In this document: positions 1 to 62,735 of the stretch, one piece after another
How the letters are laid out: the number at the start of each line of letters is the position of its first letter
Numbering within the stretch: the stretch's first letter is position 1
From: Patescibacteria group bacterium
GTDB taxonomy: Bacteria; Patescibacteriota; Patescibacteriia; JAXHNJ01
NCBI GenBank assembly: GCA_043812155.1
Contig: JBDRMK010000007.1
Location: forward strand, 1 to 62,735
DNA: 62,735 nucleotides
Reading direction: 5' to 3'
Notes under the pieces: generated by a model
What the model saw: only the letters and a program-made list of their open reading frames with translations
Database searches by the model: none
Told to the model about the DNA's origin: nothing
Made by a program: the position numbers and the translations under genes

Positions 1-1
1 T

Positions 2-106
2 GTCCAGCAGAAAGTTAATGAATTCCTGCAATTCTACAACCATGAAAGGCCGCATTTATCCTTAAATTTATTAACTCCTACCGAATATTTGTCGCATTTG
101 CGATGA
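2..106 (+). CDS. 3' end of a DDE (rve/integrase-core) transposase, IS481/IS3-like; the 5' part lies outside the window
   Basis: Frame 2 reads VQQKVNEFLQFYNHERPHLSLNLLTPTEYLSHLR-stop. The Y-N-x-E-R-P-H-x-x-L tail is typical of rve-domain transposases. Confidence 0.6.
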   Translation, partial: VQQKVNEFLQFYNHERPHLSLNLLTPTEYLSHLR

Positions 107-120
107 AAGAATGCGAAGGC

Positions 121-149
121 TTGACGTTCGCTTTTTGTTCGTATATAAT
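121..149 (+). promoter_or_regulatory. sigma70-like promoter upstream of lexA
   Basis: TTGACG (121-126), 17-nt spacer, TATAAT (144-149). Confidence 0.5.
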
Positions 150-159
150 ATAGATAGTT

Positions 160-168
160 TGTGGATAA
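160..168. promoter_or_regulatory. perfect DnaA-box 9-mer (TGTGGATAA = reverse complement of TTATCCACA)
   Basis: Exact 9-mer in the lexA upstream region, context gtTTGTGGATAAgt. Confidence 0.5.
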
Positions 169-222
169 GTGAGCAGGGTTAGTTTTTGCTTGTTTTGTGG
201 CTTTTTTACGGGGATGCTATTT

Positions 223-395
223 AAATTCCAAATCCGAAATCCGAAATTCTAAACAAATCTTAAATCCCAAACCCCAAATCCGAAACCCCGTTAGAAATGT
301 GATTTCTAAACGGGGAAACCGGTTTGAAACATTGGAAAATTAGAATTTCGTGCTTGTTTATGATTTAGTGCTTAGAATTTATAATTTAGAATTTT
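223..395. repeat. long imperfect low-complexity hairpin (IVS-like arm element), no ORF in the loop
   Basis: The left arm (aaattccaaatccgaaatccgaaattctaaacaaatc...) mirrors the right arm (...gtttgaaacattggaaaattagaatttcgtgcttgtttatgatttag). The centre is ccccgttagaaatgtgatttctaaacgggg. Confidence 0.7.
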
Positions 396-406
396 AAGAC
401 AAACTT

Positions 407-1018
407 ATGGAAAAATTAACCAAAAAACAAAGAGAAATCCTTAATTTTATCCTCAGCTATCAGCAGGATCATGAATACTCGCCTTCATATGAAGAAATCG
501 GGGAAAATTTCGGTCTGACTTCCAAAGCGACGGTGCATGCTCATATTCAGGCTTTAAAAAATAAGGGTTATTTAAAAAGCGAAGCGGGCGCGCCGCGTTC
601 GCTAGAAATAACTTCGCAGGTTTTAAAAACAGACAAAGCTATTCAGCTGCCTTTACTGGGCTTGATCGCGGCCGGGAAGCCTATCGAGGCGATCGAAAAC
701 AAAGAGATGATCACTGTGCCGCAAGCCGTGGTGCGCGATCCTAACTCCTATGTTTTAAGAGTGAAAGGCGAATCCATGATCGAGGACGGGATTTTAGACG
801 GCGATTACGTGGTGGTGGAGCGGAATTATTATCCTAAGAACGGCGACGTGGTGGTGGCGCTTTTGGACAATGAATTTGCCACTTTGAAAAAATATTTCCG
901 CGAGAAGACAAAAATCCGCCTGCAGCCGGCCAACAAATTGATGAAACCGATTTTCGCCAAAAATCCGGCGATCCAAGGGGTGGTGCGGGGGATATTCAGG
1001 GTGTTTTCGCCGGTGTAA
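407..1018 (+). CDS. lexA: LexA repressor (S24 peptidase)
   Basis: N-terminal winged-helix region (SYEEIGENFGLTSKATVHAHIQALKNKGYL) followed by an S24 autopeptidase half with the VKGESM serine and a downstream TLKK lysine; 203 aa. Confidence 0.9.
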   Translation: MEKLTKKQREILNFILSYQQDHEYSPSYEEIGENFGLTSKATVHAHIQALKNKGYLKSEAGAPRSLEITSQVLKTDKAIQLPLLGLIAAGKPIEAIENKEMITVPQAVVRDPNSYVLRVKGESMIEDGILDGDYVVVERNYYPKNGDVVVALLDNEFATLKKYFREKTKIRLQPANKLMKPIFAKNPAIQGVVRGIFRVFSPV

Positions 1019-1024
1019 AAATTC

Positions 1025-1627
1025 ATGAAAAAATATAACCTTAAAAATCAAATACACTTTGTTACTATAGATACCGTCAAACAGACACGTCTATTTAATA
1101 ATGACAGTCTTTGCCGGATTATTGTGGATAATTTGAAATTTTACCGCCGAAAATTCGATTTTAAGCTTTTGGGTTTTGTTATTATGCCAAATCACATTCA
1201 TCTTTTAATCCTGTTAAGTGAAAAACATAATGATATTTCTAAAATAATGCAATTTTTTAAAGGATATTCGGCTAGGAAAATAATTGATTTTTTAAAGGAA
1301 AAAGATTCTAAAAAACTTTCTCTTTTTCGGGTACAGCCCGAGCCTCTGCTCGGGCTAAGTAAGGGTCGGAGCAGAGGCTCCGACCTACCCATAAGGAAGG
1401 TAAAATTATTAAAGAAAGAAAGAAAAATTCCGGAATTTCAGGTTTGGCAGCCGGATTTTTATGATTTTAATATATATTCTGAAGAAAAGCTAGAGCAAAA
1501 ATTGGGTTATATCCATTTTAACCCTGTTAAAGCCGGTCTTTGCCAGACCCCCGAGACTTATAAGTGGTCGTCATGTCGTTATTATGAATTTAAAGATGAT
1601 TCTTTAATAAAAATAGATTTTATATAA
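1025..1627 (+). CDS. IS200-like Y1 / REP-associated tyrosine transposase (RAYT-like)
   Basis: HUH motif (MPNHIHLLI) and C-terminal Tyr context (LGYIHFNPVKAGL). No tnpB partner is present. Confidence 0.85.
   Translation: MKKYNLKNQIHFVTIDTVKQTRLFNNDSLCRIIVDNLKFYRRKFDFKLLGFVIMPNHIHLLILLSEKHNDISKIMQFFKGYSARKIIDFLKEKDSKKLSLFRVQPEPLLGLSKGRSRGSDLPIRKVKLLKKERKIPEFQVWQPDFYDFNIYSEEKLEQKLGYIHFNPVKAGLCQTPETYKWSSCRYYEFKDDSLIKIDFI
1337..1384. repeat. two adjacent GC-rich hairpins carried in frame inside the RAYT ORF
   Basis: cccgagc-ctct-gctcggg (1337-1354) and gtcggagc-agag-gctccgac (1365-1384). gagcctctgctc (1340-1351) is the exact reverse complement of gagcagaggctc (1369-1380). Confidence 0.8.
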
Positions 1628-1630
1628 AAC

Positions 1631-1879
1631 ATGTATCAAACCATTAAAGAACCCGTCAAAGTCTTAGTTTCTTTTTTCGGGAAGCAGGTGCGGCCCCTGG
1701 CTTTTTTTTGGAAAGGCCGGCGCTATGAGATCGATAAGATAAATCTGGTCCATTCGCTGAAGAAAGGCCGGGACACGCTTTATTATTTTTCCGTTTCCGA
1801 CAAAGCTAATTTTTACCGCCTGGTCTTTGACACCGGGTCTTTGGCCTGGTCTTTAGAGGAAATTTACGCCGAAGGATAG
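1631..1879 (+). CDS. hypothetical small protein (82 aa) in the lexA-dinB neighbourhood
   Basis: Complete ORF starting 4 nt after the RAYT stop. No motif recognised. Confidence 0.55.
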   Translation: MYQTIKEPVKVLVSFFGKQVRPLAFFWKGRRYEIDKINLVHSLKKGRDTLYYFSVSDKANFYRLVFDTGSLAWSLEEIYAEG

Positions 1880-1895
1880 GTATTATTTTTGAGGT

Positions 1896-2220
1896 AAAAA
1901 AAATGCTCCGGCGGTCTTTAAATAAGAGATGACCATTCCGGAGCTGATTCCCTCGATTCCCCAGAGAGCGAGAAAAATTTAGAGGGGTTAGAGGGAGGGT
2001 GTCAAGAAGAGCGATATGAATTTCAAGTCAGGGAGCATAGGAACCGATATGGTGCACGGCATATCGCCAGCGAAACTGGCCTCAAGATTCCTCACGCTAA
2101 AGAGGGTTGGTTTTTGCCAAAGCGCAGAAGGCCCCGAAGGATTCCGTATCGGCGCCCCGCGCTACTGGCTTTTGGAATGCCTCTTAGGCGCTAGTTTGCC
2201 CCCTGACTCTTTAAATATTG
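1896..2220 (-). ncRNA. candidate structured RNA (about 320 nt), class unknown
   Basis: The minus strand has its own promoter (2228-2255) and an intrinsic terminator (stem gctccgg/ccggagc 1905-1944 followed by a T-run on the minus strand). There are many nested helices, e.g. agtcaggg/ccctgact, ccaaaagc/gctttgg, gccag-tttc-ctggc and gatatg..catatc. Confidence 0.45.
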
Positions 2221-2227
2221 TTTGTTT

Positions 2228-2283
2228 ATTATACACGAAATAATAATTCTGTCAACCCAGCCTCTCGCGAAGGGCTGGTTCAA
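2228..2283 (-). promoter_or_regulatory. hairpin-embedded promoter module (minus strand)
   Basis: Read on the minus strand: TTGAAC, stem ccagcc, loop ttcgcgag, stem ggctgg, then GTTGACA, a 16-nt spacer and TATAAT. Confidence 0.55.
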
Positions 2284-2287
2284 TGGA

Positions 2288-2505
2288 TAAAAAAAGGGGC
2301 GGGGAGAACTCATCCGCTCCCCATCCTCTCATATTCCTATGCCACCGCCGCCCAAAAAGGGCCCCCGGGAACAAGATAGGAAAGAGAAGACGAGGTTTTG
2401 GCTCCCCGCCCTTCAAAATATTTACGAGAAGCGGATCCTTTTAGAGACCCCACCTTATGCCCCGGAACCTAGCCCCAGGAGAGCTGATCCGCTTCTCACA
2501 ATGAT
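2288..2505 (-). ncRNA. second candidate structured RNA (about 210 nt), class unknown
   Basis: On the minus strand there is a 12-bp stem gagaagcggatc/gatccgcttctc. A long helix gggcggggag/ctccccgccc ends in ggggag..ctcccc-gcccc-TTTTTTT (terminator, plus coordinates 2288-2322). Confidence 0.35.
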
Positions 2506-2557
2506 CGATATATAAAGAGTTTTTCGCTGTTTGTTATTATTACTCAGTGTTTATAAG

Positions 2558-2887
2558 ATGTCAAATATCATCCTGCATATTGATATGAATTCATACTTTG
2601 CTTCCTGCGAGCAGCAGGCCAATCCTTTTTTAAGAGGAAAGGCCGTCGGCGTGTGTTCATATTTATCCAAAAACGGCTGTATTATCGCTTCTTCCATGGA
2701 AGCGAAAAAATTTGGCATTAAAACTGGTTGCCGGGTGATGGAGGCCAAAATATTGTGTCCGGAAATTATATTGCTTGAAAACGAGCCGGCCAAGTACCGC
2801 TCCATCACCGAGAAAATTTTTTCCATCTTGTCGGAATATACAGATACACTGGAGCCTTACAGCATTGATGAGGCTTTTTGGATCTGA
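2558..2887 (+). CDS. dinB: DNA polymerase IV (DinB), N-terminal fragment ending at a frameshift
   Basis: MSNIILHIDMNSYFASCEQ and YSIDEAF are Y-family palm motifs. The frame stops at 2885-2887, just after a T5 run (2875-2879). Confidence 0.85.
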   Translation: MSNIILHIDMNSYFASCEQQANPFLRGKAVGVCSYLSKNGCIIASSMEAKKFGIKTGCRVMEAKILCPEIILLENEPAKYRSITEKIFSILSEYTDTLEPYSIDEAFWI

Positions 2888-3783
2888 CCGGCTGGGCAAA
2901 GGATCTAGCGGAGGCGGAAAAGAAAGGGAAGGAAATCCAGCAGCGCATTAAAAGGGAAGCGGGGGAATGGCTGAAATCTTCCGTCGGCATTTCTCATACC
3001 CGGTGGCTGGCCAAGTTCGCTTCGGATATCGCCCCCAAAGACGGCGTTTTAGTGATCAAAAAAAACGAGATTGATGGATTTTTAAAAAGGCCTTTGACCG
3101 AGGCCTGGGGAATCAATGTCCGGCTGGAAGCGAGGCTAAACGCCTTGGGAATTTTTAGTCTGCTGGATCTGAAAAATTATCCAGTGGCCAACTTGATGCA
3201 GGCTTTGGGAAAAATAGGCTATTATCTTTGGGCTGACGTAAACGGCTTGGAAGGGGAAAAGGTGAAAAGGGGCGAAGAGATTCGGCCGAAATCAGTAGGC
3301 CACACTTATTGCCTGTATAAAAAATCCCGTGATATAAATTATCTTTCTTCTATATTGTTAAAACTCTGCGAAAAAACCGGCCGGAGATTAAGATTGATGC
3401 GTTTGGAAGCCTACCAGTTTAGTTTCGGTTTGGCATATGAGGCCGGCGGGGGCTTTGGCGGACAGAAGAAAATAAAAGCCGGCCTTTTCACCACGGCCAG
3501 TATTTTTACCGCCGCTTTTAATATGATGAAAAAAGAGAAACTAAACGGTAAAGTTTCTTTTTTAGCCGTGTCGGTTTCCGACTTAAGGCCGATTTCCCGT
3601 CAGATGTCATTGTTGGCGGATAACTTGAAAGAAAAGGAGATCAACCTGGCCATGGACGAGATCAACGATAAGTACGGCGAATACCTGGTTTTTTGGGGCC
3701 GGATGTGGGGAACAGATGATTATGCTAGAGATAGAATAGGATTTAGGAAGACGGTGGGCGTTAATTTTGGTCGTGGCATGTGA
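2878..3783 (+). CDS. dinB: DNA polymerase IV (DinB), C-terminal fragment in the -1 frame
   Basis: Continues the canonical sequence as (L)DLTGW..., then thumb and little-finger regions. Joined with the N fragment it gives a full-length DinB. Confidence 0.85.
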   Translation: MDLTGWAKDLAEAEKKGKEIQQRIKREAGEWLKSSVGISHTRWLAKFASDIAPKDGVLVIKKNEIDGFLKRPLTEAWGINVRLEARLNALGIFSLLDLKNYPVANLMQALGKIGYYLWADVNGLEGEKVKRGEEIRPKSVGHTYCLYKKSRDINYLSSILLKLCEKTGRRLRLMRLEAYQFSFGLAYEAGGGFGGQKKIKAGLFTTASIFTAAFNMMKKEKLNGKVSFLAVSVSDLRPISRQMSLLADNLKEKEINLAMDEINDKYGEYLVFWGRMWGTDDYARDRIGFRKTVGVNFGRGM

Positions 3784-3790
3784 TATTTTT

Positions 3791-3935
3791 AAATTCCAAT
3801 CACCAAATTCCAAGTTCCAAACAAATTCCAATTACCAAAATTTAAAATTCCAAAACGCTACTCAGTTTTTGGTTATTTGGATATTGAATATTGGAATTTA
3901 TTTGAAATTTGGTGCTTGTGTTTTTGGGATTTAGT
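3791..3935. repeat. long imperfect low-complexity hairpin, no ORF
   Basis: aaattccaatcaccaaattccaagttccaaacaaattcc... is mirrored by ...ggaatttatttgaaatttggtgcttgtgtttttgggattt. Confidence 0.7.
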
Positions 3936-3996
3936 ATGATTTTTAATGGGTTGATATTTTCAACCTAAAATTAATTCAGGTCGCCGCTCAACGTCC

Positions 3997-4024
3997 TTGA
4001 CAAAACCCCGGTATCTGCTAAGAT
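3997..4024 (+). promoter_or_regulatory. sigma70-like promoter of the structured-RNA/small-ORF locus
   Basis: TTGACA (3997-4002), 16-nt spacer, TAAGAT (4019-4024). Confidence 0.5.
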
Positions 4025-4056
4025 AGACTAAATTAACAATTTAATAAATCATGGTT

Positions 4057-4365
4057 TAATGAGGCGTGGAACGGCGGCCTGTACCTTGGACGCTTGGGCC
4101 GTCGGGAGCAAATAGCGTAACCGGCATTATCTTTTTTTGCCGTGTTACAAAACGCCTCTATTATCAGGTGTTTTTTTGTGCCCTTTAACTTCAAAAAAGA
4201 AAGGAAAGGAGTCTTAATGAGGCGGAGCGGGTATCCCTGAATGAGGACGCCTTGTCTTCTTACACCGGTAAGGAGCGGGGGATACGCCCATAGTGTCGCT
4301 ATGGGTTACCGTTAGCAAGTGGCGTAACCGGCATTAAGTCGACTTGTTACGTATTGCGCCTCATT
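4057..4365 (+). ncRNA. two tandem related structured RNA domains (riboswitch-like leader), class unknown
   Basis: Both domains open with TAATGAGGCG (4057, 4215) and close with CGCCTC(T)ATT (4153-4163, 4356-4365). Both contain GCGTAACCGGCATTA with a gtaac..gttac helix. Confidence 0.5.
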
Positions 4366-4440
4366 GACTGATTTCTGTTTCCCTTCCGCGTGCAAAAGTT
4401 TTGGAAGGGGGGAAATCCAGTCAAAAGGAGGTGATAGGAT

Positions 4441-4491
4441 ATGCATATGATGATTCTGTTAATCATCGATCTCCTTTGGTGGCTGCGCTAA
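4441..4491 (+). CDS. 16-codon hydrophobic small ORF (MHMMILLIIDLLWWLR)
   Basis: Strong SD aaaggaggtg 6-8 nt upstream. It lies between a hairpin (4366-4423) and a strong terminator. Coding status is unproven. Confidence 0.3.
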   Translation: MHMMILLIIDLLWWLR

Positions 4492-4568
4492 GCGCCGCCC
4501 CATCAATTGTTACTGTCCTGTAGAAGGACAGATAATCCTTTCTTCAACTAAGTAGCTTTTAGCTACAC

Positions 4569-4622
4569 GAGTCCGTCTGCTTGATCCCCCCTTTCCTAGA
4601 ATGGGCAGACGGACTCTTTTTT
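4569..4622 (+). terminator. intrinsic terminator
   Basis: 12-bp stem gagtccgtctgc/gcagacggactc followed by TTTTTT. Confidence 0.8.
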
Positions 4623-4649
4623 ATTTCCCTAAAAATTTTTTTAGAATGA

Positions 4650-4677
4650 TTGACAAAAAAGAGGGAAGTGATAAAAT
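4650..4677 (+). promoter_or_regulatory. sigma70-like promoter
   Basis: TTGACA, 16-nt spacer, TAAAAT. Confidence 0.45.
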
Positions 4678-4691
4678 TAAATTAGAAATGA

Positions 4692-4815
4692 GCCGTCGCA
4701 AGATATAGCGCCGTCGCAAAAACGAAGATTTAAAAAAGTGTTTAACCTTAAAAATTAATTCTAAAGAATTTATAGGCGAAAATACGAAAGCGCCGTCGCT
4801 TCCAAGCGCCGTCGG
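4692..4815. repeat. four copies of G(C)GCCGTCG(C/G) in an AT-rich spacer
   Basis: gccgtcgc 4692, gcgccgtcgc 4708, gcgccgtcgc 4790, gcgccgtcgg 4806. Confidence 0.6.
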
Positions 4816-4822
4816 CAAAAGT

Positions 4823-4840
4823 TGTGGATAAGTGGATAAA
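4823..4840. promoter_or_regulatory. two adjacent DnaA-box-like motifs upstream of ssb
   Basis: TGTGGATAA (perfect) directly followed by GTGGATAAA. Confidence 0.5.
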
Positions 4841-4994
4841 CACCCCGTCTATGAAAAAATATTGGCAAAATTTAATTCTATTTATTAGAGCGATAATTTA
4901 CCGCGTAATTTATTTAACTAAAAAATTTCCCCTTAACGATTAAGGGGAAATTTTATAATTAAAGCAATATTGGTGGCTTATATAAGGAAATCAT

Positions 4995-5402
4995 ATGGAC
5001 GTGAACAAAGTGACCCTCTTGGGCAACTTAGTCAAAGATCCTGGCAGCAAAAAACTGCCGACCGGCCAATCGCTGTCTTTCTTCCGCTTGGCCACCAATT
5101 ATTCATGGAAGGACATTAAAACCCATGAAAAAAAGGAATCCGTTGATTACCACCAGGTAACCGCCTGGGGAAGGCTCGCGGAAATCATCAGCCAGTACCT
5201 GAAAAAAGGCTCCCGGATTTATCTGGAAGGGCGGCTGCAGCAGAAGAATTGGAAGGACAAGGAAGGCAAATTCCAGTCCCGGACCAACATTATCGCGGAC
5301 AACCTGGTCATGCTGGGCAAAAGGAGCGCGGAAAAGGAAAAAGAGCCGAACGGCTTGGCCAAAGAGGACGTTGATTTGGAAGAAGTGGAAGTGGAGGCGT
5401 AG
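4995..5402 (+). CDS. ssb: single-stranded DNA-binding protein
   Basis: OB-fold N-terminus (NKVTLLGNLVKDP...FRLATN...YHQVTAWGRLAE...YLEGRLQ) and an acidic C-terminal tail. Confidence 0.9.
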   Translation: MDVNKVTLLGNLVKDPGSKKLPTGQSLSFFRLATNYSWKDIKTHEKKESVDYHQVTAWGRLAEIISQYLKKGSRIYLEGRLQQKNWKDKEGKFQSRTNIIADNLVMLGKRSAEKEKEPNGLAKEDVDLEEVEVEA

Positions 5403-5644
5403 GTTATCGCTTGTCGCTTATGGCAAATCGCTTATCGCTTCAATAGACGGACTTTGAAAACAAATTAAGCGAGTCAAATAAGGTCTGATGGTGAGTTTGC
5501 TTAAACCCATCGGACCTCGGCTTCTGCACACTATTGGGGAATAGATACCTTTCGCTCTTAACAACTTAAAAATTAAATTTAAGCCACCAAAATTTGTCTA
5601 TAAAAGGTATTATATTTTTCGAGTGTGCGGAGGCAGGGTTGTTT

Positions 5645-6146
5645 GACATGAAGACAATCGACAGTAGACACGAAGACACGAAGACACGAGGACAGGAAGA
5701 CAGTTGACAGTAGACATTGAGATAAAAAATCCCAAAATTATGATTAAACATTTTACCGATTTAAAAGTTTGGCAAGAGGGTCACCGTTTAGTTCTTGATC
5801 TATACAGGTTAACAAAAAAGTTTCCCAGGGATGAGCAGTTCGGTATAGTATCGCAATTAAGAAGAGCCGCTGTATCGGTAACCTCCAATATCGCCGAAGG
5901 TTATAGACGTTATTTTTTCAAAGAAAAAATACGATTCTATTACATGACAAGAGGTTCATTATCAGAGATTCAAAACCTTTTAATTATTGTGAGAGATTTA
6001 CAATATATAGATAATAAAGAATTTCAAGATTTTTACCGGCATAGTGAAAAAGTCTTAGCCATAATAAATGGTTTGATCAATAAAACACCGAATTTTGAAA
6101 ATTAAAATTTGCTGTCCATTGTCTACTGTCGAATGTCTAATGTCTA
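5645..6146. repeat. hairpin cassette whose loop carries a four-helix-bundle gene
   Basis: The left arm gacatgaagacaatcgacagtagacacgaagacacg...gacagtagacattg pairs with the right arm ctgtccattgtctactgtcgaatgtctaatgtct. Confidence 0.65.
5740..6105 (+). CDS. four-helix-bundle protein (23S rRNA IVS protein / Avd-like family)
   Basis: MIKHFTDLKVWQEGHRLVLDLYRLTKKFP..E.FG..SQLRRAAVSVTSNIAEG is the family signature. The ATG at 5740 is preferred over the ORF-track start. Confidence 0.85.
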   Translation: MIKHFTDLKVWQEGHRLVLDLYRLTKKFPRDEQFGIVSQLRRAAVSVTSNIAEGYRRYFFKEKIRFYYMTRGSLSEIQNLLIIVRDLQYIDNKEFQDFYRHSEKVLAIINGLINKTPNFEN

Positions 6147-6150
6147 AACA

Positions 6151-6296
6151 CAAAGGAGCTGATGCCTATGAATCAAAGCAGGCCACGTGAGTCGCGGCAC
6201 AATTTTCGCCGGGCTTGGGCAATAGAGATCTGTCTATTTGCCGAAGCCAAAATCGTTCGTTTAGAATGTTCTTTGTCAAGAAAAGAGGGCAAGAAA
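6151..6296 (+). promoter_or_regulatory. conserved 5' leader, copy A (paralogous to 7211-7357)
   Basis: Shares an identical 37-nt core ggcttgggcaatagagatctgtctatttgccgaagcc (6212-6248) plus flanking similarity with copy B. The core folds as a roughly 15-bp hairpin. Confidence 0.55.
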
Positions 6297-6869
6297 ATGA
6301 AAAACAAGAATGTTTTGTTTATTGCGGGTTTGATGATTCTTATGGTGTCTGGTATGGGATGCCAAAAAAGCAGTTCTGAGCGCTTGATTGCTCCTGCGTC
6401 GATCACAGAAGAGGTGATGAGTATTGTCCTCTATTCGGGTAGCGAGTCCGAAGAGGAAGTTTTGGCCGATATCGCTATCACCGAGAAAGCCACAGGTTAC
6501 CTTTTTAGCGTCGAGCAGAAAGAACAGATGCTCAAGGATTTCCGTAGCTTCCAGGAGAGCACGCTGTCGAAAAGTTCGGCGCAGACTCAGGCGATTGTCA
6601 CTGCCTATACCTGCCACTATGTTTACTCAGGCGACAAGGATCTTTACCTGGAGTACAAATGGTGGGACGGTTATCGGCACGCCTATTCTTTTCAAACGCC
6701 TAACTGGACACTCTATTGGTTGATTAAGGTTTGTTACGGCGGCCAGCTGACCAGCTGGACATGGATGGAGGGAGGATACCAGCGTGTTACCGCTATCGTC
6801 GGCTCGTGCGTTTATGTACCGCTGGGCGCCTCGTTTGTGCAGAGCTATCTCTGGGTGGTCTGGAACTAA
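6297..6869 (+). CDS. putative lipoprotein, function unknown
   Basis: The ATG at 6297 gives MKNKNVLFIAGLMILMVSGMGC (signal peptide plus lipobox-like Cys). It is visibly richer in G+C than its neighbours. Confidence 0.65.
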   Translation: MKNKNVLFIAGLMILMVSGMGCQKSSSERLIAPASITEEVMSIVLYSGSESEEEVLADIAITEKATGYLFSVEQKEQMLKDFRSFQESTLSKSSAQTQAIVTAYTCHYVYSGDKDLYLEYKWWDGYRHAYSFQTPNWTLYWLIKVCYGGQLTSWTWMEGGYQRVTAIVGSCVYVPLGASFVQSYLWVVWN

Positions 6870-6888
6870 GAACGAAGGTGATAAAAAG

Positions 6889-6928
6889 TGGGTAGCTTTC
6901 GATTGTTTATTCTTTCGGAAGCTACCCC
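6889..6928 (+). terminator. hairpin after the lipoprotein gene (weak T-run)
   Basis: gggtagctttc...ggaagctaccc. Confidence 0.5.
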
Positions 6929-6965
6929 TCTATTTATTAATTAATTATTTAGTAATATAATAAAT

Positions 6966-7196
6966 ATGCAAGAAAAAATTATGAAAAATCGCTTATTATT
7001 TTGGAGTTTAATTGCTTTTCTTTTCTCATATCTATTTATTGGGGTAATCCTTTTATTTATTTTTCCCGATAAGCAAGCCAATAATTATCTGAAAGAACTT
7101 TTAGCTAATTTTCCCCAGTCCACTCTATCTTTAGTAGGACATTTTTTAGCTCGGTTTTTTGAAATTTTACTTTGGCCGATTTATTTATTAACTTGA
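6966..7196 (+). CDS. small membrane protein, hypothetical
   Basis: 76-aa ORF with two hydrophobic segments (alternative ATG at 6981). Confidence 0.5.
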   Translation: MQEKIMKNRLLFWSLIAFLFSYLFIGVILLFIFPDKQANNYLKELLANFPQSTLSLVGHFLARFFEILLWPIYLLT

Positions 7197-7210
7197 TGCG
7201 TTGTTATGCA

Positions 7211-7357
7211 TGAAAGGAAGTGATAGGGATGGAGCAAAGCAGGCTACGTTAGCCGTGGCAGTGAAGTAAGCGGCTTGGGCAATAGAGATCTGTCTATTTG
7301 CCGAAGCCTATCGTTCATTCGGGTCGTTCTTTGAGAACGAAAGGCAAGGTAACAGAA
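7211..7357 (+). promoter_or_regulatory. conserved 5' leader, copy B
   Basis: Identical 37-nt core at 7272-7308. An upstream in-frame stop (atggagcaaagcaggctacgttag) shows the conserved part is non-coding. Confidence 0.55.
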
Positions 7358-8098
7358 ATGTTACGGAACAAGGGTCTGTTAGTGATGCTGGCGATTTTGG
7401 CCATTATGGTCATTTCGCCTTCCTGCGAAATGCTTGACCGGGAAGCGGAAAATCCGGTGGGGCCTGGAAGCGTGACGGAAAACCCTTCACAGAAGGATAA
7501 CCAAGACGGGCTACAAAAGGCGATGGTGTACAAGGATCCCATGAAGTGGCCGACGTCAATCAGCGACTTCCAGTGGCCGTTCGGGGCCTATGATTACGTG
7601 CGCGGTATTTGCGGCGTTCCCTGGCGACTTTGCTGCGGGTATGGTTGCTACCTTCATAAAAACACCTACTATCCCGGGGCTGGTAAATACGCAGTAGATT
7701 TTGTTCGCACGACTAGCTCCTGGACTGCGAACAGTTGGGTTCTTTCTCCGGCGAGAGGCGTAGTGGTTTTTTCGGGCTGGATGACTGGATATGGCAACTG
7801 CGTAGTGATTGATCACGACTACGGCCATACCGGCAGAGGATACAAGTCCATTGTCGCTCATCTGAAAGAAGATCCGCGTCGGTATGTGAACGTCGGCAAT
7901 GACCTTAAAGCGGGCACGTTCCTTGGTTACTGCTGGAACAGCGGTGGTAACTATGATTACCACATTCACTTCAGTATCTGGCAGAACAATGTTTCCGTGC
8001 CGTTGGCGGGTATTTCCGGCGACTATTCTATCTACCAGGGCGGGATTTATTACTCCGGTAATATTGCCGTCAGGCCGCCAGCCAACAGTCCGTGGTAA
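7358..8098 (+). CDS. M23 (LytM)-like metallopeptidase with signal/lipoprotein-like N-terminus
   Basis: GYGNCVVIDHDYG...YKSIVAHL and GG.YDYHIHFSIW match the M23 core including HxH. N-terminus MLRNKGLLVMLAILAIMVISPSC. Confidence 0.75.
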   Translation: MLRNKGLLVMLAILAIMVISPSCEMLDREAENPVGPGSVTENPSQKDNQDGLQKAMVYKDPMKWPTSISDFQWPFGAYDYVRGICGVPWRLCCGYGCYLHKNTYYPGAGKYAVDFVRTTSSWTANSWVLSPARGVVVFSGWMTGYGNCVVIDHDYGHTGRGYKSIVAHLKEDPRRYVNVGNDLKAGTFLGYCWNSGGNYDYHIHFSIWQNNVSVPLAGISGDYSIYQGGIYYSGNIAVRPPANSPW

Positions 8099-8114
8099 CC
8101 ATGTTCGTTCGAAA

Positions 8115-8143
8115 GGGGGAAGATAAGCAAGATTTCTTCCCCC
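8115..8143 (+). terminator. intrinsic terminator
   Basis: gggggaaga..tcttccccc followed by a T-rich tract. Confidence 0.6.
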
Positions 8144-8187
8144 ACAATTTTATCTTTTTTATTTTTAGAGTATAATATAATAATAAA

Positions 8188-9333
8188 ATGCCCAAAATTT
8201 CCAAGCAAAATTTTGCCATTATATCTCTTTTTGCCTTCCTAATAATATTATTGGGAGTTTTGGCTTATTTTATGGGTTTTATTTTCAGCGGCAAAATGCG
8301 AACAGTTAAACTTTTTGATTTAATTAAAAACGAGAAAATCATCTATAAACAGGAAACAGATAAAGAGGATCTATTATATCAAATGGACAATAAAAATAAG
8401 GCTCTTTTGACAGAAATTCCGGCGGGGGTGGATCAGCTAAAAATGTCTCCAGATGGGAAATATATACTATTTTATATCGGCGGTATGTCTGAAAGCCATT
8501 ATTATCTTTTTAATATTGCCACTAAAAGTTTAAAGGAAATAAATTTAGCGGAAAAAGGACAAATATTATCCATTATCTGGAATAATGACGGCCAAAGTAT
8601 TTATTACTTGGCGGGCGAATATGATAAATGTTGTATTTCGAAGCTTTATCTATATAGTTATAATTTTGCCAGCGATACCCGGCAATTAGTGAATGATTTG
8701 AAAAATATAATTTCTAATCAGCAAATTACTACCTCCAGTCTAGGAAAAGTTTTAAATGATGATATATATATTTATTCCGTTATTTCTGAAGGCAAAAACT
8801 TGATTATAGATAAATATAATCTAGAAGAAAAAAGCGGCCAAAAAGTGGCGGATTTTTCCGCTTATGAGAATCCCAGCTTCAACATATCCAATCAAGTATA
8901 TTGGCTTGATAATTACAATGTTATTACCAGTTTCTTTAATAATTCGTCCCGCTGGGTGTGTGTGGTATATAATCTTCAGACAAACAAGACCAAGGAAATC
9001 ACGAATTGCAGCACTTACACCGCTTTTGAAAGTCTGGCGAAAAATTTTTCCCTGGCAGGTGACAATAAGAATATGGTTTATTTTGACCACCCGAACCTGG
9101 TAAATGACAAAGAGACCAATTTAAACTTCTATGATTTTGAGAATAACGAGCTGAAAGTCCTGGATCAATTCACCTATCAGGTTTCTGTTCCCGTTGTTAC
9201 CTGGCTGCCGGATAATTCCGGCGTTTTATACAGCTACGACCAACAGACTTTTGTTTATGATTTTAACAAGAATAAAATAAAAAAAGTTTTATTGCCGGAA
9301 GGTGTGGAACTGTTAAATATATATAGTTTTTAG
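8188..9333 (+). CDS. membrane-anchored beta-propeller-like protein (TolB/PD40-like repeats)
   Basis: N-terminal TM segment. SPDGKYILFY and DGQSIYYLA resemble PD40 repeat motifs. Confidence 0.6.
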   Translation: MPKISKQNFAIISLFAFLIILLGVLAYFMGFIFSGKMRTVKLFDLIKNEKIIYKQETDKEDLLYQMDNKNKALLTEIPAGVDQLKMSPDGKYILFYIGGMSESHYYLFNIATKSLKEINLAEKGQILSIIWNNDGQSIYYLAGEYDKCCISKLYLYSYNFASDTRQLVNDLKNIISNQQITTSSLGKVLNDDIYIYSVISEGKNLIIDKYNLEEKSGQKVADFSAYENPSFNISNQVYWLDNYNVITSFFNNSSRWVCVVYNLQTNKTKEITNCSTYTAFESLAKNFSLAGDNKNMVYFDHPNLVNDKETNLNFYDFENNELKVLDQFTYQVSVPVVTWLPDNSGVLYSYDQQTFVYDFNKNKIKKVLLPEGVELLNIYSF

Positions 9334-9440
9334 GCATATTTAAATAATGGGAAAATGCCCTATCGCATCCAGGTGGAAAGGAGATTTTTTAATTTACTTT
9401 TCTTATGGTATGATATTAATGATAATTATTTCGCTAATCT

Positions 9441-10790
9441 ATGCGCCAAACATTCAAGGAAGTGAATAAAGAATCGTCATATATTCTGGCTAAAGCCGGC
9501 CGGCCGCTTTTTGGCGAGGTGGAGGTGGCCGGAGCCAAGAACATGGTGACTAAGATCATGACCGCCTGCTTACTCGCCAAAAAAGGGAAGCTTATTATCC
9601 GTAATGTGCCGCAAATAGGCGAGGTTTTCCTGACTTTGCAGCTTTTTGACCAGTTGGGGGTGAAATATAAGATGAATTCCGACAAGACTTTGGAAATTGA
9701 ACCGTCAGGTTTTAAATCTTCGGAAGTGAAATTCAAAGGCGAGGAAGGCAACCGCATCTCGCTTCTGCTGGCGGCGCCGGTCATCGCCCAGTTCGGGGAA
9801 GCGGTCATTGCCCGGCCCAAAGGCTGCAAGATAGGGGAGCGGAAGATTGATTTTCATGTTGAGGGCTTGAAAGCTTTCGGCGCCGAGATCAAGGAAACCG
9901 AGGACGCTTTATTTCTGAAATTAAAAAGCGGCCGGCTGAAAGGCGCCCATGTCCGTCTGCCTTTCCCAAGCGTGGGAGCCACGGAAAATCTTATCATCAC
10001 TGCCTCTTGCGCGGAAGGGGAATCTATTATTGATAACTGCGCCATAGAGCCGGAGATCATCAAAATGGTGGAATTCCTGCAGAAGGGGGGCGTGGAAATT
10101 TTGATCAGAGGGGATCGCTCCATTTATATCCGCGGCACGGATGATTTAAAGCTTTCTGATGTGACGATCATTCCTGACCGGATAGAAATCGTTTCCCTGG
10201 CCTGCGCTGCATTGGCCACCAAGGGCGATATATTTATTAAAGGCGCGCGGCAGGATTTGGTCCTGACTTTTTTGGGCGTGCTGCAGCGTTTAGGGGCGGG
10301 GATTGAGATCCGGGAAAACGGCATCCGTTTTTATTATCAGGACAATATGAAGCCGATGGCCGTGACCACGGAAGTCTATCCCGGCCTGCCCACGGATTTC
10401 CAGCAGCCATTGGCCATTTTGCTTTCGCAGATCAAAGGCACTTCCCATTTGCATGAAACTATTTTTGAAAATCGCTTTGAATATCTGAACCGGCTGAACG
10501 GCGTGATTAAAACCGGGAAGAAATTTGTCTTGGCACAAGATTGTCCGACTGATGATCCTTGCCGTTTTAAAGGCAAAGGCTTTAGCCATTACGCGGAAAT
10601 CACCGGCCCGGTTAGCTATGGCCAAGGCCAGGTGAGCATTTGTGATCTAAGAGCGGGCTTCGCCTTATTAACTGCTGGTCTTCTGTCTGATGGCTTGAAA
10701 ATCGTGAATCTGCCTCTGCTTTTCCGCGGCTATGAAAATCCGGTGGGGAAGTTAAAAAGCCTGGGGGCGGACGTGGAATTATTCGTTTAA
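9441..10790 (+). CDS. murA: UDP-N-acetylglucosamine 1-carboxyvinyltransferase
   Basis: GEVEVAGAKN...IIRNVPQIGEV at the N-terminus, catalytic-loop Cys (PKGCKIGERKIDFH), EPSP-synthase-type fold length (449 aa). Confidence 0.9.
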   Translation: MRQTFKEVNKESSYILAKAGRPLFGEVEVAGAKNMVTKIMTACLLAKKGKLIIRNVPQIGEVFLTLQLFDQLGVKYKMNSDKTLEIEPSGFKSSEVKFKGEEGNRISLLLAAPVIAQFGEAVIARPKGCKIGERKIDFHVEGLKAFGAEIKETEDALFLKLKSGRLKGAHVRLPFPSVGATENLIITASCAEGESIIDNCAIEPEIIKMVEFLQKGGVEILIRGDRSIYIRGTDDLKLSDVTIIPDRIEIVSLACAALATKGDIFIKGARQDLVLTFLGVLQRLGAGIEIRENGIRFYYQDNMKPMAVTTEVYPGLPTDFQQPLAILLSQIKGTSHLHETIFENRFEYLNRLNGVIKTGKKFVLAQDCPTDDPCRFKGKGFSHYAEITGPVSYGQGQVSICDLRAGFALLTAGLLSDGLKIVNLPLLFRGYENPVGKLKSLGADVELFV

Positions 10791-10848
10791 ATAATTATCT
10801 TAATTTTGGCCTGATTAATATTCTGGCTTTTTTTGTATATTATAAAGC

Positions 10849-10910
10849 GGGAAAAAGGATTTATAAACCATAGACCCTGTTGAGGGTGTATTTATGGTTT
10901 CCTTTTTCCC
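10849..10910. other. 62-nt near-perfect hairpin downstream of murA
   Basis: gggaaaaaggatttataaaccata..accctgttgagggt..tatttatggtttcctttttccc. Confidence 0.5.
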
Positions 10911-11029
10911 ACGAATATAAAGATAATATTGTTGTTTATTTTTGTCAAATTGTTTGACTGTGGATAGTTTGACAAGGGGAGTGTTTAGGTATTAAGATTG
11001 ACTTAGGTGGCTTGAAGGAGCCATTTTTT

Positions 11030-11443
11030 ATGTATAAAAATTCTAAATCCGAAATCCGAAACTCTAAACAAATCCTAATTTCTCAAATTCCAAATCCTAA
11101 ACCCGCTTCCTACGACTTAGAGAAGAGAACCTTTAACTTTGCCAAGCAGGTTATTGGGTATGTTTATCGTTTGCCGAAAAATATGGCTAATTATGAAATT
11201 GGTAAACAATTGATTCGATCAGCCGGTTCGGTTGGGGCGAATTATATTGAAGCAAACGAGTCTTTAGGCAAGAAAGACTTTAGAATGAGAATTAAAATAT
11301 CTAAAAAAGAAGCGAAGGAAACACGTTATTGGTTGGCTTTGACCCTGCCTATCAAAGAGGAGGAGGCGGAAAAAGAGGCATTAATCCAGGAATCGACGGA
11401 ACTGATGAAGATTTTTGGCTCAATTGCTGAGAAAAGTCAATAG
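11030..11443 (+). CDS. four-helix-bundle protein (IVS/Avd-like family)
   Basis: YDLEKRTFNFAKQV...GKQLIRSAGSVGANYIEANES...KDF..R..IS.KEAKET.YWL. The N-terminal low-complexity residues are encoded by the hairpin arm. Confidence 0.85.
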   Translation: MYKNSKSEIRNSKQILISQIPNPKPASYDLEKRTFNFAKQVIGYVYRLPKNMANYEIGKQLIRSAGSVGANYIEANESLGKKDFRMRIKISKKEAKETRYWLALTLPIKEEEAEKEALIQESTELMKIFGSIAEKSQ

Positions 11444-11517
11444 TTTGGAACATTGGAATTTCGAGCTTCGAATTTGTCTAGGATTTAGGATTTAGTGCTT
11501 CGGATTTAACCATAAAC
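11036..11517. repeat. hairpin cassette whose loop carries a four-helix-bundle gene
   Basis: The left arm aaaaattctaaatccgaaatccgaaactctaaacaaatcc... mirrors the right arm tttggaacattggaatttcgagcttcgaatttgtctaggatttaggattt. Confidence 0.65.
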
Positions 11518-11673
11518 ATAACTTGTCCTTTCTCTCAAAACATGCTATAATATAACCATCACTAAACACTCAAAACAAAAACAAATGCTTTTGATTTTTG
11601 GGCTAAAATTAAAGCAGTTTTATATATTAAAGAGGGCGCTTTTGTAACGAAGAGCGCTTTTTTGTTTTAAATT

Positions 11674-12342
11674 ATGTTAGTCCGCGGATATATTCTTATT
11701 GTTATAGGTTTGATAGAGGTGTTTTTAGGCCTTTGGTTTCTTTTTCGTTATAAAAGATCGGCTATTAATAATTGGTATGTTGTTTTTGTCTCTAGCGTCG
11801 CTTTTTGGGTGTTGGCTAACGCGGGCATCTATTTTTACACTAATAATTTAGACCAAGCGCAATTTTACAATCAACTGACTTGGCTTGGCGGCGTTTTCGT
11901 CGCTTTTGCTTTTCTCTTTTTTAGTTTCTATTTTCCCATTACTCTGAAGCCGGTTAAAAGATATTCTTACCTTTTAATTATTATTCCGTTGATTTTGTTT
12001 GTTTATCTTATTTTCTTTTCTGATTTATTTGTGACCGGAATGGCTTTTGAAGGAAATAACCAGAAGTTTTTCACAGGCTCTCTCTTTTTTCTTTTCCCAG
12101 TCTATTTCTTTTTCTATTGGATATGGGGGATAATTAATTTATTGCTTAAGCTAAAAACAACCGACGGCATACATGTCCAGCAATTAAAATTATTATTAAC
12201 TGGCGTAATCATTTCTTCCGTGTTTATTGTCATATTTGATCTCATTTATCCTTTAATAGGCAAAGCCGTGATTTCCGGCCTTGGTCCGGAACTTACCCTC
12301 GTCTGGCTAGGGTTTACGAGTTATATAATTTTGAAGAAATAA
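11674..12342 (+). CDS. stand-alone 7TM module related to the N-terminal 7TM domain of histidine kinases
   Basis: Multi-TM protein. The DGIHVQQLKLLLTGVIISS motif parallels the equivalent segment in the next ORF and in the kinase at 15578. Confidence 0.65.
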   Translation: MLVRGYILIVIGLIEVFLGLWFLFRYKRSAINNWYVVFVSSVAFWVLANAGIYFYTNNLDQAQFYNQLTWLGGVFVAFAFLFFSFYFPITLKPVKRYSYLLIIIPLILFVYLIFFSDLFVTGMAFEGNNQKFFTGSLFFLFPVYFFFYWIWGIINLLLKLKTTDGIHVQQLKLLLTGVIISSVFIVIFDLIYPLIGKAVISGLGPELTLVWLGFTSYIILKK

Positions 12343-12343
12343 A

Positions 12344-13027
12344 ATGGACATTATTTACTGGGGAAATTTCATCTTGATTCCGATCGCGATTTTGGAATTT
12401 GCCTTAGGTTTATACATGATTTTTCGCAAACCTCGCAGTGCGGTTTCGGTTTCGTTTGCCATTTTTTGCTTTAGCGTGGCCTTATGGGTGTTTAGCAATG
12501 GTTTTGGATTTATTGCCACAAGTAAAATGTTTCAATGGTTTTGGTGGAATTTAACTTTTCCTGCCGCCAGCGCCATTGCCTCAGTTTTTTTATTCTTTTC
12601 CTGGGTGTTTCCTTATAAATCAAAAGATATAAAAATCAGAGATTATATCTTGATTATAACGCCGACCGTATTCTTCAGTATAACTTTAATATTCACTGAT
12701 TGGTTTATAAAAGATATAGATTACACTAAATACCCGCCGCAATTTGTATTCGGTTTTCTTTTTCATATTTTCGCCATTTTTTTTCTTATCTTTTGGATCG
12801 GAGCATTTATTAATTTGGTATTAAAGTATAGAAAAAGCGATGGCATTCATCGCTGGCAACTGAAATATCTGATTTGGGGCGTGGCCTTTTCTTCAATTTT
12901 CGGCATGGCTACAAATTTACTATTACCTTGGGTTATGCATCTAATCACATTTTCATATGATTTTATTGGCCCAGGTTCTTCAATTATTTGGCTGGGAATG
13001 GTGAGTTATATAATTTGGAAAAAGTAG
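12344..13027 (+). CDS. stand-alone 7TM module, paralogue of 11674-12342
   Basis: Same topology and motifs (ALWVFSNG, SDGIHRWQLKYLIWGVAFSS). Confidence 0.65.
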   Translation: MDIIYWGNFILIPIAILEFALGLYMIFRKPRSAVSVSFAIFCFSVALWVFSNGFGFIATSKMFQWFWWNLTFPAASAIASVFLFFSWVFPYKSKDIKIRDYILIITPTVFFSITLIFTDWFIKDIDYTKYPPQFVFGFLFHIFAIFFLIFWIGAFINLVLKYRKSDGIHRWQLKYLIWGVAFSSIFGMATNLLLPWVMHLITFSYDFIGPGSSIIWLGMVSYIIWKK

Positions 13028-13092
13028 ATTATTTCATAAGTCTAAAAAGTAGTATTGAATTGAAACGGAAAGTAATTTTTTAAGACAAAATA

Positions 13093-14418
13093 ATGATTTC
13101 TTATAAGATACTTCATTTCTTTCTTGCCCCGTTATTTAGGTTGTGGATTAAAGATGTTATCGGTCTTGAGAATATTCCTAAAAGAGGTGGCGTAATAATT
13201 GCCATAAACCACAAAAGTTACTTTGACTTTTTGTGCTTTACGAGCATTTGTCCAAGAGAGATCAGATTTATGGCAGCCGACAAGTTCTATAAAAGCAAGT
13301 TCTGGCTGCCAATAATGAAGTTAACCCATCAAATTAAAGTTGATCGCACAGCAAAAGATAAAAGTAAAATTTTTGCAGAAGTTTTAACAGTATTAAATAA
13401 TGGCGGAATTTTTGGTATTTTTCCCGAGGGCACACGTTCTCGGACAGGTGACTTACAAAAAGCGTTTCCTGGAGTCGCAAAGTTATCTTTTTTATCTAAA
13501 GCGCCGGTAATACCAGTGGGTATTGAAGGAACATTTAAAATTTTACCGCCAAATAAAAAAATTCCCAGCCTTCGTAAATGCAATATTAAAGTAGGCAAGC
13601 CCGTGTATTTTAATAATTTGTATGACAGAGTACAGACAGAATCTCTATACCACAATTTAGCTCATCATATAATGCATAATATAGGGGATTTAAGCGGAGA
13701 AGCCTACAAGTGGTTTGTCAGAAGAAATTTTTCTTTTTTAAATATAAGCGGCGGAAAAAAAGTTGTATTCTTTGATGTTGATAATGTATTAATAAAAGGA
13801 CAAAGTTATCGATTATTTGTTCATTATTTATTTAAAAAGAATATCATTTCATTTACACAATTGTTTGCTTCTAAGTTATTATTTTTACTTTATGATTTTA
13901 ATATATTAAGACATTCTGACAAAGTAAGAGAGCTTCATTTTAATGTAATTAAAAGAATAAAAATAAATGATTTTAGAGAAATAGCCCAAAATTTCTTTAC
14001 TGATGTTATAAGGGATAGAATAAGTAGCCATGCTCTAGGAAGACTTAGGACTCATAAGAATAATAACGACATTATTATTTTATTCTCAACATCATTGGAA
14101 GATATTTTGGAGCCTTTAAGGCGATATGTTAACGCGGATTTATTGATTGCGACAAAACTTAAAATAAAATACCCTTATTACACCGGAAAAATTGATGGTT
14201 ATTCGCCACACGGCAGAATGAAAGTGGCAGTAGTTCAAAATTTTATTAACAAACACAATTTTGATAGGAGAAATATTTATGCTTATGCTGATCATTATTC
14301 GGATTTAGATTTATTGGAATTTGTTAATTATCCCGCAGTTGTAAATCCCGATCTTAGATTAAAGAAAGTAGCTATTAATAGAAAATGGCCGATATATCAT
14401 TGGAATAATAATAAATAA
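13093..14418 (+). CDS. fusion of a 1-acylglycerol-3-phosphate O-acyltransferase (PlsC-like) domain with a HAD-IB-type hydrolase domain
   Basis: HX4D (NHKSYFD) and FPEGTRS acyltransferase motifs at the N-terminus. FFDVDNVL (DxD) and ADHYSDLDLL HAD motifs at the C-terminus. Confidence 0.8.
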   Translation: MISYKILHFFLAPLFRLWIKDVIGLENIPKRGGVIIAINHKSYFDFLCFTSICPREIRFMAADKFYKSKFWLPIMKLTHQIKVDRTAKDKSKIFAEVLTVLNNGGIFGIFPEGTRSRTGDLQKAFPGVAKLSFLSKAPVIPVGIEGTFKILPPNKKIPSLRKCNIKVGKPVYFNNLYDRVQTESLYHNLAHHIMHNIGDLSGEAYKWFVRRNFSFLNISGGKKVVFFDVDNVLIKGQSYRLFVHYLFKKNIISFTQLFASKLLFLLYDFNILRHSDKVRELHFNVIKRIKINDFREIAQNFFTDVIRDRISSHALGRLRTHKNNNDIIILFSTSLEDILEPLRRYVNADLLIATKLKIKYPYYTGKIDGYSPHGRMKVAVVQNFINKHNFDRRNIYAYADHYSDLDLLEFVNYPAVVNPDLRLKKVAINRKWPIYHWNNNK

Positions 14419-15575
14419 TGTCTGTAAATTTAGTAAAATATAATATAAATATTAGTCTTGTTGAGCAAATACAAAATTTACTGCTTCCATTTAATATTAA
14501 TTTTGGTAAAAGAGTTTTTATAAAGTCAAATTTATCTGCTAGGCCGCCGGAAATCAAGGGTGAAAATACTTCATTATTATTTATTGATGCTTTAGTAAAA
14601 TATTTAATAAATAGTAAATGTTCAGAAATAATAGTCGGCCATTCTTCCTTGATTGGAACAAAAGAAAAATCTTATCCTTTTGAATTATTAATAAAAGCTT
14701 CTGGTTTTTATAAATTGTTAAATAATAAGCAGGTAACACTATTAGATCTTGATAACGTTGAGCGCCAGGAGATAGAAATAAATAGTTTTAAGTATAAAAT
14801 TCCAAAGATAATACATCAAGTTGATTCTTATATTAATTTGGGAGTTTTGAAGACTCACATGGAAACAACTGTGAGTCTCTCAATGAAAAACCAAATGGGT
14901 CTACTTGAATTATTTGGAAGAAAGGATTTCCACAAGAAGTCTTTAGAAAAACCAATTGCATATTTATCTAAAATGATAAAACCAAAAATTTCTATATTGG
15001 AGGGTATTATTGGAATGGAGGGTAATGGTCCTCACGATGGCACATCTAAAAAGGCTAATTTAATAATAGCAAGTGATAACATGTTAGAATTAGATACATT
15101 AGGATGTTATCTAATGGGTATTGATTATGAAAATATTGAACATATAAAAGAAGCCAAAAAAATAGGAGTAGGTAATTTTATTAATATAGAAACAGAAAAT
15201 AAATATAAAGATTATATAGTCAAATTTAAACAAGCAGAAAAAATAATTAGTTACGGAAAAAAAATAAAAGTATATCCTACTACTAGTTGTTCTTTTTGTC
15301 AGCAGGTATTAAGAACGGCAGGCAAAAAGTTAAAAAGTAATTTCAAAACAGCTATAATTTTTCTCTATAAAGCATATTTTTCAAAAAAGGAAATTCGCAT
15401 AATTATGGGTACGGGTAAAGGTTTGGAATCATTTGATAGTGATGATATTATTATACCAATAGGTATTTGTACAAAGGAATGGTGCGAAAAAAGAAATTTA
15501 AATGGTATTTACGGATGTCCTCCTGATATTAATATAGTTTCGGAATTAATTCTCAATAAGATTAAAGGTAAATAG
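14418..15575 (+). CDS. DUF362-like protein
   Basis: LKTHMETTVSLSMKNQMG and GMEGNGPH resemble the DUF362 core. Cys pairs at the C-terminus. Confidence 0.6.
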   Translation: MSVNLVKYNINISLVEQIQNLLLPFNINFGKRVFIKSNLSARPPEIKGENTSLLFIDALVKYLINSKCSEIIVGHSSLIGTKEKSYPFELLIKASGFYKLLNNKQVTLLDLDNVERQEIEINSFKYKIPKIIHQVDSYINLGVLKTHMETTVSLSMKNQMGLLELFGRKDFHKKSLEKPIAYLSKMIKPKISILEGIIGMEGNGPHDGTSKKANLIIASDNMLELDTLGCYLMGIDYENIEHIKEAKKIGVGNFINIETENKYKDYIVKFKQAEKIISYGKKIKVYPTTSCSFCQQVLRTAGKKLKSNFKTAIIFLYKAYFSKKEIRIIMGTGKGLESFDSDDIIIPIGICTKEWCEKRNLNGIYGCPPDINIVSELILNKIKGK

Positions 15576-15577
15576 CT

Positions 15578-18328
15578 ATGGTAAAATTATTTGTTGTTTC
15601 GGAGTTAATAACTGCATTGCTATCAGTTGTGCTGGGGTTATTCGTATTGTATAAAAGAAGAAGTCTTCAAAATTTTATTTGGTTTTGTGTTAGTATATCA
15701 GTTGCTTTGTGGAGTTTAGGCATTGCTTTATTAGTTAATAATACTAGTGATTTTTGGGCGAGATTTTGGATAGAAATATTATATTTTGGTGCAATATTAG
15801 TTCCTGTGTTTTATTTTCATTTTATTATAATTCTTACAAGGTTAAAAGATAAATATTCATTAGTAGTCAAATTAGGATATGTAATTTCAGTATTCTTTTT
15901 AATTATCAGTTTCACTCCATTATTTATTAAAGGAACTCCTCCATTATTTGGATTTAGGCATTGGATTTCTATCGGACCATTATATTATTCTTATTTTGCG
16001 TATTTTACTATTTATATTCTAATGAGTATTTTTGTACTTATTAGTGTTTTACGAGTAAGTTTTGGTATTATACGAAATCAGATTAAATACATTTTAATTG
16101 CGGGAATAATTGGTTTTAGTGGCGGCGTAACCGCCTTTTTTCCACAATTATTTGGTATCTATCCTTTTGGTAGTTATTTCGTAGGTTTTTATATAGTAGC
16201 AGTTGCATATGCAATAGTTAAACATCGTTTAATGGATATTCGTGTTATTATTACTCGTTCAATTATTTATTTCTTTCTTGTTTTGTTTGTCGCCGCTATG
16301 TTTACTGGTATCACATTTGTTACGGGTTTATTATTTGAACAGACTTTAGGAGCTAATAAATTATTAGTTACTTTAGGTTCATCAATAATAATCGTGGCTT
16401 TATTGGATCCCATTAAACGTTTGATTTCTCGTACCACTGATTCCGTGTTCTTTAAAGCCAAAATTGAATATCCCATACTCTTGCGTGATCTTTCGGAAGT
16501 TATTTCCACGGAGATTGAAATTGACGCGTTAGTTGAGAACTTAACTAAAAGATTGGATTCTGGTTTGAAGGTTAAAAATTCCATTTTGGTTCTGCAGAGC
16601 AAAGATGGTTCTTTTCGGGTAAGGACTTTAGGTCATCCTCATACTGAACCTTTGGTTTTTGAGCAGAATAACCCGCTTATCAAATATTTAAATAAAGAAG
16701 ATAAAACCATTATTACCGAGGAATTGCAAAGAAAGATTGAAGATACTACGGAAGAAAAAGGCAAAGCGGAACTTGAAAAATCCATGATTGAATTGGAAAA
16801 AATTCAGGCCTCGGCCATTGCGCCCGTAAAGACAAAAGAAAAACTTAATGCCGTATTATTATTTGGGCCTAAGCTTTCCGGCGATGTTATTAACCGCGAG
16901 GAAATTAACCTCATTGAAGTTTTGACCCCGCAAATCGCTTCCGCCATTGAAAAGTCAAAACTTTTTGAAGAGGTAAAAGGCTTCAGCGAAACCTTGCAGA
17001 AAAAAGTAGATGACGCGACTGTAGAATTGTCCGAAAGAAACCGGTTTTTGCTGTCTTTGCAGAAAGTGACTAATGTCATCACGCGGTCGCTGGATTTGAA
17101 TAAAGCGGCCCAGACCATTGTCAATTCCATCCAGAAAGATCTGGGTTATGTCGGAGGCCTCTTGCTATTAATTGATAAGGAAAAAGACCGCATATATCCG
17201 GCCGCCATTACCCAGAGCAAATTGACGGAAAAGACCTTGAAACTTCTGCCCAAACCGATTTACGAGTACTACAGTTCTTATTCGGAAGATACGACCCTGG
17301 ACACCAAGGCGGCCAAAGAGCAGAAAATCAAGATCGGCAACGGTTTTGAAGATTTTGTCTCGCCGCCGATTCCCAAATTGGTCTGCCAGGGGATTGATAA
17401 ATTATTAAAAGTAAAATCCTTGGTGGCGGTGCCGATTTTCTCGGAAAACGAAGTCATTGGCATTATTGATTTTGTCCTGCAAAAACCAAAGGAAGAAATT
17501 TCCGAAAGAGAAATAGACCTAATGAAATCCCTGGCTGACCAGACTGGGATTGTGTACCGGAATTTAAAACTTTTTGAGCAGATCAAAAAAGCCAATGAAG
17601 AGCTTGAAGAAGCCAACGTCCGTTTGAAAGCTCTTGACCAAGCCAAGACCGAATTCGTTTCCATTGCTTCCCATCAGTTGCGCACCCCGATGACCGGCAT
17701 TATGGGTTATCTGTCCATGTTGACCTCCGGCGACTTTGGCAAGCTGAAAGAAGAGCATTTGAAGATCTTGAAAGAACTCTTAGATGAAAGCCAGCGCATG
17801 ATCCGGCTTATTAACCAATTCTTGAATGTCAGCAAGATTGAAGCCGGCAAATTCGAGCTGACCAAGCGCGAGGTAAGCCTGGAAAACGTGATGGCTGAGA
17901 AGATCAAGGAAATCACCCAAGCCGCGGAAAAGAAAAACCTTAAATTGATCTATAATCCGCCTAAGAAAAAATTGCCACAAGTTTACGCCGATCCGGATAA
18001 ATTAAGCGATATCATCTTAAACCTGATTGATAATGCCATTAAATATACTAATAAAGGCAGCGTAACCGTGAGTATGGAGCATAAAGATTCGGAAATTCAG
18101 GTATCGGTCAAAGACACTGGCGTGGGCATTAAGAAAGAAGACGCGAAAGAATTATTCGGCAAGTTTCAGAGAGGTACGGGTATCGCCAGAATCCAGCCGG
18201 ACGGCTCGGGTTTAGGCTTATTCATCGCCAAGAGCGTGGTGGAAGGGCATCATGGACGGATATGGGCGGAAAGCGCGGGCGAAGGCAAGGGAAGCACGTT
18301 TTTCTTTACGATACCGATAAAAAAGTAA
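15578..18328 (+). CDS. sensor histidine kinase with N-terminal 7TM domain, GAF-like regions, HisKA and HATPase_c
   Basis: H-box SIASHQLRTPMT, N-box NLIDNAIKYT, G-boxes DTGVGI and GSGLGL; 916 aa. Confidence 0.9.
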   Translation: MVKLFVVSELITALLSVVLGLFVLYKRRSLQNFIWFCVSISVALWSLGIALLVNNTSDFWARFWIEILYFGAILVPVFYFHFIIILTRLKDKYSLVVKLGYVISVFFLIISFTPLFIKGTPPLFGFRHWISIGPLYYSYFAYFTIYILMSIFVLISVLRVSFGIIRNQIKYILIAGIIGFSGGVTAFFPQLFGIYPFGSYFVGFYIVAVAYAIVKHRLMDIRVIITRSIIYFFLVLFVAAMFTGITFVTGLLFEQTLGANKLLVTLGSSIIIVALLDPIKRLISRTTDSVFFKAKIEYPILLRDLSEVISTEIEIDALVENLTKRLDSGLKVKNSILVLQSKDGSFRVRTLGHPHTEPLVFEQNNPLIKYLNKEDKTIITEELQRKIEDTTEEKGKAELEKSMIELEKIQASAIAPVKTKEKLNAVLLFGPKLSGDVINREEINLIEVLTPQIASAIEKSKLFEEVKGFSETLQKKVDDATVELSERNRFLLSLQKVTNVITRSLDLNKAAQTIVNSIQKDLGYVGGLLLLIDKEKDRIYPAAITQSKLTEKTLKLLPKPIYEYYSSYSEDTTLDTKAAKEQKIKIGNGFEDFVSPPIPKLVCQGIDKLLKVKSLVAVPIFSENEVIGIIDFVLQKPKEEISEREIDLMKSLADQTGIVYRNLKLFEQIKKANEELEEANVRLKALDQAKTEFVSIASHQLRTPMTGIMGYLSMLTSGDFGKLKEEHLKILKELLDESQRMIRLINQFLNVSKIEAGKFELTKREVSLENVMAEKIKEITQAAEKKNLKLIYNPPKKKLPQVYADPDKLSDIILNLIDNAIKYTNKGSVTVSMEHKDSEIQVSVKDTGVGIKKEDAKELFGKFQRGTGIARIQPDGSGLGLFIAKSVVEGHHGRIWAESAGEGKGSTFFFTIPIKK

Positions 18329-18333
18329 TTTTA

Positions 18334-18434
18334 CCCGCTGTCATACTGAGCCCTGAGCCGCGGCGAAGGTGTCGAAGTATAGACAGCGGCCATAATTAAG
18401 CGTCACCCTTCGAGGCTTCGCACCTCAGAGTGAC
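18334..18434. repeat. GC-rich REP-like double hairpin
   Basis: cccgctgtc...gacagcgg and gtcac...gtgac, with an internal ggcgaagg motif. Confidence 0.5.
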
Positions 18435-18446
18435 AGGATAAAATAT

Positions 18447-18860
18447 ATGCGCCAAACGAAAAAAATATTAATCGTCGAAGATGAGGTTCTGACTACTCAG
18501 ATGTACAAGGATGCTTTCGGGAAAATGGGTTATTATTTGTACGCGGTCAAGAACAAGGTGGAAGCCTTAAAGAAGATAAAAGAAGAACAGCCGGCCATGA
18601 TCCTTCTGGACCTGCTTATCCCGACCGAGGACGGCGAGTTTGGGAAGTTTGATTTCCGGACGCCGATCGGCCTGGATATTCTGAAGTCGGTTAAGCAGGA
18701 TCCAGCCACGAAAGACACCAAAGTGGTGGTTTTGACGAATTTGGAAAACGACCAGGCCCGCTTGGGGGCGAAGTCCGCCGGGGCCAATGACTTTATCATC
18801 AAAACCGAACTGACGCCAAGCCAGGTTGCCGAAAGGGTGATTGGGTTGCTAGAGTCTTGA
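18447..18860 (+). CDS. single-domain response regulator (receiver only)
   Basis: ILIVEDE, phospho-acceptor context ILLDLLIP, VVVLTN and a conserved Lys region; 137 aa. Confidence 0.85.
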   Translation: MRQTKKILIVEDEVLTTQMYKDAFGKMGYYLYAVKNKVEALKKIKEEQPAMILLDLLIPTEDGEFGKFDFRTPIGLDILKSVKQDPATKDTKVVVLTNLENDQARLGAKSAGANDFIIKTELTPSQVAERVIGLLES

Positions 18861-18895
18861 GTTTTGAGAATTGAGCGGTGAGGCGGACGAGGGTT

Positions 18896-19023
18896 AAAAT
18901 CCTAAACTCTAAATTCGAAACTCTAAACAATATCTAAATTCTAATTTTCTAAATCCCAAACCGGTTTGAAACATTCGGGTTTAGAATTTGTTTAGGATTT
19001 AGAAATTAGGATTTAGGATTTAA
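18896..19023. repeat. long imperfect low-complexity hairpin, no ORF
   Basis: aaaatcctaaactctaaattcgaaactctaaacaa...cccaaaccggtttgaaacattcgggtttagaatttgtttaggatttagaaattaggatttagg. Confidence 0.7.
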
Positions 19024-19074
19024 GGTAAATCAATAACATTATGCCATGTAATAATACAAGATGGTTATTTTATT

Positions 19075-19102
19075 TTACATTCGGCTGAAAATATAGTATA
19101 AT
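19075..19102 (+). promoter_or_regulatory. sigma70-like promoter of the hydrogenase genes
   Basis: TTACAT, 16-nt spacer, TATAAT. Confidence 0.45.
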
Positions 19103-19111
19103 ATATCTAAC

Positions 19112-20089
19112 ATGAAAATTATAGATATCCATAAGATCATCAAGGGTTTGAACAAAAAATACCGGATTTACGCCCCGCAAAACCTTAAGGGACGTCTTTT
19201 GTTTAAAGAGCTTAAAAGTCCGAAAAATTTTGACTATACCGGCCGGATCCCGGAAAATTCCTTTAAAGACATCTTATTTCCCGACGGCCATGTCTTGTAC
19301 GAATATGAGGGAACCGAAATAAAGACGCCGAAATACGAGGAGCCGGAACTCTGCCTTTTCGGCCTTACGATCTTTGATATCCGGGCTTTGGATTTTATCA
19401 ATCACGTCTTGGAAAAAGACCCGTATTTCCAGGCCCGCTGCCGCAAGATCGTCATTGTCGGCCAGTCTTACGTGCCGGAAGTGGGCGACGCGGCGGATGA
19501 GATTGAAAAGGATTATGAAGACAAAGTTTTGGAGCACGTGCGGTTTGATATTTTTATCAAAAGAATCGATAAAAGCAATTTTAAACTTTACACCGGCTCA
19601 CGCAAAGGCCAGAAGATCCTGGAATTTTTGGGCTTTCCCGATTATGAGCATATTGAATTTCGGGGCTTGGAGTGCGATTTTGAACCGGCCGGAACCAATA
19701 AAAAGAATATCTTGAAAACTTATAAAAAACCAATCTGGGAGCAGTGGGGCAAGCTCTGCCTTAATTGCGCCAAGTGCACGGTTTCCTGCCCGACCTGCTA
19801 TTGTTTTGAATTGGAAAATATTTCCACCGGCAAGAACCAGGGGAAAGTGATTAGGAAATGGTCCAGCTGTTTTCAAACCGAGTTTTCCGAAGTGGCAGGC
19901 AGGGCCAAGTTTTTAAAAAATTCCACGGACCGGATCTACAACTGGTATTACCACAAGCACGTGAGAAATCATGATGAATTGTGCCTGGTCGGCTGCGTGG
20001 GCTGCGGCCGCTGCGACCGGGTCTGCCCGGCCGGCATTAAGCGTCTGGAAGTTTTAAATTCCCTTAAATCCAAAAAAAATGCGCAATAA
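19112..20089 (+). CDS. group-3b-type hydrogenase beta subunit (4Fe-4S protein, AsrA/HydB-like)
   Basis: CLNCAKCTVSCPTCYC and CVGCGRCDRVCP cluster motifs, and its position ahead of the gamma subunit. Confidence 0.8.
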   Translation: MKIIDIHKIIKGLNKKYRIYAPQNLKGRLLFKELKSPKNFDYTGRIPENSFKDILFPDGHVLYEYEGTEIKTPKYEEPELCLFGLTIFDIRALDFINHVLEKDPYFQARCRKIVIVGQSYVPEVGDAADEIEKDYEDKVLEHVRFDIFIKRIDKSNFKLYTGSRKGQKILEFLGFPDYEHIEFRGLECDFEPAGTNKKNILKTYKKPIWEQWGKLCLNCAKCTVSCPTCYCFELENISTGKNQGKVIRKWSSCFQTEFSEVAGRAKFLKNSTDRIYNWYYHKHVRNHDELCLVGCVGCGRCDRVCPAGIKRLEVLNSLKSKKNAQ

Positions 20090-20909
20090 TTTTATCCCTC
20101 GGGAAGTAAAAGTATTGGAAGTGTCAAAAGATTCCATTGACACTAAGCTTTTTACTTTGGCATATTCTGCCAAAAAGGAGCAGCAAGAATTTTCCTTTGA
20201 GCACGGACAGTTCATGATGTTCGGGCTTCCGGGGATAGGCGAATCCGCTTTTGATATATGCTCGTCTTCAAAAAATAATAAGAGATTTTTTCAATTAAAT
20301 GTCCGTTTAGTCGGCAAAGTGACCAAAAAATTGCATGAATTGAAAAAAGGCGGCACCGCCTGGGTCAGGGGGCCTTTTGGCCGGGGCTTTCCCATGAGGA
20401 AAATTAGTAACCGGAATTTGCTTCTGATCGGCGGCGGCTGCGGCAGCGTCACTTTGCGTTCTTTGATCCTTGACCATCTGGACGGTCGTCTAAATCCAAA
20501 AAATTCGGTTCAGGTTTTTTACGGCTGCTTGAACGAAAAAACTTTGCAGTTTAAGAATGAATACGGGCTTTGGAAAAAGAAAATAGAATTGAATATCGTT
20601 TTAGACAAGCCTTCGGCGGCCTGGAAAGGGGAGAAAGGCCTGATCACGAAATTATTTCAGACGGTAAAAATCGCGGCCAAGCCGGTGGCCATCCTTTGCG
20701 GCCCGCCGGTCATGTATAAATTCGTCATCGCCGAATTGAAAAAACTCAATGTTCCGGACGAAGATATTTATGTTTCTTTGGAAAGAAGGATGTCCTGCGG
20801 GATCGGCACCTGCCAGCACTGCGCGGTCGGTTCCAAATACGCTTGCAAAGACGGCCCGGTGTTCAGTTTAGCAGAGATAGGCTCAAGTCATATGTTAGGC
20901 GCTTATTAA
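20079..20909 (+). CDS. hydrogenase gamma subunit (FAD/NAD(P)-binding, 2Fe-2S; HydG-like)
   Basis: Ferredoxin-reductase-type fold motifs (LLLIGGGCG) and C-terminal CGIGTCQHC. Confidence 0.8.
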   Translation: MRNNFIPREVKVLEVSKDSIDTKLFTLAYSAKKEQQEFSFEHGQFMMFGLPGIGESAFDICSSSKNNKRFFQLNVRLVGKVTKKLHELKKGGTAWVRGPFGRGFPMRKISNRNLLLIGGGCGSVTLRSLILDHLDGRLNPKNSVQVFYGCLNEKTLQFKNEYGLWKKKIELNIVLDKPSAAWKGEKGLITKLFQTVKIAAKPVAILCGPPVMYKFVIAELKKLNVPDEDIYVSLERRMSCGIGTCQHCAVGSKYACKDGPVFSLAEIGSSHMLGAY

Positions 20910-20982
20910 CTCTTTTGTTGTGGTCTTAAGTTATAGGGTATGGCTGCTAGTATGGTCATAGGGTATAGTTATTGGTCTTTTA

Positions 20983-21132
20983 CAAATTCAAAGCACAAAG
21001 CACTAAGCACAAAACAAATTCAAAATTCAAATATCAAAATTATAAACACGATTCTCCGTCTAGCCGCGTTTTGGATTTCGTATTTTGAACATTAGATATT
21101 GTTTTGGATTTTGTGCTTTGGATTTTGGATTT
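20983..21132. repeat. long imperfect low-complexity hairpin, no ORF, directly upstream of hypC
   Basis: caaattcaaagcacaaagcactaagcacaaaacaaattc... is mirrored by ...gttttggattttgtgctttggattttggattt. Confidence 0.65.
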
Positions 21133-21174
21133 AAAACGGCTAATCAACGCTTTATTACGAATTTCAATAATACT

Positions 21175-21372
21175 ATGTGTCTATCCATCCCCGGTAAAAT
21201 CAAATCGATTAAAAGCAAGACTTTTACGATTGATTATGGTTCAGAAAAAAGATGTATCGGAAAAAGCCTAGTAGGGGTTAAAAAAGGGGACTGGGTGCTG
21301 GTCCAGAATAAGACGATTGTGAAGAAAATGCCGGAAAAACAAGCGCGAGAAGTATTAAGTTTATTAAGTTAA
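21175..21372 (+). CDS. hypC: hydrogenase maturation chaperone HypC
   Basis: Starts MCLSIPGKI (essential Cys2) and contains GDWVLVQ. The ORF-track start at 21085 lies in the hairpin arm. Confidence 0.85.
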   Translation: MCLSIPGKIKSIKSKTFTIDYGSEKRCIGKSLVGVKKGDWVLVQNKTIVKKMPEKQAREVLSLLS

Positions 21373-21395
21373 TTTAGTTAATTAAGATTATAAAC

Positions 21396-22304
21396 ATGAA
21401 AAAAGGATATTTATTAGTTATTTCTACCGCCTTTATCTCAGGGCTATCCATTTACCTGAACAAATTTTCCGTCAGCGTGATAAATCCTTATGTCTTTACG
21501 ACTTTAAAAAACGTGGTAGTGGCCGTTTTTCTTTTAAGTTTAATTCTGGTTTTTAGAAAATGGGAAGAAATAAAAAAATTGACGAAGAAAGACGCTTTAA
21601 AATTGATCGCTATCGGCTTGATCGGCGGGGCCATTCCGTTCCTGCTTTTTTTCAAAGGCTTATCCATGACTTCGGCCGCCAAAGGCGGATTTATCCATAA
21701 AACCATGTTTTTATCCGTGGCTATCCTGGCGGTTGTCTTTTTGAAAGAAAAGATCAATAAGAAATTATTTCTGGGAATACTGGCGCTTTTAGCCGGAACC
21801 CTGCTTTTAGTTAAGCTGACCCCAAGCGCCTTGAATAAAGGCGATTTATTAGTATTTTTGGCGGTCTTGCTTTGGTCTTTTGAGCAGATCGTTTCCAAGC
21901 ATGTATTGAAGAAATTAAGCGGCCTGACCGTGGCTTGGGGAAGGATTTTTTTCGGTTCAATATTCTTATTAATATTCTTAGGCCTCACTGGACAGTTGAA
22001 TGGCCTTTCTCATTTGACCGCCAGCCAGATCAGCTGGACGCTTCTGACGGCGGTTTTATTAATCGGCTACGTAATAACTTATTACACGGGTTTGAAAAAA
22101 TTGCCGGTTTCCGTGGCGGCCTGTTTGCTGGCCTTAGGGGCGCCGATCACCGTTCTTCTTAGCCTTATCTTTGACCGTAAAATAATCAGTCTTTTTGAGA
22201 TCAGCGGCTTGTTATTAATATCCCTGGGTGTGTTTTTGGTCACGGACTTGTTCACTTATTTGCGCTCTTTAAAAGGAAAAATTTATGTCCGCCCTGGGTC
22301 TTAA
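21396..22304 (+). CDS. EamA/DMT-family transporter
   Basis: Ten predicted TM segments in two EamA-like halves; 302 aa. Confidence 0.8.
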   Translation: MKKGYLLVISTAFISGLSIYLNKFSVSVINPYVFTTLKNVVVAVFLLSLILVFRKWEEIKKLTKKDALKLIAIGLIGGAIPFLLFFKGLSMTSAAKGGFIHKTMFLSVAILAVVFLKEKINKKLFLGILALLAGTLLLVKLTPSALNKGDLLVFLAVLLWSFEQIVSKHVLKKLSGLTVAWGRIFFGSIFLLIFLGLTGQLNGLSHLTASQISWTLLTAVLLIGYVITYYTGLKKLPVSVAACLLALGAPITVLLSLIFDRKIISLFEISGLLLISLGVFLVTDLFTYLRSLKGKIYVRPGS

Positions 22305-23013
22305 ATTAGCCGCACGGTATTCCTACCGGCCTTTTTCCCTGGGATTTTGCGGACCACAAGGTTTCCAGGCAAAAAAAACAATTACCCACTATTTGCTGGG
22401 AGAGAAAAATATTGAAAAAGAGGTGAAAGCTGTGTTCAAGAAATTCGTCGGCGCTTATCCTTACTACCAGCTGATCGCCTGGAAAAACGGCCTCAAAGAT
22501 GTGTTTAATGAAAAGGTCATTGAAGCCTATTGGGTGGGCAACAAGCTTCTGGAAAAGGTTTCTAAAAAAGATATCGCTTTGATGATCTTAGGGGCATTTT
22601 CTTTCCCGGGGTGGCTTCCTTTACCGGCGGCCAAAAAAATAATTGAAGATCTTCCCATCTCCGCCTTACCGCACCACACTTTTCACGTTTTGTTCCTCGG
22701 CTCGGTCACGGACACGGTAGCGATAAAAGGCAAAGCGATAGATTTATGCCGGATATCTTGGGGACAGGTAAAAAAGGTGAGCGGCGATAAATTGACCCTG
22801 GAATACAAGCCCCTGGTATTAAAACCCCGGCCCAGATTAGCCGGGAAGATAAAGAAGAAAATTTCTTATGAGCCGAATTTCGGGATTAAAATCAAAGCCG
22901 GCGACTGGGTCTCGTTTCACTGGGATTTCGTCTGCGACAAAATAAATAAAAATCAAGTAAATAATTTAGAAAAATACACTTTGCAAAATTTAAAGTTATA
23001 TGCCCAAAAATAA
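22285..23013 (+). CDS. hypothetical protein inside the hydrogenase cluster with a HypC-like C-terminal segment
   Basis: The C-terminal AGDWVSFHWDFVCDKI resembles the GDWVLVHVGFA motif of HypC/HupF. The rest is unrecognised. Confidence 0.55.
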   Translation: MSALGLKLAARYSYRPFSLGFCGPQGFQAKKTITHYLLGEKNIEKEVKAVFKKFVGAYPYYQLIAWKNGLKDVFNEKVIEAYWVGNKLLEKVSKKDIALMILGAFSFPGWLPLPAAKKIIEDLPISALPHHTFHVLFLGSVTDTVAIKGKAIDLCRISWGQVKKVSGDKLTLEYKPLVLKPRPRLAGKIKKKISYEPNFGIKIKAGDWVSFHWDFVCDKINKNQVNNLEKYTLQNLKLYAQK

Positions 23014-23755
23014 GAAGAAAAAAGTCATCTCCATCATTTCTCTGACCTGCTGTGAAGGCTGCCAGTTCGCCATTTTGGATTTGGGGCCTCGCTTAGTGGA
23101 ATTACTCAAAGATTTTGATCTAAGGGAATTTCATCTTGTGATGGATGACAAGTCGCTGAAACCTCTGGATATTATTATTGTGGAAGGAACGCCTATCACA
23201 AAAGAAAATTTCAAGAAATTAGAAGAGGCGAGAAAGCGGGCGAAAGTCCTGGTCGCTTTAGGTTCCTGCGCCCATTTAGGCGGATTCCAGCAGTTGAAAA
23301 ATTACGGGGATAAAATAAAGCATTTAAATTATGTCTATAAATTTCCCAAAGGTTTGGATAATCCGGAGATCAGGCCGATCTCGGATTTCGTGAAAGTTGA
23401 TTTTACGATTCCCGGCTGTCCGATAAACAATGAGGAATTTGCGAGAATTATGGCTGATCTGCGCGATGATAAGATTCCCCATATTCCCGACCGGACCGTG
23501 TGCTGGGAATGCCAGTTAAAAGGCAACGAGTGCCTATTGCAGAAAGGCCTGCCTTGCTACGGTCCGGTGATCTTAGGCGGCTGCGACGCGGTCTGCCCTA
23601 CTCATGGTTTTCCCTGTTATGCCTGCCGGGGCCCGGTACGCGAGCCAAATATTGAATCCCTGCGCGAGATATTCAAAAAGAACGGCCATGAAAAGGATTT
23701 TGAAGTTTTGATGCAGGAATTCGGCGCAGCGGACGAGGTTTTGGGGAACCACTAA
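23000..23755 (+). CDS. NiFe hydrogenase small (delta) subunit
   Basis: CCEGCQ proximal-cluster motif, GSCA, and C-terminal Cys-rich CPxxGxPC motifs. Confidence 0.85.
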   Translation: MPKNKKKKVISIISLTCCEGCQFAILDLGPRLVELLKDFDLREFHLVMDDKSLKPLDIIIVEGTPITKENFKKLEEARKRAKVLVALGSCAHLGGFQQLKNYGDKIKHLNYVYKFPKGLDNPEIRPISDFVKVDFTIPGCPINNEEFARIMADLRDDKIPHIPDRTVCWECQLKGNECLLQKGLPCYGPVILGGCDAVCPTHGFPCYACRGPVREPNIESLREIFKKNGHEKDFEVLMQEFGAADEVLGNH

Positions 23756-23811
23756 TCTTTAATTTTTCTAATTCATAGCGACTTTAGTCGCGTACGACAA
23801 TAAATACCAAC

Positions 23812-23855
23812 GCCACTTCAGCCAAAGGCTGATCCGCCCCGGGCGGAAAAGTGGC
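23812..23855. repeat. GC-rich REP-like three-stem element between the small and large subunit genes
   Basis: gccactt..aagtggc encloses cagcc-aaa-ggctg and ccgcc-ccg-ggcgg. Confidence 0.45.
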
Positions 23856-23948
23856 TGTGAAAAAATGATTTAGACTAAGATTAGCTTATAGAGTTTAAAG
23901 TGAAAAAATTCGTGTTAATTCGTGAAATAAAATTAGTGGATAAAAGAT

Positions 23949-25199
23949 ATGAAAATAAATATTGAACACGTTTCCAAAATCGAAGGCCATGGCGGTTTTG
24001 AAGCCGAGTTATTTTCCGGTCAGATAAAAAACGCCATTATGCGGACCAAAGAGGGAGCCAGATTGGTGGAAGGAATTTTACGAGGCCGGGATTATCATGA
24101 GGCTTTTGTCATCACGCCGCGGATTTGCGGGGTCTGTCCGGTGGTTCACAATTTGGCCGCAATTAAGGCTTTAGAAAACGCTCTAGGCGTCAAAGTCAGC
24201 CCCCAGACGGTTATTTTGCGCAAGGCTATGGAATACGGCCAGCTGATCCAAAGCCACGCTTTGCACGCTTATTTCATGGCCATGGGCGATTATTTCGGTC
24301 TGGACAGCGGCTTGGATTTAGTGAAAAAATTTCCCCAAATTTCCCAGGAAGCTTTGGCGGTGCGGGAGCTGGGCAATAAGATCATTGATTATATCGGCGG
24401 CCGGACCATTCATCCGCTTAAAACCAGAGTTGGGGGTTTTACCAAATTGCCAAACCGGGAAAAAATAAATTGGATTATTAAAAATATTGACCCAGCGATT
24501 GTTTCTGCTCTAAAGATAGTTGACCTTTACCGAAAGATAAAATTTCCGAAGTTTTGGCGGCCGACGGAATTCCTGGGTTTAAAAAATCCGAAAGAGTACG
24601 CTATTTACGAAGGCAATATCGCGACTACGGACGGCCTGAACATTCCGGTCAAGAAATTTGAGCATAATATAGAGGAGATCCAGATTCCTTATATGATGGC
24701 CAAGCGGGCCCATTATAAAGGCAAGCCATACATGGTCGGATCTTTGGCGCGGCTGCATTTGAATCGGCAGAAATTAAATCAAAAAGCCAAGGGATTATTA
24801 AAGTATATGCCGAAGTTTCCCAACTATAATAATTTTTATAATCTTTTTGCCCAAACGATTGAAATGGTCCATTGTTTGTCGGAAACGAAAAAATTACTGG
24901 CTCAATATTTGAAAATGAAAGAAGGCAAACCTTGCGTGGAATATAAAATCAAAGCCGGAAAAGGAGTGGGCTCGGTGGAAGCGCCCCGTGGCACGCTTTA
25001 CCATTATTATGAGCTTGACAGCCAGTGGAAGATCGTGAATTGCAATTTAATCACCCCGACGGTTCAAATGCTGGCCAACCTGGAAAGCGACTTGGCGAAA
25101 TGGATCCCGGAGATGAAATACAAGGCCATTGAGCGCGATAAAAAAATCCAGATGTTGATCCGGGCCTATGATCCGTGTATGACCTGCGCGACGCATTAG
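23949..25199 (+). CDS. NiFe hydrogenase large (alpha) subunit
   Basis: N-terminal RICGVCPVVH and C-terminal DPCMTCATH nickel-binding motifs. The ORF stops immediately after the His. Confidence 0.9.
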   Translation: MKINIEHVSKIEGHGGFEAELFSGQIKNAIMRTKEGARLVEGILRGRDYHEAFVITPRICGVCPVVHNLAAIKALENALGVKVSPQTVILRKAMEYGQLIQSHALHAYFMAMGDYFGLDSGLDLVKKFPQISQEALAVRELGNKIIDYIGGRTIHPLKTRVGGFTKLPNREKINWIIKNIDPAIVSALKIVDLYRKIKFPKFWRPTEFLGLKNPKEYAIYEGNIATTDGLNIPVKKFEHNIEEIQIPYMMAKRAHYKGKPYMVGSLARLHLNRQKLNQKAKGLLKYMPKFPNYNNFYNLFAQTIEMVHCLSETKKLLAQYLKMKEGKPCVEYKIKAGKGVGSVEAPRGTLYHYYELDSQWKIVNCNLITPTVQMLANLESDLAKWIPEMKYKAIERDKKIQMLIRAYDPCMTCATH

Positions 25200-25205
25200 A
25201 CTGTT

Positions 25206-25343
25206 TTATCGCTAGCGCTCGTTGGATCGCTTCACTTGTTCAAGTCGTTGAATCGCTTTCGCTTGTTGAAAATGTTGAATCGCTCACGCTTGTTGAAGTC
25301 GTTGAAAAATAGTGCGAATTCAACGAGCCCAAGAGGGCGATAG
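25206..25343. repeat. degenerate tandem repeat of about 27 nt (about 3.5 units) ending in a palindrome
   Basis: Units resemble cgttgaatcgct(n)cgcttgttgaa. The ends ttatcgc / gcgataga and cgttgaa / attcaacg are inverted. Confidence 0.6.
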
Positions 25344-25424
25344 AACATTTTAACGATTAGAACGTTAAGAAAATAGAAAAGTGAACCAAAGTTTAAAACC
25401 TTTAATACAACTAAAACGAATACT

Positions 25425-25688
25425 ATGCATGATATAATGGCGGCGAAAGACATTTTTGACCTTATTCTGCGATACGCTCACCGCAATAAGTTTAAAATTG
25501 TGAAAAAAGTGGAAATTGAGCTGGGTCTAGTGGCCGGTGAAGACCACGTGGAAGACATTTTACCCGCAAATTTAACCGCTAATTTAAAAATGCTGGCCAA
25601 AGGTTCGGCGGCGGAAAAAGCGGAGTTTCACATCATCAAAACCAGCGGCCAGGGATACCGTCTGGTGTCCATAGAAGGCGACAAATAG
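25425..25688 (+). CDS. HypA-like protein lacking the zinc-ribbon half
   Basis: Starts MHD (compare the MHE nickel site) and has V.KVEIELG and GSAAEKAEFHI blocks like HypA. There are no Cys residues in its 87 aa. Confidence 0.55.
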   Translation: MHDIMAAKDIFDLILRYAHRNKFKIVKKVEIELGLVAGEDHVEDILPANLTANLKMLAKGSAAEKAEFHIIKTSGQGYRLVSIEGDK

Positions 25689-25738
25689 GCCATTTTTTAA
25701 ATAATTTAAGGCCCGGTATTAGGCTGGGCTTTTTTGGT

Positions 25739-25796
25739 CTTGACCCCGCCCTTCGCGAAGGGCGGGGTTGACAAAAAAACTAATTTCGGCTAAGGT
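25739..25796 (+). promoter_or_regulatory. hairpin-embedded promoter module upstream of the FHA gene
   Basis: cTTGAC, stem ccccgccc, loop ttcgcgaa, stem gggcgggg, then TTGACA (25768-25773), 17-nt spacer, TAAGGT. Confidence 0.5.
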
Positions 25797-25847
25797 ATTG
25801 TTAATAATATTGGTCAGCGTTCCTTTCCTTTTGCCAGGAGGTAGAAG

Positions 25848-26171
25848 GTGTCGAGAAAAAAAGCGGCCAAGACCGGACAAGCGCGACCCAGAATCAGGAT
25901 AGAGAACAGTTGTTTTAGGGGGTTAGAGATTCCCCTGAAGAAGAAAAGGGTGATCATCGGCCGGAGCCTTTCAAGCGACATTTGTCTGGACGACAGCCTG
26001 GTTTCTGACGAACACGCCGAGATCAGCCGGACGAAGGACGGTAATTTCAAAATCAAGGATTTGAACAGCCGTAACGGATTGCAAGTCAATAGCCGGGGGG
26101 CTCATGAGAGAATTCTGAAAAACGGCGATATCATCGGGATCGGCTCTTTCCAGCTCAAGTTCATTTGCTAA
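25848..26171 (+). CDS. FHA-domain protein
   Basis: GTG start behind aggagg. IGRSLSSDICLDDSLVSDEHAEI...NSRNG..VN are FHA core motifs. Confidence 0.8.
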   Translation: MSRKKAAKTGQARPRIRIENSCFRGLEIPLKKKRVIIGRSLSSDICLDDSLVSDEHAEISRTKDGNFKIKDLNSRNGLQVNSRGAHERILKNGDIIGIGSFQLKFIC

Positions 26172-26189
26172 CCTACTATAGATTCTATC

Positions 26190-26226
26190 GCCTGGGAGAT
26201 GTTTCGTCCTCCAGGCTTTTTTTGTC
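26190..26226 (+). terminator. intrinsic terminator
   Basis: gcctgggag..cctccaggc followed by TTTTTTT. Confidence 0.6.
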
Positions 26227-26253
26227 TAATTTTACTTTTTTTCAATTGGGGGT

Positions 26254-26303
26254 CTTGACCCGCCTTCGCCCCTCGACTACACTCAGGGCTACGGCGGGCG
26301 GGA
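26254..26303. repeat. GC-rich REP-like hairpin, related to 47082-47125
   Basis: cccgccttcgc-N-gctacggcggg is shared with the copy inside rnpB. Confidence 0.5.
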
Positions 26304-26520
26304 CTCAATAAGTTTTTGTTTGTACTGTTAGACAATATTATGTATTTAGTATAAGTATATCCGCCTGGCTTGACATATTTTTTATTTTGTATATAATATA
26401 GTGTAATTGATTTTCAACGAAGGAAATGCACCTAAAACGCCCTTGACTTGCCGGGCAAACAAAAAGGAGGTAATAGGCAAGATTAATTCGTGGTTATCTC
26501 TCGTAACGAAAGGAGAAGCC

Positions 26521-27003
26521 GTGAAGAAATTCATCTTCATGATTCTCGTAACGTCACTGACGTTCGTCTTCGCACTCGGACCCCCGGTCTCGGCGGCTAC
26601 GCTTTCCTACAATTATTATTACAACAGCACGACCGAGATCGCGATCACCGACGGCGCCGGCACGATCAGCCCGGCCCTCAACCACATGAATGTCGATTTC
26701 AAGTCGCTCACGACGAGCGCATACGGCACGGAGAATGCGACATGCATGTCGGGCGTCAGCCCCGTGATCAAGACGTCGATCCATAGCGTTCAGAGCTCTT
26801 TCGATAATTATACTTTGATCAACGACGCGATCACGGATACCGGAGTCGCCGCTTACAAATTGGATATCTACTCCGCGGCGAACCTGTCCGGCCACTACTA
26901 CATGAACGGCTACCAGCCCGGTGTGACGAACCACTACCCGTCGAGGTCGGGCCTTAAGTATCCGCTGACATCCTTCTACGAAGGGGTCACGCGGGCCACC
27001 TGA
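26521..27003 (+). CDS. secreted protein, function unknown, in a G+C-rich patch
   Basis: GTG start behind aaaggag. Signal peptide VKKFIFMILVTSLTFVFALGPPVSA. Composition differs clearly from the flanks. Confidence 0.6.
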   Translation: MKKFIFMILVTSLTFVFALGPPVSAATLSYNYYYNSTTEIAITDGAGTISPALNHMNVDFKSLTTSAYGTENATCMSGVSPVIKTSIHSVQSSFDNYTLINDAITDTGVAAYKLDIYSAANLSGHYYMNGYQPGVTNHYPSRSGLKYPLTSFYEGVTRAT

Positions 27004-27018
27004 GTTCAGCACGGCGCC

Positions 27019-27070
27019 GAGCCCTTGGCATCAGTTCCCAACCGGGAGCCGGCCAAGGGCTCTCTTTTTT
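27019..27070 (+). terminator. intrinsic terminator
   Basis: gagcccttggc...gccaagggctc followed by TTTTTT. Confidence 0.8.
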
Positions 27071-27074
27071 TATA

Positions 27075-27375
27075 ATAAAAAAGGCCCTGCTCCGTATTGA
27101 AGCAGGGCTTTCCGATCTCTAGTTTTTCGAGACGGTGCGTTTTAATGTCCCTCCAAGTATTTTGGCAAGCGTTTATCTCTTCTGTCGAGATCGGCGTCTT
27201 TCAAGACCTTCCATGGTGGCCTTGTTCAGACCTTTACTCGGAAACCCGAGAGCAGAATAGAGGCGCTTGCCTCAACGCGCGTTTTGGAGGGGGTTCGGAC
27301 GTTTGGCCGCGGCGAACCTCGATTGAGGTAAGGAACAGGAACATCAGCCAGAACGCGCCGAACTTATACAAGATA
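27075..27375 (-). ncRNA. candidate structured RNA on the minus strand, class unknown
   Basis: Minus-strand terminator (gccctgct/agcagggc plus T-run, 27075-27108). Helices include ccctccaa/ttggaggg, ggcaagcg/cgcttgcc, ctcgg-aaac-ccgag and ggttcg..cgaacc. No credible ORF. Confidence 0.35.
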
Positions 27376-27405
27376 ACAAATATATTTATTAAGTCAATAA
27401 CTGGT

Positions 27406-27414
27406 TGTGGATAA
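27406..27414. promoter_or_regulatory. perfect DnaA-box 9-mer upstream of pgk
   Basis: TGTGGATAA in context ggTTGTGGATAAct. Confidence 0.45.
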
Positions 27415-27457
27415 CTATTTCTGTTTAATTTTTAGTTTTTACGCCAATGTCTTTTTG

Positions 27458-27466
27458 TGTTATAAT
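27458..27466 (+). promoter_or_regulatory. extended -10 element upstream of pgk
   Basis: TGTTATAAT. Confidence 0.45.
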
Positions 27467-27478
27467 AAAGGTAAATTT

Positions 27479-28651
27479 ATGCGGTTAAGAACACTGAAAA
27501 AAGTTATGGTTGCGAATAAAAAAGTCCTTTTACGGGCGGGATTTGATGTGCCTTTTGGTAAGAACGGCAAAATTGAGGATGATGAGCGGATCCGCGAGAG
27601 TTTGCCCACGATAAAATATCTTACTAAAAATAGAGCTAAAGTCATTATTATCAGCCACAATGGCCGTCCGGGAGGAAGATATGTCAAAAAATTGGCCATG
27701 GGCGAAGTGGCCAAGCGCTTGAGTCAGCTGTTGAAGCAAAAAGTTTATAAATTGAATGATTGTGTTGGTAAAGAAGTAGAGAGGTTTATTGATCAAATAA
27801 GACCCGGTCAGGTAGTTTTACTGGAGAATCTTCGTTTTCATGTAGAGGAAGAGAAAAATGATATTTTATTTGCCAAAAAATTGGCTCATTTAGGCAACCT
27901 TTATGTTAATGATGCGTTTTCTAATTCCCATCGGGGGCACGCTTCCATGGTCGGTATTCCTAAATTTTTACCTGCTTACCCCGGATTTTTAGTAGCCAAG
28001 GAAGTAAGCGCCTTGTCTCAGATTTTGCAAAAACCCAAAAGACCTTTTGTTGCCATTATCGGCGGCGCGAAAATTTCCGACAAATTAAAAACCATCATCA
28101 ATTTGTTCCATAAAACCGACGCCATACTGATCGGCGGCGCCATCGCCAACACGATTTTAAAAGCCCACGGTCTTCAAGTGGGAAAGTCTCTGATTGAAGC
28201 CGACATGGTGGCAAAAGTAAAAAAATTAAAATTAACCGATGTTCGCCTGAAAATTCCGGTGGATGTGGTGGTGTCTGATAAAATCAGTAAAAACGCCAAA
28301 GCTTGGTTCCGGCCGGCCGGCGGAGTGAGAAAGAACGAAATTATTTTGGATATCGGCGAAGACACCTTAAATTTATACAAAGCGATAATTACCAAAGCCA
28401 GGCAGATCGTCTGGGCCGGACCGATGGGGTATTTTGAAATCAGGAAGTTTTCCCGCGGCAGTTTCGAAATCGCCAAAGCTTTGGCCAAATGTAAAGCCAA
28501 GACTTGCGTCGGCGGCGGCGATACCCAGAGCGTGCTGGAAAAACTTGGTTTAAAGAATAAAATTGATTTTGTTTCCACTGGCGGGGGAGCGATGCTCAAG
28601 TTTTTGGAAGGTGGAGTTTTGCCCGCTTTAAAGCCGTTAATTAAAAAATAA
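27479..28651 (+). CDS. pgk: phosphoglycerate kinase
   Basis: KKVLLRAGFDVP, IISHNGRP, and GGGDT..VL with STGGGA near the C-terminus. The ATG at 27479 is preferred. Confidence 0.92.
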   Translation: MRLRTLKKVMVANKKVLLRAGFDVPFGKNGKIEDDERIRESLPTIKYLTKNRAKVIIISHNGRPGGRYVKKLAMGEVAKRLSQLLKQKVYKLNDCVGKEVERFIDQIRPGQVVLLENLRFHVEEEKNDILFAKKLAHLGNLYVNDAFSNSHRGHASMVGIPKFLPAYPGFLVAKEVSALSQILQKPKRPFVAIIGGAKISDKLKTIINLFHKTDAILIGGAIANTILKAHGLQVGKSLIEADMVAKVKKLKLTDVRLKIPVDVVVSDKISKNAKAWFRPAGGVRKNEIILDIGEDTLNLYKAIITKARQIVWAGPMGYFEIRKFSRGSFEIAKALAKCKAKTCVGGGDTQSVLEKLGLKNKIDFVSTGGGAMLKFLEGGVLPALKPLIKK

Positions 28652-28658
28652 AAATAAT

Positions 28659-29909
28659 ATGCCAAAAATCAATAAGATCAAAGCGATTGAAATATTAGAC
28701 TCGCGGGGCAATCCCACAATTGAAACCTGGGTTTCCTTGGATAACGGCCTTAATGGCAAAGCAGCCGTGCCTTCCGGCGCTTCCACCGGCACATATGAAG
28801 CATTGGAATTGCGCGACGGGGATAAGAAAAGATATTCGGGCTTAGGGGTGTTAAAAGCGGTGGAGAACGTCAATTCCAAAATTTTTCCTTTATTAAAAAA
28901 CGCGGAAGTGGATGACCAAGAGGCGATAGACAATAAAATGCGCGAGCTTGACGGGACAGACAATAAAACCAATCTGGGTGGCAACGCCATTTTATCCGTT
29001 TCTCTGGCTTGCGCCAGGACGGCGGCCAAAGCCAAAGGAATTCAATTGTTTGAATATATAAGCGAGGTTTATGGTTTTAAAAAGAAGGACGATTTTCCGA
29101 CGCCGATGTTCAATATTTTCAACGGCGGCAAGCACGCGGACACCAACCTGGATTTCCAGGAATTTATGGTCATCCCGGTTTTAAAAACCGATATCAAGGA
29201 AAAGATCAGGATCGGGGCGGAAGTTTTCCACGAACTGGGGCGGGTTCTGAAAAGCAAAGGCCTGGATACCGATGTCGGCAATGAAGGCGGTTACGCTCCG
29301 AATATTGACCACTCAATTGACGCGATTGAAATGATCCTGGAAGCGATAAGGAAGGCCGGTTATAAACCAGGAGAGGAAGTGTCGTTGGGCATGGACGTCG
29401 GGGCTTCCACTTTATTCGACAAGCGAAAGAACGAATATATTTTTAAACTTGATAATTCATTTTTGAATTCCGAGCAGCTGATCGAGCTCTATAAATCCTG
29501 GCAGGAAAAATATCCTTTTGTTCTGATCGAGGACGGCCTAGATGAGGATGATTTCCCCGGCTGGAAAATATTAACCAGAGAATTAGGCAAAAAACTTCTG
29601 CTGGTCGGCGACGATCTTTTTGTTACGAATGTGGAAAGATTTAAGAAAGGAATCAAAGAGGGTTTGGCCAATGCTATCCTTATCAAGCCAAACCAGATCG
29701 GCACTCTTTCCGAAACAGTGGATTGCATCAAGCTGGCCCAGAGTAAAAAATACAAAGTGGTTGTTTCCCATCGTTCGGGAGAGACCAATGACAGTTTTAT
29801 TTCGGATCTGGCTTTCGCCTCCGGCGCTGACTTTATCAAGGCGGGCGCGCCCTGCCGGGGAGAAAGACTGGCTAAATACAACCGATTTTTAGAGATATAT
29901 GAAAGATAA
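28659..29909 (+). CDS. eno: enolase
   Basis: ILDSRGNPT, SGASTG..EA.ELRD, and SHRSGET near the C-terminus. Confidence 0.95.
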   Translation: MPKINKIKAIEILDSRGNPTIETWVSLDNGLNGKAAVPSGASTGTYEALELRDGDKKRYSGLGVLKAVENVNSKIFPLLKNAEVDDQEAIDNKMRELDGTDNKTNLGGNAILSVSLACARTAAKAKGIQLFEYISEVYGFKKKDDFPTPMFNIFNGGKHADTNLDFQEFMVIPVLKTDIKEKIRIGAEVFHELGRVLKSKGLDTDVGNEGGYAPNIDHSIDAIEMILEAIRKAGYKPGEEVSLGMDVGASTLFDKRKNEYIFKLDNSFLNSEQLIELYKSWQEKYPFVLIEDGLDEDDFPGWKILTRELGKKLLLVGDDLFVTNVERFKKGIKEGLANAILIKPNQIGTLSETVDCIKLAQSKKYKVVVSHRSGETNDSFISDLAFASGADFIKAGAPCRGERLAKYNRFLEIYER

Positions 29910-31476
29910 CGAAAAAACAAAAGAAAGATCACCGGTTTTACTGGTTATTCTTGACGGTTTCGGCATTGCGCCGCCGAGCCGGGGGAATGCGGTGACATTA
30001 GCGAAGACTCCTTTTTTGGATCATCTTTTTAAAGATTATCCTAATACGGTTATTTCCGCTTCCGGCCGAGACGCCGGTTTGCCTTCAAATCAGCATGGCA
30101 ATTCCGAGGCCGGGCATTTGAATCTGGGCGCCGGCCGCGTGGTTGATCAGGATTCGGTCAAGATTTCCAAGTCCATAAATGAAGGCCTTTTTTTCAAAAA
30201 TTCCGCTTTTTTGGAGGCGATCGATCACGCCCATAAAAATAAGTCAAATCTTCATATTATGGGTCTTTTATCAGGCGACCAAAGTCCGCATATGCAGCCG
30301 GATCATCTTATCGCTCTTATCACTTTGTGCCGGCTAAAAAATGTACACCCTTTGTACCTGCATATTTTTACCGACGGCCGGGATTCTCCGCCTTATAAGG
30401 CCCTGGAATTTATCAGTAAGCTGAAAAAAACCTTTGATAACGGCGAAAAAATCGCCACGATTTGCGGACGTTTTTACCTTGACCGCAAAAAAAACTGGCC
30501 GGTGACCGAGATGATCTATAATACCTTGACTTTAAGCGAAGGCTTGATTTTTAAAACGGAGGAAGAGGCGATTTTGCACAGTTATAACATGAAAAAATCG
30601 GATGAATTCGTACCGCCTTCAGTCATCGCGAAAAATAATAAGGAAAAATTTGAAACAAGGATTTCCGACAATGATTCCGTCATATTTTTCAATCATCGTT
30701 CTGACCGGGCCAGGCAATTGACCAAGGCATTTGTCCAGCCTGATTTCGAAACCAGGAATCCCGGCGCTCAAAAACGAAAAAAGGTCTTAAAGAATCTGAA
30801 GTTCATCGCCATGACGGATTTCGGGCCGGATCTGCCAGGCGTTCTGACCGCTTATCCTTCCATGGATTTGGCCGAGACCCTGCCCATGACTCTGTATCCT
30901 TTAAAACAATTTTACATCACTGAAACGGAAAAATACGCCCACCTTACCTTCTTCTTTAACGGCGGATATGATCATCCAGTGGCCGGCGAGAACCGCGTCT
31001 TGATCCCATCGCCCCAAGTGGACAATTACAAAAACACGCCGGAGATGAGTTCGCCGGAAATTCTTCAAAGAATATTAAGGGAATTAAAAAATGATGCTTA
31101 CGATTTTATGGCGGTGAATTTTTGCAATGGCGACATGATCGGCCACACCGGCAATCTCCCGGCCGGCATTATGGCGGTGGAATATTTGGACGGATGTTTA
31201 AAAACTTTAGTCAGCGAAGTTTTGGCGAAAAAAGGCGCCTTATTTATCACCGCTGACCACGGCAATATTGAGGAAATGACAGAATTGGATTCCGGGGAAA
31301 TAAACACGGAGCATTCCTCTTTTCCGGTGCCGTTTATTGTTGTCGCTCCGCACGTTAAGAAAAAATTAGTTTTAAGAAAAGACGGCATTCTGGCTGATGT
31401 CGCGCCGACTATTCTTGCATATTTGGGCCGGGCGAAGCCCGGCTTAATGACGGGAAAAAGTTTATGCCAATTTTAA
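29899..31476 (+). CDS. gpmI: 2,3-bisphosphoglycerate-independent phosphoglycerate mutase, copy 1 (more diverged)
   Basis: LVILDGFG, GNSEAGHLNLGAGR, FTDGRDSPP, ETEKYAHLTFFFNGG, DMIGHTG, TADHGN. Confidence 0.9.
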   Translation: MKDNEKTKERSPVLLVILDGFGIAPPSRGNAVTLAKTPFLDHLFKDYPNTVISASGRDAGLPSNQHGNSEAGHLNLGAGRVVDQDSVKISKSINEGLFFKNSAFLEAIDHAHKNKSNLHIMGLLSGDQSPHMQPDHLIALITLCRLKNVHPLYLHIFTDGRDSPPYKALEFISKLKKTFDNGEKIATICGRFYLDRKKNWPVTEMIYNTLTLSEGLIFKTEEEAILHSYNMKKSDEFVPPSVIAKNNKEKFETRISDNDSVIFFNHRSDRARQLTKAFVQPDFETRNPGAQKRKKVLKNLKFIAMTDFGPDLPGVLTAYPSMDLAETLPMTLYPLKQFYITETEKYAHLTFFFNGGYDHPVAGENRVLIPSPQVDNYKNTPEMSSPEILQRILRELKNDAYDFMAVNFCNGDMIGHTGNLPAGIMAVEYLDGCLKTLVSEVLAKKGALFITADHGNIEEMTELDSGEINTEHSSFPVPFIVVAPHVKKKLVLRKDGILADVAPTILAYLGRAKPGLMTGKSLCQF

Positions 31477-33059
31477 AAAAACCGGTAGTCTTAGTTATTA
31501 TGGACGGTTGGGGCGTGGCGCCGCCTTCGCGGGCCAATGCTTTAAGCCAGGCGAAAACGCCGGTCTGGGATAAGCTCTTAGCTACCTATCCCAGCCTGAC
31601 CTTGCAGGCGGCCGGCGAGTCGGTGGGTTTGCCCTGGGGAGAAATGGGAAATTCGGAAGTCGGGCACTTGAATTTAGGAGCGGGAAAAATTATTTATCAG
31701 GATCTGCCGCGGATAAATAAAGCCATTGTTGATAATACATTTTACGCCAATAAAGCCCTAAAAGAGGCGGTTCGCCAGGTAAAAAAGAAGAATTCGGATT
31801 TTCATCTCATGGGCTTGGTTTCCACCGGCGGAGTCCACAGCGCCCTAGACCATCTTTACGCCTTGCTAGAATTTTGCGTTAAGGAAGGCTTGAAAAAAGT
31901 TTATATCCACGCTTTTTTGGACGGCCGCGACACGCCGCCGAAAGCCGGGGAGAATTTTATTGAAAAATTAAGCGTCAAAATGGAGGAGCTGAAAGTCGGG
32001 CAGATCGCCACAATATCCGGCCGGTTTTACGCCATGGACCGCGATAACCACTGGGACAGGATTGAAAAAGCTTATCTGGCCATGACGCAAGGAAAAACGG
32101 CAAAAAAGGCGCCCCATGCCCTTGAGGCCATAAAGGAATCGTATAAAAACAACATCTTTGACGAAGAATTTGTTCCCACGATCATTACGGACAATAAAGG
32201 CGAACCGCTGGCCACCGTCAAGGAAGAGGACGCGCTGATATTTTTCAACTACCGATCGGACCGGGCCAGGGAAATGACCAAGGCTTTTGTTCTGCCGGGA
32301 TTTGAAAAATTTCCCAGGGAAAAATATCTGAAAAATTTGTTCTTCGTGACGATGACTGAATATGAAAGCAATCTGCCGGTAGTGGTCGCTTTCCCGCCGG
32401 AAAAAATTTCCGAGCCTTTGGCCAAAGTTGTAGCGGACAATAAATTGAATCAGCTCCATATCGCGGAAACGGAAAAATACGCCCATGTCACTTTTTTCTT
32501 CAACGGCGGCCGCGAAGAGCCTTTTTTAAATGAAAATAGGATATTGGTTCCTTCGCCTTCTGTGTCCAGTTATGATCAGAAGCCGGAGATGTCGGCCCGG
32601 ACGCTAACTGATAAATTGATCAAGGAAATCAATACCGGAAAATACGCATTTGTGGTCGTAAATTACGCGAACGCGGACATGGTCGGACACACCGGAATTT
32701 TTCCGGCCATTGTCAAGGCGATTGAAACCGTGGACGAATGCTTAGGCGAATTAATTGACTGCGTTTTAGGGGTCAACGGCGCCTTGATCCTGACGGCGGA
32801 CCACGGCAATGCCGAGGAAAAGATCGATCTGCAAACCGGTTTTTTAATTAAAGAACATTCTTCTAACCCAGTGCCCCTGCTTATAATCGGCCAGGAATGG
32901 CAGAATCATCCTTCTGCTTTGTCTTTGGGCAGTGATCTAAGCTCTCTCACTCCTTTTGGCCTTTTATCCGATGTCGCCCCGACCGTTTTAGAGCTTATGG
33001 GTTTGCCTAAACCTAAAGAAATGACGGGGCAAAGTTTATTAAAATACATTAAACACTAA
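31464..33059 (+). CDS. gpmI: 2,3-bisphosphoglycerate-independent phosphoglycerate mutase, copy 2
   Basis: LVIMDGWG, GNSEVGHLNLGAGK, GGVHS, FLDGRDTPP, GRFYAMDRD, DMVGHTG, TADHGN. Confidence 0.92.
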   Translation: MPILKKPVVLVIMDGWGVAPPSRANALSQAKTPVWDKLLATYPSLTLQAAGESVGLPWGEMGNSEVGHLNLGAGKIIYQDLPRINKAIVDNTFYANKALKEAVRQVKKKNSDFHLMGLVSTGGVHSALDHLYALLEFCVKEGLKKVYIHAFLDGRDTPPKAGENFIEKLSVKMEELKVGQIATISGRFYAMDRDNHWDRIEKAYLAMTQGKTAKKAPHALEAIKESYKNNIFDEEFVPTIITDNKGEPLATVKEEDALIFFNYRSDRAREMTKAFVLPGFEKFPREKYLKNLFFVTMTEYESNLPVVVAFPPEKISEPLAKVVADNKLNQLHIAETEKYAHVTFFFNGGREEPFLNENRILVPSPSVSSYDQKPEMSARTLTDKLIKEINTGKYAFVVVNYANADMVGHTGIFPAIVKAIETVDECLGELIDCVLGVNGALILTADHGNAEEKIDLQTGFLIKEHSSNPVPLLIIGQEWQNHPSALSLGSDLSSLTPFGLLSDVAPTVLELMGLPKPKEMTGQSLLKYIKH

Positions 33060-33064
33060 AAAAT

Positions 33065-34060
33065 ATGAAAAAATTTCAGATCGTGACGATCGGCGGGGCC
33101 ACCCGGGATATCAATTTTTTTACCCGGCGGGCGAAAGTGATCGCCACGCCGGAAGACCTGACCAGCCAGAAAATGATCGCTTTTGAATACGGGGCCAAGC
33201 TGATTTCCGAAAAGGTTAATTTTACGCTGGGCGGCGGAGCCTGCAACGCCTCAGTTTGTCTGGCCCGCTTGGGCCTTAAAGTGGCCAGCATCGCCTGCGT
33301 GGGCAAAGACCGGGAAGGGGACTCCGTTCTCATCAATTTGCAAAGGGAAGGCGTCGACCCGTCTTTGATGAAAAAGGCTGATCATTACGCTACTGGCTTT
33401 TCTTTTGTCATCACGGATGAAACAAGCAAGGAACACGTGATATTTCTTAACCGGGGAGCGAACGAATATTTTAGGGTGAAAAAGGGGGAGTGGAAGGGGG
33501 TCAATTCTGATTGGCTTTACGTTACTTCGCTATCCGGCAAAAGATGGCCGGAAATCTCCGATGAAATATTGAGAGTTTTAAAAAATAAAAAGATCAAGCT
33601 GGTCTGGAATCCGGGCGAAACCCAATTAAAAATGGGAAAAAGAGGTTTAAACAAATTATTAAAATTCACTGATATACTCATATTAAACAAGGATGAATCC
33701 ATAGAGCTAGTTCTTTCTTCCCAAGGAAGGATAAAAGGCATTAATAATAGCAGGGTTCTTCTCAAAACTATTCATCAGTGGGGGCCTAAAATTTTTGTCC
33801 TGACTAACGGCCGCCATGGCGCCTATGCATACGACGGCAATAAAATATATTTCTCGCCTATCTTCCAGTCAAAAGTCATTGATACCACCGGCGCGGGCGA
33901 TTGCTTCGGCTCCTCATTTTTAGCCGGGATGATCCTTTTTAAAGGCGATATCCATAAAGCGATCAAGCTCGGCATCTATAACACTTCTTCGCTGGTGACC
34001 GTGGCCGGGGCGCAGAACGGCCTGCTTACAAAAAAAGATTTAAAAAAATATTTTAAATAA
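33065..34060 (+). CDS. PfkB-family carbohydrate/nucleoside kinase
   Basis: GGGACN near the N-terminus and DTTGAGD near the C-terminus. Confidence 0.8.
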
Positions 34061-34076
34061 AAAGAAAGGAATAATT

Positions 34077-35993
34077 ATGACCAAGGGGATCGTTGAAGAA
34101 GCCACCGAAGTGCTTCTTAAAGAAGACAAGCTTTATGAGCCATCGGCCAAGGTAAAAAACCAGGCTAACGTAAAAAATTACGAGGAAGTAGTGGTAAAAG
34201 CGGAAGGCGACTACGAGAGTTTTTGGGCCGAAGCCGCCGAGGAACTTTCCTGGTATAAAAAATGGGACAAGGTGGTTGATGAAAGCGAAAAACCCTTTTA
34301 CAAATGGTTTAAAGGCGGCCAGACTAATATTTTTCTTAATGCTCTAGAAAGACATCAAAACACGCCGACTAAAGATAAAATCGCGTTTTATTGGGAAAGT
34401 GAGAGCGGTCAGTCTCGTAAAATCACCTACGCGCAGTTATTTGAAATGACGAATAAATTCGCCGGTGCTTTAAAAAAATTAGGGGTGGTCAAAGGCGACC
34501 GAGTTTCCATCTATATGCCGAATATTCCGGAAACCGCCATGGCCATGCTTGCTTGCGCCAAGATAGGGGCGATCCATTCCGTGGTTTATGCCGGTTTTTC
34601 CGCCGCCGCTTTGGCTGATCGGGTAAATGACGCCGAAGCGAAAATTATAGTGACCGTGGACGGCGGGATGAGGCGGGGCAAAGCGATCAAATTAAAGGAT
34701 ACGGTTGACCAGGCTATGAATTTAGGCTGTCCGTCCGTCAAACACGTAATTATCGTTAAATACGCCGATATAGAGGTTAAAATGGAAGCCGGGCGGGATT
34801 TACTTTATGAAGATTTGGTTAAAGAGGAAATGGAAATTCCCGCCACGGAAAAAATGGAAGCGACCGATCCTTTGTTCATTCTTTATACTTCCGGCACCAC
34901 GTCAAAGCCTAAAGGTGTTTTGCATGTGCACGGCGGTTATCAGGTGGGCATCGCCAGGACCTTGAAATGGGTCTTTGATCTCAAAGATAATGATGTCTAT
35001 TGGTGCACGGCTGACCCGGGCTGGATCACCGGCCATAGTTATATTGTTTATGCCCCTTTGATCTGTGGGGCGACCAGTATTATGTATGACGGAGCGCCTG
35101 ATTTTCCCGGTCCGGACCGATTATGGCAGGTGGTCGAAAAATATAAGTGCACGATTTTTTACACCGCGCCGACCCTGATCCGCATGATGATGAGTTTGGG
35201 CGACCAATATCCGGAGAAATACAAAATGGAGTCATTAAGGCTGTTAGGCTCGGTCGGCGAGCCGATAAATCCAGAGGCCTGGCGCTGGTATTATAAAAAT
35301 ATTGGCAAAGAGCAATGTCCGATCATGGATACCTGGTGGCAAACGGAAACCGGCATGTTCATGATCACTCCTTTGCCGGTTCTGCCTTTGAAAGCGGGTT
35401 CGGCCACCAAGCCTTTCCCCGGCCTTATTATTGACGTGGTGGATAAAGACGGTGATTCTGTGCCTCCTGGCAAGGGCGGATTTCTGGCCATTAAAAATCC
35501 CTGGCCAGCCATGTTCACTACTCTTTATAAAAATCCGCAGCGTTATTTAGAAACCTATTGGCAAAAGATTCCCGGTGTCTACACCACCGGTGATTTGGCA
35601 ACCAGGGATTCAGAAGGTTATTTCCGCATTCAGGGAAGAAGCGATGATGTCTTGAAGATCGCCGGGCATAGGATCGGAAACGCGGAAATTGAAAGCGCCT
35701 TAGTGGCCCATGAAAGTGTGGCCGAAGCCGGCGTGATCGGCGTGCCTGACCAGATACGGGGAGAAATCGCCAAAGCCTTTGTCATCTTGAAAAAAGGAAT
35801 TGAACCGAAGCCCGAATTGCAAAAAGAACTGCAATTAAAAGTTCGCGAAGTTTTAGGTCCGGTCGTAGTCTTTAAAGACATTGAATACGTTCAGAAATTG
35901 CCCAAAACCCGTTCCGGCAAAATCATGCGCCGGGTTCTGCGGGCCAAGGAATTAAACGAGCCGCTGGGCGACACAAGCACGCTGGAAGAGTAA
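34077..35993 (+). CDS. acs: acetate--CoA ligase (AMP-forming acetyl-CoA synthetase)
   Basis: [14 protein letters not shown]-binding motif, WWQTETG, YTTGD and [11 protein letters not shown]. Confidence 0.92.
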
Positions 35994-36009
35994 ATCCCTA
36001 GTAATTTGT

Positions 36010-37056
36010 ATGGGTAAAATAAACTGGCAACTTTTGGTTACCCGCGAGGTCTGTCTTTTAGAAAGATACTGGCGGGTAAAGGGATACACGAGAAGGTTTT
36101 TCCCTCTTACTCGGGTAAAAGCCAAAAATTTTTTAACTCTTAGCGAAAAAAATGTAATCTGTGTTTATGATGACCCGGTGGCCAGTTTATGGCGAAGAAG
36201 AATTATTCGGCGTGATTTTTCCCAAAGAAATGCCGTAAACAAATTCAATCTTTATTTTGAAACCGTATTAGAGGATTTAAAAGCATTTCAGCAAAAACTT
36301 GTTAAAACTAATGATTTTAGTTTTTACCGGAGATTTATAGATTATTATCAAACCAGCCGGGCGATTGTTTTTTATACTCGCGAAGTTGTTAACGTGGCTC
36401 TGGAAAAAAAAGATCGCCGATTCGCCCGGTGGGCCGGTCGTTGGCATCATAGATCTGAAGAACTCAGTTGCCAGGCTTGGGATAACCTTAAGTCATTTTT
36501 TCTTTTTGTCGGACGGCAAAAAGGCGTTTATTGGAGTAGACTTCAATATTATACCCCTGAAGAATTTAACAAATTGCTGGCTGACGGACAAAAAGTTAGA
36601 ATCAAAGTAATTAAAACCAGGCAAAGAAAATACGGTCTTATTTTACTCAATAATAAGATAAATTTACTTACCGGCCGTGCCCTTGACGCCTTTATCGCCA
36701 AAAATTTGCCAAAAGTAAAAATAGAAGCTAAACATAAAATTACCGGCCGCGCCGCATATTCCGGTATTATCCGGGGACGGGTTAGGCGGGTTTTTACCGG
36801 GACGCAGGCCGCTAAAATGAAAAAAGGCGAGATTTTAGTCACGCCCATGACTTCGCCGCGGATGATTCAGGCCGTTAAATTAGCCGGGGCTTTTGTCACT
36901 GACGAAGGGGGATTGACCTGTCACGCGGCCATTGTCGCCCGCGAACTTCGCATCCCTTGCGTCATCGGCACGAAGATCGCCACCCAGGTTTTAAAAAACG
37001 GCGACTTAGTGGAGGTTGACGCCAATAGGGGGATAGTGAGAAGATTAAAATATTAA
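36010..37056 (+). CDS. protein with an unknown N-terminal domain and a C-terminal PEP-utilizer mobile (phosphohistidine swivel) domain
   Basis: ILVTPMTSP...FVTDEGGLTCHAAIVARELRIPCVIGT..G..VEVDAN.G. Confidence 0.7.
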   Translation: MGKINWQLLVTREVCLLERYWRVKGYTRRFFPLTRVKAKNFLTLSEKNVICVYDDPVASLWRRRIIRRDFSQRNAVNKFNLYFETVLEDLKAFQQKLVKTNDFSFYRRFIDYYQTSRAIVFYTREVVNVALEKKDRRFARWAGRWHHRSEELSCQAWDNLKSFFLFVGRQKGVYWSRLQYYTPEEFNKLLADGQKVRIKVIKTRQRKYGLILLNNKINLLTGRALDAFIAKNLPKVKIEAKHKITGRAAYSGIIRGRVRRVFTGTQAAKMKKGEILVTPMTSPRMIQAVKLAGAFVTDEGGLTCHAAIVARELRIPCVIGTKIATQVLKNGDLVEVDANRGIVRRLKY

Positions 37057-37073
37057 TATTTAATAATTAAAAT

Positions 37074-38552
37074 ATGAAATGGGAAAATTTTGTAAAAGCA
37101 GGAACAAGATTGCCTTTTTATATGCATCTTTTTATTGAAGGAAATAAAATAGATGTTCCGCGTCTAATCGGCTATAAAGCCAAAGCCTGGGTAACTGTTA
37201 CTGAGGGGCGGCTGACCTCAGTTAATCAAAGCGCCGAAGAAGTAAAAAGGTTTGAAAAATTCCTGGCCGGTATTGCGAAAGACAAAACAAGACAGAACAA
37301 AATAATGGATAATTTCATAGCCACTGATGAGAATATACTAACTTATTGCAGGCAGCTATATTACAAAGATTACCAGGGCAAAAGCAACAAAGAATTAAAA
37401 GATATGTTAGCTCAGTTTGTTGTGCTATTTAGGGCGAAGTTTGGTGTATACGGTATGCCGGGCATGATAGATCTAGCGGCAGCATGTGTAGTGCCGAACT
37501 TTATCAGCAAGAAAATAAAAGACAAGGATTACGCTGCCCTTATTGAAGCAGACCGGCAAACAGATTTTACGAATGAACGGATTGCTTTATTAAAAATAGT
37601 TAAAAAAGTAAAAGATAGAAAATTAACAGATTTGTTTAAACAATCAAACAATGAAATTATCAGCCACTTGGGCGGGTTTGCCCCCACTATTTATTATCAG
37701 CTTGAATCCTATGTACGGGAATATGCCTGGACACCGGTTACTCACCATGTTCAGCCGATGAACCTAGATCAGGCGCTTGATGCCATCAAAGAAACATTAA
37801 AAGACCGCACGGCCATTTCTGAGCTGAAAACACTTATCAGTAAGCCGAAAAAAGTACGCCACAAACAAAAAATACTGATGAAAAAATACAAATTTACCAA
37901 ACAAGAAGCTGATTTTGTAATATTTTTGCGGCGAGTAAACGTTTTTAAAGAAAATAGAAAAGCCGCTTTTAGCAAATCCTTATTATGGTCATATCCTTTA
38001 TTCCAAGCCATTGCCGATAATCTAAAAATAGACGTAGTCTCGCTTAGGCAGTTAAATTATAAACAAATATATTCAGCCCTTTACAGCCAATTGTCAAAAA
38101 AACACTGGGAGTTAATTAGATTAAGGCAAAAAACTTATGTTTGTCAATTGCTGAATAACAAAATAACAGAACTTAATGGCCCGAAAGCAAAAAAATTCAT
38201 TAAAAAAGAAATAGCCACAGACAATAAGGGTATAAAGGTTATAAAAGGTATGACTGCCCAACAAGGCAAAGTAAAGGGCAAAGTACGGGTTATTCGCCTG
38301 GAACACCAAACCGCATTGCTTAAAACCGGTGAAATACTAGTTACTTCCATGACTGATCCAGATATGGTGCCTGCCATGAAAAAAGCTAGAGCAATTGTCA
38401 CGGATGAAGGAGGAATTACTTGCCACGCCGCCATAGTCTCCCGAGAATTGAAAATTCCCTGCGTGGTCGGAACCAAAATTGCCACTCAGGTTTTAAAAGA
38501 TGGAGACAGGGTGGAGGTTGATGCGAACATAGGTATTGTGAGGAAAATATGA
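37074..38552 (+). CDS. paralogous protein with a larger N-terminal region and a C-terminal PEP-utilizer mobile domain
   Basis: ILVTSMTDP...IVTDEGGITCHAAIVSRELKIPCVVGT..G..VEVDAN.G. Confidence 0.7.
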   Translation: MKWENFVKAGTRLPFYMHLFIEGNKIDVPRLIGYKAKAWVTVTEGRLTSVNQSAEEVKRFEKFLAGIAKDKTRQNKIMDNFIATDENILTYCRQLYYKDYQGKSNKELKDMLAQFVVLFRAKFGVYGMPGMIDLAAACVVPNFISKKIKDKDYAALIEADRQTDFTNERIALLKIVKKVKDRKLTDLFKQSNNEIISHLGGFAPTIYYQLESYVREYAWTPVTHHVQPMNLDQALDAIKETLKDRTAISELKTLISKPKKVRHKQKILMKKYKFTKQEADFVIFLRRVNVFKENRKAAFSKSLLWSYPLFQAIADNLKIDVVSLRQLNYKQIYSALYSQLSKKHWELIRLRQKTYVCQLLNNKITELNGPKAKKFIKKEIATDNKGIKVIKGMTAQQGKVKGKVRVIRLEHQTALLKTGEILVTSMTDPDMVPAMKKARAIVTDEGGITCHAAIVSRELKIPCVVGTKIATQVLKDGDRVEVDANIGIVRKI

Positions 38553-39148
38553 CTATTCTCCAGGGCCTAAAATTAATTGAAAAGTATAAACTTCCTCATC
38601 CGGAATGGGAGTTTGTCCGTACTTTAAAAGGCTTAAAGAAGTTCTACAGTGTAAAAGATTATGTCGGCTGGACCATCCGCACCGTGGCGGTGGAAAAAGG
38701 GTCTTGGCGGAATTTATATGTCAATTGGCTGCCGAAAAAACAGGTGCCGGCAAAAGTTGATGAATTACAGCGAAAACAAAAGGGGAAAGCTTTATTTGTC
38801 GTTTACCCTTCCTGGCGTTGGAAAAAAGGAGGGACAATCTTGAAAGAGAAGGGGAGAACAATAATTGAAGCAGTTAAGGGAGAAATTGTAAATCTGATGA
38901 GGAAGGGAAAAATTAACTCTTCTTATGTTTATAATGGCAATCGTTTACGAGAATTTTCCGGTCAGAAAAATTTTCTAGGTCAAACGGAATTAAGAAAAAT
39001 AAGAGAGGCCGCTGGCCAAATAAAAATGAAGGGAGTAATATTAGAGTGGGCCATAACGACGCAAAATAAATTTACTATATATCGCCTGGAAAAAATCCGG
39101 GAAGCGTCAAAATTATTGCTCAAAAAATATGGAGGAAAAAAAACATAA
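38549..39148 (+). CDS. hypothetical protein, translationally coupled between swivel-domain genes
   Basis: 199-aa ORF overlapping both neighbours by a few nt. No firm motif; an ATP-grasp-like role is only a guess. Confidence 0.5.
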   Translation: MTILQGLKLIEKYKLPHPEWEFVRTLKGLKKFYSVKDYVGWTIRTVAVEKGSWRNLYVNWLPKKQVPAKVDELQRKQKGKALFVVYPSWRWKKGGTILKEKGRTIIEAVKGEIVNLMRKGKINSSYVYNGNRLREFSGQKNFLGQTELRKIREAAGQIKMKGVILEWAITTQNKFTIYRLEKIREASKLLLKKYGGKKT

Positions 39149-39479
39149 TATTATTTTAAAAGGTATCTGCGGTTCGCCGGGTTTGGTTGAAGGCAAAGTT
39201 TGGATAATCAGAAATCCTGAAAAAAGGCCGACGAAAATCAAAAAAAATTGCATCGTTGTGGTGAAATACACCAGTCCTGTTCTGGCCGTGGCTTTAAAAT
39301 TCGCCCGGGCGATTATCTGCGAAATGGGAACAACCACTTCGCACGCAGCGGTGATTTCCCGCGAGTGGGGGATTCCTTGCCTGGTCAGCGTCAAAGATGC
39401 CCTAACCATTTTAAATAATGAGGACTGGATTATCGTAGACGCTGATAAAGGAAAAATTTATAGAAGTTATTTAGATTAA
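39129..39479 (+). CDS. stand-alone PEP-utilizer mobile (phosphohistidine swivel) domain protein
   Basis: GSPGLVEGKV...IVVVKYTSP...ICEMGTTTSHAAVISREWGIPCLVS...VDADKGKIY; 116 aa. Confidence 0.75.
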   Translation: MEEKKHNIILKGICGSPGLVEGKVWIIRNPEKRPTKIKKNCIVVVKYTSPVLAVALKFARAIICEMGTTTSHAAVISREWGIPCLVSVKDALTILNNEDWIIVDADKGKIYRSYLD

Positions 39480-39486
39480 AATAAAA

Positions 39487-39510
39487 ACGGGGAAGCGTGT
39501 GCTGCCCCGT
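39487..39510. terminator. hairpin between convergent genes
   Basis: acgggg..ccccgt. Confidence 0.55.
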
Positions 39511-39534
39511 ATCTGGTACATTATTGATGAAGTC

Positions 39535-40011
39535 TTAGACTTCCTTTTCGCCGCCGCCGATATCGCCGTAGGCGGCGATCTTTGTGAAAGTTCCATTTTC
39601 CCAGGTGTAGACGGCCGCGGATTCGCCTTTTCCGCCGATGTCGTTTAACATCGGTCGTCCGCCGCAGATCACCGCATTGTCGGGTAAAGAAGAGAGGAGA
39701 ACGAGAAGAGCTTCTTTCATCCCGCGCTTATCGTACATCGTGCGCGGGATGCTCTTGCAGTCAGCCAAGCTCACAGTGCCGTCTTTTTCCAGGCTTTCCG
39801 GCCGGCCGACGAGAGCGTTGTAGCAGGTGATGGCCAGGCCGAGAGCCTCGGCCACATCACGGTGCCGCAGCCCCGTGCCGCAGATCACCTCGCTCGGGTG
39901 CTTGGGCAGATGTCCGACCAAAGCCCGGATTTGTTCGAAGCCTTCGTCCGTCATGGCGGGATCGCCGCCGGGATATTTGCTGCCATGTGTGACAATGTAC
40001 ACTTTTGCCAT
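39535..40011 (-). CDS. divergent histidine-phosphatase-superfamily-like protein (SixA/PGM-like fold suspected)
   Basis: N-terminus KVYIVTHGS..........LTDEG. has THG where the superfamily has RHG. It is a G+C-rich gene on the opposite strand. Confidence 0.45.
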   Translation of the reverse strand: MAKVYIVTHGSKYPGGDPAMTDEGFEQIRALVGHLPKHPSEVICGTGLRHRDVAEALGLAITCYNALVGRPESLEKDGTVSLADCKSIPRTMYDKRGMKEALLVLLSSLPDNAVICGGRPMLNDIGGKGESAAVYTWENGTFTKIAAYGDIGGGEKEV

Positions 40012-40095
40012 GATTACCTCCTATTTCGAGAATGTTTGGGAATGACTATCTGGAAGAATCTGATTTATATCATACCTTAACAAAATATATTCCTT

Positions 40096-40124
40096 TTGTC
40101 AAGATACCGAATATATTGTATAAT
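40096..40124 (+). promoter_or_regulatory. sigma70-like promoter of the oxidoreductase operon
   Basis: TTGTCA, 17-nt spacer, TATAAT. Confidence 0.55.
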
Positions 40125-40132
40125 TTAGGCAT

Positions 40133-41152
40133 ATGCCAGAAAAAGCTTTTCTAATTGGCAATGAAATAATCGTAAAAGCGGCTTTAGCCTGCGGCGCGGA
40201 GGCGTTTTTTGGCTATCCCATCACTCCGGGTTCGGAGATCATGCACGCCTGGGCCAAGGCGCAGGTAAAACAGGATATTAAGTTTTTACAGTGCGAGGAC
40301 GAAATGACGGCCGGTTTTGCCGTTATTGGTGCCTGTTTGTCCGGCCACAAGGCCTTTACCGCCACGGCAGGACCGGGCAATGTCTTGATGCAGGACGCGG
40401 TTTCCATGGCGGAGGCGATGCGGATCCCTTTTGTCGGCATAATTGCCCAGCGCGGCGGGCCTTCCACCGGTTCGGTCATCTATTCCCAGCAGGAAGTGAC
40501 TTTGACCGGCTGGGGCGGGAACGGGGAGGGGTATAGGATTGTTTATTCGCCCTCCACTCTGCAGGAAATATACGATTATACGATAAAATGCTTTAACACC
40601 GCCTGGACCTATCGTTTGCCCACATTTTTGCTGACGGACGGATACTTGGGCAAGATGCAGAGCGATGTTTTACTGAAACGGCCGCCAAAAATGGTACCGG
40701 CCCAGAATTTACTATCCAAGGGTTACACTAATTTGCGAAATTGTTATGATTTAGAGGAGGAGATCTATGAAGTTAATTTAAAATTAAAAAAAATTCACGA
40801 TAAAGCCAGCCGCGAGATAACGGAATTTGAGAATTATAAGTGCGACGACGCAGAAACCATTATCGTCAGTCATGGCATTGTCGGCGCGGCCGCCCGGGAA
40901 GCGGTGATGGAATTAAGGAAATTAAAAAAGAAAATCGGCTTGTTCCGGCCGATCACTCTGAATCCTTTTCCAGGCAAAGAGGCGAGAAAGATCCTTAAAA
41001 AAGCCAAGGAAGTGATCGTGGTGGAATCGGCCATGAATCAATTGAACAAACTTCTCAAGGAACATCTTTATGGCCTGACCGTCAAGATCACTCAATACGG
41101 AAAACCGGCCTTGGGCATCACTCCTGAAGAGATCGTGAATTTATTGAAATAA
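40133..41152 (+). CDS. 2-oxoacid:ferredoxin oxidoreductase alpha subunit
   Basis: GNEIIVKAALACGAEAFFGYPITP, and its operon context with beta/gamma/delta. Confidence 0.85.
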   Translation: MPEKAFLIGNEIIVKAALACGAEAFFGYPITPGSEIMHAWAKAQVKQDIKFLQCEDEMTAGFAVIGACLSGHKAFTATAGPGNVLMQDAVSMAEAMRIPFVGIIAQRGGPSTGSVIYSQQEVTLTGWGGNGEGYRIVYSPSTLQEIYDYTIKCFNTAWTYRLPTFLLTDGYLGKMQSDVLLKRPPKMVPAQNLLSKGYTNLRNCYDLEEEIYEVNLKLKKIHDKASREITEFENYKCDDAETIIVSHGIVGAAAREAVMELRKLKKKIGLFRPITLNPFPGKEARKILKKAKEVIVVESAMNQLNKLLKEHLYGLTVKITQYGKPALGITPEEIVNLLK

Positions 41153-41185
41153 GACAAGATATTTTAATCAACTAAAACAAAAAAT

Positions 41186-41287
41186 ATGGAGGCAAAAAAA
41201 CAGCGCGCATCTTTTGTCATGCCCTTGGCGATCATGGCTATGTCAGCCGTGGCCGTGGCCTTGATCGTTTGGTGGACAATCCAATAG
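41186..41287 (+). CDS. 33-codon ORF resembling the N-terminal TM segment of the next gene
   Basis: MEAKKQRASFVMPLAIMAMSAVAVALIVWWTIQ compared with MYLKQRKAFILPLAVMVISAVAFTFLVL. Confidence 0.3.
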   Translation: MEAKKQRASFVMPLAIMAMSAVAVALIVWWTIQ

Positions 41288-41334
41288 GCTTATCAGTGTT
41301 AATTGTTAAATTATCGATTTCTTCTCTTTAAATT

Positions 41335-41685
41335 ATGTATTTAAAGCAGAGAAAAGCATTTATTTTACCTTTGGCTGTGATGGTAATATCAGCCGTCGCG
41401 TTCACATTTTTAGTTTTGCTGTCAGTTGACAAGAAACAGGGAAACATCAAGGATAATCTTAACACTGATTTAACTTCAGCCGGTTGCATAAAATCCGGCT
41501 GCTCAGGCCAGGTCTGCACGGAAGAAGGAAGCGACATCATTACTACCTGCGAGATCCAGGCTTGGTATTCCTGCCTTACTTTGACCAGGTGCGAGAAGCA
41601 GAAAAACGGCCGGTGCGGCTGGACGGAAAACGTAGCTTACATAAATTGCATGAAAGAGAAAAATCCATATTATAATCAAAATTAA
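41335..41685 (+). CDS. membrane-anchored/secreted Cys-rich small protein
   Basis: N-terminal TM/signal segment, then eight Cys in about 60 residues (GCIKSGCSGQVC...CEIQAWYSC...CEKQKNGRCGW...C). Confidence 0.6.
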   Translation: MYLKQRKAFILPLAVMVISAVAFTFLVLLSVDKKQGNIKDNLNTDLTSAGCIKSGCSGQVCTEEGSDIITTCEIQAWYSCLTLTRCEKQKNGRCGWTENVAYINCMKEKNPYYNQN

Positions 41686-41690
41686 TATTT

Positions 41691-42407
41691 ATGCCAGAAT
41701 TACCTTTCCCCAAATGCTGTAAAATATCGTCAAAGCCCCACAAGTTCTGCCCGGGCTGCGGCCATCCCATTACATTAAAAGCCTTGGGCTGGGCGATTGA
41801 TGAGCTCGGTATACAAAGCAATACCGTGATCGGTTTTGATATTGGCTGCTCTCTTTTGGCCTGGGATTTTTTTGACGTTGATTCTTTTCAGACCCATCAT
41901 GGCCGGACCGTGCCGGTGATGGTCGGCTACAAAAAAATGGACCCGGAAAAAATATGCATCGCTTACGTGGGCGATGGCGGCGCTTACGCCATCGGAGCTC
42001 AGCATCTGGTCAGTGCCGCTTTAAGGCATGACAATATAACTATGATCGTCGTTAATAACACTAATTACGGCATGACCGGCGGCCAGGAAGCGCCGACTAC
42101 TTTACCCGGCGAAATCACCAAAACCACGCCGGGAGGGGCGGATGACAGTTTTATGAAAGGTCCGGAGATGGTCGCCTGTTCTTTTGCCAAGCCCGGCGAT
42201 TATATCGCCCGAGGCGCAATTGATAACCCGGTTCAGCTTAAGAATATGTTCAAAAAAGCCATAGAGAACCAGATCGCCAATAAAGGTTTTTCCTTCGTGG
42301 AATCATTGTCCGTTTGCCCCTTAAATTGGCGGACGGACGCCAAGGAGACTTTTGCCAAATTGAACCACAACAAAGTTTGTTTTCCGGTCAAGGAATTCTA
42401 TAAATAA
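41691..42407 (+). CDS. 2-oxoacid:ferredoxin oxidoreductase beta subunit (TPP-binding)
   Basis: FCPGCGH near the N-terminus and GDGG..AIG TPP motif. Confidence 0.9.
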   Translation: MPELPFPKCCKISSKPHKFCPGCGHPITLKALGWAIDELGIQSNTVIGFDIGCSLLAWDFFDVDSFQTHHGRTVPVMVGYKKMDPEKICIAYVGDGGAYAIGAQHLVSAALRHDNITMIVVNNTNYGMTGGQEAPTTLPGEITKTTPGGADDSFMKGPEMVACSFAKPGDYIARGAIDNPVQLKNMFKKAIENQIANKGFSFVESLSVCPLNWRTDAKETFAKLNHNKVCFPVKEFYK

Positions 42408-42408
42408 T

Positions 42409-42996
42409 ATGAAAATTATTAAGGAAGTAAAAAGGGATATAAAGAAGATCCTGATCGCCGGCGAAGGCGGCCAGGGCGTGCAGACCATGGCCAAGCTTTT
42501 AAACCAGTCGGCTTATGACAAGGGCTTGAAAGTCTCTTATATCCCGAATTACGGGGTGGAGCAGCGGGGCGGCGTGTCCATCGCTTTTATTTACATTCAG
42601 GACAAGCCGGTGATCTTTCCCAAGTTTGATAAAGCCGATCTGGTCGTTATTTTATCCGAACGCTCCGTCTTGCGCACCTGGCGCTATGTCGGCTCGGAAT
42701 CAATCGTCATTTACAATTCTTCTTATATCACGCCTAAACTGATAAACAGTCAGAAACCGCGGATAAAAAATCTGATTCCCATTGACGCGACCAATTTGGC
42801 CCAGAATAAACTGAAAAGTCCGCGCGTGTTTAATACCATTGTTTTAGGGGCGATCTTAGGTAAACTCGGCAAGGTCACTTTCGCGGAAATGAAACGGGCG
42901 ATCAAGAAATCTTTAGGCGCGAAGATAAAAGCCAAGCCGGAATTGGAAACTTTAAATAACGATGCCCTGAAAATGGGGATGGAGTTGGTTAGATAA
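42409..42996 (+). CDS. 2-oxoacid:ferredoxin oxidoreductase gamma subunit
   Basis: ILIAGEGGQGVQT...PNYG.EQRGG. Confidence 0.85.
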   Translation: MKIIKEVKRDIKKILIAGEGGQGVQTMAKLLNQSAYDKGLKVSYIPNYGVEQRGGVSIAFIYIQDKPVIFPKFDKADLVVILSERSVLRTWRYVGSESIVIYNSSYITPKLINSQKPRIKNLIPIDATNLAQNKLKSPRVFNTIVLGAILGKLGKVTFAEMKRAIKKSLGAKIKAKPELETLNNDALKMGMELVR

Positions 42997-43079
42997 GATA
43001 TCAAGATATTGAGATATTTAGATATTAAGAATAACAAATTATAATAATCGATAAATATCTTGACCCTGATCACAAAAAT

Positions 43080-43436
43080 ATGAGGAAAAAGAAAATAAAA
43101 AAATTAAAGAATAAAACCATCAAGCGGAAAAAAATATCCATCCGCAAAGAGACTTTTAGTCCCTCGACGATTGCCAATAACCAGCGGTCATTCACCAATT
43201 ACCGCGGCTTGTGCAAAGGCTGCGGTATCTGCATAGAGATCTGCCCTAAGAAATGCCTGAAATGGTCTAAAGAAGTCGGTTATTATAAAACTCCGGCGGT
43301 GGATTGCGATATAGAAAAATGCATCAGCTGCAAAACTTGCGAAACAAGATGTCCGGACGCGGCCATAAAAATTGAGAAGTTTGAAAGTGAAGAGCCTCTT
43401 TTAGCTGAACCGCCGAAGAAAAAATTGCTTAAATAA
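43080..43436 (+). CDS. 2-oxoacid:ferredoxin oxidoreductase delta subunit (2x[4Fe-4S] ferredoxin) with a Lys-rich N-terminal extension
   Basis: CKGCGICIEICP and CISCKTCETRCP. Confidence 0.85.
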   Translation: MRKKKIKKLKNKTIKRKKISIRKETFSPSTIANNQRSFTNYRGLCKGCGICIEICPKKCLKWSKEVGYYKTPAVDCDIEKCISCKTCETRCPDAAIKIEKFESEEPLLAEPPKKKLLK

Positions 43437-43437
43437 A

Positions 43438-43977
43438 ATGGCTTTGGCCGAAGATTTGAAAGCAAAGATCAGGAATATCCCCGATTGGCCGAAAAAGGGG
43501 ATTATTTTCCGTGATATCACGCCGTTATTAAAAGACAAGGAAGCTTTTAAAATAGCCGTGGATTGTCTAGCAAAACCCTACTTAAATCAAGGAATAACCA
43601 CGGTGGTGGGAATAGACGCCAGAGGCTTCATCCTTGCTTCGGCCGTCGCTTACCAAATCGCAGCCGGCCTGGTCTTGATCCGCAAAAAAGGAAAATTGCC
43701 CCATAAAACTATTGCCTGCGATTATTCCCTGGAATACGCCAGCAATACCTTAGAAATTCATGAGGATTCCATTAACCAGGGCGAAAAAATCCTACTCGTT
43801 GATGATTTGCTGGCCACCGGCGGGAGCATGGAAGCGACCATTCATTTGGTGGAAAAATTGGGCGGAAAAATAATGGGCATTTCTTTTTTGATTGAACTGA
43901 CGGATCTGGCCGGCCGGAAAAAATTAGGCGAATATCCCGTTAATTCATTAATCAAATTCAAAGAAGATGAAAAATAA
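43438..43977 (+). CDS. apt: adenine phosphoribosyltransferase
   Basis: IRNIPDWPKKGIIFRDITPLL and the PRPP loop LLVDDLLATGGS. Confidence 0.92.
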   Translation: MALAEDLKAKIRNIPDWPKKGIIFRDITPLLKDKEAFKIAVDCLAKPYLNQGITTVVGIDARGFILASAVAYQIAAGLVLIRKKGKLPHKTIACDYSLEYASNTLEIHEDSINQGEKILLVDDLLATGGSMEATIHLVEKLGGKIMGISFLIELTDLAGRKKLGEYPVNSLIKFKEDEK

Positions 43978-44767
43978 AGCGGAGATCGGAATTTTGGGCG
44001 GGACCGGTCTTTATGAATTAATAAAGGATCCCATTAAAGTTCAGGTAAAAACTCCTTATGGTTTTCCTTCCGCAAAAATCAGTTTAGGAAAAATCGCCGG
44101 CCGGTCTGTCGCTTTTATTCCCCGGCACGGCGAAAAGCATCAGTTTCCGCCCCATTCAATTCCTTATCTGGCTAATGTCTGGGCTTTGAAAAGCTTAGGG
44201 GTAAAGAGGATCATCGCGCCGGCGGCCGTGGGCAGTTTGAACTTTACGATCAAACCGGGAACTTTTGTTGTCTGCGACCAGTTTATTGATTGGACTGAAG
44301 GAAGATTGGATACATTTTATAACGGCCCCAAGACAGTGCATCTCGCGACCGCTGATCCTTACTGCCCCATTTTAAGGAAATCTGCCATCCAGTCCTGTAA
44401 AAAATTGAAGATAAAATGTTTGGAAAAGGGGACGGTGGTGGTTATCCAGGGCCCGCGATTTTCCACCCGGGCCGAAAGCCGGTTTTTTGCCAGACAAGGT
44501 TTTGATCTCATTAACATGACCCAGTACCCGGAAGTCATTTTGGCGCGTGAACTGGGCATTTGTTACGTGAATATTTCCTTGGTCACCGATTACGACGCCG
44601 GCTTGGAAGGCCATAAAGATTTCAAGCCGGTGAATTTTAAGGAGATCGTCAGAATTTTCAACGATAACGAGCAAAGAGTTAAAAAGTTAATTTATCTGAT
44701 GATCAAGAATCGGCCCGGAAAATTTGATTGCCATTGTGAAAAATACCTTAAAGAGGCGGCTAGATAA
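43967..44767 (+). CDS. mtnP: S-methyl-5'-thioadenosine phosphorylase
   Basis: IGILGGTGLY, FIPRHG..H..PPH.IPY.AN and NMTQYPE. Confidence 0.88.
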   Translation: MKNKAEIGILGGTGLYELIKDPIKVQVKTPYGFPSAKISLGKIAGRSVAFIPRHGEKHQFPPHSIPYLANVWALKSLGVKRIIAPAAVGSLNFTIKPGTFVVCDQFIDWTEGRLDTFYNGPKTVHLATADPYCPILRKSAIQSCKKLKIKCLEKGTVVVIQGPRFSTRAESRFFARQGFDLINMTQYPEVILARELGICYVNISLVTDYDAGLEGHKDFKPVNFKEIVRIFNDNEQRVKKLIYLMIKNRPGKFDCHCEKYLKEAAR

Positions 44768-44854
44768 ATATTTAGGCAGAATTCAATGATACTCTGATGA
44801 GAGAGTGTTTTTTTATTGCCAGAACTCTAAATTTGTGTTAATATTAACTCCAAT

Positions 44855-46573
44855 ATGGAAAAAAAGTGGCAGATCGCGCCGCCGATGCCGGCGGAATTCA
44901 AAAACGAATTTCCGGAGATCCATCCGGTTATTTTACAATTGCTTTATAATCGGGGGCTTTCTACCCAGGATAAAATTGACGAGTTTTTAAACCCGGATTA
45001 CGGCCAGGATCAGTATGATCCTTTTCTTTTCCGGGAAATGCAAAAGGCGGTTGACCGCATTTTTTTGGCCCTTAAAAAAGAGGAAAAGATCCTGGTTTAC
45101 GGCGATTATGACGCGGACGGCATCACGGCCACCGCGCTTTTGTATACGGTATTAAGGGATCTAAAAGCCAAGGATCTGCTGGTCTATATCCCTTACCGGC
45201 TTTCCGAAGGATATGGATTGAATGAAAAAGCGGTGGAAGAGATAAAAAAATGGGGCGTTAAATTGATCATTACCGTGGATTGCGGCATTGCCAACAAGAA
45301 CGAGGTCAGCCTGGTCAAAAAAAGCGGGATGGAGATCATCATTACCGACCATCATCATGAGCCCTTATATCCGCCCACTGACGCCTACGCCATCATTAAT
45401 CCTAAGGTGAAAGGAGAGACTTATCCCTTTAAAGACCTGGCCGGCGTCGGAGTGGCTTTTAAACTGGCTAAAGGCCTGATCCAGCAGGCCAAAAAATACG
45501 GCCGGGATCTAGGCCCGGCTTACGAGAAATGGCTGCTTGATCTGGTAACCATCGGAACGGTCACGGATTGCGTGGATGTTCTGGGAGAGAACAGAACAAT
45601 CATTAAGTACGGCTTGGTTGTTTTGAATAAAACCCGGCGTCTGGGCTTGAGGAAACTGATGGAAGTTTCAAAACTCTCGGCCGGCGATCTTCTGACCTGG
45701 AATATCTCTTTTCAGCTCGGCCCCCGCCTCAACGCCTCCGGCCGGCTTAATCACGCCTCGGCTTCTTATCAGCTGCTTTTATCCAGTGATGAAAAAGAAG
45801 CGGCTAAGCTGGCCCAAGACTTGGAAAAGACCAATCAGGAAAGGAAAAGCATAACCGAAAAAATATTGAACGAAGCGGAAAAACAGGTGGCCAAGCAAAG
45901 GAACAAAAAAGTTCTTTTTGCCATCGGCGACGGCTGGTCTATCGGCGTCGTGGGCCTGGTCGCCGGCAAGTTATCCGATGAGTATTATAAGCCGGCCATT
46001 GTGATGGGCCGCGAGGATTTTGAGATCGTGGGCTCCGGCCGCAGCATCGCGGAATTCGACATAATTTCCGCCATTGAAAAGATCAGCCAGTATTTTAGCC
46101 GTTTCGGCGGCCACGCCCAGGCCTGCGGTTTCACTCTGACGGGCGAGAAAAATTTAAAGAGTTTTCAAAAAGAAATAGAAAAAATAGCGGCCGACCAGTT
46201 AAAAGGCCTTGATCTGCAGCCCAAGATTCATATTGAAAGCGAGATCAGCTTGGAGGCGATTGACTATGATCTACTGACGGAGCTTTCCAAATTCGAGCCT
46301 TTCGGTTCGGGCAACGAGCGGCCGAAATTCCTGCTGAAAGATCTTTCAGTCGTCGGTATAGAAAAAGTCGGCGCCAAGACCCAGCATTTGCGGCTGATGG
46401 TCAGCCAAAAAGAGAACTTGGTCCGCAAATGCATCGGTTTTTCTTTGGCCGAGACTCATGGTAAACTTAATGTCGGCGACACCATTGACCTGGTCGGGGA
46501 GGCTTCTTTTAACGACTGGAACGGGATGAAGGAAATACAGATAAAGATCTGTGATTTAAAAATAAAAACATGA
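44855..46573 (+). CDS. recJ: single-stranded-DNA-specific exonuclease RecJ
   Basis: DHH-family motifs YGDYDADG, TVDCG, ITDHH and a DHHA1 region. Confidence 0.9.
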   Translation: MEKKWQIAPPMPAEFKNEFPEIHPVILQLLYNRGLSTQDKIDEFLNPDYGQDQYDPFLFREMQKAVDRIFLALKKEEKILVYGDYDADGITATALLYTVLRDLKAKDLLVYIPYRLSEGYGLNEKAVEEIKKWGVKLIITVDCGIANKNEVSLVKKSGMEIIITDHHHEPLYPPTDAYAIINPKVKGETYPFKDLAGVGVAFKLAKGLIQQAKKYGRDLGPAYEKWLLDLVTIGTVTDCVDVLGENRTIIKYGLVVLNKTRRLGLRKLMEVSKLSAGDLLTWNISFQLGPRLNASGRLNHASASYQLLLSSDEKEAAKLAQDLEKTNQERKSITEKILNEAEKQVAKQRNKKVLFAIGDGWSIGVVGLVAGKLSDEYYKPAIVMGREDFEIVGSGRSIAEFDIISAIEKISQYFSRFGGHAQACGFTLTGEKNLKSFQKEIEKIAADQLKGLDLQPKIHIESEISLEAIDYDLLTELSKFEPFGSGNERPKFLLKDLSVVGIEKVGAKTQHLRLMVSQKENLVRKCIGFSLAETHGKLNVGDTIDLVGEASFNDWNGMKEIQIKICDLKIKT

Positions 46574-46977
46574 TGAAAAAAACCGCGGAAATTTTCACGG
46601 ACGGCGGCTCCAGGGGCAATCCGGGCCCGTCTGGTCTCGGGGTGGTCATTTGGCAGGGCCATCAATTGCTTGGCCGTTTTAAAAAATATATCGGCGAGGG
46701 AACCAATAATCAGGCGGAATACCAGGCGATTTATTTCGGCCTGCAAAAAGCCCAGGAATTAGGGATACAGGAAGCACATTGTTTTTTGGACAGCGAACTG
46801 GTGGTCAACCAGTTGAACATGAATTATAAGGTGAAAAACAAGGAACTGGCTCCCTGGTTTGTAAAAATCTGGAATCTGCGCCAGTCATTCAAGAAAATAA
46901 CCTTCACTTATATCCCGCGGGAAAAAAATACAGAAGCTGACAAGCTGGTCAATGAGGCGATTGACGAGAAAAAATAG
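46570..46977 (+). CDS. rnhA: ribonuclease HI family protein
   Basis: FTDGGSRGNPGPSG, NNQAEY, DSELVVNQ and N.EADKLVNEA carry the DEDD-type residues. Confidence 0.85.
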   Translation: MMKKTAEIFTDGGSRGNPGPSGLGVVIWQGHQLLGRFKKYIGEGTNNQAEYQAIYFGLQKAQELGIQEAHCFLDSELVVNQLNMNYKVKNKELAPWFVKIWNLRQSFKKITFTYIPREKNTEADKLVNEAIDEKK

Positions 46978-47062
46978 CTTTAATAAATAAGTAAATAATG
47001 CTGCCTTTTATTGGCAGTTTTTATATTGACAAAATCCTTGTTTTAGGTTAAAGTATTAATTG

Positions 47063-47756
47063 CCTAAGTAAACCGGATGATCGCCCGCCTTCGCTCTGCG
47101 CTTTACGCTTGAGCTACGGCGGGCAAGCCCCTTTTTTTAGAGAAATAAGGGGGCCTGCCCGCCGAAGCCCGAAGTGAAACGTAGGGCGAAGGCGGGAGGA
47201 AAGTCCGAACACCTCTTTCGCCAGTTTTTGGCGAAAGAACAACGATAGTTCTTAACAAGAACCGAAGGGTAAGTGGTCAAAACGCTCGCGCGAATTTTTG
47301 ACGCTTTGCTTTTTAGGGAAAGTGCAACAGAAACATACCGCCGCAAGCCCTATTCACTTATCGGGGCTGGCAAGGGTGAAATCGTGTCCTCCTTCGTCTT
47401 CCTACGGAAGACTATGGCGGATTCTCCGAAACCAAACGCATTCTGTATCATCTTTGTTTTACAAGGATTGATACTCCGAAGCCTTGGCGAAGGAGTAAGG
47501 TAAGAGCTCACGCTTTTCCAAGGTGACTTGGAAAAGGGGAAAACCCTATCGGGTGCAAGACCAAAGTTATTTCCGGTTAAAATTTAGCCGGGGATGGGTA
47601 GGTCGCATGACTCCGGCCGCAAGGCCAGGGGCAAGAGAGATGATCATCCTGCCTTCGTCAAGACTTCGGCAGGCAAGCCCTCTTATTTTAAGGAGGGACT
47701 TGTCCACCGTAGCCTTGGCGAAGGTGGACAGAATTCGGCTTATAGGTTTACTTAGG
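47063..47756 (+). ncRNA. rnpB: RNase P RNA (bacterial type), unusually long because of GC-rich hairpin insertions
   Basis: P1 cctaagtaaacc/ggtttacttagg. Conserved blocks GGAGGAAAGTCCGAACAC (47196), AGTGCAACAGAAACATACCGCC, GGGTGAAA, GGTAAGAGCTCACG and ACAGAATTCGGCTTATAGG (47728). Confidence 0.85.
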
Positions 47757-47775
47757 CATTTTTAATAGAATTTTT

Positions 47776-49167
47776 ATGAAAAAATCTGAGCTAATTTTTT
47801 CCGCGGTATTGGTGCCCATAGATTATCTAATGATTTTAGCGGCGGGTCTTTTTGCCTATTATTTGCGTTTTCAATCGGCACTGACCGATCTGCGTGAAGT
47901 TTTTTATGAAATGAGTCTGGAGCATTATTTCATAATTTTAAGTCTGACAGGAATCGTCTGGCTGGGTGTTTTTGCCGTTTCCGGGCTTTATAATATCCGC
48001 GGCACCCGCAAAGCGATTGACGAGCTGGCCCGAATTTTTATCGCCTGCTCGACCACGGTCATGTTGATCATTATCGTGATCTTTTTCCAGCGCGAATTTT
48101 TTTCTTCGCGCTTTATTATTCTGTCCGGCTGGGTATTAAGCATTATTTTTGTCTCCTTGGGCCGGATATTGATTCGGGCCTTTCAGCATTCATTATTTAG
48201 AAAAGGTGTTGGCGTTCACAACGTGTTGATTATCGGCCGGGACAATAATACGGACCAAGTGGTAAAACAAATTCACCTTAAGCCCTTACTAGGCTATAAA
48301 ATCATCAATCATTGGCAAAATTTTGATGACGAAAAACTAAAATTAGCCGAAGTCATGGCACAAAATCAAGCCATTGACGAAATTATACAAGCTGATTCAA
48401 ATTTACCCAGAGAAGAGGTATTAAGACTGATTGATTTTTGCAATAATTATCATCTCGTCTATAAATACGCGGCGGGTTTCGCCGAGGCGCAAACAGTTCA
48501 CCTGGAAGTAAATACTTTGGCCGGTATACCGATTGTCGAAGTGAAAAGAACGCCACTGGATGGCTGGGGCAAGATACTTAAAAGAGTTTTTGATATCGTA
48601 TTTTCCCTGTTTGTTTTGATAGTATTATCTCCCGTATTTATCCTCGTCGCCTTGGTCGTAAAATTGGATTCGAGCGGCCCGGTTTTCGCCCGTTTGGAGC
48701 GGATCGGCGAGAGCGGGCGTCCTTTTATTCTCTTTAAATTTCGGTCCATGATAAAGAACGCTCATGACCTAAAGAAGAATCTCGTTGCTTTAAACGAAAG
48801 GAAAGACGGCCCTCTTTTTAAGATTAAAAATGATCCCCGGATAACGCGAGTCGGCGGTTTTATCCGCAAAACAAGTTTGGATGAGCTACCCCAGTTTTTT
48901 AACGTTTTAAAAGGGGAAATGAGCGTGGTCGGACCCCGTCCTCATGAACCGGAAGAAGTGGCCCAATATCAGAAAAATCACCGTAAATTGCTCGCCATTA
49001 AGCCGGGCATTTCAGGTCTGGCCCAGATTTCCGGCCGATCAGACCTTGTTTTTGAGGAAGAGGCAAAATTAGACATTTATTATATTGAAAACTGGTCATT
49101 TAGCCTTGATCTGCAGATAATCATCAGAACCCCTTTTGTCGTATTATCAACTAAATCCGCCGGCTGA
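47776..49167 (+). CDS. polyprenyl glycosylphosphotransferase (WbaP/EpsB-type sugar transferase)
   Basis: Several N-terminal TM segments. C-terminal bacterial sugar transferase domain ([37 protein letters not shown]). Confidence 0.88.
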
Positions 49168-49174
49168 ATATTTT

Positions 49175-50281
49175 ATGAAGATCGCTTTAGTCCATGAACA
49201 TCTGGCTCAAGACGGGGGAGCGGAAAAGGTTCTGAAGATTTTTCAGGATATATACCCTGAGGCTCCGACCTATACTCTTGTTTATGACAAAAAAATGGCG
49301 AATCCCGATTTTTTAGGCAAGGATATAAGGACTTCTTTTTTGCAGAAAATACCCCTGGGAGTGAAAAAATATAAATGGCTCTTGCTTTTAATGCCGACGG
49401 CGGTAGAAGGATATGATCTGTCAGAATATGACGTGGTTTTATCCTCTGCCTCGGCCTTTGCCAAGGGGGTAATTACCTTGCCAAAAACGGTGCATATCTG
49501 TTATTGTCATTCGCCCACCCGTTATTTATGGAGTGACACTCATTCATACGTGGGCGAACTTCCTTTCAGCCGGTTGATCAAAAAAATCATCCCTTATTAT
49601 CTTACTCGTTTGAGAACCTGGGATAGGCTGGCGGCCGACCGGGTGGACGAATTTATCGCTAATTCCCGGACCATCCAGAAAAGGATCTATAAGTATTATC
49701 GCCGTGATTCAAGCGTTATTCTGCCGCCGGTGGAAACCACTCAATTCGCTTTGAGCGACAAGGTGGATAATTATTACCTGATCGGCGGCCGTTTGGTCGC
49801 TTATAAAAGGTATGATCTGGCGATCAAGGCTTTTTCCAAATTGGGCATTCCTTTGAAGGTTTTTGGCGAAGGCCCGGAATTTGATAAATTGCGGGAGAAC
49901 GCGAAATCAAACATTGAATTTTTAGGCAAGGTTTCGGCGGATGAGCTGAAAAAACTTTATAGCCACTGTCTCGCTTTCTTGCACCCGCAGGAGGAGGATT
50001 TTGGCATTACGGCCGTGGAAGCGATGGCCTCCGGCCGGCCAGTGATCGCTTACGCCGCGGGCGGCGCCTTGGAAACGGTTATAGAGGGCCAAACCGGGGT
50101 CTTTTTCGACGATCAGGAATGGGAAGCATTGGCCGACGCGGTCATTCGCTTTAAGCCGGAGAATTTTAAATCCGCCGCTATAAAACAGCACGCTTATGAA
50201 TTTGACACGGCCAAATTTAAGGAGAAAATCAAAAATTACGTTGAGCAATCTTTTCAAAAATATCAAGAGAAAATTAAATAA
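49175..50281 (+). CDS. glycosyltransferase (GT4-like)
   Basis: MKIALVHEHL start. E(x7)E-type region FLHPQEEDFGITAVEAMASGRPVIA. Confidence 0.85.
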   Translation: MKIALVHEHLAQDGGAEKVLKIFQDIYPEAPTYTLVYDKKMANPDFLGKDIRTSFLQKIPLGVKKYKWLLLLMPTAVEGYDLSEYDVVLSSASAFAKGVITLPKTVHICYCHSPTRYLWSDTHSYVGELPFSRLIKKIIPYYLTRLRTWDRLAADRVDEFIANSRTIQKRIYKYYRRDSSVILPPVETTQFALSDKVDNYYLIGGRLVAYKRYDLAIKAFSKLGIPLKVFGEGPEFDKLRENAKSNIEFLGKVSADELKKLYSHCLAFLHPQEEDFGITAVEAMASGRPVIAYAAGGALETVIEGQTGVFFDDQEWEALADAVIRFKPENFKSAAIKQHAYEFDTAKFKEKIKNYVEQSFQKYQEKIK

Positions 50282-50293
50282 AGGATAAAATTT

Positions 50294-50923
50294 ATGGAAT
50301 TGAAAGAATATTTTTCCGTGGTAAACAAATACAAATTCTTGGTAATTTTTATTTTGTTGTTGGCGGGAATATCCGCTTTTTTATTAAGTTTTTTTAAGCC
50401 GGCAGTTTATGACGCTTCAGTTTCTTTTGCCGTCAACCGGATAAATCGGGAAATAACCACCCAGTATGAATATGACGGTTATTATGCCATTCAGGCTTCT
50501 GACCTGGTTTCTCAAACGGTGGTCAGCTGGTTTTCCACGCCTTCCGTGGTCAAGGAGATATACGCCGAAGCAGGAATCAATCCGGACTTGGATTCATTGA
50601 ATGAATACGCCAATCTTTTTAACACAAAAAAATACTCCGGGCAGAATATCGGCGTGAAGTTCACGATGGCGGAAAAAAGCACGGCTGAGAAGTTGGCCTT
50701 GGCCATGATTGACGTCATTAGTAAAAAAGTTGCCGACCTTAACAAGACCGCAGATACAAAAGCGCTTTTTGAGGCCGTGGCTTCACCGGTCGTAATTGTT
50801 ACCAACAAGCCAAAGGTTTTTTTAATCACGCTGATTGGTTCGACGTCCGGCCTGATCATTGGTTTATTCCTCGCTTATTTTATTTATTACTTAAAGTCAG
50901 AAAAAAAAGAAAGCCACTATTAA
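50294..50923 (+). CDS. Wzz/polysaccharide chain-length-determinant-like protein
   Basis: TM segments at both ends with a periplasmic-type middle part; EPS context. Confidence 0.55.
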   Translation: MELKEYFSVVNKYKFLVIFILLLAGISAFLLSFFKPAVYDASVSFAVNRINREITTQYEYDGYYAIQASDLVSQTVVSWFSTPSVVKEIYAEAGINPDLDSLNEYANLFNTKKYSGQNIGVKFTMAEKSTAEKLALAMIDVISKKVADLNKTADTKALFEAVASPVVIVTNKPKVFLITLIGSTSGLIIGLFLAYFIYYLKSEKKESHY

Positions 50924-50926
50924 TTT

Positions 50927-52066
50927 ATGCGGATCGGCATTGACGCCCGTTTTTACGGCCCATTGACCAAGGGGCTAGGGCGTTATAGTGAAAAATTGAT
51001 TCAGTATTTGCAGGAATTGGACCACCAGAATGAGTATGTTATTTTTTTGAGGAAGGAGACTTGGGAAAAATTTCAGCCGAAGAACGCCAATTTCAAAAAA
51101 GTCTTGGCCGATTTTCGCTGGTATTCTCTGGCGGAGCAGATTAAAATGCCGGGTCTGATAAAAAAACAACACTTGGATCTAATGCATTTTCCGCATTTCA
51201 ACGTCCCGTTATTATATCGGGATAAGTTTGTCGTCACTATCCACGATCTTATATTAACTCATTTTCCCACCCAACGGGCCTCCACTTTAAGTCCTTTAGT
51301 CTATTGGCTGAAACATTTGGCTTACCGGCTCGTGATCCGACGAGCGGTGAAAAAAGCGGCCAGGATCATTACCATTTCCCAATATTCCAAAAAACAGATT
51401 ATTGCCAATTTCGGAGTGGCTCAAAATAAAATCGCGGTCACTTACGAAGCGACCAGTGATTTCAAGCCGACGCCGGCCAAAGTTTCCGAGGAGGATTTTT
51501 CCCTTAAATACAAGATCCAAAAGCCATATCTTTTGTACGTTGGCAACGCTTATCCCCACAAAAATTTAGAAAGATTAATTTCCGTGTTTAAGACTCTGGT
51601 CCAGGAGAAAAGCCTTGACTTGAAGCTGGTCTTTGTCGGCAAGCTGGATTATTTTTACACCCGATTGCAAAATCTGGTCAATGAATTAAAATTAGACCAT
51701 AAGGTGTATTTCTTGGGTTATGTCGAGGATGAAGAACTTAAATTTTTGTATCAGAATGCCTTGCTTTACGTTTTTCCTTCTCTTGAGGAAGGATTTGGCT
51801 TGCCGCCTTTGGAGGCGATGACCCAAGGCCTGCCTGTGGTGTCAAGCAAAGCTTCCTGTTTGCCGGAAATATTGAATGAAGCGGCTTACTACTTTGATCC
51901 GAAAAGCGAGAAAGAAATGGCTGAGGCGATTATTAAAATGACTAGTGATGGAAGTTTGAGAAATAATTATAAAGCTAAAGGAATTAACCAGGTAAAAAAG
52001 TACGCATGGCCGGTTTTGGCCCGAGAGACCTTAGAGATTTATCAATCAGCCATAAATAACCGATGA
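50927..52066 (+). CDS. glycosyltransferase (GT4-like)
   Basis: VFPSLEEGFGLPPLEAMTQGLPVVSS. Confidence 0.85.
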   Translation: MRIGIDARFYGPLTKGLGRYSEKLIQYLQELDHQNEYVIFLRKETWEKFQPKNANFKKVLADFRWYSLAEQIKMPGLIKKQHLDLMHFPHFNVPLLYRDKFVVTIHDLILTHFPTQRASTLSPLVYWLKHLAYRLVIRRAVKKAARIITISQYSKKQIIANFGVAQNKIAVTYEATSDFKPTPAKVSEEDFSLKYKIQKPYLLYVGNAYPHKNLERLISVFKTLVQEKSLDLKLVFVGKLDYFYTRLQNLVNELKLDHKVYFLGYVEDEELKFLYQNALLYVFPSLEEGFGLPPLEAMTQGLPVVSSKASCLPEILNEAAYYFDPKSEKEMAEAIIKMTSDGSLRNNYKAKGINQVKKYAWPVLARETLEIYQSAINNR

Positions 52067-54222
52067 ACAGCCATTATCAGAAAAATACCTCCAAAGATGA
52101 TCAAGAGGAATATTTAAAAAAAACACGGGTCCCCCGCGATAATGTTTTAGATTTAAAACATTTGTTTGCCCCGGAAGAAGAGGTGAAAAGAACCAGTCTG
52201 CGGGGTAAATTTAATCTGAGTAAATTTTGGCCAAAATTGCCCGCGGCAAAAAAAATAAAACTCGGCGGGCTGGTTATCGGCTGGAAAAATGTGATAGTTT
52301 TCGGGGTAGTCTGTCTCGTTTTGATATTGCCTTTTTTATGCGCCCAAGGCTATCAAGGTATAAATAATCTAAAAGGCCGGGTCTTGGGTGTTTCGGTGAG
52401 CGCTTTGGATAATTTAAAAAGCGCCGGGCTGGCTTTGAGCAATTTTGACATGGCGACCGCCGCCGACCGCTTCAATCAGGCGGAAAATGATTTTAACGCC
52501 GCTCAAAAAGAACTGAGCCAAATTAATGACGTAATTTTCGCCCTGATAAAAATCATTCCCTTTAAAGGGGAAACCGTGACTTCCGGCCAGCATCTGATTT
52601 CCGCGGGCAAGAATATCGCGGAAATAGGCCAGCTTATCAGCGAACAATTAAAGCCTTTAACCGGAGAGCTTAAACTTAAAGAAGGCGAACTGGTCGTTCC
52701 AAAAGTGCTGTTTTCATTCCGACAGAGCTTAGAAGTGGTGTCGGATAAAATGAAAGCGGTTAAAAACGATTTAGACAAGGTAAAGATCGAGAGTTTGCCT
52801 CAGGAATATCAGGTCCAGATTCTGAAAATCAGAGAGGCCTTACCGGCCTTGGATGAATATCTTGAAAAAAGCAAATCAATGTTTTCCGTCTTAACTTCTC
52901 TTTTAGGCCAGAATAAGACCCAGGAATTTATTTTCATTTTTCAAAATAACCGGGAAATAAGGCCGACCGGCGGTTTTATGGGCAGTCTGGCTTTGGTGAC
53001 GGCGAAGAACGGCGAGGTGAAAATTTTGGAAGTGCCGGGCCGGGGGCCGTACGAGATAAACGATGATCTGTCTGCCGACATAATTCCACCCAAGCCCTTG
53101 TGGCTGGTCAACAATAAATGGGGGATACAGGACGCCAACTGGTTTCCCGATTTCCCGGCCACAGCCCAAAAAATAAACTGGTTTTATGAACTGTCCCGCG
53201 GCTTTTCCGTGGACGGCATCGTGAGCCTTACCCCGGATATTATTATTGATCTGTTGAGAATAACCGGACCGATAACTTTGGATAAGTACGAAACCGTGAT
53301 CACCGCCGATAATTTCATTGAAAAAACCCAGCTTAAGGTGGAAGTGGAGTATGATAAAGCGACTAACCAGCCTAAAGCCATAATCGGAGACTTGATCCCG
53401 CTGCTTTTAAATAAAGTTTTAAAGACCAAGCCCGGCGATTTTCTGGAACTGGCAAAGGTTTTACAAAAAGCGGTGTCAGAAAAAAACCTGCTGATCTACG
53501 CCAAAGACGAAAATTTGGAAAAAGAATTGATTGACCTGGATTTGGGCGGTGAGATCAAAACCGCGCCTAAAGATTATCTAATGGTGGTCAATACCAATAT
53601 CGGCGGCGGGAAAACCGACGGCGTGATTAGGCAGGAAATTTTACACGAGGTTTCTTTTTATTCTGACGGCGAGATTGTAGATACTTTAACAATTAAACGG
53701 ACGCATCAAGGTGATCCTAATAATTCTGTTACTAAAATAAAAAATATGGATTATTTAAGAGTTTATGTGCCGGCCGGCGCCGAACTTTTAAGCGCTTCCG
53801 GTTTTAGCGAGATCGATAAAAATTTGCTTAAATATCCTGATGAAAAGGCGGTTGAAGACAAGGATCTGATGAATATTGAAAAAGATCCGGTGATTGACGA
53901 AAGAAGCAACACGCGGATAACTTCTGAATTCGGCAAGACTTGTTTTGCTAATTGGTTAAACGTGGAAGTGGGAGAAAGCAAGGAAGTTGTTCTAAAATAT
54001 AAACTGCCCTTTAAACTTGAAGAGGCGGGTGTTTATTCTTTGTATTTACAAAAACAGCCGGGAGTAAACGATTCCTCGTTCACCGGCACTTTAACCCTGC
54101 CTTCAGATTTCAGCTTAATCCAAGGCTTGCCCGAAGGCATAATTAAAGATAATGAGGTTAATTATCAAACAACCATTAATGAAGATAAGGTTTACGGCGT
54201 GGAATTGGATAAATTAGAATAG
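52063..54222 (+). CDS. DUF4012-like membrane-anchored protein
   Basis: N-terminal TM segment, FIFQNNREIRPTGGFMGS block, 719 aa, EPS context. Confidence 0.65.
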   Translation: MNSHYQKNTSKDDQEEYLKKTRVPRDNVLDLKHLFAPEEEVKRTSLRGKFNLSKFWPKLPAAKKIKLGGLVIGWKNVIVFGVVCLVLILPFLCAQGYQGINNLKGRVLGVSVSALDNLKSAGLALSNFDMATAADRFNQAENDFNAAQKELSQINDVIFALIKIIPFKGETVTSGQHLISAGKNIAEIGQLISEQLKPLTGELKLKEGELVVPKVLFSFRQSLEVVSDKMKAVKNDLDKVKIESLPQEYQVQILKIREALPALDEYLEKSKSMFSVLTSLLGQNKTQEFIFIFQNNREIRPTGGFMGSLALVTAKNGEVKILEVPGRGPYEINDDLSADIIPPKPLWLVNNKWGIQDANWFPDFPATAQKINWFYELSRGFSVDGIVSLTPDIIIDLLRITGPITLDKYETVITADNFIEKTQLKVEVEYDKATNQPKAIIGDLIPLLLNKVLKTKPGDFLELAKVLQKAVSEKNLLIYAKDENLEKELIDLDLGGEIKTAPKDYLMVVNTNIGGGKTDGVIRQEILHEVSFYSDGEIVDTLTIKRTHQGDPNNSVTKIKNMDYLRVYVPAGAELLSASGFSEIDKNLLKYPDEKAVEDKDLMNIEKDPVIDERSNTRITSEFGKTCFANWLNVEVGESKEVVLKYKLPFKLEEAGVYSLYLQKQPGVNDSSFTGTLTLPSDFSLIQGLPEGIIKDNEVNYQTTINEDKVYGVELDKLE

Positions 54223-54238
54223 CAGCGTAATTCAGCAG

Positions 54239-54247
54239 TTATCCACA
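54239..54247. promoter_or_regulatory. perfect DnaA-box 9-mer
   Basis: TTATCCACA immediately after the DUF4012 stop. Confidence 0.45.
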
Positions 54248-54249
54248 AA

Positions 54250-54271
54250 GGCCAGATGTTGGCCTTTTTTT
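54250..54271 (+). terminator. intrinsic terminator
   Basis: ggcca-gatgt-tggcc followed by TTTTTTT. Confidence 0.75.
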
Positions 54272-54383
54272 AATATCCAAAAAACAGGCATTTTTGACTG
54301 ATTTTGCCTTGTTTTTGATCATATTAAATAATTAATTTAACCTAACATTAGGCAAAAATAGACTGGGGTGGGGATAACCCCCC

Positions 54384-54412
54384 TTGACAATAAAACCAGG
54401 CCATTCTATATT
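54384..54412 (+). promoter_or_regulatory. sigma70-like promoter at the left edge of the island
   Basis: A GC hairpin ggggtggggataacccc abuts TTGACA, then a 17-nt spacer and TATATT. Confidence 0.55.
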
Positions 54413-54873
54413 GACCAGTTAAGTGAAAAGAGGGAGAGAGACAAAGTCTTAGAGGAGGGGACTTTGACAACCAAATAAGAGTGAGGAGAAAGAGGAGAGA
54501 GAACCGATTTTTATATAGTCGGTAATAGAAGATTTATATTAAAGTGTTTTTAATATTGAAAAAGGGCTCTCTCCAAATATGTTGGTAGGGTCCTTTTTTG
54601 TTGGCTTATTATCTTAATGAGAGAAAAGGAGGGTAGTTAAGGCGTTCTCCCCGAAAGGGCTTGGAACGACCGAGGCCTGAGAGAAAGTCAGGGCAGGAAT
54701 TATCTTGCCCTAGAACTTTCACGAAAGGCCGGGCCTGGTCTCAAATCAATCGATATGAGAATCAAGCCGCACTATCCTTCTGTTCTCTCCTTAAAGATCT
54801 TTGAGGAGCAAGGAGGGGAGGGGGTCTAGTATCCTCTCTCTTCCTACCGTAGTTTTCCTTGAAAAAAAATAAA

Positions 54874-55016
54874 ACCTCCAGGGTAGTCACAGGGAGGGTG
54901 AGAAAATCATTTCGGATGATGTTGAATGTTTGGTCGGGTTTACTCGATCATCCACTCACTTCATCTTTAGGCCTGTTCTTTTTTTAAGAAAAGATTGCCA
55001 TTTTATTCTCACCTCC
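54874..55016 (+). repeat. diverged member (R0) of the SD/anti-SD-ended structured repeat family
   Basis: 5' ..cctccaggg..agGGAGGGTGAGaaaat and 3' attttattCTCACCTCC are inverted. It shares the ttaggcc-hairpin-gattgcca-ttttatt-ctcacctcc layout with R1 and R2. Confidence 0.4.
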
Positions 55017-55080
55017 GTGTGCGTGCTCTGGATTACATAACAAACGTTTGGATAAGGAATTCCGAAATGAAGAAGTGATT

Positions 55081-55320
55081 ATGTTCAAAGTATTGATTAT
55101 TGTCGGTACTATGATAGTAATTCGTCGGATACTTAATCTTCATTTCCATATTACCAAGCATGGCGTTCATCGCCCTGTATGGTGGATATGGAAAGATGAA
55201 GGCTGCTGGCGTTATATTCCTCGTGAATACGATCCCAGCGAAATGCGGGAATGTACTTGCTGCGGGAAGGCGTTCTGGCGGGCGAAAGGAAGTATCTTCT
55301 GGCAGGCAGTTTGCCATTAA
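55081..55320 (+). CDS. possible small TM plus Cys-rich protein
   Basis: MFKVLIIVGTMIVIRRIL... then CTCCGK. Several overlapping ORFs exist on both strands, so the call is uncertain. Confidence 0.3.
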   Translation: MFKVLIIVGTMIVIRRILNLHFHITKHGVHRPVWWIWKDEGCWRYIPREYDPSEMRECTCCGKAFWRAKGSIFWQAVCH

Positions 55321-55587
55321 ATCTTTGTTCTTTTCTAAAGGATATATTCCAGGCCAGTCTTTGGCCAAAACCGGGGAACGAGATTGCCATTGCTTCAAAG
55401 CTTTCGCATCACTCTCGTCCCCCGGACTTTTTCAAGGGCATTAATGCTTTAGTGCCTTAGAAAAAGTCCAAATTAATTTGGACATTGTTCTTCTTTAAGA
55501 GATGCCCCACAAAGGTATCTCCCCGCTAAGACCAGTTTACTGGTCATCCCCGGGGGAGTCGTATCAAAGACCCGATTCCTCCATTCC

Positions 55588-55618
55588 CTTGAGAGCATTG
55601 AAACAAAATGCTTTCAAG
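55588..55618 (+). promoter_or_regulatory. leader hairpin (cttgagagcatt / aatgctttcaag)
   Basis: Paralogous to 56118-56153. Followed by agagtgaaagtgg.. and an SD. Confidence 0.5.
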
Positions 55619-55669
55619 AGAGTGAAAGTGGTCAGGTAGATTTTGACAACTCGAACAGGAGGTTCTGAA

Positions 55670-55855
55670 ATGACTTGGAAAAAGGTAGGTTTATCAAACT
55701 GCGGGATGCTGCTGTTCGTGCTCGGTTTCGGGCCGCTCGGGGTCAACCATTGGTTGACTCATACGATCGGTTGCGGACTGATCTTCGGCGGTTTGACGCT
55801 GACGCTTACCATTGTGTTGACGCCAAGCCCGTCGGTAAAGGAGGCAATAAGATGA
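55670..55855 (+). CDS. small 2-TM protein (61 aa)
   Basis: SD caggagg 7 nt upstream. MTWKKVGLSNCGMLLFVLGFGPLG...GLIFGGLTLTLTIVL. Confidence 0.6.
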   Translation: MTWKKVGLSNCGMLLFVLGFGPLGVNHWLTHTIGCGLIFGGLTLTLTIVLTPSPSVKEAIR

Positions 55856-56046
55856 AAGCCATCTGTATACTTCTGGTAACGGTGGATGCGTGCCTATACT
55901 TGGCCGCGATTACCGTTCTGGCAACGCTAATGCCGCCATATTACGTGGTATGCGTTGTCCTGGGGGTCGGCATATACGATTTCATCGCCACTACTCGGTT
56001 TTCTCGCCGTTGGTGGCAGATGACAAGGAGAATCCTCGGCCGGTAG
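55852..56046 (+). CDS. small 2-TM protein (64 aa), translationally coupled
   Basis: ATGA start/stop overlap with the previous ORF, SD aaggagg upstream; MKAICILLVTVDACLYLAAITVL... Confidence 0.6.
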   Translation: MKAICILLVTVDACLYLAAITVLATLMPPYYVVCVVLGVGIYDFIATTRFSRRWWQMTRRILGR

Positions 56047-56117
56047 CCATATCGGCCATTATGCACCTTCTTGCACAACCAACCTTTGGGGGGTCCGAAA
56101 CAGCAACGACCCCCTAT

Positions 56118-56153
56118 CTTCCGAGAGCATTAAAAGATTAGTGCTTTCAGAAG
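56118..56153 (+). promoter_or_regulatory. leader hairpin (cttccgagagcat / gtgctttcagaag)
   Basis: Same design as 55588-55618. Followed by agaatgaagtcgg.. and SD taaggagg. Confidence 0.5.
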
Positions 56154-56194
56154 AGAATGAAGTCGGCTGTTTGTAAATTTTAAGGAGGTCAGTC

Positions 56195-56368
56195 ATGCGT
56201 GAGATTCTTATCAATTTACTGATATCAAGTATTGCGTGTGTCATCTTGGCGATTGGATTGAATGCAAATCATAAGATTCAGCTTGGAATCAGCATCTTGG
56301 CGACCATACAGGTGATTTTGGGAAGCCTCAATTTTGTTCTTATATCCCGTAAGAACAGAATAAAGTAG
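56195..56368 (+). CDS. small 2-TM protein (57 aa; below the ORF-track cut-off)
   Basis: SD aaggagg 6 nt upstream. MREILINLLISSIACVILAIGL...ISILATIQVILGSLNFVLI. Confidence 0.55.
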   Translation: MREILINLLISSIACVILAIGLNANHKIQLGISILATIQVILGSLNFVLISRKNRIK

Positions 56369-56641
56369 AGGCAACGCACTTTTACCCGAGAGAGAGATCC
56401 GCTTCTAGCGCTTTTTTCTCTCGGCTTTCCCAAGCTAAGCAATAAATTGGTTAGCTTAGGAAAGAGTTCTTTGACACGCCTCCGTCTCCCTGCGGGAGAT
56501 TTCGGCGCGCGAGACTCAGTAAAACCATGTTTATTTCTGTTTGGCAAGCCCTGATGTTTGTCATCGGGTATTCCGTTGAGCTTGACCAAAAAATCCCATG
56601 GCCATGAGCCACAGGATTTGAGAAACGGGTATTTTGAAAAT

Positions 56642-56935
56642 TTAATATTCCAGTTTAACCTTAACTTTACGCGCCAGCTGGCGGATTAGGTCTTCCAGGC
56701 GGGCAACCTCTTTATAAAGAGCGCGGTCAAGCTTAGCTTCTATTCTTGATAGGCGTTGGCCGTGATCAGAGAGTTCCTCGTGAATAACTTGTAAATCCTG
56801 CTTAGTTGCCATGTCCTTAATATCCTGTTTCGTTGCCATATCGGCAATATCGCGTTTAGTTGCGGTTTCGTCAAAACCACGGGCCACCATCCTGGCCAAT
56901 TCATTCAGAGTAATTTGTTTTTTTGACTTTTTCAT
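56642..56935 (-). CDS. coiled-coil protein with a short tandem peptide repeat
   Basis: TKRDIADMATKQDIKDMATKQDLQ repeat followed by a heptad-like C-terminus. Has its own promoter. Confidence 0.65.
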   Translation of the reverse strand: MKKSKKQITLNELARMVARGFDETATKRDIADMATKQDIKDMATKQDLQVIHEELSDHGQRLSRIEAKLDRALYKEVARLEDLIRQLARKVKVKLEY

Positions 56936-56973
56936 AATCTATCTTCCTATTTAGCCGCCAAAACTGCTTACTT

Positions 56974-57002
56974 ATTATAGTTTAGCCTTTAAAAAGCGTC
57001 AA
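56974..57002 (-). promoter_or_regulatory. sigma70-like promoter (minus strand)
   Basis: Minus strand reads TTGACG, 17-nt spacer, TATAAT. Confidence 0.55.
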
Positions 57003-57056
57003 GATGCATTAATATATTAAATATAAATCCGTCTTATCAGCTCTTTGACTAAAAAT

Positions 57057-57246
57057 CTTTCTTCGCCACCTCCATGGAGGGTGAGTCTCCCTGTCGAAAG
57101 ATAGGGCAATCGACTGGGGATATATTGATTGTTTAACTTGGTTTCACTAAGTTAAATTAGTTGATTATCCCTTAGGCCCTTTACTTCTTAACCGGGTAAA
57201 GATCAGCCAAATTAAACTCACCTCCAGTGAGGTGGTGGAAGAAGAA
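57057..57246 (+). repeat. structured repeat R1 (about 190 nt) with inverted SD-like / anti-SD-like ends
   Basis: 5' cgCCACCTCCatgGAGGGTGAG and 3' CTCACCTCCagtGAGGTGGtg. The internal long hairpin is gggatatattgattgtttaactt / aagttaaattagttgattatccc. Confidence 0.6.
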
Positions 57247-57297
57247 ACAACGGTTTCAGAAAGACTGCTAGAAAAGGCGGTCAAGAAAGGAGTCGTC

Positions 57298-57549
57298 ATG
57301 GACGACTATGAAGGCAGTTTTCGCCAGGAAGGTCAGCAAGCGTATAATGCTTGGCTGAAACAGATGCTCATAATGGCTCTCGTTATATTCGGGGTTTTGA
57401 TTGTCGCAATCTGGGTTATTCCTCTGGCAATGTGTCACGGCTTGCAGATTCATAGCAAGGTGATGACGCAAGCCAAGATTGCCGCTACGGTCATTGGCGT
57501 ATTGGGTATCGTGTTGGGCTTTTGGTCAATTTGTTCCGAAAGGAAATGA
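57298..57549 (+). CDS. small 2-TM protein (83 aa)
   Basis: ATG behind aaaggag. The ORF-track GTG start (57232) lies inside repeat R1. Confidence 0.6.
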   Translation: MDDYEGSFRQEGQQAYNAWLKQMLIMALVIFGVLIVAIWVIPLAMCHGLQIHSKVMTQAKIAATVIGVLGIVLGFWSICSERK

Positions 57550-57810
57550 ACTCGACCAAGTAGTACCTACGGTTTTACGGGCGTCTGCCAGCCTAAGATG
57601 GTAGAGTTTTTCTCATGAAAAGAAGGATTGATGACGTACGAACCTTAGGTGGAGGTGAGACCACCTTAAAAAACACTAAAAGATATGGCGGCGGACGCCT
57701 GAAACTGAAGTTCCGCGGGGGCTTGAGCGCACAACTAAGTCTTAAGCCCCTTCCTTCTCAAGCCGACAATGAATTGCCGGTTTAAGAAGGAAAAGTTCTT
57801 TATATCAAAC

Positions 57811-57999
57811 CTTTCTCCGCCACCTCTATGGAGGGTGAGTTGACCCTGTCGAATGACGGGGGCAATCGACTGGGGATATATTGATTGTTTAACTTGGTTT
57901 CACTAAGTTAGATCAGTTGATTATCCCTTAGGCCCTTTACTTCTGAAAAGAGTAAAGACAAGCCAATTTAACTCACCTCCAGTGAGGTGGCGGAAAGAA
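57811..57999 (+). repeat. structured repeat R2, direct copy of R1
   Basis: Roughly 85-90 percent identical to R1 by eye, including a 48-nt identical block. The closing pair changes from ggtggtg to ggtggcg. Confidence 0.6.
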
Positions 58000-58060
58000 T
58001 AATTAATTTAAGTATTGAACTTTTCAGGCAGTTATTCAACCTTTGCTAGGAGGTACGGTC

Positions 58061-58798
58061 ATGAACGGTAGAATCAGCAAGACGGGAGACGCCGGTTACT
58101 TTTTTATCGCCGGCGATGACGGGGGCAACTACTATTCCCGCGACGAATGGGTCTATTCCAGCTTCCGTGGCAGGATCGAACTCAACGCCCGGGTGGAGTT
58201 TCAGACCCGGGTATGGCAGGGAAAGCCGCAGGCTTTCGCGGTCAGAGCGGAAGCTTTAGCCGCGTCGCAAGCCAAGTCGGTCAGGACCGTCAAGTTTGAC
58301 GAGCACCACGATGGCCGGCTTCAGCTTCTTCACTCCATTCTGGAGGAGGGAAGGAAGCCGAGCGATGATGAGCAGAAAACGCTCTTCGCGGTGTGGCTGA
58401 CGGATGCCCAGGGGCATCTGCTCACGGATCAGTACGACTGCGGAAACTGCGCCCGGCACCCGCGCTTCTACCGGCAAAGGTTCGACGGACTCTACGTCGT
58501 GACCTTCGGCCAGGATTACCCCGCGGTGATTCTCTGTGAGAAGTGCCGCCGTCGCTTCTCCCAGCTGTACCCTTCGTGCCAGACGAATATCAGTCCGCTC
58601 TATGATACCCTGGAAAGACTCGGTATTCGGCCGAACGGTCGCGGCTGGACTCTCGGTCAGGCCGCCAATTCCCATCGTCGGGAAAAGAATCGGCGAATCA
58701 TCAAGCCGATTTTCCAGGCTTCGGAAAAGGCCCGGCAGAGCAATGAAGAGCTCGTCGAGAAGTTCTCGAAACGCTGGCGCGAGCAGAAGACCGCCTGA
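58061..58798 (+). CDS. cold-shock-domain-like N-terminus plus CxxC..CxxC zinc-ribbon protein
   Basis: SD aggagg. GRISKTGDAGYFFIAGDDGGNYY...RVEFQ...GKPQAFAV follows the Csp pattern (KGFGFI..DDG...V.F...G..A..V). Also CGNCARH...CEKCRRR. Confidence 0.65.
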   Translation: MNGRISKTGDAGYFFIAGDDGGNYYSRDEWVYSSFRGRIELNARVEFQTRVWQGKPQAFAVRAEALAASQAKSVRTVKFDEHHDGRLQLLHSILEEGRKPSDDEQKTLFAVWLTDAQGHLLTDQYDCGNCARHPRFYRQRFDGLYVVTFGQDYPAVILCEKCRRRFSQLYPSCQTNISPLYDTLERLGIRPNGRGWTLGQAANSHRREKNRRIIKPIFQASEKARQSNEELVEKFSKRWREQKTA

Positions 58799-58920
58799 CA
58801 TCGTATAAAAATTAGGAAGGGGCTCGCAAGACTTGAAATACAGTTTTGTCCGCCCCTTCCGCTCTCTTGAGCCTATCAGAAAAAATCTGGTAGACTGAAG
58901 AGAGTTCTTTGAGAAAAAAG

Positions 58921-59042
58921 TTGGCAGCGGTTCGTCTGTTAGCATATAGCCTATGGCTTATGGCATATAGTTTGTTTGTTTAGTAGTTTTTTCCATAAGC
59001 TATAGGCTATAAGCCATACGCTAGCAGTTGGGCCGCTGCCAA
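58921..59042. repeat. low-complexity long hairpin, no ORF
   Basis: ttggcagcgg..gcatatagcctatggcttatggcatatag // ccataagctataggctataagccatacgc..ccgctgccaa. Confidence 0.6.
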
Positions 59043-59045
59043 TCC

Positions 59046-59183
59046 TGTTTGACCCGAAATCAGACAGTAAAATAATCGGGTGAGCGATTATTTTTGCCGA
59101 TAAGGCGGCAAATGAGGGCCCGAAACCCTCGACTGTTACCCGGACCCGAAATCCGGATTTCATACCGACGGCCCGAAACCGTC
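59046..59183 (+). promoter_or_regulatory. array of four stem-loops with an identical CCCGAAA loop
   Basis: tgtttga-CCCGAAA-tcagaca (59046), gaggg-CCCGAAA-ccctc (59114), ccgga-CCCGAAA-tccgg (59140), gacgg-CCCGAAA-ccgtc (59167). The SD and ATG follow at 59192-59206. Confidence 0.6.
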
Positions 59184-59203
59184 ATAAATCAGGGAGGTTC
59201 GAA

Positions 59204-59761
59204 ATGTCGAACGTATATGTTGAGAGGCTCGAAGCGGAATACCGCCGAGCCAGCAATCTGGTCAAGTTCTTCGTCGGGTGTTTGATCATCGTCGGTCTCG
59301 TTCTGGTCCTTTGCTTCAAGCCGTTTTTTGGTGATCGTCCGGCTTTGGACTCCCTGTGCTGGAGCACGGGAATTGTCGTCGTCGGCATCGGCGCCGCCGC
59401 ATTTCTTCTGATGGAAATGAAGAAGAAGATGGTTGATGGCCAAGTGGATAAGGCTTTCAAAAACTTCTTCGGGTTTTATCCGCAGATCGCCGATATAGAG
59501 CAGTTTTCGGTCACGGCCGAAGGCATGGTGAGGAATCAGCTTAAAATCAAGTCTGCCCTACTGAAACAGACGCTGGGAGCGAAAGATGCGCTCAAGTCCG
59601 CGATCAAAGAGGGCAAGATGACCAAGGCTTTCCAGTACATCAATCGCTGCCTTAAGCAGGATGTTGATGAGATCTTCAACGCGTACGATGCCGCGATGTA
59701 TCGCGGCTACCTGCGCGACGTGCTCAAGGAGAGGTCCCTCGAAGCCCTAGCTTCGCTCTAA
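59204..59761 (+). CDS. 2-TM protein with a helical soluble C-terminal domain (185 aa)
   Basis: SD agggagg 6 nt upstream, two hydrophobic segments, then a charged helical tail. Confidence 0.7.
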   Translation: MSNVYVERLEAEYRRASNLVKFFVGCLIIVGLVLVLCFKPFFGDRPALDSLCWSTGIVVVGIGAAAFLLMEMKKKMVDGQVDKAFKNFFGFYPQIADIEQFSVTAEGMVRNQLKIKSALLKQTLGAKDALKSAIKEGKMTKAFQYINRCLKQDVDEIFNAYDAAMYRGYLRDVLKERSLEALASL

Positions 59762-59846
59762 TCTCTGATTACCTGTCTCACCGCAGGTAATTGATCTTTG
59801 GAAGGGGAGCGAACGTTTTGAAAAATTCGTTTGCTCCCCAACCTAC

Positions 59847-59875
59847 TTGAGTCCGCAATTAATAAAGTGTATAAT
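59847..59875 (+). promoter_or_regulatory. sigma70-like promoter
   Basis: TTGAGT, 17-nt spacer, TATAAT. Confidence 0.5.
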
Positions 59876-59932
59876 TGTAGGCTCAAATAGGTTCATTGAA
59901 AGTTTTAAAACAACTAGCGCGGAGGTTATGAC

Positions 59933-60355
59933 GTGAAGAAGATTAGTTTGATTGAAGTCTTTATTGGTATAGTCGTGGTGGCTTTGCTCGCGGCAGTCTT
60001 GTCACCTTCATTGACTCTCTGGCTGGTACGGGCTCGGGAAGCGGAGTTCGCGGTCAATTATTCCGCTGTCCAGAAAGCAGCCGAGGATTTCGCTATTCAG
60101 AATTACGGCCGTTTTCCTCGGAATATCGATAAAGATAAAACGCCGTCCGGACAAACGCTTCGGGATATCGTGTCTGCATACGACAGCATTTCTAATCCGT
60201 TCACCAAGAACGGGGTCACGGTAGTAATCAACGGGATAGCCTGGAAGATTGGGCAGGTCGGATACTTGCCAAATTTTCAGGACAGTATCCCGGTCGGCTG
60301 TACGATTACCGCCGTTGGTATTATAGGTGATACAGTCATCGTCTGTCCAAAGTAA
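59933..60355 (+). CDS. pilin/pseudopilin-like protein (atypical N-terminus)
   Basis: GTG behind ggagg. MKKISLIEVFIGIVVVALLAAVL resembles a class III signal but lacks the Gly before the cleavage site. DFAIQNYGRFP resembles the GspG-type Y..dnG.yP segment. Confidence 0.55.
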   Translation: MKKISLIEVFIGIVVVALLAAVLSPSLTLWLVRAREAEFAVNYSAVQKAAEDFAIQNYGRFPRNIDKDKTPSGQTLRDIVSAYDSISNPFTKNGVTVVINGIAWKIGQVGYLPNFQDSIPVGCTITAVGIIGDTVIVCPK

Positions 60356-60367
60356 CGGAGGTTAGTG

Positions 60368-60766
60368 ATGAGAAAAGCCTTGATTTTCGCCTTGATTTTT
60401 TTGGCCGTAGTCGGCGGGCTCTCCCTTCGTTCCTATATCCTTGAGAAGAAGGAACTGAATGATGTCCGCCGGATCTGCTCTTTCTATTATGCTGTGGCCG
60501 TCCATTATGAGGAATTGAACGGCCGACCGCCGGAGTCGTTATCGGCCAAAATCGGCGGCACGACTCTGGCTGATTCGATCGTTACTCGGTGTTCCGAAGC
60601 AGGGATACCGGTAATCTCCATGGATTCGATGATGGTCTATAAGGACGTCATCGAGATCCGGCATGCGCCATGTATCACTATGAATCTCGATAGCAGTTTT
60701 GCAGTATACTGGAAGGAGGATTTTACAGAACATCTGTACGCCGTATACTCGCCAAGCGGTGAGTAG
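60368..60766 (+). CDS. second TM-anchored pseudopilin-like protein
   Basis: ATG behind ggagg. N-terminal hydrophobic helix, then HYEELNGRPPESL. Confidence 0.5.
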   Translation: MRKALIFALIFLAVVGGLSLRSYILEKKELNDVRRICSFYYAVAVHYEELNGRPPESLSAKIGGTTLADSIVTRCSEAGIPVISMDSMMVYKDVIEIRHAPCITMNLDSSFAVYWKEDFTEHLYAVYSPSGE

Positions 60767-60888
60767 GGAATTGCCCTTTTTTCGTCATATCGGGCACGTT
60801 CAAGTCCAACTCTTCGGACGTGCCTTCCTTCCTAGGTCATTATTACTACCAAAATAGTGGCTTGAGAAGGGTAATATTTATTAACCCC

Positions 60889-60916
60889 TTGACATTTTAT
60901 TCAATATAGTTATATA
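60889..60916 (+). promoter_or_regulatory. sigma70-like promoter at the right edge of the island
   Basis: ccccTTGACA, 16-nt spacer, TATATA. Confidence 0.5.
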
Positions 60917-60922
60917 TTGAAG

Positions 60923-61066
60923 ACAGAAAGCTGTCTGTAAGCCTAAAATCAAGAATTTCTGTGGCAATAGCAAATCTCTCTCCTCTTGTTTTAGAAACGC
61001 AAGTTTTTAAAGCAAAGCTACTGAACAGTCATTCTCAAATTTACAAAGCTTACAGGCAGCTTTTTG
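60923..61066 (+). ncRNA. candidate small RNA (about 140 nt)
   Basis: A 14-nt 5' segment agctgtctgtaagc (60929-60942) pairs with gcttacaggcagct (61048-61061) and is followed by TTTTT. It lies just downstream of the promoter. Confidence 0.4.
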
Positions 61067-61130
61067 CGTTTACTTTATTTTTTCGCTTTGAAACTGGGTT
61101 GGTTATTGTTATTTTAAGCATACTGCTGGT

Positions 61131-61650
61131 TAAATTCCAAATTTCAAGCATCAAATTTCAAATAAGCTCCAAATTTCAAAACCAAAATTCAAAACACAAG
61201 GTTATTTGGATTTTTCAATTATAGAACAGAAGATTTTCTTGAGCTCAATGGATTCGTTAAAAAGGAAATAGCCTTGTTTTTGGATATCTTCTTTATTGGT
61301 TTCCATTAACAATCTTAGCCAATAGGCGGATTCTTTCGCTTCTTTGCGGCAAATTTTTGCTCTTAAAAGAAAATCTTTTCGGCTCAAAGACTCATTGGCC
61401 TCAATATAATTGGCACCAACAGAACCGGCTGATCTTACCACTTGTTTTTTATATTCCAAGTTGGCCGCCGTGTAGGGTATTTTTTGCGTATAAAGAGCGA
61501 CGTTTTTGGCGAACTTAAAACATCTTTCCTCTAAGTCATAGTATTTGTTTCGGTCATTGAAATTTTGGTCATTGTCCGCCCGAGGCGGAACAGCCTTGGG
61601 CTGAGGATTTATTTGTGTTTTGGGATTTGTGATTTGGTGCTTAAACATAA
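61131..61650. repeat. hairpin cassette whose loop carries a four-helix-bundle gene (minus strand)
   Basis: The arm taaattccaaatttcaagcatcaaatttcaaataagctccaaatttcaaaaccaaaattcaaaacac mirrors ggatttatttgtgttttgggatttgtgatttggtgcttaaac. Confidence 0.65.
61202..61648 (-). CDS. four-helix-bundle protein (IVS/Avd-like family)
   Basis: YDLEERCFKFAKNV...KKQVVRSAGSVGANYIEANES.SRKDF..RAKICRKEAKES.YWL. The start MFKHQITNPKTQ is encoded by the arm. Confidence 0.85.
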   Translation of the reverse strand: MFKHQITNPKTQINPQPKAVPPRADNDQNFNDRNKYYDLEERCFKFAKNVALYTQKIPYTAANLEYKKQVVRSAGSVGANYIEANESLSRKDFLLRAKICRKEAKESAYWLRLLMETNKEDIQKQGYFLFNESIELKKIFCSIIEKSK

Positions 61651-61739
61651 AAAGAGGCCTTCCAAAGCCACCTATCACAATTATATAAAAAGCGCGGCCA
61701 GTTGTCAAAAGCGCGAATTTCTGTTAAAATTCGTTTATT

Positions 61740-62735
61740 ATGTTTGGTAAAATATGGCATAAATTGCAAACAACCGTGGCCGGGGGAGCGATGATCATCG
61801 CTTTTGCTTCTATTATTTCCCGCCTTTTAGGATTATTGCGCGACCGCTTGTTCGCCTCCACTTTCGGAGCAGGGGATATTTTGGACAGCTACTACGCGGC
61901 CTTCCGTTTGCCGGACCTTATTTTTAATGTTTTGGTCTTAGGCGCCCTTTCCGCCGCTTTTATCCCGGTATTTTTGGAATATTGGCAAAAAGATAAAGAA
62001 GGGGGTTTTACCCCCAAGGAAGCCTGGCGGATCACCAATTCCGTTTTAAACATTTTTTGCCTGATCCTTGTTTTTTTAGGCTTGATATTTTTTATTTTTG
62101 CTCCCCAGATCACTTCCTGGATAACGCCCGGTTTTTCTCCGGAAAAACAGGCGATGACCATGAAATTGACCCGGATAATGCTTTTATCAATAATATTTTT
62201 TGGCGTTTCCAATATTATCGGCAGTATTCTTAATTCTTTCCGGAAATTCGTCGCTTTTGCTTTCGCGCCGGTGATGTATAATATCGGAATTATTCTGGGC
62301 ATTACGTTTTTTTACAAATGGTGGGGGCTGGCGGGTCTGGCCTGGGGTGTTGTCTTAGGCGCTTTTTTGCATATGGTTATTCAGCTGCCTTCGGTCTTGA
62401 AGACCGGCTATCATTACCAATGGCTTTTTGATTTTCACCATCCCGGCGTCAAAAAAATGTTCCGCCTTATTCTGCCCCGTACTTTCGGCCTGGCGGTGGG
62501 TCAGATCAACCAGCTGGTGATCACCATTGTCGCTTCTTTTCTGGCGGCCGGGTCGCTGGCCGTTTTTAATCTGGCCAATAATCTGCAGAGTTTTCCCATT
62601 AATGTCTTTGGCGTTTCTTTGGCCATTGCCGCTTTTCCTCTGATGAGCGAGGCTTTTGCTTCCCGGTCCACGGAAAAATTCGTGGTCCAGTTTTCCGTCA
62701 CTTTGCGCCGGGTTTTATTTTTGATTATTCCCGCC
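61740..62735 (+). CDS. murJ: lipid II flippase MurJ (MviN), 3' end outside the window
   Basis: The open frame from the ATG at 61740 reads ...ISRLLGLLRDRLFASTFGAGDILDSYYAAFRLPDLIFNVLVLGALSAAFIPVF. It is absent from the ORF track because no stop lies in the window. Confidence 0.88.
   Translation, partial: MFGKIWHKLQTTVAGGAMIIAFASIISRLLGLLRDRLFASTFGAGDILDSYYAAFRLPDLIFNVLVLGALSAAFIPVFLEYWQKDKEGGFTPKEAWRITNSVLNIFCLILVFLGLIFFIFAPQITSWITPGFSPEKQAMTMKLTRIMLLSIIFFGVSNIIGSILNSFRKFVAFAFAPVMYNIGIILGITFFYKWWGLAGLAWGVVLGAFLHMVIQLPSVLKTGYHYQWLFDFHHPGVKKMFRLILPRTFGLAVGQINQLVITIVASFLAAGSLAVFNLANNLQSFPINVFGVSLAIAAFPLMSEAFASRSTEKFVVQFSVTLRRVLFLIIPA

Follow-up and report, generated by a model that had tools for sequence, protein, structure and literature searches.

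What does the locus at positions 3997-4622 of the window (the whole 62,735-nt stretch of DNA analysed here) produce, and which signal controls it? The initial annotation had described it as a riboswitch-controlled membrane peptide or a type I toxin-like module whose RNA motif it did not recognise. We put a probability of about three in four on the reading that the locus is a self-contained transcription unit of ~590 nt, in which two serial OFF riboswitches of the c-di-GMP-II class govern a conserved hydrophobic micropeptide. The switch class and its tandem use are already known; the novel elements are the peptide family, the pairing of aptamer and peptide, and the apparent absence of a source for the ligand.

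Organization of the proposed transcription unit

The features at 3997-4622 exceed what is expected by chance, as judged by the z-score of the transcript fold and by an independent covariance model; the 595-nt transcript folds with z = -6.4 relative to shuffled sequences. The elements that bound the unit are the following.

3997-4024, forward strand: sigma-70-type promoter TTGACA-16-TAAGAT, with 10 of 12 consensus matches and an extended -10 TG
4513-4566, forward strand: two 3′ UTR hairpins (4513-4531 and 4552-4566), identified by folding
4569-4622, forward strand: intrinsic terminator, with a perfect 12-bp stem (4569-4580/4605-4616), a 24-nt loop and a T6 (U6) run

Both the promoter and the 12-bp-stem terminator had been proposed in the initial annotation and are borne out, as are all the other elements that it listed. 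A comparable promoter lies at the equivalent place in a genome of the same genus, hereafter G003, and transcription probably starts near 4031. The terminator forms 15 pairs in the computed fold, and its loop, AUCCCCCC, has a complement in AAGGGGGGA (4405-4413), 5′ to the Shine-Dalgarno sequence; such complementarity between the loop of the final terminator and the leader is also seen in G003. Hairpins occur at the equivalent 3′ UTR places in G003 with different sequences, which, as a comparison of two sequences, is weak evidence. The downstream gene, ssb, has its own near-consensus promoter (4650-4677, 11 of 12 matches) 3′ of the terminator. In the proposed arrangement, the sigma-70 promoter would drive two serial riboswitches, each coupled to an expression platform of its own, and these would be followed by a strongly initiated 16-codon open reading frame (ORF), a structured 3′ UTR and a strong terminator.

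Two aptamers of the c-di-GMP-II class

The leader had been described as containing two related domains, and this relationship holds: the repeats they share are 100% identical (TTAATGAGGCG, at 4056-4066 and 4214-4224) and 91% identical (23 nt with GCGTAACCGGCATTA inside, at 4107-4129 and 4314-4336), and one covariance model finds both domains. The motif itself, previously unrecognised, can be named, since a scan against Rfam places domain 1 in the c-di-GMP-II class (clan CL00127), with 47.6 bits on RF03169 (gathering score 40) and 53.3 bits on RF01786, which is 0.2 bits short of the curated gathering score of 53.5. The covariance model R1, built from 26 related CPR aptamers taken from other genomes only, scored domain 1 at 79.4 bits (E 9e-25) and domain 2 at 40.0 bits (E 3.6e-11), and in a scan of the whole 62.7-kb window it matched these two domains and nothing else.

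4051-4135, forward strand: aptamer 1, c-di-GMP-II class, identified by the Rfam matches, the independent model R1 and covariation
4057-4061/4125-4129, 4063-4065/4108-4110 and 4072-4079/4097-4104, forward strand: helices P1, P2 and P3 of aptamer 1
4088-4094 with 4114-4118 and 4121-4122, forward strand: pseudoknot of aptamer 1, GGACGCU with AGCGU..CC
A4062, A4111, A4119, A4120 and G4123, forward strand: pocket bases of aptamer 1, equivalents of the 3Q3Z contacts
4209-4342, forward strand: aptamer 2, a divergent copy of the class, identified by the R1 match, the shared repeats and a compensated pseudoknot
4213-4219/4332-4338, forward strand: helix P1 of aptamer 2
4245-4251 with 4321-4325 and 4328-4329, forward strand: pseudoknot of aptamer 2, GGACGCC with GGCGU..CC, a double compensatory change
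A4220, A4318, A4326, A4327 and G4330, forward strand: pocket bases of aptamer 2, all kept

Homologous copies and covariation, both of which the initial annotation had led us to expect, were found. A search at order level returned the same four genomes as one at family level. Across 28 CPR aptamers, the fold comprises 23 pairs with 93.5% of cells paired and 14 pairs with changes on both sides, and the covariation score was 0.526, compared with 0.189 for shuffled alignments and no more than 0.15 for slid controls. In this set all pseudoknot pairs are formed (100%), one of them alternating between A-U (18 sequences), U-A (7) and G-C (2). Judged by homology and by this covarying fold, both domains are c-di-GMP-II-class aptamers.

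The bases that contact the ligand in the c-di-GMP-II structure 3Q3Z are A13, A61, A69, A70 and G73 (PMC13715770). All five are present in both window domains; A61, A69, A70 and G73 are invariant in 28/28 sequences, and A12, the equivalent of A13, occurs in at least 90%. The A of the aptamer GGACGC loop pairs with the U of GCGUAACCGG. The first P2 pair, equivalent to the A14-U60 pair that stacks on the ligand backbone in 3Q3Z, is G.A in both domains; the CPR set has G.U (10), G-C (8), A-U (3) or another combination (6) there, and the Rfam consensus is also variable at this position.

The aptamers thus share with the c-di-GMP-II riboswitch (RF01786; 3Q3Z; CL00127) the P1-P2-P3 and pseudoknot fold, the AA bulge and CCG of the pseudoknot strand, the bases A12/13, A61, A69, A70 and G73, the kink-turn signature (in domain 1) and an intrinsic terminator behind the aptamer. 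They differ in the marginal RF01786 score of domain 1, in the pair beside the AA bulge (U-A here, C-G there, a compensated change), in the first P2 pair (G.A instead of A-U), in the large inserts in domain 2, in the predicted OFF logic, in a 16-codon ORF as target and in a host lineage without GGDEF or EAL domains. Tandem c-di-GMP-II riboswitches have been reported previously, as 59 doublets and 9 triplets (PMC9481103).

Domain 1 passes the gathering score of the c-di-GMP-II-GAG variant (RF03169), a variant of the same scaffold. The variant has the consensus GAGACC in place of the canonical GCAACC, an A69 to G change, whereas the window has GUAACC; both domains read GCGUAACCGG with A69 retained, so the signature of this variant is absent. 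To our knowledge, the ligand of the RF03169 variant is not established.

Aptamer 2 carries ~50 nt of inserted hairpins, its kink-turn signature is degenerate (a 1-nt instead of a 3-nt bulge), and three or four of its bases deviate where the other CPR aptamers show little or no variation (A20, U37, G56 and possibly A33). It has no match in Rfam. Its counterpart in G003 is compact and canonical, scoring 62.6 bits. Aptamer 2 of the window may be a copy that binds its ligand weakly or not at all.

Expression platforms and predicted switching

Behind each aptamer lies a region that could adopt two alternative structures.

4138-4177, forward strand: expression platform 1, identified by folding
4138-4148, forward strand: UGCCGUGUUAC, a platform 1 element able to pair with the aptamer's GUAACCGGCA
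4153-4162 with 4058-4066, forward strand: predicted anti-terminator of platform 1, CGCCUCUAUU with AAUGAGGCG
4149-4157/4166-4174, forward strand: predicted terminator of platform 1, AAAACGCCU/AGGUGUUUU, with the U7 (T7) run at 4171-4177
4356-4365, forward strand: putative switching strand GCGCCUCAUU, part of a perfect 9-nt inverted repeat; folds show both of its pairings
4366-4422, forward strand: long hairpin, identified by folding, that sets the switching strand beside the Shine-Dalgarno sequence
4427-4435, forward strand: Shine-Dalgarno sequence GGAGGTGAT / GGAGGUGAU, with a 5-nt spacer before the ATG

The T7 run reported behind domain 1 and the hairpin reported to end just before the Shine-Dalgarno sequence are thus both in place. 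The initial annotation had further proposed that each domain is closed by AATGAGGCG/CGCCTC(T)ATT and contains a gtaac/gttac helix. The repeats are there: the inverted repeat AATGAGGCG/CGCCTCATT is perfect over 9 nt at 4216-4224/4357-4365, and its domain-1 version (4058-4066/4153-4162) has a one-base bulge. However, their role as closing helices did not hold up. In the folding models, AAUGAGGCG/CGCCUC(U)AUU is an alternative, ligand-free pairing and no element of the aptamer fold, corresponding to an anti-terminator in unit 1 and to an anti-anti-Shine-Dalgarno pairing in unit 2; the gtaac/gttac helix likewise belongs to the ligand-free pairings of the expression platforms.

According to the proposed mechanism, in the absence of ligand the 5′ aptamer strand AAUGAGGCG would pair with the downstream CGCCUC(U)AUU, which would block terminator 1 and leave the Shine-Dalgarno sequence exposed. 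When ligand is present, the aptamer would retain AAUGAGGC; in unit 1 the freed CGCCU would then complete the terminator, and in unit 2 the freed CGCCUC would pair with GAGGUG of the Shine-Dalgarno sequence. Both units are therefore predicted by the model to be OFF switches, the first acting by termination and the second by sequestration of the Shine-Dalgarno sequence, and two serial switches with a common ligand should steepen the response.

For platform 1, the computed energies of the anti-terminator and terminator folds were -45.2 and -45.6 kcal/mol, respectively, and the anti-terminator was the minimum free energy structure of nascent transcripts with a 3′ end at 4163 or 4170. Two partners are available to the segment 4356-4365, namely AAUGAGGCG (4216-4224) in aptamer 2 and the Shine-Dalgarno stretch GAGGUG (4428-4433), which its CGCCUC (4357-4362) can bind; we infer that this segment acts as the switching strand of unit 2. 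The constrained fold of domain 2 blocked positions 4243-4249 and the pseudoknot strand is 4245-4251; the Shine-Dalgarno pairing is independent of that constraint. The hairpin at 4366-4422 has no U-run on its 3′ side and is therefore not a terminator; G003 has no such hairpin but a second terminator in this place. Since the computed energies of the two states are almost equal in each platform, the direction of switching is deduced from the design logic and the co-transcriptional order of events.

The platform design is found class-wide. In 18 of 31 related loci, compared with 51 of 825 control windows, the aptamer GAGGC has its reverse complement no more than 90 nt downstream, and in 16 of these 18 loci this complement forms the 5′ arm of a terminator. 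These counts refer to exact reverse complements, a version that permitted G.U pairs having been swamped by U-rich tails.

A conserved micropeptide gene

The tiny hydrophobic ORF behind the leader is the candidate target of the two switches.

4441-4491, forward strand: 16-codon ORF encoding MHMMILLIIDLLWWLR, with its stop codon; member of the IIDL(L/F)WWLR-stop micropeptide family

We assign to this family ORFs of 11-24 codons that have a Shine-Dalgarno sequence of their own and encode a hydrophobic N-terminal part, with [IL]IDL[LF]WWLR directly, or almost directly, before the stop codon; the window ORF matches this definition, its product consisting of a variable hydrophobic N-terminal part followed by IIDLLWWLR and the stop. 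The syntenic copy in G003 encodes MMWHIFIIDLLWWLR and differs by four synonymous changes in the nine conserved codons, for instance CGC instead of AGG for arginine. A degenerate pattern recovered 35 loci across phyla, where ~0.3 were calculated to occur by chance. All 35 are short ORFs with a start codon that end exactly at WWLR-stop; 34 have a Shine-Dalgarno sequence of the GG(A/G)GGUGAU type, and all leucine and arginine codon families occur among them. One further pattern match, in genome G258, lies inside a 596-residue ORF and was counted as chance. To judge from this conservation, the ORF is a real, previously unannotated gene and is probably translated.

The family occurs in CPR, Krumholzibacteriota, Planctomycetota-labelled and other genomes, with lengths of 14-24 residues. 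The 34 loci in other phyla lie mostly behind sigma-54-type promoters, and in several phyla the contexts include such promoters, an adjoining signalling phosphatase or the end of a receiver-protein operon. Proteins of the 7TM-GAF sensor type are neighbours of the peptide in other phyla, and receiver-like proteins are encoded in the CPR operons. Outside CPR, a terminator closes the peptide gene and no gene of the same orientation follows. Control by two unrelated devices, a riboswitch or sigma-54, in different lineages argues for a real, conditionally needed function.

Earlier, homologous leaders were expected always to precede the small ORF. In that strict form the expectation fails, since the homologous aptamers of related genomes mostly stand before other genes and the peptide gene mostly occurs without the aptamer; nevertheless, part of it stands. 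Within the bacterial class, the peptide is found in four of 401 genomes, and in all four it lies downstream of a c-di-GMP-II-class aptamer. Besides the window's own genome and G003, these are two further CPR genomes, in which the peptide is the last gene of operons led by an aptamer of this class. A scan of metagenomes for aptamer and peptide at the right spacing gave a contig of a same-genus MAG as its sole match; in the metagenome collections scanned, the direct aptamer-to-peptide arrangement is restricted to this genus, in which the peptide gene is single-copy and vertically conserved.

Nineteen peptide loci from other phyla gave only tRNAs when compared with Rfam, as did a permissive scan of one of them, so that no known riboswitch stands before the peptide in these loci; ten readings of 20-26 residues were absent from a collection of 15 billion proteins on exact look-up; five readings had no match in Pfam or NCBIfam; and a literature search on the peptide motif found no paper.

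These data also bear on two other accounts of the ORF. The first regards it as a membrane-damaging type I toxin that an antisense RNA restrains, the riboswitches forming a second layer of control. The short hydrophobic peptide with its Trp/Arg C-terminal end, the tight, multi-layer repression and the monocistronic gene with a long structured 5′ leader would all fit, and several type I toxin mRNAs are likewise monocistronic with long structured 5′ leaders. However, there is no promoter-like site on the minus strand within 3997-4622, the 14-17 residues fall below known type I toxins, and the gene is single-copy and vertically conserved in the genus; moreover, the sigma-54, phosphatase and receiver-operon contexts in several phyla are what one expects of a regulated accessory peptide and not of a mobile addiction module. 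We thus retain tandem ligand-sensing RNA domains and a tiny peptide from the initial description and consider its toxin-like part, for which no antisense partner was found, to be improbable.

The second account, that the ORF is a leader peptide acting by stalling at Trp codons in a trp-type attenuation, or an incidental ORF in a functional RNA, seems to us less probable still. The tandem TGG codons, with two hairpins and a terminator behind them, are what attenuation would look like, yet ssb has its own promoter beyond the terminator, and in other phyla no co-oriented gene follows the terminator of the peptide gene. Furthermore, nine residues are conserved as amino acids while synonymous variation is free, which neither version of this account requires. 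Returning to the micropeptide as the regulated product, its 16 residues are too short for a single helix to span the bilayer; our best guess is that its most likely location is the membrane or the membrane interface, where it would act on a partner.

Source of the ligand

A cyclic dinucleotide or a closely related molecule is the probable ligand. In the aptamer-bearing genomes of the bacterial class, we counted domains of synthases (GGDEF, DAC and SMODS) and, for phosphodiesterases, the EAL domain. Among 23 such genomes, the window's own included, GGDEF (PF00990), EAL (PF00563) and DAC were found in none and SMODS in one. As a positive control, GGDEF was detected in 95 of 401 genomes of the class (24%). 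Judged by this gene content, c-di-GMP from a recognisable enzyme of the organism itself is excluded as the ligand, the bacterium having no known enzyme for the usual ligand of the riboswitch class. A well-studied second-messenger riboswitch class thus occurs in organisms without recognisable means to make or degrade the messenger: either ultra-small symbionts listen to the c-di-GMP of other cells, or the natural ligand of the scaffold is a different one. This question is directly testable with the 85-nt RNA of domain 1.

One possibility, which we hold only tentatively, is that the aptamers sense c-di-GMP or 3′,3′-cGAMP from outside the cell, so that the micropeptide is made only when the foreign signal is absent; the source would be the host or neighbouring bacteria, because CPR bacteria live attached to other cells. 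The conservation of all five direct contact bases of the c-di-GMP-bound structure favours this, as does the absence of GGDEF, EAL and DAC from all 23 aptamer genomes although 24% of the class has GGDEF. The source genome is also consistent with it, being 1.14 Mb in size, which is typical of host-dependent CPR bacteria. On the other hand, uptake of a cyclic dinucleotide would be needed and no route is known here, and the anti-correlation with GGDEF is weaker when relatedness is taken into account, the aptamers being spread over eight families, one of which has GGDEF in another genus, and the phosphodiesterase count covering EAL.

An equally tentative alternative is that these CPR aptamers form a subtype of altered specificity, which reads a self-made or scavenged nucleotide-derived ligand such as linear pGpG or another dinucleotide. 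Single changes, including ones in the first P2 pair, shift the scaffold among c-di-GMP, 3′,3′-cGAMP and 2′,3′-cGAMP (PMC13715770), and here this pair is G.A, G.U or G-C rather than A-U; the lack of known synthases would also be accommodated. Against this, no change is seen in A69 and G73, which read the nucleobases, in A70, which intercalates, or in the adenines of ceiling and floor, and the A69 to G signature of the GAG variant is absent.

Either way, it is conceivable, if rather doubtful as a general statement, that CPR lineages without a recognised cyclic-dinucleotide synthase or phosphodiesterase keep a c-di-GMP-II-class OFF regulon that reads a signal not made by themselves, namely a host or community cyclic dinucleotide or an unassigned ligand. 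Micropeptides, receiver-like proteins and secreted proteins are the outputs that we would, with the same reserve, propose for such a regulon. If this were true, the peptide would be a general condition-specific membrane effector, placed under sigma-54 in phyla that contain this factor. Our literature search on riboswitches in CPR bacteria and on exogenous c-di-GMP found no paper on either.

Relation to other small regulated proteins

As a family of 14-24 residues that annotation has overlooked in several phyla, the micropeptide invites comparison with other small proteins. KdpF, MgtR, AcrZ and Prli42, and the toxins Ibs, Ldr and TisB, are likewise short, hydrophobic, often missed by gene callers and tightly regulated, and they bind membrane partners or perturb the membrane. 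The present family has no sequence similarity to them, is shorter than nearly all (14-24 residues), carries a strictly conserved C-terminal nonapeptide at the stop codon and has no antisense partner that we could find.

The closest regulatory parallel is provided by Clostridioides (C.) difficile, where repression by c-di-GMP riboswitches has been described for small membrane proteins (PMC13724677). In the CD1980.2 family of that organism, a cyclic-dinucleotide OFF riboswitch acting by premature termination governs a small protein that is associated with the membrane and had been overlooked in annotation (PMC13724677), an arrangement that is predicted for the locus described here. The CD1980.2 family has a class I aptamer and 58-residue proteins, with several paralogous copies and no homologues outside C. 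difficile, in a host that makes c-di-GMP (PMC13724677); in contrast, the window carries tandem class II aptamers and an unrelated, single-copy peptide of 16 residues whose family spans phyla.

The locus and its aptamers

Each of the elements listed in the initial annotation is present in the sequence of the window, and the inferred 595-nt transcript folds much more stably than shuffled versions (z = -6.4). The elements are as follows.

3997-4024, + strand: promoter TTGACA-16-TAAGAT, 10 of 12 consensus positions, with TG ahead of the -10 element
4056-4066 and 4214-4224, + strand: shared repeat TTAATGAGGCG, identical between the two domains
4107-4129 and 4314-4336, + strand: shared 23-nt block with GCGTAACCGGCATTA, 91% identity between the domains
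4153-4162 and 4357-4365: complement of AATGAGGCG, with one bulge at the first site and perfect over 9 nt at the second
4171-4177: T7 run 3′ of domain 1
4366-4422: hairpin 3′ of domain 2, which stops shortly 5′ of GGAGGTGAT (4427-4435)
4441-4491, + strand: ORF MHMMILLIIDLLWWLR, stop included
4569-4580/4605-4616: terminator, a perfect 12-bp stem followed by a T6 run

The terminator loop AUCCCCCC (4585-4593) is complementary to AAGGGGGGA (4405-4413), close 5′ of the Shine-Dalgarno sequence, and this pairing also occurs in the same-genus genome with altered flanking bases; it may represent a 5′-3′ contact inside the peptide mRNA. Upstream of the locus lie an IS200-like Y1 transposase gene (1025-1627; PF01797, E 1e-9), at a distance of 2.4 kb, and a dinB-type translesion polymerase gene of the IMS family (2531-3783), which is split into overlapping ORFs (2531-2887 and 2878-3783) through a frameshift, pseudogenization or an assembly error. 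Elsewhere in the window, a class A bacterial RNase P RNA of 544 nt (47146-47689; 113 bits) carries insertions of ~60 and ~120 nt that the model of 367 positions lacks.

The RNA motif, which the initial annotation did not recognise, was placed in the c-di-GMP-II type by Rfam: at gathering thresholds, domain 1 (4051-4135) matched c-di-GMP-II-GAG (RF03169) with 47.6 bits (cut-off 40), and in a local search it scored 53.3 bits with canonical c-di-GMP-II (RF01786), 0.2 bits under that family's own cut-off. Domain 2 had no match in Rfam. An independent covariance model was built from 26 aptamers of related genomes, with the window excluded to avoid circularity. Searched across the entire window without filters, it recovered both domain 1 (79.4 bits, E 9e-25) and domain 2 (4209-4342; 40.0 bits, E 3.6e-11), the next hit having an E of 0.3. 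An alignment of 28 aptamers gave good support to the four-helix structure and its pseudoknot: 93.5% of cells were paired, 14 of 23 pairs changed on both sides, and the covariation score reached 0.526 (shuffles, 0.189; slid partners, 0.15 at most). Homologous copies, for which a covariation check had been proposed, therefore exist, and the two domains are homologous to c-di-GMP-II aptamers, an already known riboswitch class, and fold like them.

The pseudoknot is paired in all 28 aptamers, and the pair adjoining its AA bulge is A-U in 18, U-A in 7, G-C in 2 and G.U in 1. Because this pair switches, the window reads GUAACC instead of the GCAACC of the canonical class, its U pairing with the A of the loop GGACGC. 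In the solved c-di-GMP complex the ligand is contacted by the floor A13, the ceiling A61 and the intercalating A70, while A69 reads one guanine and G73 the other (PMC13715770). Equivalents of all five are found in both window domains; A61, A69, A70 and G73 are invariant in the 28 aptamers, at least 90% of which also keep the A13 equivalent. The GAG signature (A69 to G, read off two Rfam consensus lines) is absent from both domains. Judged by its pocket, domain 1 belongs to the canonical type of c-di-GMP-II aptamer. Some departures were noted: the first P2 pair, A-U in the c-di-GMP-II crystal structure, is G.A here and variable across the Patescibacteria (CPR) set, and domain 2 carries ~50 nt of inserted hairpins and a one-base kink-turn bulge where three bases are expected, deviating from the other aptamers at three to four of their invariant or nearly invariant positions. 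Since the second aptamer at the equivalent place in the same-genus genome is compact and canonical (62.6 bits), that of the window may be weakened.

Expression platforms

The helices that had been described as closing the domains are not aptamer helices, but competing ligand-free pairings. In unit 1 (aptamer 1 with its own expression platform), AAUGAGGCG (4058-4066), which comprises the 3′ half of the P1 5′ strand, the floor adenine and the P2 5′ strand, is able to pair with CGCCUCUAUU (4153-4162), and the aptamer 3′-side GUAACCGGCA with UGCCGUGUUAC (4138-4148). Alternatively, AAAACGCCU (4149-4157) and AGGUGUUUU (4166-4174) form a terminator before the U-run. Anti-terminator and terminator are nearly isoenergetic (-45.2 vs -45.6 kcal/mol). 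Nascent transcripts ending at 4163 or 4170, in which the terminator 3′ arm has yet to be transcribed, have the anti-terminator as their minimum-energy fold. A ligand-locked aptamer would release CGCCU to the terminator, and unit 1 should for this reason be an OFF switch acting through termination. In unit 2, CGCCUC (4357-4362) has two alternative partners, AAUGAGGCG (4216-4224) and the Shine-Dalgarno GAGGUG (4428-4433); pairing with the latter spans the base of the 4366-4422 hairpin, and this unit is predicted to be an OFF switch at translation. The second unit of the same-genus genome has a terminator rather than a Shine-Dalgarno pairing.

Alternative pairings of this kind are shared across the class (the GTDB class of the window's organism, 401 genomes). 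An exact reverse complement of the aptamer GAGGC lies at most 90 nt downstream at 18 of 31 related loci, compared to 51 of 825 control windows, and in 16 of these 18 a U-run begins 13-21 nt after the complement, making the complement a terminator 5′ arm. From the platform designs we infer the direction of switching: the ligand would turn both units off, by termination in unit 1 and by occlusion of the Shine-Dalgarno sequence in unit 2, and the peptide would be produced only when ligand is scarce. Tandem use of this riboswitch class is already known, with 59 doublets of c-di-GMP-II riboswitches that have separate platforms (PMC9481103), and is thought to sharpen the dose response. The closest functional precedent is a family of 58-residue membrane proteins in C. 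difficile, which class I c-di-GMP riboswitches repress by terminating transcription prematurely (PMC13724677); these proteins are unrelated to the window peptide.

A conserved micropeptide family

The same-genus genome retains the order dinB, promoter, aptamer, terminator, aptamer, terminator, ORF, 3′ hairpins, terminator, ssb. Its ORF product, MMWHIFIIDLLWWLR, shares the final nine residues with that of the window, while 4 of the 9 conserved codons differ synonymously, including CGC vs AGG for Arg, which bears out the earlier proposal of a tiny peptide gene. A degenerate pattern, IIDL(L/F)WWLR plus stop, was then scanned against one genome per species (~0.3 chance matches calculated) and yielded 35 loci. 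The motif closes a short open frame in every one. With a single exception, the loci have a start codon 2-15 codons upstream and, before it, a GG(A/G)GG-type Shine-Dalgarno sequence, mostly GG(A/G)GGUGAU at 7 nt. Stop codons of all three kinds occur, and the six Arg codons and the Leu codons are freely used; this codon freedom, together with the short frames and Shine-Dalgarno sequences, indicates selection on the peptide, not on the RNA.

Most of the 35 loci are labelled Krumholzibacteriota, and the others Planctomycetota, UBP1, Micrarchaeota or simply bacterium. One locus, L039 (DATKWS010000037.1), is labelled Patescibacteria group bacterium, yet the genome is 3.2 Mb with rpoN and the locus is Krumholzibacteriota-like, so that the label is doubtful.

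Within the class, the shorter pattern D-L-[LF]-W-W-L-R matched in 5 of 401 genomes (the reversed control pattern gave 3 hits); one match, inside a 596-residue ORF, was taken as chance. What remains is the window's genome, that of its congener and a pair of genomes from another family. In this pair the peptide (MWEFLPVMGLALIDLFWWLRK, and a 22-codon GTG-initiated ORF ending LIDLFWWLRR) is the last gene of an operon that is led by the same aptamer class and encodes receiver-like proteins. The small ORF thus stands under this aptamer class in all four peptide-bearing class genomes, although no more than 23 of the 401 have the aptamer at all. Among the 35 pattern loci, only the same-genus locus has an aptamer upstream. 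The gene is single-copy in the window's genome. Ten longer peptide readings (20-26 residues) were absent from a 15-billion-protein collection, five readings had no Pfam or NCBIfam match, and the motif was not found in the literature searched. On these sequence comparisons the ORF is conserved as a peptide and is a real gene of a wider micropeptide family, which appears to be new.

A Trp-sensing leader peptide, or an incidental ORF, is unlikely: ssb has its own promoter past the terminator, no gene lies downstream in other lineages, and conservation at the protein level extends over nine residues. The stretch 4650-4990 comprises the near-consensus ssb promoter TTGACA-16-TAAAAT (4650-4677) and a ~330-nt leader with four GCGCCGTCG boxes that are kept in the same-genus genome. 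On the reverse strand of the same-genus locus, the ~150 nt between peptide terminator and ssb leader hold an extra unit, absent from the window, with its own TTGACA promoter, stem-loop and U-run terminator, which looks like a small RNA gene.

Regulation and neighbours in other lineages

A sigma-54-type -24/-12 element (GGCAY-N6-TGC[A/T/C]) is found 93-128 nt 5′ of the motif at 27 of 35 loci, compared to 16 of 776 control windows, and all 11 tested genomes bearing this element encode sigma-54, which the four peptide-bearing CPR genomes lack. The recruitment of the peptide under this riboswitch in CPR bacteria, with sigma-54 control elsewhere, also appears to be new. In the sigma-54-type loci the usual neighbour is a membrane 7TM-GAF-SpoIIE (PP2C) phosphatase gene, and because of such neighbours a signalling protein is a possible partner of the peptide. 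Given its hydrophobic N-terminal part, buried Asp and Trp-Trp-Leu-Arg end, the latter being typical of interfacial anchoring, the peptide would act in or at the membrane. The initial annotation had proposed a riboswitch-controlled membrane peptide or a type I toxin-like module; a riboswitch class has been found, and a type I toxin, though conceivable, is unsupported: no promoter-like site was seen on the opposite strand of the locus, the gene occurs as a single copy with vertical inheritance, and the contexts of the peptide in other lineages are regulatory.

A 916-residue ORF of the window (15578-18860), a putative histidine kinase by sequence motifs, has a sensor part resembling the 7TM-GAF part of the peptide-neighbouring SpoIIE phosphatase (tblastn E 8e-12, 23% identity) and is followed by a putative receiver-like protein gene; any link to the peptide gene, 11 kb away, is speculative. 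L032, L045, L058 and similar loci have a conserved peptide terminator (AAUGUUCCCG...CGGGAACAUU) and, 200-330 nt past the peptide stop, a sigma-70-like promoter with the conserved transcript start GGGGCAAGCGGACUACGCGG, a transcript without an Rfam match. Ten loci were scanned with ARAGORN, and in all eight with tRNAs a tRNA-Arg(CCU) lies ~450 nt from the peptide.

Genes behind the aptamers, and possible ligands

Every one of the four genomes in the window's family has RF01786 aptamers, and across the class they occur in 23 of 401 genomes, several in tandem. The aptamers do not always precede a short ORF, a point that the initial annotation had proposed to check: the genes downstream encode receiver-like proteins (weak PF00072 match), secreted proteins without a Pfam match, or micropeptides. 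Our enzyme search covered GGDEF (c-di-GMP cyclase), EAL (c-di-GMP phosphodiesterase), DAC (c-di-AMP synthase) and SMODS (CD-NTase), with HD-GYP outside it. GGDEF, EAL and DAC were each found in 0 of the 23 aptamer-bearing genomes, and SMODS in one. GGDEF was detected in 95 of 401 class genomes, indicating that the method does detect it in this class; on a naive calculation 0 in 23 would arise with a probability of ~0.002, a figure weakened by relatedness, since the aptamers are spread over eight families and in one of these GGDEF occurs in a different genus.

The genome of the window's organism is 99.8% complete, and we conclude firmly, from sequence searches, that the pocket of its c-di-GMP-II-type aptamers is intact and that it encodes no recognisable GGDEF/EAL c-di-GMP enzyme; known cyclic-dinucleotide synthases are absent as judged by their domains. 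The presence of this aptamer class in genomes without recognisable c-di-GMP metabolism appears to be new. An intact pocket without such an enzyme points to three possible explanations: a ligand source outside the cell, a different molecule as ligand, or an unrecognised synthase.

Other tiny ORFs with good Shine-Dalgarno sequences occur in riboswitch-led operons of two further CPR genomes, G202 (locus L010) and G263 (L012/L027); these ORFs, MDLISVLILISAKYEW and VNKFNDVWQALLAIFSKWEW, both end K[YW]EW-stop and may represent a second micropeptide type of the same regulon.

Follow-up and report, generated by a model that had tools for sequence, protein, structure and literature searches.

In this ultra-small (Patescibacteria) bacterium, a small-gene array of about 7 kb separates a sugar cluster of the cell envelope from murJ. 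Our tentative reading, to which we give a probability of roughly 0.45 as a whole, is that it may be an expression locus that a Patescibacteria clade has inherited vertically and that is specific to this lineage, and not an inserted island: a polycistronic array controlled by an attenuator, punctuated by RNA elements and serviced by a cold-shock-type protein that the locus itself encodes. Between relatives, the open reading frames (ORFs) are replaced and the RNA modules are kept.

Position and conservation of the locus

The window (the whole stretch of DNA analysed, 62.7 kb) contains the array at positions 54384–61066, with ten small ORFs in one orientation and an eleventh on the reverse strand. 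The features listed by an earlier, sequence-only reading were found where it had placed them, between the EPS cluster and the four-helix gene that precedes murJ. The array is bordered as follows:

52063–54222: DUF4012 gene, left flank, final gene of a sugar-transferase/Wzz/GT4 cluster
54384–54412, plus strand: promoter P1 (TTGACA-17-TATATT), 11/12 consensus matches, CCCC just upstream
60889–60918, plus strand: promoter P2 (TTGACA-18-TATATT), 11/12 matches, CCCC just upstream
60889–61070, plus strand: P2 with a structured RNA of about 150 nt, conserved murJ leader
61202–61708, minus strand: PF05635 four-helix gene, right flank, followed by murJ
61740: start of murJ, beyond the PF05635 gene

As had been noticed, the region is richer in G+C (0.468 versus 0.424 in the remaining window), has a low coding density (52%) and contains numerous overlapping ORFs on both strands. 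The excess is due to the ORFs, which have a GC of 0.506 and a GC3 of 0.607 (0.443 and 0.503 for housekeeping genes), while the intergenic RNA modules, at 0.439, are at host level.

The DUF4012-to-murJ locus is present in at least eight related assemblies (L001, L006, L010, L011, L012, L013, L014 and L015), which are independent of one another and come from Logan, ENA, NCBI and JGI; DUF4012 identity across these relatives ranges from 83% down to 42%. The promoter, the leader, the R elements, the hairpin modules and the P2 RNA all recur in it. This recurrence speaks against the proposal of a horizontally inserted element. The sequence-only reading had set an island against a syntenic region of housekeeping genes; synteny is indeed conserved, but the proteins do not belong to housekeeping families and each genome compared has a different gene content. 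The two promoters are as similar as had been described, but P2 drives the conserved 5′ leader of murJ and does not mark a boundary. The P2 RNA is closed by a 19-bp stem between its 5′ and 3′ ends followed by U5, carries AUCUCUCUCCUCUUG and shows 78% column identity across four genomes; in L006 and L012 it lies at a distance of 55–58 nt from the start codon of murJ.

Structured RNAs of the array

The array begins at P1, a strong promoter and, between 54.4 and 60.9 kb, the sole one on the plus strand scoring 11/12; weaker promoter-like sites inside the array, at 59049 and 59847, score 10/12 each. P1-like hexamers are aligned in all seven genomes compared, with a variable -10 (TATATT, TATAGT or TAGCTT). 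The P1 leader (54420–54600, plus strand; alignment of seven genomes) consists of a hairpin, CUUUGACAA, GA motifs (54433 and 54494), a second hairpin and an intrinsic terminator (54563–54600) with GGGCUCUCUCC as its 5′ arm and a U run behind it. In the 62.7 kb, GGAGAGAG and CTCTCTCC are found only twice each. Base-pairing is possible between the GGAGAGAG motif and the terminator's CUCUCUCC arm, so that CUCUCUCC is contested by this motif and the terminator's 3′ arm. The nascent transcript adopts a GA:CU antiterminator fold in 7/7 genomes, the terminator is chosen in the full-length fold of 3/7, and both alternatives are found in all seven leaders. Because two partners compete for CUCUCUCC, the leader looks like a terminator/antiterminator attenuator. 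The P1 leader and the P2 RNA are candidate small RNAs, in agreement with the expectation of at least two.

The R element, earlier noticed as a structured repeat, is a four-way-junction RNA of 150–190 nt located ahead of some ORFs, where it is placed between H2 (see below) and the Shine-Dalgarno sequence. A covariance model finds exactly three copies in the window, every one of them within the array and in plus orientation:

54876–55030, plus strand: R1, short form, 130.6 bits
57059–57239, plus strand: R2, long form with an outer P0 helix, 162.1 bits
57813–57994, plus strand: R3, long form, leader of the cold-shock-domain gene, 158.6 bits

Positional orthologues of R1 are present in L001, L010, L011 and L013, and R3 folds with −93.6 kcal/mol (z = −11.3). 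In an alignment of 13 copies from seven genomes (94% of cells paired), compensatory changes are seen in 21 of 37 pairs, against 5–11 in slid controls, and 0 of 500 shuffles reach the observed values; some covariation counts are inflated, since all the compared genomes are fairly close relatives that share ancestry. G-U pairs do not vary, and scores on the plus strand greatly exceed those on the minus strand. R is closed by an invariant GGAGG(G)UGA/UCACCUCC duplex, for which a simple stability role would not account.

Nearly every ORF of the array is preceded by a tandem-hairpin module, in which H1, a variable GC-rich hairpin, abuts H2, a conserved bulged hairpin, in all folded spacers. Eight such modules are present in the array and none elsewhere in the 62.7 kb. 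They correspond to the paralogous hairpin leaders noticed before, seven being matched by the H2 model (at 55426, 55583, 56115, 56424, 57751, 58861 and 60825), the eighth, at 59840, being found by folding alone:

55426–55466 and 55583–55622, plus strand: two H2 hairpins, model matches of 49.3 and 35.3 bits
56086–56155, plus strand: H1+H2 module (fold; model match of 44 bits)
56386–56475, plus strand: H1+H2 module, then GUUCUUUGAC (fold and model match)
57715–57791, plus strand: H1+H2 module, then GUUCUUUAU (fold and model match)
58815–58904, plus strand: H1+H2 module, then UUCUUUGAG (fold and model match)
59803–59893, plus strand: H1+H2 module with a long-loop H2 (fold; missed by the H2 model)
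60791–60871, plus strand: H1+H2 module, the last of the array (fold and model match)

H2 matches number 7 in the window, 16 in L011 (the fullest related locus), 8 in L012 and 8 in L001, or about one per gene; they are confined to the locus, with the plus strand scoring best. Twelve of the 17 H2 pairs covary among paralogues. No H1 copy scored as a terminator. The end of H2 lies 23–84 nt upstream of the start codon (median about 45; 21 start codons, tallied by hand from coordinates) and is often followed by single-stranded (G)UUCUUUGA. YCTTT[GA] is present at most 16 nt 3′ of H2 in 17 of 44 copies, to which the exact motif is restricted, versus a 2% background (p = 5e-18).

Three further structured elements are present:

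57576–57750, plus strand: conserved noncoding hairpin module (blastn matches in L001 and L011)
58921–59042, plus strand: long hairpin of about 120 nt with 48-nt arms (fold)
59045–59183, plus strand: CCCGAAA hairpin array, 5′ UTR of the 185-aa gene

The first matches L001 at 4978–5070 and L011 at 17156–17243, 18720–18807 and 18863–18892. A 56-aa ORF at 57615–57785 is probably not a gene, as the noncoding sequence beneath it is conserved in these two relatives. The long hairpin is conserved at 20257–20429 of L011. The array, described earlier as four hairpins, indeed has four with identical 7-nt CCCGAAA loops and different stems, plus two other hairpins; four of the six CCCGAAA occurrences in the window are these loops, and the array was not found in related loci.

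Open reading frames and their replacement

The ORFs of the array are:

55081–55320, plus strand: 79-aa ORF, N-terminal TM helix (TM prediction), Cys-rich tail
55670–56046, plus strand: two overlapping small membrane ORFs, 61 and 64 aa (ATGA overlap; hydropathy)
56195–56368, plus strand: 57-aa ORF, two TM helices (hydropathy)
56642–56935, with promoter to 57002, minus strand: 97-aa coiled-coil repeat protein (ATKxDI repeats)
57298–57549, plus strand: 83-aa ORF, two TM helices, AAGGAG Shine-Dalgarno sequence 6 nt upstream of the start
58061–58798, plus strand: cold-shock-domain (CSD) plus zinc-ribbon protein, 245 aa, Arg-rich tail (remote CSD matches, CxxC pairs)
59204–59761, plus strand: 185-aa ORF, two TM helices and a helical C-terminal domain (hydropathy)
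59933–60355, plus strand: pilin-like protein, 140 aa (homology to relatives)
60365–60766, plus strand: 133-aa ORF, N-terminal TM helix (TM prediction)

A membrane helix is predicted in 8 of the 10 array ORFs tested. Five small two-TM proteins had been proposed: four (starting at 55852, 56195, 57298 and 59204) have two hydrophobic segments each on the Kyte-Doolittle scale, but in the one at 55670 a single segment is clear, the other being weaker. The overlapping 61-aa and 64-aa ORFs have a GC3 of 0.66 and 0.63, and the 79-aa ORF has a weak homologue in L011 (19447–19713, E = 3e-6). The opposite-strand repeat protein has its own promoter (57002–56974, 11/12) and a 57% identical orthologue in L012 (14653–14955), likewise on the reverse strand. 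Besides the single CSD plus zinc-ribbon ORF, there are one or two pilin-like ORFs, where two had been claimed: the 140-aa protein has homologues in L006 (9430, E = 2e-21) and L012 (16493, E = 1e-10), the latter of which passes Pfam N_methyl (prepilin N-methylation motif), while the 133-aa protein, with no homologue detected among related loci, is possibly a second one, judging from its N-terminal helix.

For the 185-aa ORF, no Pfam family exceeds its curated cutoff, and matches to PHROG, PADLOC and phages are likewise absent. More generally, the array ORFs in the window gave no Pfam, PHROGs or PADLOC match and the RNA elements of the locus no Rfam match, so the impression that no named system is matched stands. 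Nor does the region contain any tRNA, integrase or phage family. A defence or toxin module gains no support in the window, where PADLOC gave no matches. For a lysis or holin cassette, nothing speaks beyond the small membrane proteins, and PHROG or phage matches were not found.

The cold-shock-like and zinc-ribbon assignments of the 245-aa protein were upheld: solved cold-shock proteins, as well as the repeated CSD domains of large proteins, are matched by residues 5–73, and two CxxC pairs are present, with no direct match to the Pfam CSD model and a poor structure model (pLDDT 50). Only two relatives were found among 5.8 billion proteins, both encoded in the DUF4012–murJ locus. L011 has a CSD-only relative, likewise behind an R element. 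Of the five loci sampled beyond the first cassettes, four encode a CSD protein, in three of them directly behind an R element; L012 has the modules and no recognisable CSD gene. The YCTTT[GA] motif flanking H2 resembles GTCTTTG/T, the preferred sequence of CspB of B. subtilis, a distant Csp (PMC1904285), by analogy with which the 245-aa protein may bind UCUUUG.

When the loci are compared, RNA modules are 77–95% identical, versus no detectable protein similarity. The H2 at 55583–55622 is 91–95% identical in L001, L006 and L010, and the module at 56086–56155 is 80% identical to L001 2903–2993 despite different flanking ORFs. The modules at 56063–56155 and 56374–56464 are 77–80% identical to L001; between them, the window has the 57-aa TM protein, directly after the stop codon of which homology begins again, and L001 has a P-loop gene together with a Csx3-like one. 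This Csx3-like cassette was seen in that one relative. As conservation is higher in the RNA modules than in the proteins, and the modules show compensatory changes, they are under selection. Within a population, the locus is 99.9–100% identical across samples (two populations, L005/L011 and L006/L007/L008).

Proposed mechanism and alternatives

We propose that read-through at the P1 leader would yield a single long transcript over the small-gene array, whose products are mostly membrane, secreted or pilin-like proteins. The modules would act at the RNA level, either as processing or stability caps or as common operators; as caps, the polycistron would be cut into mRNAs with H2 at the start and H1 at the end. 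The trans-acting factor would be the CSD plus zinc-ribbon protein, acting on pyrimidine-rich UCUUUG sites, and it would tune read-through, decay or translation, including those of its own gene. If so, the locus would keep its expression platform constant while the set of envelope proteins made from it changes quickly. The earlier suggestion, that envelope or host-interaction proteins are under heavy post-transcriptional control, is retained as a candidate reading of this RNA-structure-dense region.

R could instead be a ligand riboswitch or thermosensor and H2 a translational operator, giving a gene-by-gene translational regulon without processing, with the anti-SD-like CACCUCC of R and its partner GGAGGGUGA as expression platform; this we consider unlikely. 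R is aptamer-like in its multi-helix junction, covarying arms, conserved junction nucleotides and invariant P1, precedes the start codons of different genes by 47–83 nt and, in the long form, has four strands that can re-pair as two local hairpins, as in a two-state design. Long structured 5′ UTRs are known for cspA-type genes and provide a precedent. However, all SD-like and anti-SD-like strands are paired in both conformations, so none is free to mask a Shine-Dalgarno sequence 50–65 nt downstream, and R has no Rfam match. A metabolite riboswitch would not usually precede genes as unrelated in function as those downstream of R (2-TM, secreted, pilin-like, CSD), and in L001 and L011 more than 250 nt separate the first R copy from the next ORF.

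An integron-like array, in which H1+H2 would be attC analogues and an unlinked recombinase would swap ORFs behind a fixed promoter, is improbable. It would fit small co-oriented ORFs, mostly of unknown function, behind one promoter with imperfect bulged hairpins between them, a cassette content that varies in every relative and a cassette ORF GC3 that is 0.10–0.16 above host in 5/5 genomes; a Y1 (IS200-type, hairpin-acting) transposase gene adjoins murJ in L012 and another is present at 1025–1627 of the window. Yet an integrase or recombinase is absent in and next to the locus in all genomes, no RYYYAAC...GTTRRRY core pairs were found, and the conserved G-U pairs, together with the much higher score of the transcribed strand, point to RNA. 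True cassette-borne attC sites travel with their ORF, whereas H1/H2 positional orthologues stay put while both neighbouring ORFs change, and same-population assemblies are nearly or fully identical across the locus.

That a decayed mobile element, prophage remnant or defence island was fixed here, its hairpins being leftover terminators or repeats without joint function, is very improbable. The raised GC3, the orphan status of all ORFs, the Csx3-like gene of L001 and the PF05635 gene inserted next door are consistent with it, but decay does not fit modules conserved with compensatory changes next to proteins without detectable similarity, no integrase, phage, plasmid or PADLOC match was found, and the position is the same down to the most distant DUF4012 genes. 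An assembly chimera at 54.3 and 61.1 kb, favoured by the composition change and nothing else, is all but ruled out by the recurrence of the locus in independent assemblies, where both the DUF4012–P1 leader and the P2 RNA–murJ junctions are found again.

Setting and inheritance of the locus

The host genome has a low GC content (0.43), and nearly every gene of the window lies on the plus strand. The array and its surroundings are laid out as follows:

ending at 54222: upstream genes, comprising RecJ, RNase H and RNase P RNA, then a sugar-transferase/GT4/Wzz/GT4/DUF4012 cluster
54384: promoter P1, followed by its leader
58061–58798, plus strand: 245-aa protein with a putative cold-shock domain (CSD)
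59204–59761, plus strand: 185-aa ORF
60889: promoter P2, followed by an RNA of about 150 nt
61202–61708, minus strand: PF05635 four-helix gene
61740: start of murJ

All features listed in the sequence-only reading are present. The region is indeed richer in G+C (0.468 within 54384–61066 versus 0.424 outside) and low in coding density (52%), and the two similar promoters said to bound it are both of the CCCC-TTGACA type, each scoring 11 out of 12. As for its small membrane proteins, 8 of the 10 ORFs tested have a predicted membrane helix; the region contains no tRNA, integrase or phage match, as had been noted. The 56-aa ORF at 57615–57785 is probably spurious, because it lies across sequence that is noncoding and conserved in relatives.

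Further loci were gathered from the neighbourhoods of DUF4012 homologues and by searching R, the four-way-junction RNA element described below, as a DNA pattern. The same DUF4012–murJ locus is found in eight further assemblies from four data sources (related Patescibacteria, numbered with the prefix L), at DUF4012 identities from 83% down to 42%, and R and the hairpin H2 are detected in all eight. Searches of the GTDB and JGI collections with the 245-aa protein gave no additional loci. Since the locus recurs in related assemblies, it is inherited and not an island in the sense of a horizontal insertion, and its junctions, shared by independent assemblies from the four sources, are not assembly errors; a chimera had been named as one finding that would undo the first description.

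Third-position GC (GC3) of the array ORFs lies 0.10–0.16 above that of housekeeping genes in the window, L001, L006, L011 and L012, tracking host GC. The spacers are at host GC, and a reverse-strand gene for a 97-aa protein likewise lacks raised GC3. The difference might come from selection, from biased gene conversion or from mobile genes drawn from a shared pool.

At 38% DUF4012 identity, L016 has a DUF4012–murJ gap of 2 kb (12263–14258) that is mostly noncoding and carries a P1-type promoter with a GAGGAGAGAG leader. It also contains one GC-rich ORF of about 134 aa and, by eye only and missed by the model, three diverged elements closed by GGAGG...CACCUCC. This gap is possibly a minimal form of the locus.

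Structured RNA elements

A covariance model built from R detects three copies in the window and no more, each of them on the plus strand, matching the three structured repeats first reported. R is a four-way junction of 150–190 nt in which 94% of the cells are paired (13 copies from 7 genomes). Both sides have changed in 21 of 37 pairs, versus 5–11 with slid partners, and none of 500 shuffles reached these pairing values. That its G-U pairs do not vary, and that the scores differ between the strands, indicates an RNA of the plus strand. Unlike the other helices, which drift, the closing helix GGAGG(G)UGA/UCACCUCC hardly varies; the 3' strand of this closing helix resembles the anti-Shine-Dalgarno sequence of 16S rRNA, here taken to be the canonical bacterial one, which may not be that of this clade. 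A long form has an additional outer helix, CCACCUC/GAGGUGG. Where present, R is placed between H2 and the Shine-Dalgarno sequence. Two other identities for the repeats were rejected. R2 and R3 are 92% identical, but as a DGR template/variable repeat they would call for a reverse transcriptase, of which there is none, and they are covarying RNA leaders. MITE or REP sequences are discarded for R and H2, as all copies lie in one locus, on one strand and at orthologous positions.

The paralogous hairpin leaders of the first description are recovered by a second model as seven bulged hairpins, none of them outside 55.4–60.9 kb, with an eighth found by folding. These H2 hairpins are about 41 nt long, with 7 bp at the base, a single bulged nucleotide and 10 bp in the upper stem; in an alignment of H2 alone, the paralogues show covariation in 12 of 17 pairs. 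In every spacer H2 is abutted by H1, a GC-rich hairpin of variable sequence, and no canonical terminators are found at H1. The motif YCTTT[GA] occurs within 16 nt after H2 in 17 of 44 cases, versus a background of 2%, and the distance from the end of H2 to the next start codon, tallied by hand from coordinates, is 23–84 nt with a median of about 45. One H2 copy (55583–55622, CUUGAGAGCAUUGAAACAAAAUGCUUUCAAGAGAG) is 91–95% identical in L001, L006 and L010, conserved far beyond structural need and far beyond the neighbouring proteins.

Right after the first R copy, L006 (8459–8545) and L010 (8272–8372) have a tRNA-like element. Its acceptor-like stem has 5–7 bp (GGCGGC in L006, GCGGU in L010), its T-arm is GGGUUCGAUUCC, and its 3' strand terminates in CCGCCA. 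Neither ARAGORN nor Rfam calls this element in these two genomes; candidate roles are a signal for processing by RNase P/Z and a leftover attachment site.

The P1 leader is conserved across seven genomes and contains GGAGAGAG, CUCUCUCC and a U-tailed hairpin. When truncated (nascent) transcripts are folded, GGAGAGAG pairs with the CUCUCUCC arm of the U-tailed hairpin in all seven, forming an antiterminator; the full-length fold selects the terminator in three of the seven. Each of the two octamers occurs only twice in the window. In silico, the predicted folds thus conform to the definition of an intrinsic-terminator attenuator.

P2 is followed by a closed RNA of about 150 nt, which lies 55–58 nt from murJ in L006 and L012 and is the murJ leader. 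Only in the window genome is a PF05635 gene (23S rRNA IVS / Avd-like four-helix) inserted between this RNA and murJ. The gene is flanked by CAAATTTCAA-type repeats (61128–61195), which occur again in L001 at 6504–6571 and beside another copy after murJ (8636–8678). In the P1 leader, AAGAGGAGAGAGA (54489–54501) is a perfect 13-nt complement of AUCUCUCUCCUCUU in the murJ leader RNA (60972–60985); because both are conserved in relatives, the array may be connected to murJ through an sRNA–leader interaction. The four-hairpin array read from the sequence is located at 59045–59183, where four different stems share the loop CCCGAAA.

Encoded proteins and cassette turnover

The cold-shock-like/zinc-ribbon protein of the first description has 245 aa, a cold-shock-like N-terminus and two CxxC pairs. 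In a set of 5.8 billion proteins just two relatives of it appear, both encoded between a DUF4012 gene and murJ; all three members of the family (window, L001 and L006) are found in this locus, and L011 encodes a CSD-only variant. There is no direct Pfam match to CSD (PF00313) at E ≤ 0.1. The family profile over residues 5–73 reaches the CSD repeats of many multi-CSD proteins, with E-values down to 6e-13, and solved Csp structures at E = 0.01–0.02; the AF2 model is poor (pLDDT 50). The gene is preceded by a structured leader of about 500 nt, and the CSD-protein gene usually stands behind an R element.

A pilin-like protein recurs in the window, L006, L011 and L012. The class III signal tested was a G at -1, a hydrophobic residue at +1 and an E at +5, then a hydrophobic helix. 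The N-terminus of the window protein, MKK/ISLIEVF..., has E5 and the hydrophobic helix, without Gly at -1 and with no Pfam match. The homologue at 16493 in L012 (RFTLIELMIVV) passes PF07963 with 21.6 bits versus a cutoff of 21.2. Directly after it lies a gene for a 123-aa protein with three transmembrane segments (17062–17433), whose likeness to type IV prepilin peptidase (Peptidase_A24) is sub-threshold (22.5 versus 26.5 bits). The locus is like a type IV pilin cluster in having one to two pilin-like ORFs and, in L012, an orthologue with the N-methylation motif followed by a Peptidase_A24-like mini-protein; it differs in having no assembly ATPase, platform or secretin genes, and in a window protein that lacks the glycine and stays under the Pfam threshold.

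Also recurrent are the reverse-strand 97-aa protein, in the window and L012, and assorted multi-TM and signal-peptide proteins, while the remaining gene content differs in every genome. The closest relative (81% DNA identity in DUF4012) diverges immediately after R1. The slot of a 57-aa membrane protein in the window is occupied in L001 by P-loop and Csx3-like proteins, and homology resumes right after the stop codon; the modules flanking the slot (56086–56155 and 56386–56464) are 77–80% identical to those of L001, with unrelated ORFs on both sides. Assemblies of the same population, compared in search of cassette polymorphism for two populations (L005/L011 and L006/L007/L008), are 99.9–100% identical across the locus. 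In the L001 cassette (3096–3983), the P-loop protein (191 aa) is translationally coupled to the Csx3-like protein (102 aa). The latter scores 23.1 bits with Pfam Cas_csx3 (cutoff 21) and has no other cas genes near it.

A defence module, one of the functions first suggested, finds no PADLOC match among 10 window ORFs. PHROG gives no match at E < 0.003, and none with a phage structural, replication or integration function. Neither the 245-aa nor the 185-aa protein has a tblastn match in 50,697 phage records, and IMG/VR contains none of the R, H2 and P2 patterns.

Models for the array and comparison with known systems

The locus combines a strong promoter, an attenuator-type leader, strand-specific covarying modules in fixed positions relative to the ORFs, and an encoded protein with a probable nucleic-acid-binding domain of cold-shock type. 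Our preferred reading, with a probability of roughly 45%, is an attenuator-controlled polycistronic array punctuated by H1/H2, served by a CSD/zinc-ribbon factor and carrying exchangeable ORFs. Read-through from P1 would yield a polycistron punctuated by H1 and H2, which would be either operators in common or, once cleavage has taken place, protective 3' and 5' ends. By binding the UCUUUG sites, the CSD/zinc-ribbon protein would set read-through, stability or translation, and the conserved scaffold would let ORFs be exchanged freely.

Punctuated polycistrons are known from the RNase III sites of phage T7, the stabiliser hairpins of Rhodobacter puf and E. coli mal, and the tRNA punctuation of mitochondria. 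The array is like these in the conserved hairpins of each intercistronic spacer in a long co-oriented series, one right after each stop codon and another heading the next 5' UTR, and in the tRNA-like acceptor/T-arm element of two relatives. It differs in that the hairpin is a sequence- and structure-conserved family of one chromosomal locus, with cleavage putative. Cold-shock (Csp) proteins act as RNA chaperones and antiterminators, and cspA-type genes have long, autoregulated 5' UTRs. The locus is like these in its UCUUUG-type single-stranded motifs, in the structured leader before the CSD gene and, at its opening, in a predicted terminator/antiterminator; the N-terminus of its protein may be a CSD-like OB fold as well. 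The preference of CspB, GTCTTTG/T, is close to UCUUUG (PMC1904285). Unlike Csp proteins, the protein here is 245 aa long, carries a zinc ribbon and an Arg-rich tail in addition, and is below Pfam CSD detection. Processive antitermination depends on RNAs such as EAR of Bacillus eps operons, put of phage HK022 and, with lambda N, boxB. The similarity lies in structured RNAs within or beside long envelope-polysaccharide operons and in the boxB-sized hairpins (17–23 nt, identical loops) of the CCCGAAA array; here, however, there is no Rfam match, neither an N-like nor a NusG-like gene turned up, and any effect on termination is putative.

That R and H2 are riboswitches or operators of the genes they precede is a rather unlikely alternative. 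We would place at similarly long odds a truly new gene-expression platform, a chromosomal RNA-scaffolded cassette array read by a dedicated CSD/zinc-ribbon protein. Its modules would be the attenuator leader, the H1-H2-UCUUUGA punctuation and the R junctions with their SD:anti-SD-like closing helix, and they would supply read-through, processing and translation signals to any ORF dropped between them.

Integron-like DNA sites are distinctly improbable. An attC cluster lacking an integrase is by definition a CALIN, and the array resembles one in its single upstream promoter, its co-oriented small ORFs of mostly unknown function, the imperfect bulged hairpin between every ORF pair and the cassette content that varies in close relatives. 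All three defining features are nevertheless missing, and the attC reading was rejected. There is no IntI: Pfam finds no integrase in the locus ORFs of the window, L001, L011 and L012, nor in 16 ORFs elsewhere in the window. No complementary R''/R' core pairs (RYYYAAC/GTTRRRY) occur 40–150 nt apart on either strand of 54223–61740. Lastly, the hairpins stay put while ORFs change instead of moving with them, as in L001, where the modules are kept and the flanking ORFs are unrelated; their conservation is moreover of RNA type (G-U, strand-specific). A decayed mobile element is more improbable still, being at odds with the selection seen on the RNA, and an assembly chimera is practically discounted by the repeated independent assemblies. 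IS200-type Y1 transposase genes are located in the window at 1025–1627, beside LexA and 53 kb from the array, and in L012 at 20367–20903, directly after murJ.

A large part of bacterial diversity belongs to the Patescibacteria, and to our knowledge almost nothing is known of their gene regulation or surface variation. The locus provides four well-supported RNA structures absent from Rfam (R, H2 with H1, the P1 attenuator and the murJ leader), a putative new RNA-binding protein family, judged by sequence, and a concrete, testable pattern of conserved RNA with replaceable ORFs. Should the modules serve a cold-shock-type protein as processing sites or operators, they would offer a compact system in which to study how operons are punctuated in a minimal genome, and would give access to the variable proteins, envelope and pilin-like, which probably mediate host attachment. 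If they are recombination sites, they represent a new gene-capture system. Were the RNA-scaffolded platform true, host-dependent bacteria would have a means of quickly turning over surface and pilus-associated proteins, an integron analogue without integrase whose 'sites' are kept as RNA. In both cases, the distribution of the locus among CPR genomes can be mapped with the covariance models obtained here.

As kinds, the components are familiar: attenuators, structured leaders and hairpins between cistrons, along with Csp-like and pilin-like proteins. The RNA and protein families themselves are undescribed. R, H1/H2, the P1 leader and the P2 RNA have no Rfam family. Over the region there is no gathering-level Rfam match, the best matches in E-value mode being miRNA and snoRNA models far below threshold, and the L006 locus likewise has none. 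Nothing relevant came out of literature searches for described RNA motifs, or for variable pilin loci, of CPR bacteria, and a locus-specific array whose conserved RNA modules outlast the genes they flank was found neither in Rfam nor in the literature. An rRNA operon, intron or known ncRNA behind the low coding density was rejected, as Rfam matches fall only outside the region. These are two, a c-di-GMP-II-GAG riboswitch (4051–4135; 47.6 bits versus a gathering score of 40) and a bacterial class A RNase P RNA (47146–47689). The latter spans 544 nt for a model of 367 positions and therefore carries large insertions.

Follow-up and report, generated by a model that had tools for sequence, protein, structure and literature searches.

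Leaders that sequester a Shine–Dalgarno (SD) sequence include translational riboswitch platforms, in which anti-SD and anti-anti-SD strands pair, and the type I toxin mRNAs hok, tisB and aapA1, which use long-distance 5′–3′ pairing and metastable hairpins. Little has been charted of the regulatory RNAs in Patescibacteria (CPR), bacteria with few protein regulators. Translation in Bacteroidia is 'SD-blind', with a very small SD regulon and autoregulation of rpsU/bS21 (PMC7797042, PMC9976891, PMC13000453). In rrn leaders, boxB and boxA are followed in this order by a long-range stem that is cut by RNase III (PMC6614797, PMC5725501).

We analysed a stretch of 62,735 nucleotides from a Patescibacteria genome (contig JBDRMK010000007.1), here called the window. 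Its R elements form a previously undescribed family of folded RNAs of ~145–190 nt, which is read from the plus strand and specific to a lineage within these ultra-small bacteria. With a covariance model, 17 copies were recovered from nine related Patescibacteria genomes or contigs. All of them lie on the gene strand, upstream of ORFs and within a single variable island between the DUF4012 gene and the MurJ gene (Table 1), and no further copy was found in the 191 kb searched, which took in the 62.7-kb window and 10 kb upstream in each of six relatives. The model scores the family at 34–183 bits on the plus strand and at 16–38 bits on the reverse strand. A search of the 4227 families of Rfam 15 gave no match for R0, R1 and R2 on the plus strand, even at E ≤ 10, and none for the copies of L018, one of the relatives. 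Two subtypes, type A and type B, are each inherited across genomes. The preliminary description had taken R1 and R2 for direct copies and R0 for a diverged member, and both assignments hold. R1 and R2 are 91–94% identical in ungapped blocks and 91% in the model-guided alignment, with the similarity confined within the element borders (57053–57240 versus 57807–57995). R0 is recovered by the model at high score, with better borders than those first given (Table 1), and has type-A orthologs at the same syntenic place in L015, L017, L018, L020, L021, L022 and L023; type-A copies share one syntenic position in eight genomes or contigs. Genomes of ~0.6 Mb retain two or three paralogs.

Table 1. Positions of the R elements and neighbouring features in the window
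Feature	Position	Strand	Details
Variable island of small ORFs	54223–61754	+	From the DUF4012 gene (52063–54222) to murJ (61755 to window end)
Strong sigma-70-type promoter	54384–54412	+	TTGACA-17-TATATT, 11/12 matches
Block 4	54616–54792	+	Possible fourth, very diverged paralog; membership uncertain
Hairpin and degenerate motif before R0	54804–54838; ~54850–54868		Motif AGTTTTCCTTGAAAA
R0, type A	54881–55028	+	Covariance model 117.5 bits (E = 3e-26) and 118.1 bits; fold z = −4.5
R0 outer stem	54888–54891; 55018–55021		CACA with TGTG, beside a G.G mismatch
R0 shared core	54893–54902 to 55008–55016		GGAGGGTGAG to CTCACCTCC, near-invariant inner helix
R0 hairpins	~54914–54966; ~54970–54999		Long P3; P4
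ORF downstream of R0	55081–55320	+	79 aa, hydrophobic N-terminus, Cys-rich C-terminus
Promoter-like site upstream of R1	56989–57018	+	TTAAAA-18-TATATT, consensus match only
BoxA-like or U-tract motif before R1	57039–57054	+	AGCTCTTTGACTAAAA; ends ~10 nt short of the R1 model core, directly adjoining the extended stem at 57057
R1, type B	57057–57246	+	Model core 57064–57237; 182.7 bits
R1 outer stem	57064–57072; 57229–57237		CGCCACCTC with GAGGTGGTG; prolonged via CTTTCTT/GAAGAAG, then 3x3 internal loop
R1 inner helix	57076–57085; 57217–57225		GGAGGGTGAG with CTCACCTCC
R1 internal hairpins	57089–57106; 57116–57171; 57175–57208		P2; P3; P4
ORF 61 nt downstream of R1	57298–57549	+	83 aa, membrane-like, SD AAAGGAG
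Hairpin and motif before R2	~57752–57790; 57794–57803		Same motif as before R1, AGTTCTTTAT
R2, type B	57811–57999	+	Model core 57818–57992; 179.7 bits
R2 inner helix	57830–57839; 57972–57980		GGAGGGTGAG with CTCACCTCC
ORF 69 nt downstream of R2	58061–58798	+	245 aa, SD AGGAGGT

The fold consists of a long closing helix, P1 (18–25 bp with an internal loop), which encloses a three-way junction with P3 and P4; the junction is four-way where the optional P2 is present. The complementarity of the 5′ and 3′ ends seen earlier closes this multi-branch fold in R0, R1 and R2. The MFE is −81.5 kcal/mol for R1 (z = −7.9) and −93.4 kcal/mol for R2 (z = −10.4). Variation is almost absent from the inner closing helix GGAGG(G)UGAG/CUCACCUCC, where the GGAGG/CCUCC and UGAG/CUCA pairs never change, while compensatory substitutions are freely accepted in the outer closing stem, P3 and P4. 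Among 15 copies analysed, double changes are found in 37 of 48 pairs, and 92.5% of cells pair as compared with 39–46% with slid partners; none of 500 shuffles reaches the observed values. An independent alignment of eight syntenic orthologs (MAFFT and RNAalifold) recovered these helices, and 25 of its 40 pairs are compensatory. The P4 change CTTTAC/GTAAAG versus TCTTTT/AAAAGA, proposed before as compensatory, is real and generalises across the family. The change of ggtggtg to ggtggcg, proposed likewise, is a one-sided G-U to G-C replacement with no double change. An invariant G-U pair lies near the P3 tip, and G-U pairs work on one strand only. A selected RNA structure on the plus strand is thus very probable. 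Conservation is seen at the P3 tip (GGU..ACU) and in the junction (UUUAGG); junction sequences are not the same in the two subtypes. In two copies (L021b and L024) the CCUCC strand of the GGAGG–CCUCC pairing reads CCCCC.

A miniature mobile DNA element (MITE, REP or PATE-like) or an attC-like cassette site would make this fold a by-product of terminal inverted repeats, and a mobile element was among the options of the preliminary description. Like the REP/BIME, Correia, ERIC and RUP MITEs, the R elements are short, repeated and intergenic, have paired ends and become parts of mRNAs. Their termini are inverted, R1/R2 (91%) and L018b/L018c (88%) arose by recent local duplication, the similarity within each pair stopping at or close to the element borders, and in L020 the gene for a Y1 transposase is found close to the island. 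However, the R family differs from those MITEs in being low-copy, confined to a single locus and kept as a branched fold by compensatory change across species, with a constraint on one strand only. The pairing extends and covaries beyond the conserved core, the internal three-way junction is kept via strand-specific G-U pairs, and the two subtypes descend separately across genomes. Inspection of the flanks of 15 copies for matching direct repeats revealed no target-site duplications. Terminal inverted repeats at the very ends that would relate to an autonomous element were not found either; the inverted core that is conserved lies internally, covariation affects the outer 9 bp, and the ends do not carry GTTRRRY/RYYYAAC cores. 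The Y1 transposase of L020 (RAYT), the sole transposase seen, is flanked by unrelated REP hairpins, and a truncated copy in L020 arose by segmental duplication. No viral-contig, phage or plasmid match to the element was found. Since target-site duplications, dispersed copies within the 191 kb searched and phage, plasmid or Rfam matches are lacking and the repeats of the nearby Y1 transposase are unrelated, we regard a mobile origin as extremely unlikely. As a separate candidate, an integron attC site is not supported: the ends read CGCCACC...GGTGGYG or GGAGGGTGAG...CTCACCTCC instead of RYYYAAC...GTTRRRY, and the fold is branched instead of a single imperfect hairpin.

The island genes encode small membrane, secreted and pilin proteins, and the elements sit in leaders or between cistrons. 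The plus-strand ORFs reported to follow R0, R1 and R2 all exist. Start codons lie 47–134 nt downstream of the type-B copies, with no terminators seen in between, while the next SD-led ORF is 250–900 nt from the type-A copies, with other hairpins between them. The ORF downstream of R0 has no Pfam match and is the sole ORF of the island in the window without an SD. The N-terminal ~63 aa of the ORF product downstream of R2 are homologous to the protein downstream of L018c (35% identity, E = 6e-6). Conserved element–gene pairings between genomes are R2/L018c and L020b/L021b, the latter two both preceding orthologous pilins; the orthologous pilin in the window has no element. A common biochemical theme was not found among the downstream genes. 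A type I toxin mRNA of the hok or aapA kind is not supported, as the downstream ORFs encode 79–245 aa, pilins included, and not a small hydrophobic toxin of less than ~60 aa.

The syntenic persistence of the type-A copies at such a distance from the next ORF, the retention of paralogs in such small genomes and the long, stable closing helix would suit a stand-alone, stable, processed ncRNA acting in trans, such as an RNP component or a decoy with masked SD and anti-SD; a structured sRNA was also among the options of the preliminary description. Pairing of the two ends would shield such an RNA from exonucleases, as in 6S, SRP, RNase P and Y RNAs, and the conserved P3 tip and junction suggest a binding partner. 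We nevertheless find such an RNA unlikely: no copy has an intrinsic terminator or a clear promoter of its own, no Rfam family matches, the type-B copies are close to start codons and some of their gene pairings are conserved.

The conserved junction core with covarying stems is also what a ligand-sensing riboswitch would have, the junction being the aptamer (e.g. for a second messenger) and P1 the switching helix. Several copies per genome precede pilin, membrane and other genes of no assigned function, and c-di-GMP riboswitches control gene sets of this kind. Similar to the Rfam 'motif' families of orphan RNAs and riboswitch candidates, the R elements were found by sequence comparison alone and place a covarying junction of several stems upstream of genes. 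For such candidates, however, a near-invariant SD/anti-SD helix and so long a P1 are unusual; the switching helices of riboswitches are far shorter and less stable than 18–25 bp. Furthermore, P2 is optional, the junction sequences are not shared between subtypes and the downstream genes have no theme in common, which makes a riboswitch very unlikely.

SD use in these genomes is almost confined to the variable island. In the window and its relatives together, an SD precedes 3 of 91 core genes and 35 of 41 island genes (Fisher's test p = 2.8e-22). The proportions are 1/40 and 8/9 in the window, where eight of the nine main island ORFs have SDs of the GGAGG type, and 2/51 and 27/32 in the relatives. 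The island SDs are of the (A)GGAGG(U) type, and CUCACCUCC is complementary to them, like the anti-SD strand of an SD-sequestering leader. CUCACCUCC also matches 8 nt of the canonical 16S rRNA 3′ tail. On the plus strand CACCTCC is found four times in the island and not once in 54 kb of core sequence. The window has four occurrences of CTCACCTCC, where 0.26 would be expected. GC content is 0.47 over 54223–60766 and 0.425 in the core. As in Bacteroidia, SDs are nearly absent from ordinary genes and kept in a small special set, which implies that SD:anti-SD pairing serves as a regulatory device and not as the default. The differences are that Bacteroidia belong to another phylum, that the SD set here is a variable envelope/pilus island and not rpsU, and that no comparable structured RNA has been described in the Bacteroidia system.

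We tentatively propose as the best reading, with a probability of about 0.4, that the R element is a new leader or intercistronic RNA acting in cis, with a link to the SD-dependent translation of island genes. Its target would be translation initiation, with CUCACCUCC as an anti-SD that is held inactive by the upstream 'anti-anti-SD' GGAGG strand while the junction domain is folded. With the closing helix formed, the gene's own SD would be free. With the helix unformed or opened, possibly by a co-transcriptional event, by cleavage or by binding of a factor, the downstream SD could become masked by the anti-SD strand, or alternatively the exposed GGAGGGUGA strand could capture 30S subunits. This arrangement resembles the SD-sequestering leaders in that a CCUCC-type anti-SD and its GGAGG partner are paired in a leader before SD-led genes, several of them for small hydrophobic proteins, and in that local hairpins are predicted, in type B, to compete with the long-range closing helix. 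It differs in that the SD-like strand is not the gene's own SD but part of a self-contained domain 47–900 nt upstream of the start codon, and in that the downstream genes include pilins and a gene for a 245-aa protein.

A translation-control RNA or ribosome-mimic switch had been one option of the preliminary description. The near-invariant GGAGG/CCUCC helix and the near-confinement of SDs to the island speak for a link to translation. SD occlusion is only partly reproduced in silico. When the 5′ strand of P1 was blocked in nine leaders, the predicted accessibility of the downstream SD fell about two-fold or more in L020b, L013 and L022a and to a smaller degree in L018b and L018c; no change was predicted for R1 and R2. 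The proposed switch between a closed rod and two terminal hairpins is strongly disfavoured energetically. The ends of R1 and R2 can indeed fold on themselves (−7.5 to −9.6 kcal/mol), but the 5′ CACCTCC needed for this exists only in the R1/R2 subtype; the two-hairpin state is worse by 19.6 kcal/mol in R1 and 24.8 kcal/mol in R2 and is not conserved across the family. Several findings stand against a translational role in general. Opening of the closing helix costs 20–25 kcal/mol, the distance to the start codon varies instead of giving a close, conserved spacing to the ribosome-binding site, and L021b and L024, with CCCCC, show no matching change in the downstream SD. In addition, the type-A copies are remote from the next SD-led ORF, and the pilin ortholog of the window does without an element.

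A hairpin and the motif (A)GTTCTTT(G/A)A are found ~12 nt before the type-B copies and also in most island gaps. The motif agrees with the BoxA consensus GYTCTTTAANA (PMC5725501) at 9–11 of 11 positions, perfectly at L020 15140 and 17020. A terminator stem with the U-tract UUCUUU behind it is an equally good reading. The likeness to rrn boxB-boxA and the 16S processing stem (PMC6614797, PMC5725501) lies in the order of a hairpin, GYUCUUU(R)A and then an untranslated structured RNA with distant flanks pairing and an internal loop. The R RNA, on the other hand, is ~170 nt and not an rRNA, and the motif here also precedes ordinary island ORFs.

A single strong promoter, at the island head, was seen in every genome examined, and this promoter is conserved in L015, L017 and L018 (L018 12449–12477, 11/12). 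Since the gene upstream of R1 (56642–56935) is on the opposite strand, the unit of R1 and its ORF needs its own promoter within 56936–57297. Nothing promoter-like is found between R1 and this ORF, and R1, following a divergent gene, must share a promoter with it.

One strong promoter per island and the rrn-like order of elements would fit a processing, stability or folding module that has no translational role. Its 25-bp closing helix would serve as an RNase III-type site or block exonucleases, thereby setting half-lives segment by segment in a long island transcript, and its folding might be aided by a Nus-factor complex at the BoxA-like motif, as with the 16S processing stem. A purely structural role, however, leaves the constancy of GGAGG/CCUCC unexplained while other helices covary, and the ambiguity of the BoxA-like motif counts against it as well. 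We consider such a module quite unlikely; if the element were only this, it would be an ordinary but new RNA motif.

A broader version of the translational reading is similarly improbable. Two translation regimes might coexist, SD-independent for the core and SD-dependent for the island, with the R RNAs as dedicated regulators carrying a masked super-SD GGAGGGUGA and a 16S-tail mimic CUCACCUCC. Once unmasked, these could titrate free anti-SD ribosomes or the SDs of island mRNAs, and a BoxA/Nus complex might set the folding co-transcriptionally.

The analysis yields a new, well-supported RNA fold, a covariance model ready for use and a testable link to the organisation of translation initiation in lineages largely without SD sequences. 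An SD-rich island beside an SD-poor core resembles the situation in Bacteroidia, where SD:anti-SD pairing became a special regulatory channel. If the cis-acting reading is true and the SD channel of pili and surface proteins is gated by the element, this would be relevant to the way in which these episymbionts control their machinery for host contact.

Block 4, upstream of R0, has a long closing helix, which includes AGGAGGGTAG paired to CTATCCTTCT, around three hairpins. Its matches to model R2 are weak (21 bits in the window, 27.5 bits in L015). Over 247 nt the MFE is ~−111 kcal/mol; L015 and L017, in which the block is conserved, share the fold, and in L018 a simple hairpin stands in its place.

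Copies R1 and R2 of the element are 91–94% identical in ungapped blocks and 91% identical in a model-guided alignment, which bears out their preliminary description as direct copies, and their likeness stops at the element borders. Both are predicted to form a very stable branched structure, with minimum free energies of −81.5 kcal/mol (R1, z = −7.9) and −93.4 kcal/mol (R2, z = −10.4) compared with dinucleotide shuffles. The closing helix P1 comprises an outer stem, CGCCACCUC/GAGGUGGYG lengthened by CUUUCUU/GAAGAAG, a 3x3 internal loop and an inner stem, GGAGG-G-UGAG/CUCA-CCUCC, with a bulged G; three internal hairpins, P2, P3 and P4, complete the fold. R0 lacks P2 and has a different outer stem. 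It was taken for a diverged member, and it does belong to the family: the inner stem, P3 and P4 are common to R0 and R1/R2, and the covariance search counts it. A coding function was rejected, with stops in every frame and frame-breaking indels between R1 and R2.

Exact-pattern scans returned one match among genome contigs (L001, a 608-kb Patescibacteria MAG) and four among metagenomes, two of them new and real in sequence terms. L013, a short metagenome contig found in this way, carries an R1-type copy; the metagenome matches L011 and L014 look like chance. Viral contigs gave no real match to the exact patterns, and nine loose matches there were rejected by the covariance model. L001 shares synteny with the window at this locus, with a glycosyltransferase, DUF4012, the element and then small ORFs. 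We therefore collected contigs encoding DUF4012 homologs (37–83% identity) and built covariance models from 5 and then 15 copies. This search, which had been proposed before, yielded 17 copies in nine genomes or contigs: three each in the window and in L018 (the same genome as L001), two each in the relatives L020, L021 and L022, with a truncated 3' half besides in L020, and one each in L013, L015, L017, L023 and L024. Scores were 34–183 bits on the plus strand and 16–38 bits on the reverse strand. All 17 copies are in the DUF4012–MurJ interval and on the same strand as the genes, and none was found outside this interval in the 191 kb searched with the model. With murJ at the window's right end, the island is bordered as in L020, L021 and L024. 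The figure of 17 is a lower bound, because the exact patterns used on the collections are insensitive and the model search, at 191 kb, falls short of whole genomes. Rfam scans of the element region, the L018 island and the window's right end, with gathering and permissive thresholds, gave nothing relevant, and nothing specific was found in the literature on a Patescibacteria motif like the element. The element is a real, previously undescribed structured RNA family, which on the present evidence is confined to one Patescibacteria lineage.

In the 15-copy alignment, 37 of 48 pairs have changed on both sides. Standard pairs fill 92.5% of cells, against 39–46% when the 3' partners are slid by 1–3 columns, and none of 500 shuffles reached the observed pairing values. 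Because this alignment was fitted to the model, we also ran MAFFT and RNAalifold on eight syntenic copies; the same P1, P3 and P4 emerged, with 25 of 40 pairs compensatory, so that the compensatory changes first noted by eye are confirmed. In the inner closing helix, the pairs of GGAGG/CCUCC and UGAG/CUCA hardly ever vary. The few exceptions, in more distant copies, are a compensatory replacement of U-A by C-G in L020b (the second L020 copy), CCCCC variants in L021b and L024 and a GGGGG variant in L023. Conservation is also seen in the junction UUUAGG and in three pairs close to the P3 tip (G-U, G-C and U-A). We are highly confident that the element acts as RNA. It is a selected plus-strand RNA structure in the leaders and intercistronic regions of genes led by a Shine–Dalgarno (SD) sequence, with a near-invariant SD/anti-SD-like helix. 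The conserved junction would suit a riboswitch, a reading that we consider improbable, given the excessive length of P1, the optional P2 and the lack of a common theme among the downstream genes.

A miniature mobile element (MITE) had also been considered. A mobile element or attC-like site now seems very improbable indeed: no target-site duplications were seen in the flanks of the copies, which are not dispersed and all sit in one DUF4012–MurJ island (191 kb searched); pairing extends and covaries beyond the conserved core; the elements are non-coding; and viral contigs, phages, plasmids and Rfam families all gave no match. A RAYT/REP link was rejected, since the RAYT near the L020 island has its own REP hairpins, which are unrelated to the element. 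That locus resembles a Patescibacteria REPtron: a RAYT-type Y1 transposase gene has, on each side, arrays built from two REP-like hairpin types, GCCACTTCAGTGGC and GCGACTAAAGTCGC. A retron, DGR, bridge RNA or omega RNA was discarded, as the copies adjoin no reverse transcriptase, recombinase or TnpB and R1 and R2 do not differ specifically at adenines; an RVT_3 match at 46570 is an RNase H-like domain. A replication-origin context was also dismissed. The perfect DnaA-box-like TTATCCACA found 3' of DUF4012, just 5' of its terminator hairpin, is invariant in four genomes, but it is not an evident origin because there is no DnaA-box cluster. With at most one mismatch, TTATCCACA occurs 27 times in the window against 13.7 expected, about twofold.

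Coordinates of the elements and neighbouring features
Sequence	Position	Strand	Feature
window	4051-4135		c-di-GMP-II (GAG variant) riboswitch match, 47.6 bits, above gathering score
window	47146-47689		bacterial class A RNase P RNA, 113 bits; 544 nt through large insertions (model length 367)
window	54239-54247		DnaA-box-like TTATCCACA
window	54247-54267		DUF4012 terminator hairpin
window	54384-54412		island-head promoter, TTGACA-17-TATATT
L018	12449-12477		island-head promoter
window	54384-54606		candidate small RNA or attenuator
window	54609-54855		four-way junction
L015	7780-8027		counterpart of four-way junction
L017	6931-7178		counterpart of four-way junction
window	54881-55028	+	R0
window	56989-57018		weak promoter candidate for R1/ORF 57298
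window	57057-57246	+	R1
window	57644-57667		small hairpin with CTCACCTCC
window	57811-57999	+	R2
window	55424-55469, 55590-55625, 56127-56160, 56431-56474, 57752-57803, 58850-58920		second repeat family
L020	13510-13565, 14554-14609, 15098-15153, 15640-15695, 16978-17033		second repeat family
L018	17240-17300, 18800-18860		second repeat family
window	58921-59042		imperfect palindrome
window	61202-61708	-	23S rRNA intervening-sequence protein homolog
L020	17363-17446		truncated element copy
L020	20099-21181		REPtron-like locus
L020	20367-20903		RAYT-type Y1 transposase gene

Two subtypes are seen. Type A (R0, L015a, L017a and L018a; 65–80% mutual identity) always comes first after DUF4012, and type B (R1, R2, L013, L018b and L018c; 70–91% identical) has the outer stem CGCCACCUC/GAGGUGGCG. 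Both occur in the window and in the L018 genome although the DUF4012 proteins there are only 58% identical, so the types are old paralogs. Atop this old paralogy lie recent local duplications, R1/R2 at 91% and L018b/L018c at 88% identity. The truncated L020 copy consists of P4 and the 3' strand of P1 and is 86% identical to L020b; since the similarity continues beyond the 3' end of the element and reaches into the end of a called ORF, it is a segmental-duplication remnant. CTCACCTCC occurs four times in the window against 0.26 expected. Its fourth occurrence, on the minus strand, lies in a small hairpin in the spacer between ORF 57298 and R2, UUAGGUGG-AGGUGAGA-CCACCUUAA, which contains GGAGGUGAG and is perhaps a fragment akin to the type-B terminus.

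The genes 3' of the copies are a heterogeneous set. They encode small membrane-like proteins (R1, L013, L018a, L022a and L022b), a secreted protein (L018b), proteins with a common N-terminal domain of about 63 aa (R2 and L018c) and orthologous type IV pilins (L020b and L021b); the window's pilin ortholog has no element. The 245-aa protein of ORF 58061, 3' of R2, has no Pfam, NCBIfam or PDB sequence match, and neither it nor the window's DUF4012 protein is on a database record. Type-B copies end 47–134 nt 5' of the start codon, with no terminator seen in between, and for type A the distance to the next SD-led ORF is 250–900 nt. A stable processed non-coding RNA acting in trans would fit the paired ends and the isolation of the syntenic type-A copies, but it is unlikely given that terminators are lacking and type B is closely linked to ORFs. 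As the gene preceding R1 is on the opposite strand, R1 and ORF 57298 must share a promoter 5' of R1, for which there is a weak candidate. The only strong sigma-70-type promoter in the window and L018 stands, conserved, at the island head. Next come about 180 nt in which GGAGAGAG is frequent, with three occurrences, and which end in a terminator-like hairpin with the 5' arm CUCUCUCC and then U6; L015, L017 and L018 conserve this stretch, a candidate small RNA or attenuator.

Initiation signals set the island apart. GGAGG or AGGAG is in SD position before 1 of 40 genes in the window's core (1-54222) and before 8 of 9 in its island (54223-61754). In five relatives (L018, L020, L021, L022 and L024), counted on database gene calls with a slightly broader set of SD 5-mers, SDs precede 2 of 51 core and 27 of 32 island genes; pooled, the counts are 3/91 and 35/41 (Fisher p = 2.8e-22). 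GGAGGT on the plus strand is about ten times denser in the island (1.07 vs 0.11 per kb), and CACCTCC occurs only there, all four times within elements. SD-led initiation is therefore almost restricted to this island. Core genes have A/T-rich start contexts, and GC content is 0.47 in the island vs 0.425 in the core. Sequence is constrained in a single part of the element, where an SD pairs with its complement; the element is a structured leader or intergenic RNA with SD/anti-SD pairing, in an unusual context. We found nothing specific in the literature on SD usage in Patescibacteria. Bacteroidia offer a precedent, as SD-poor genomes that likewise keep SD:anti-SD pairing for special use as a regulatory channel (PMC7797042, PMC9976891, PMC13000453). 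New RNA motifs as such are common finds; what is unexpected, and can be tested directly, is a near-invariant SD:anti-SD helix together with an SD-only island in genomes poor in SDs.

We tentatively favor a cis translational mechanism, with a probability of roughly 0.4. CUCACCUCC would be a cis anti-SD, neutralised in the folded domain by the upstream GGAGG strand. If the closing helix were unformed or opened, CUCACCUCC would mask the gene's SD, or a strong 30S-binding site would be exposed. In silico, we blocked the 5' strand of P1 and compared the unpaired probability of the downstream SD, with mixed predicted results. It fell from 0.95 to 0.05 for L020b, from 0.50 to 0.13 for L013 and from 0.60 to 0.30 for L022a, fell less for L018c and L018b, and did not fall for R1, R2 and L021b. 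Translation control, one of the options in the preliminary description, finds support in the near-invariant helix and the SD-rich island but not in the predicted SD accessibility downstream of these last three copies. The switch between a closed rod and two terminal hairpins fares worse: it needs a 5' CACCUCC, present in type B only, and costs 19.6–24.8 kcal/mol, and the two-hairpin state would at best be a co-transcriptional kinetic intermediate.

Nearly every gap of the island carries a second repeat family, a hairpin and then (A)GTTCTTT(G/A)A(C/T)(T/A)AA, 25–60 nt before the next start. From its sequence it could be either a boxB-boxA-like arrangement or a terminator stem with a UUCUUU tract. 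AGUUCUUUGAC is a BoxA-like motif and candidate NusB/NusE site; literature matches for the variant GUUCUUUGA were mostly unrelated text. In rrn leaders, the long-range stem that RNase III cuts and Nus factors help to fold comes after a boxB hairpin and boxA (PMC6614797, PMC5725501), and the island hairpin and BoxA-like motif 5' of the element's long-range helix recall this arrangement. Type-B copies start about 12 nt past (A)GTTCTTT(G/A)A, and the motif matches the BoxA consensus GYTCTTTAANA at 9–11 of 11 positions (PMC5725501). The element might then be a processing, stability or folding module, which we regard as unlikely, slightly more so than a trans-acting RNA: the motif is equally readable as a terminator, and a structural role alone leaves the GGAGG/CCUCC invariance unexplained.

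Other structures lie in the same interval. The four-way junction 5' of R0 is very stable (about −111 kcal/mol), has AGGAGGGUAG in its closing helix and precedes a hairpin; in L018 a simple hairpin is all that stands at this place. The junction's match to the element's covariance model is weak (21–27 bits), and it may represent a distant paralog. A gene situated between the island and murJ, with no rRNA or intron signal nearby, encodes a protein homologous to the 23S rRNA intervening-sequence family (E = 1e-12; four-helix bundle, Avd-like). The imperfect palindrome, of about 120 nt with 48-nt arms that are 75% complementary, lies 3' of a AGTTCTTTGA motif and 5' of ORF 59204 and is a different kind of long structured leader.
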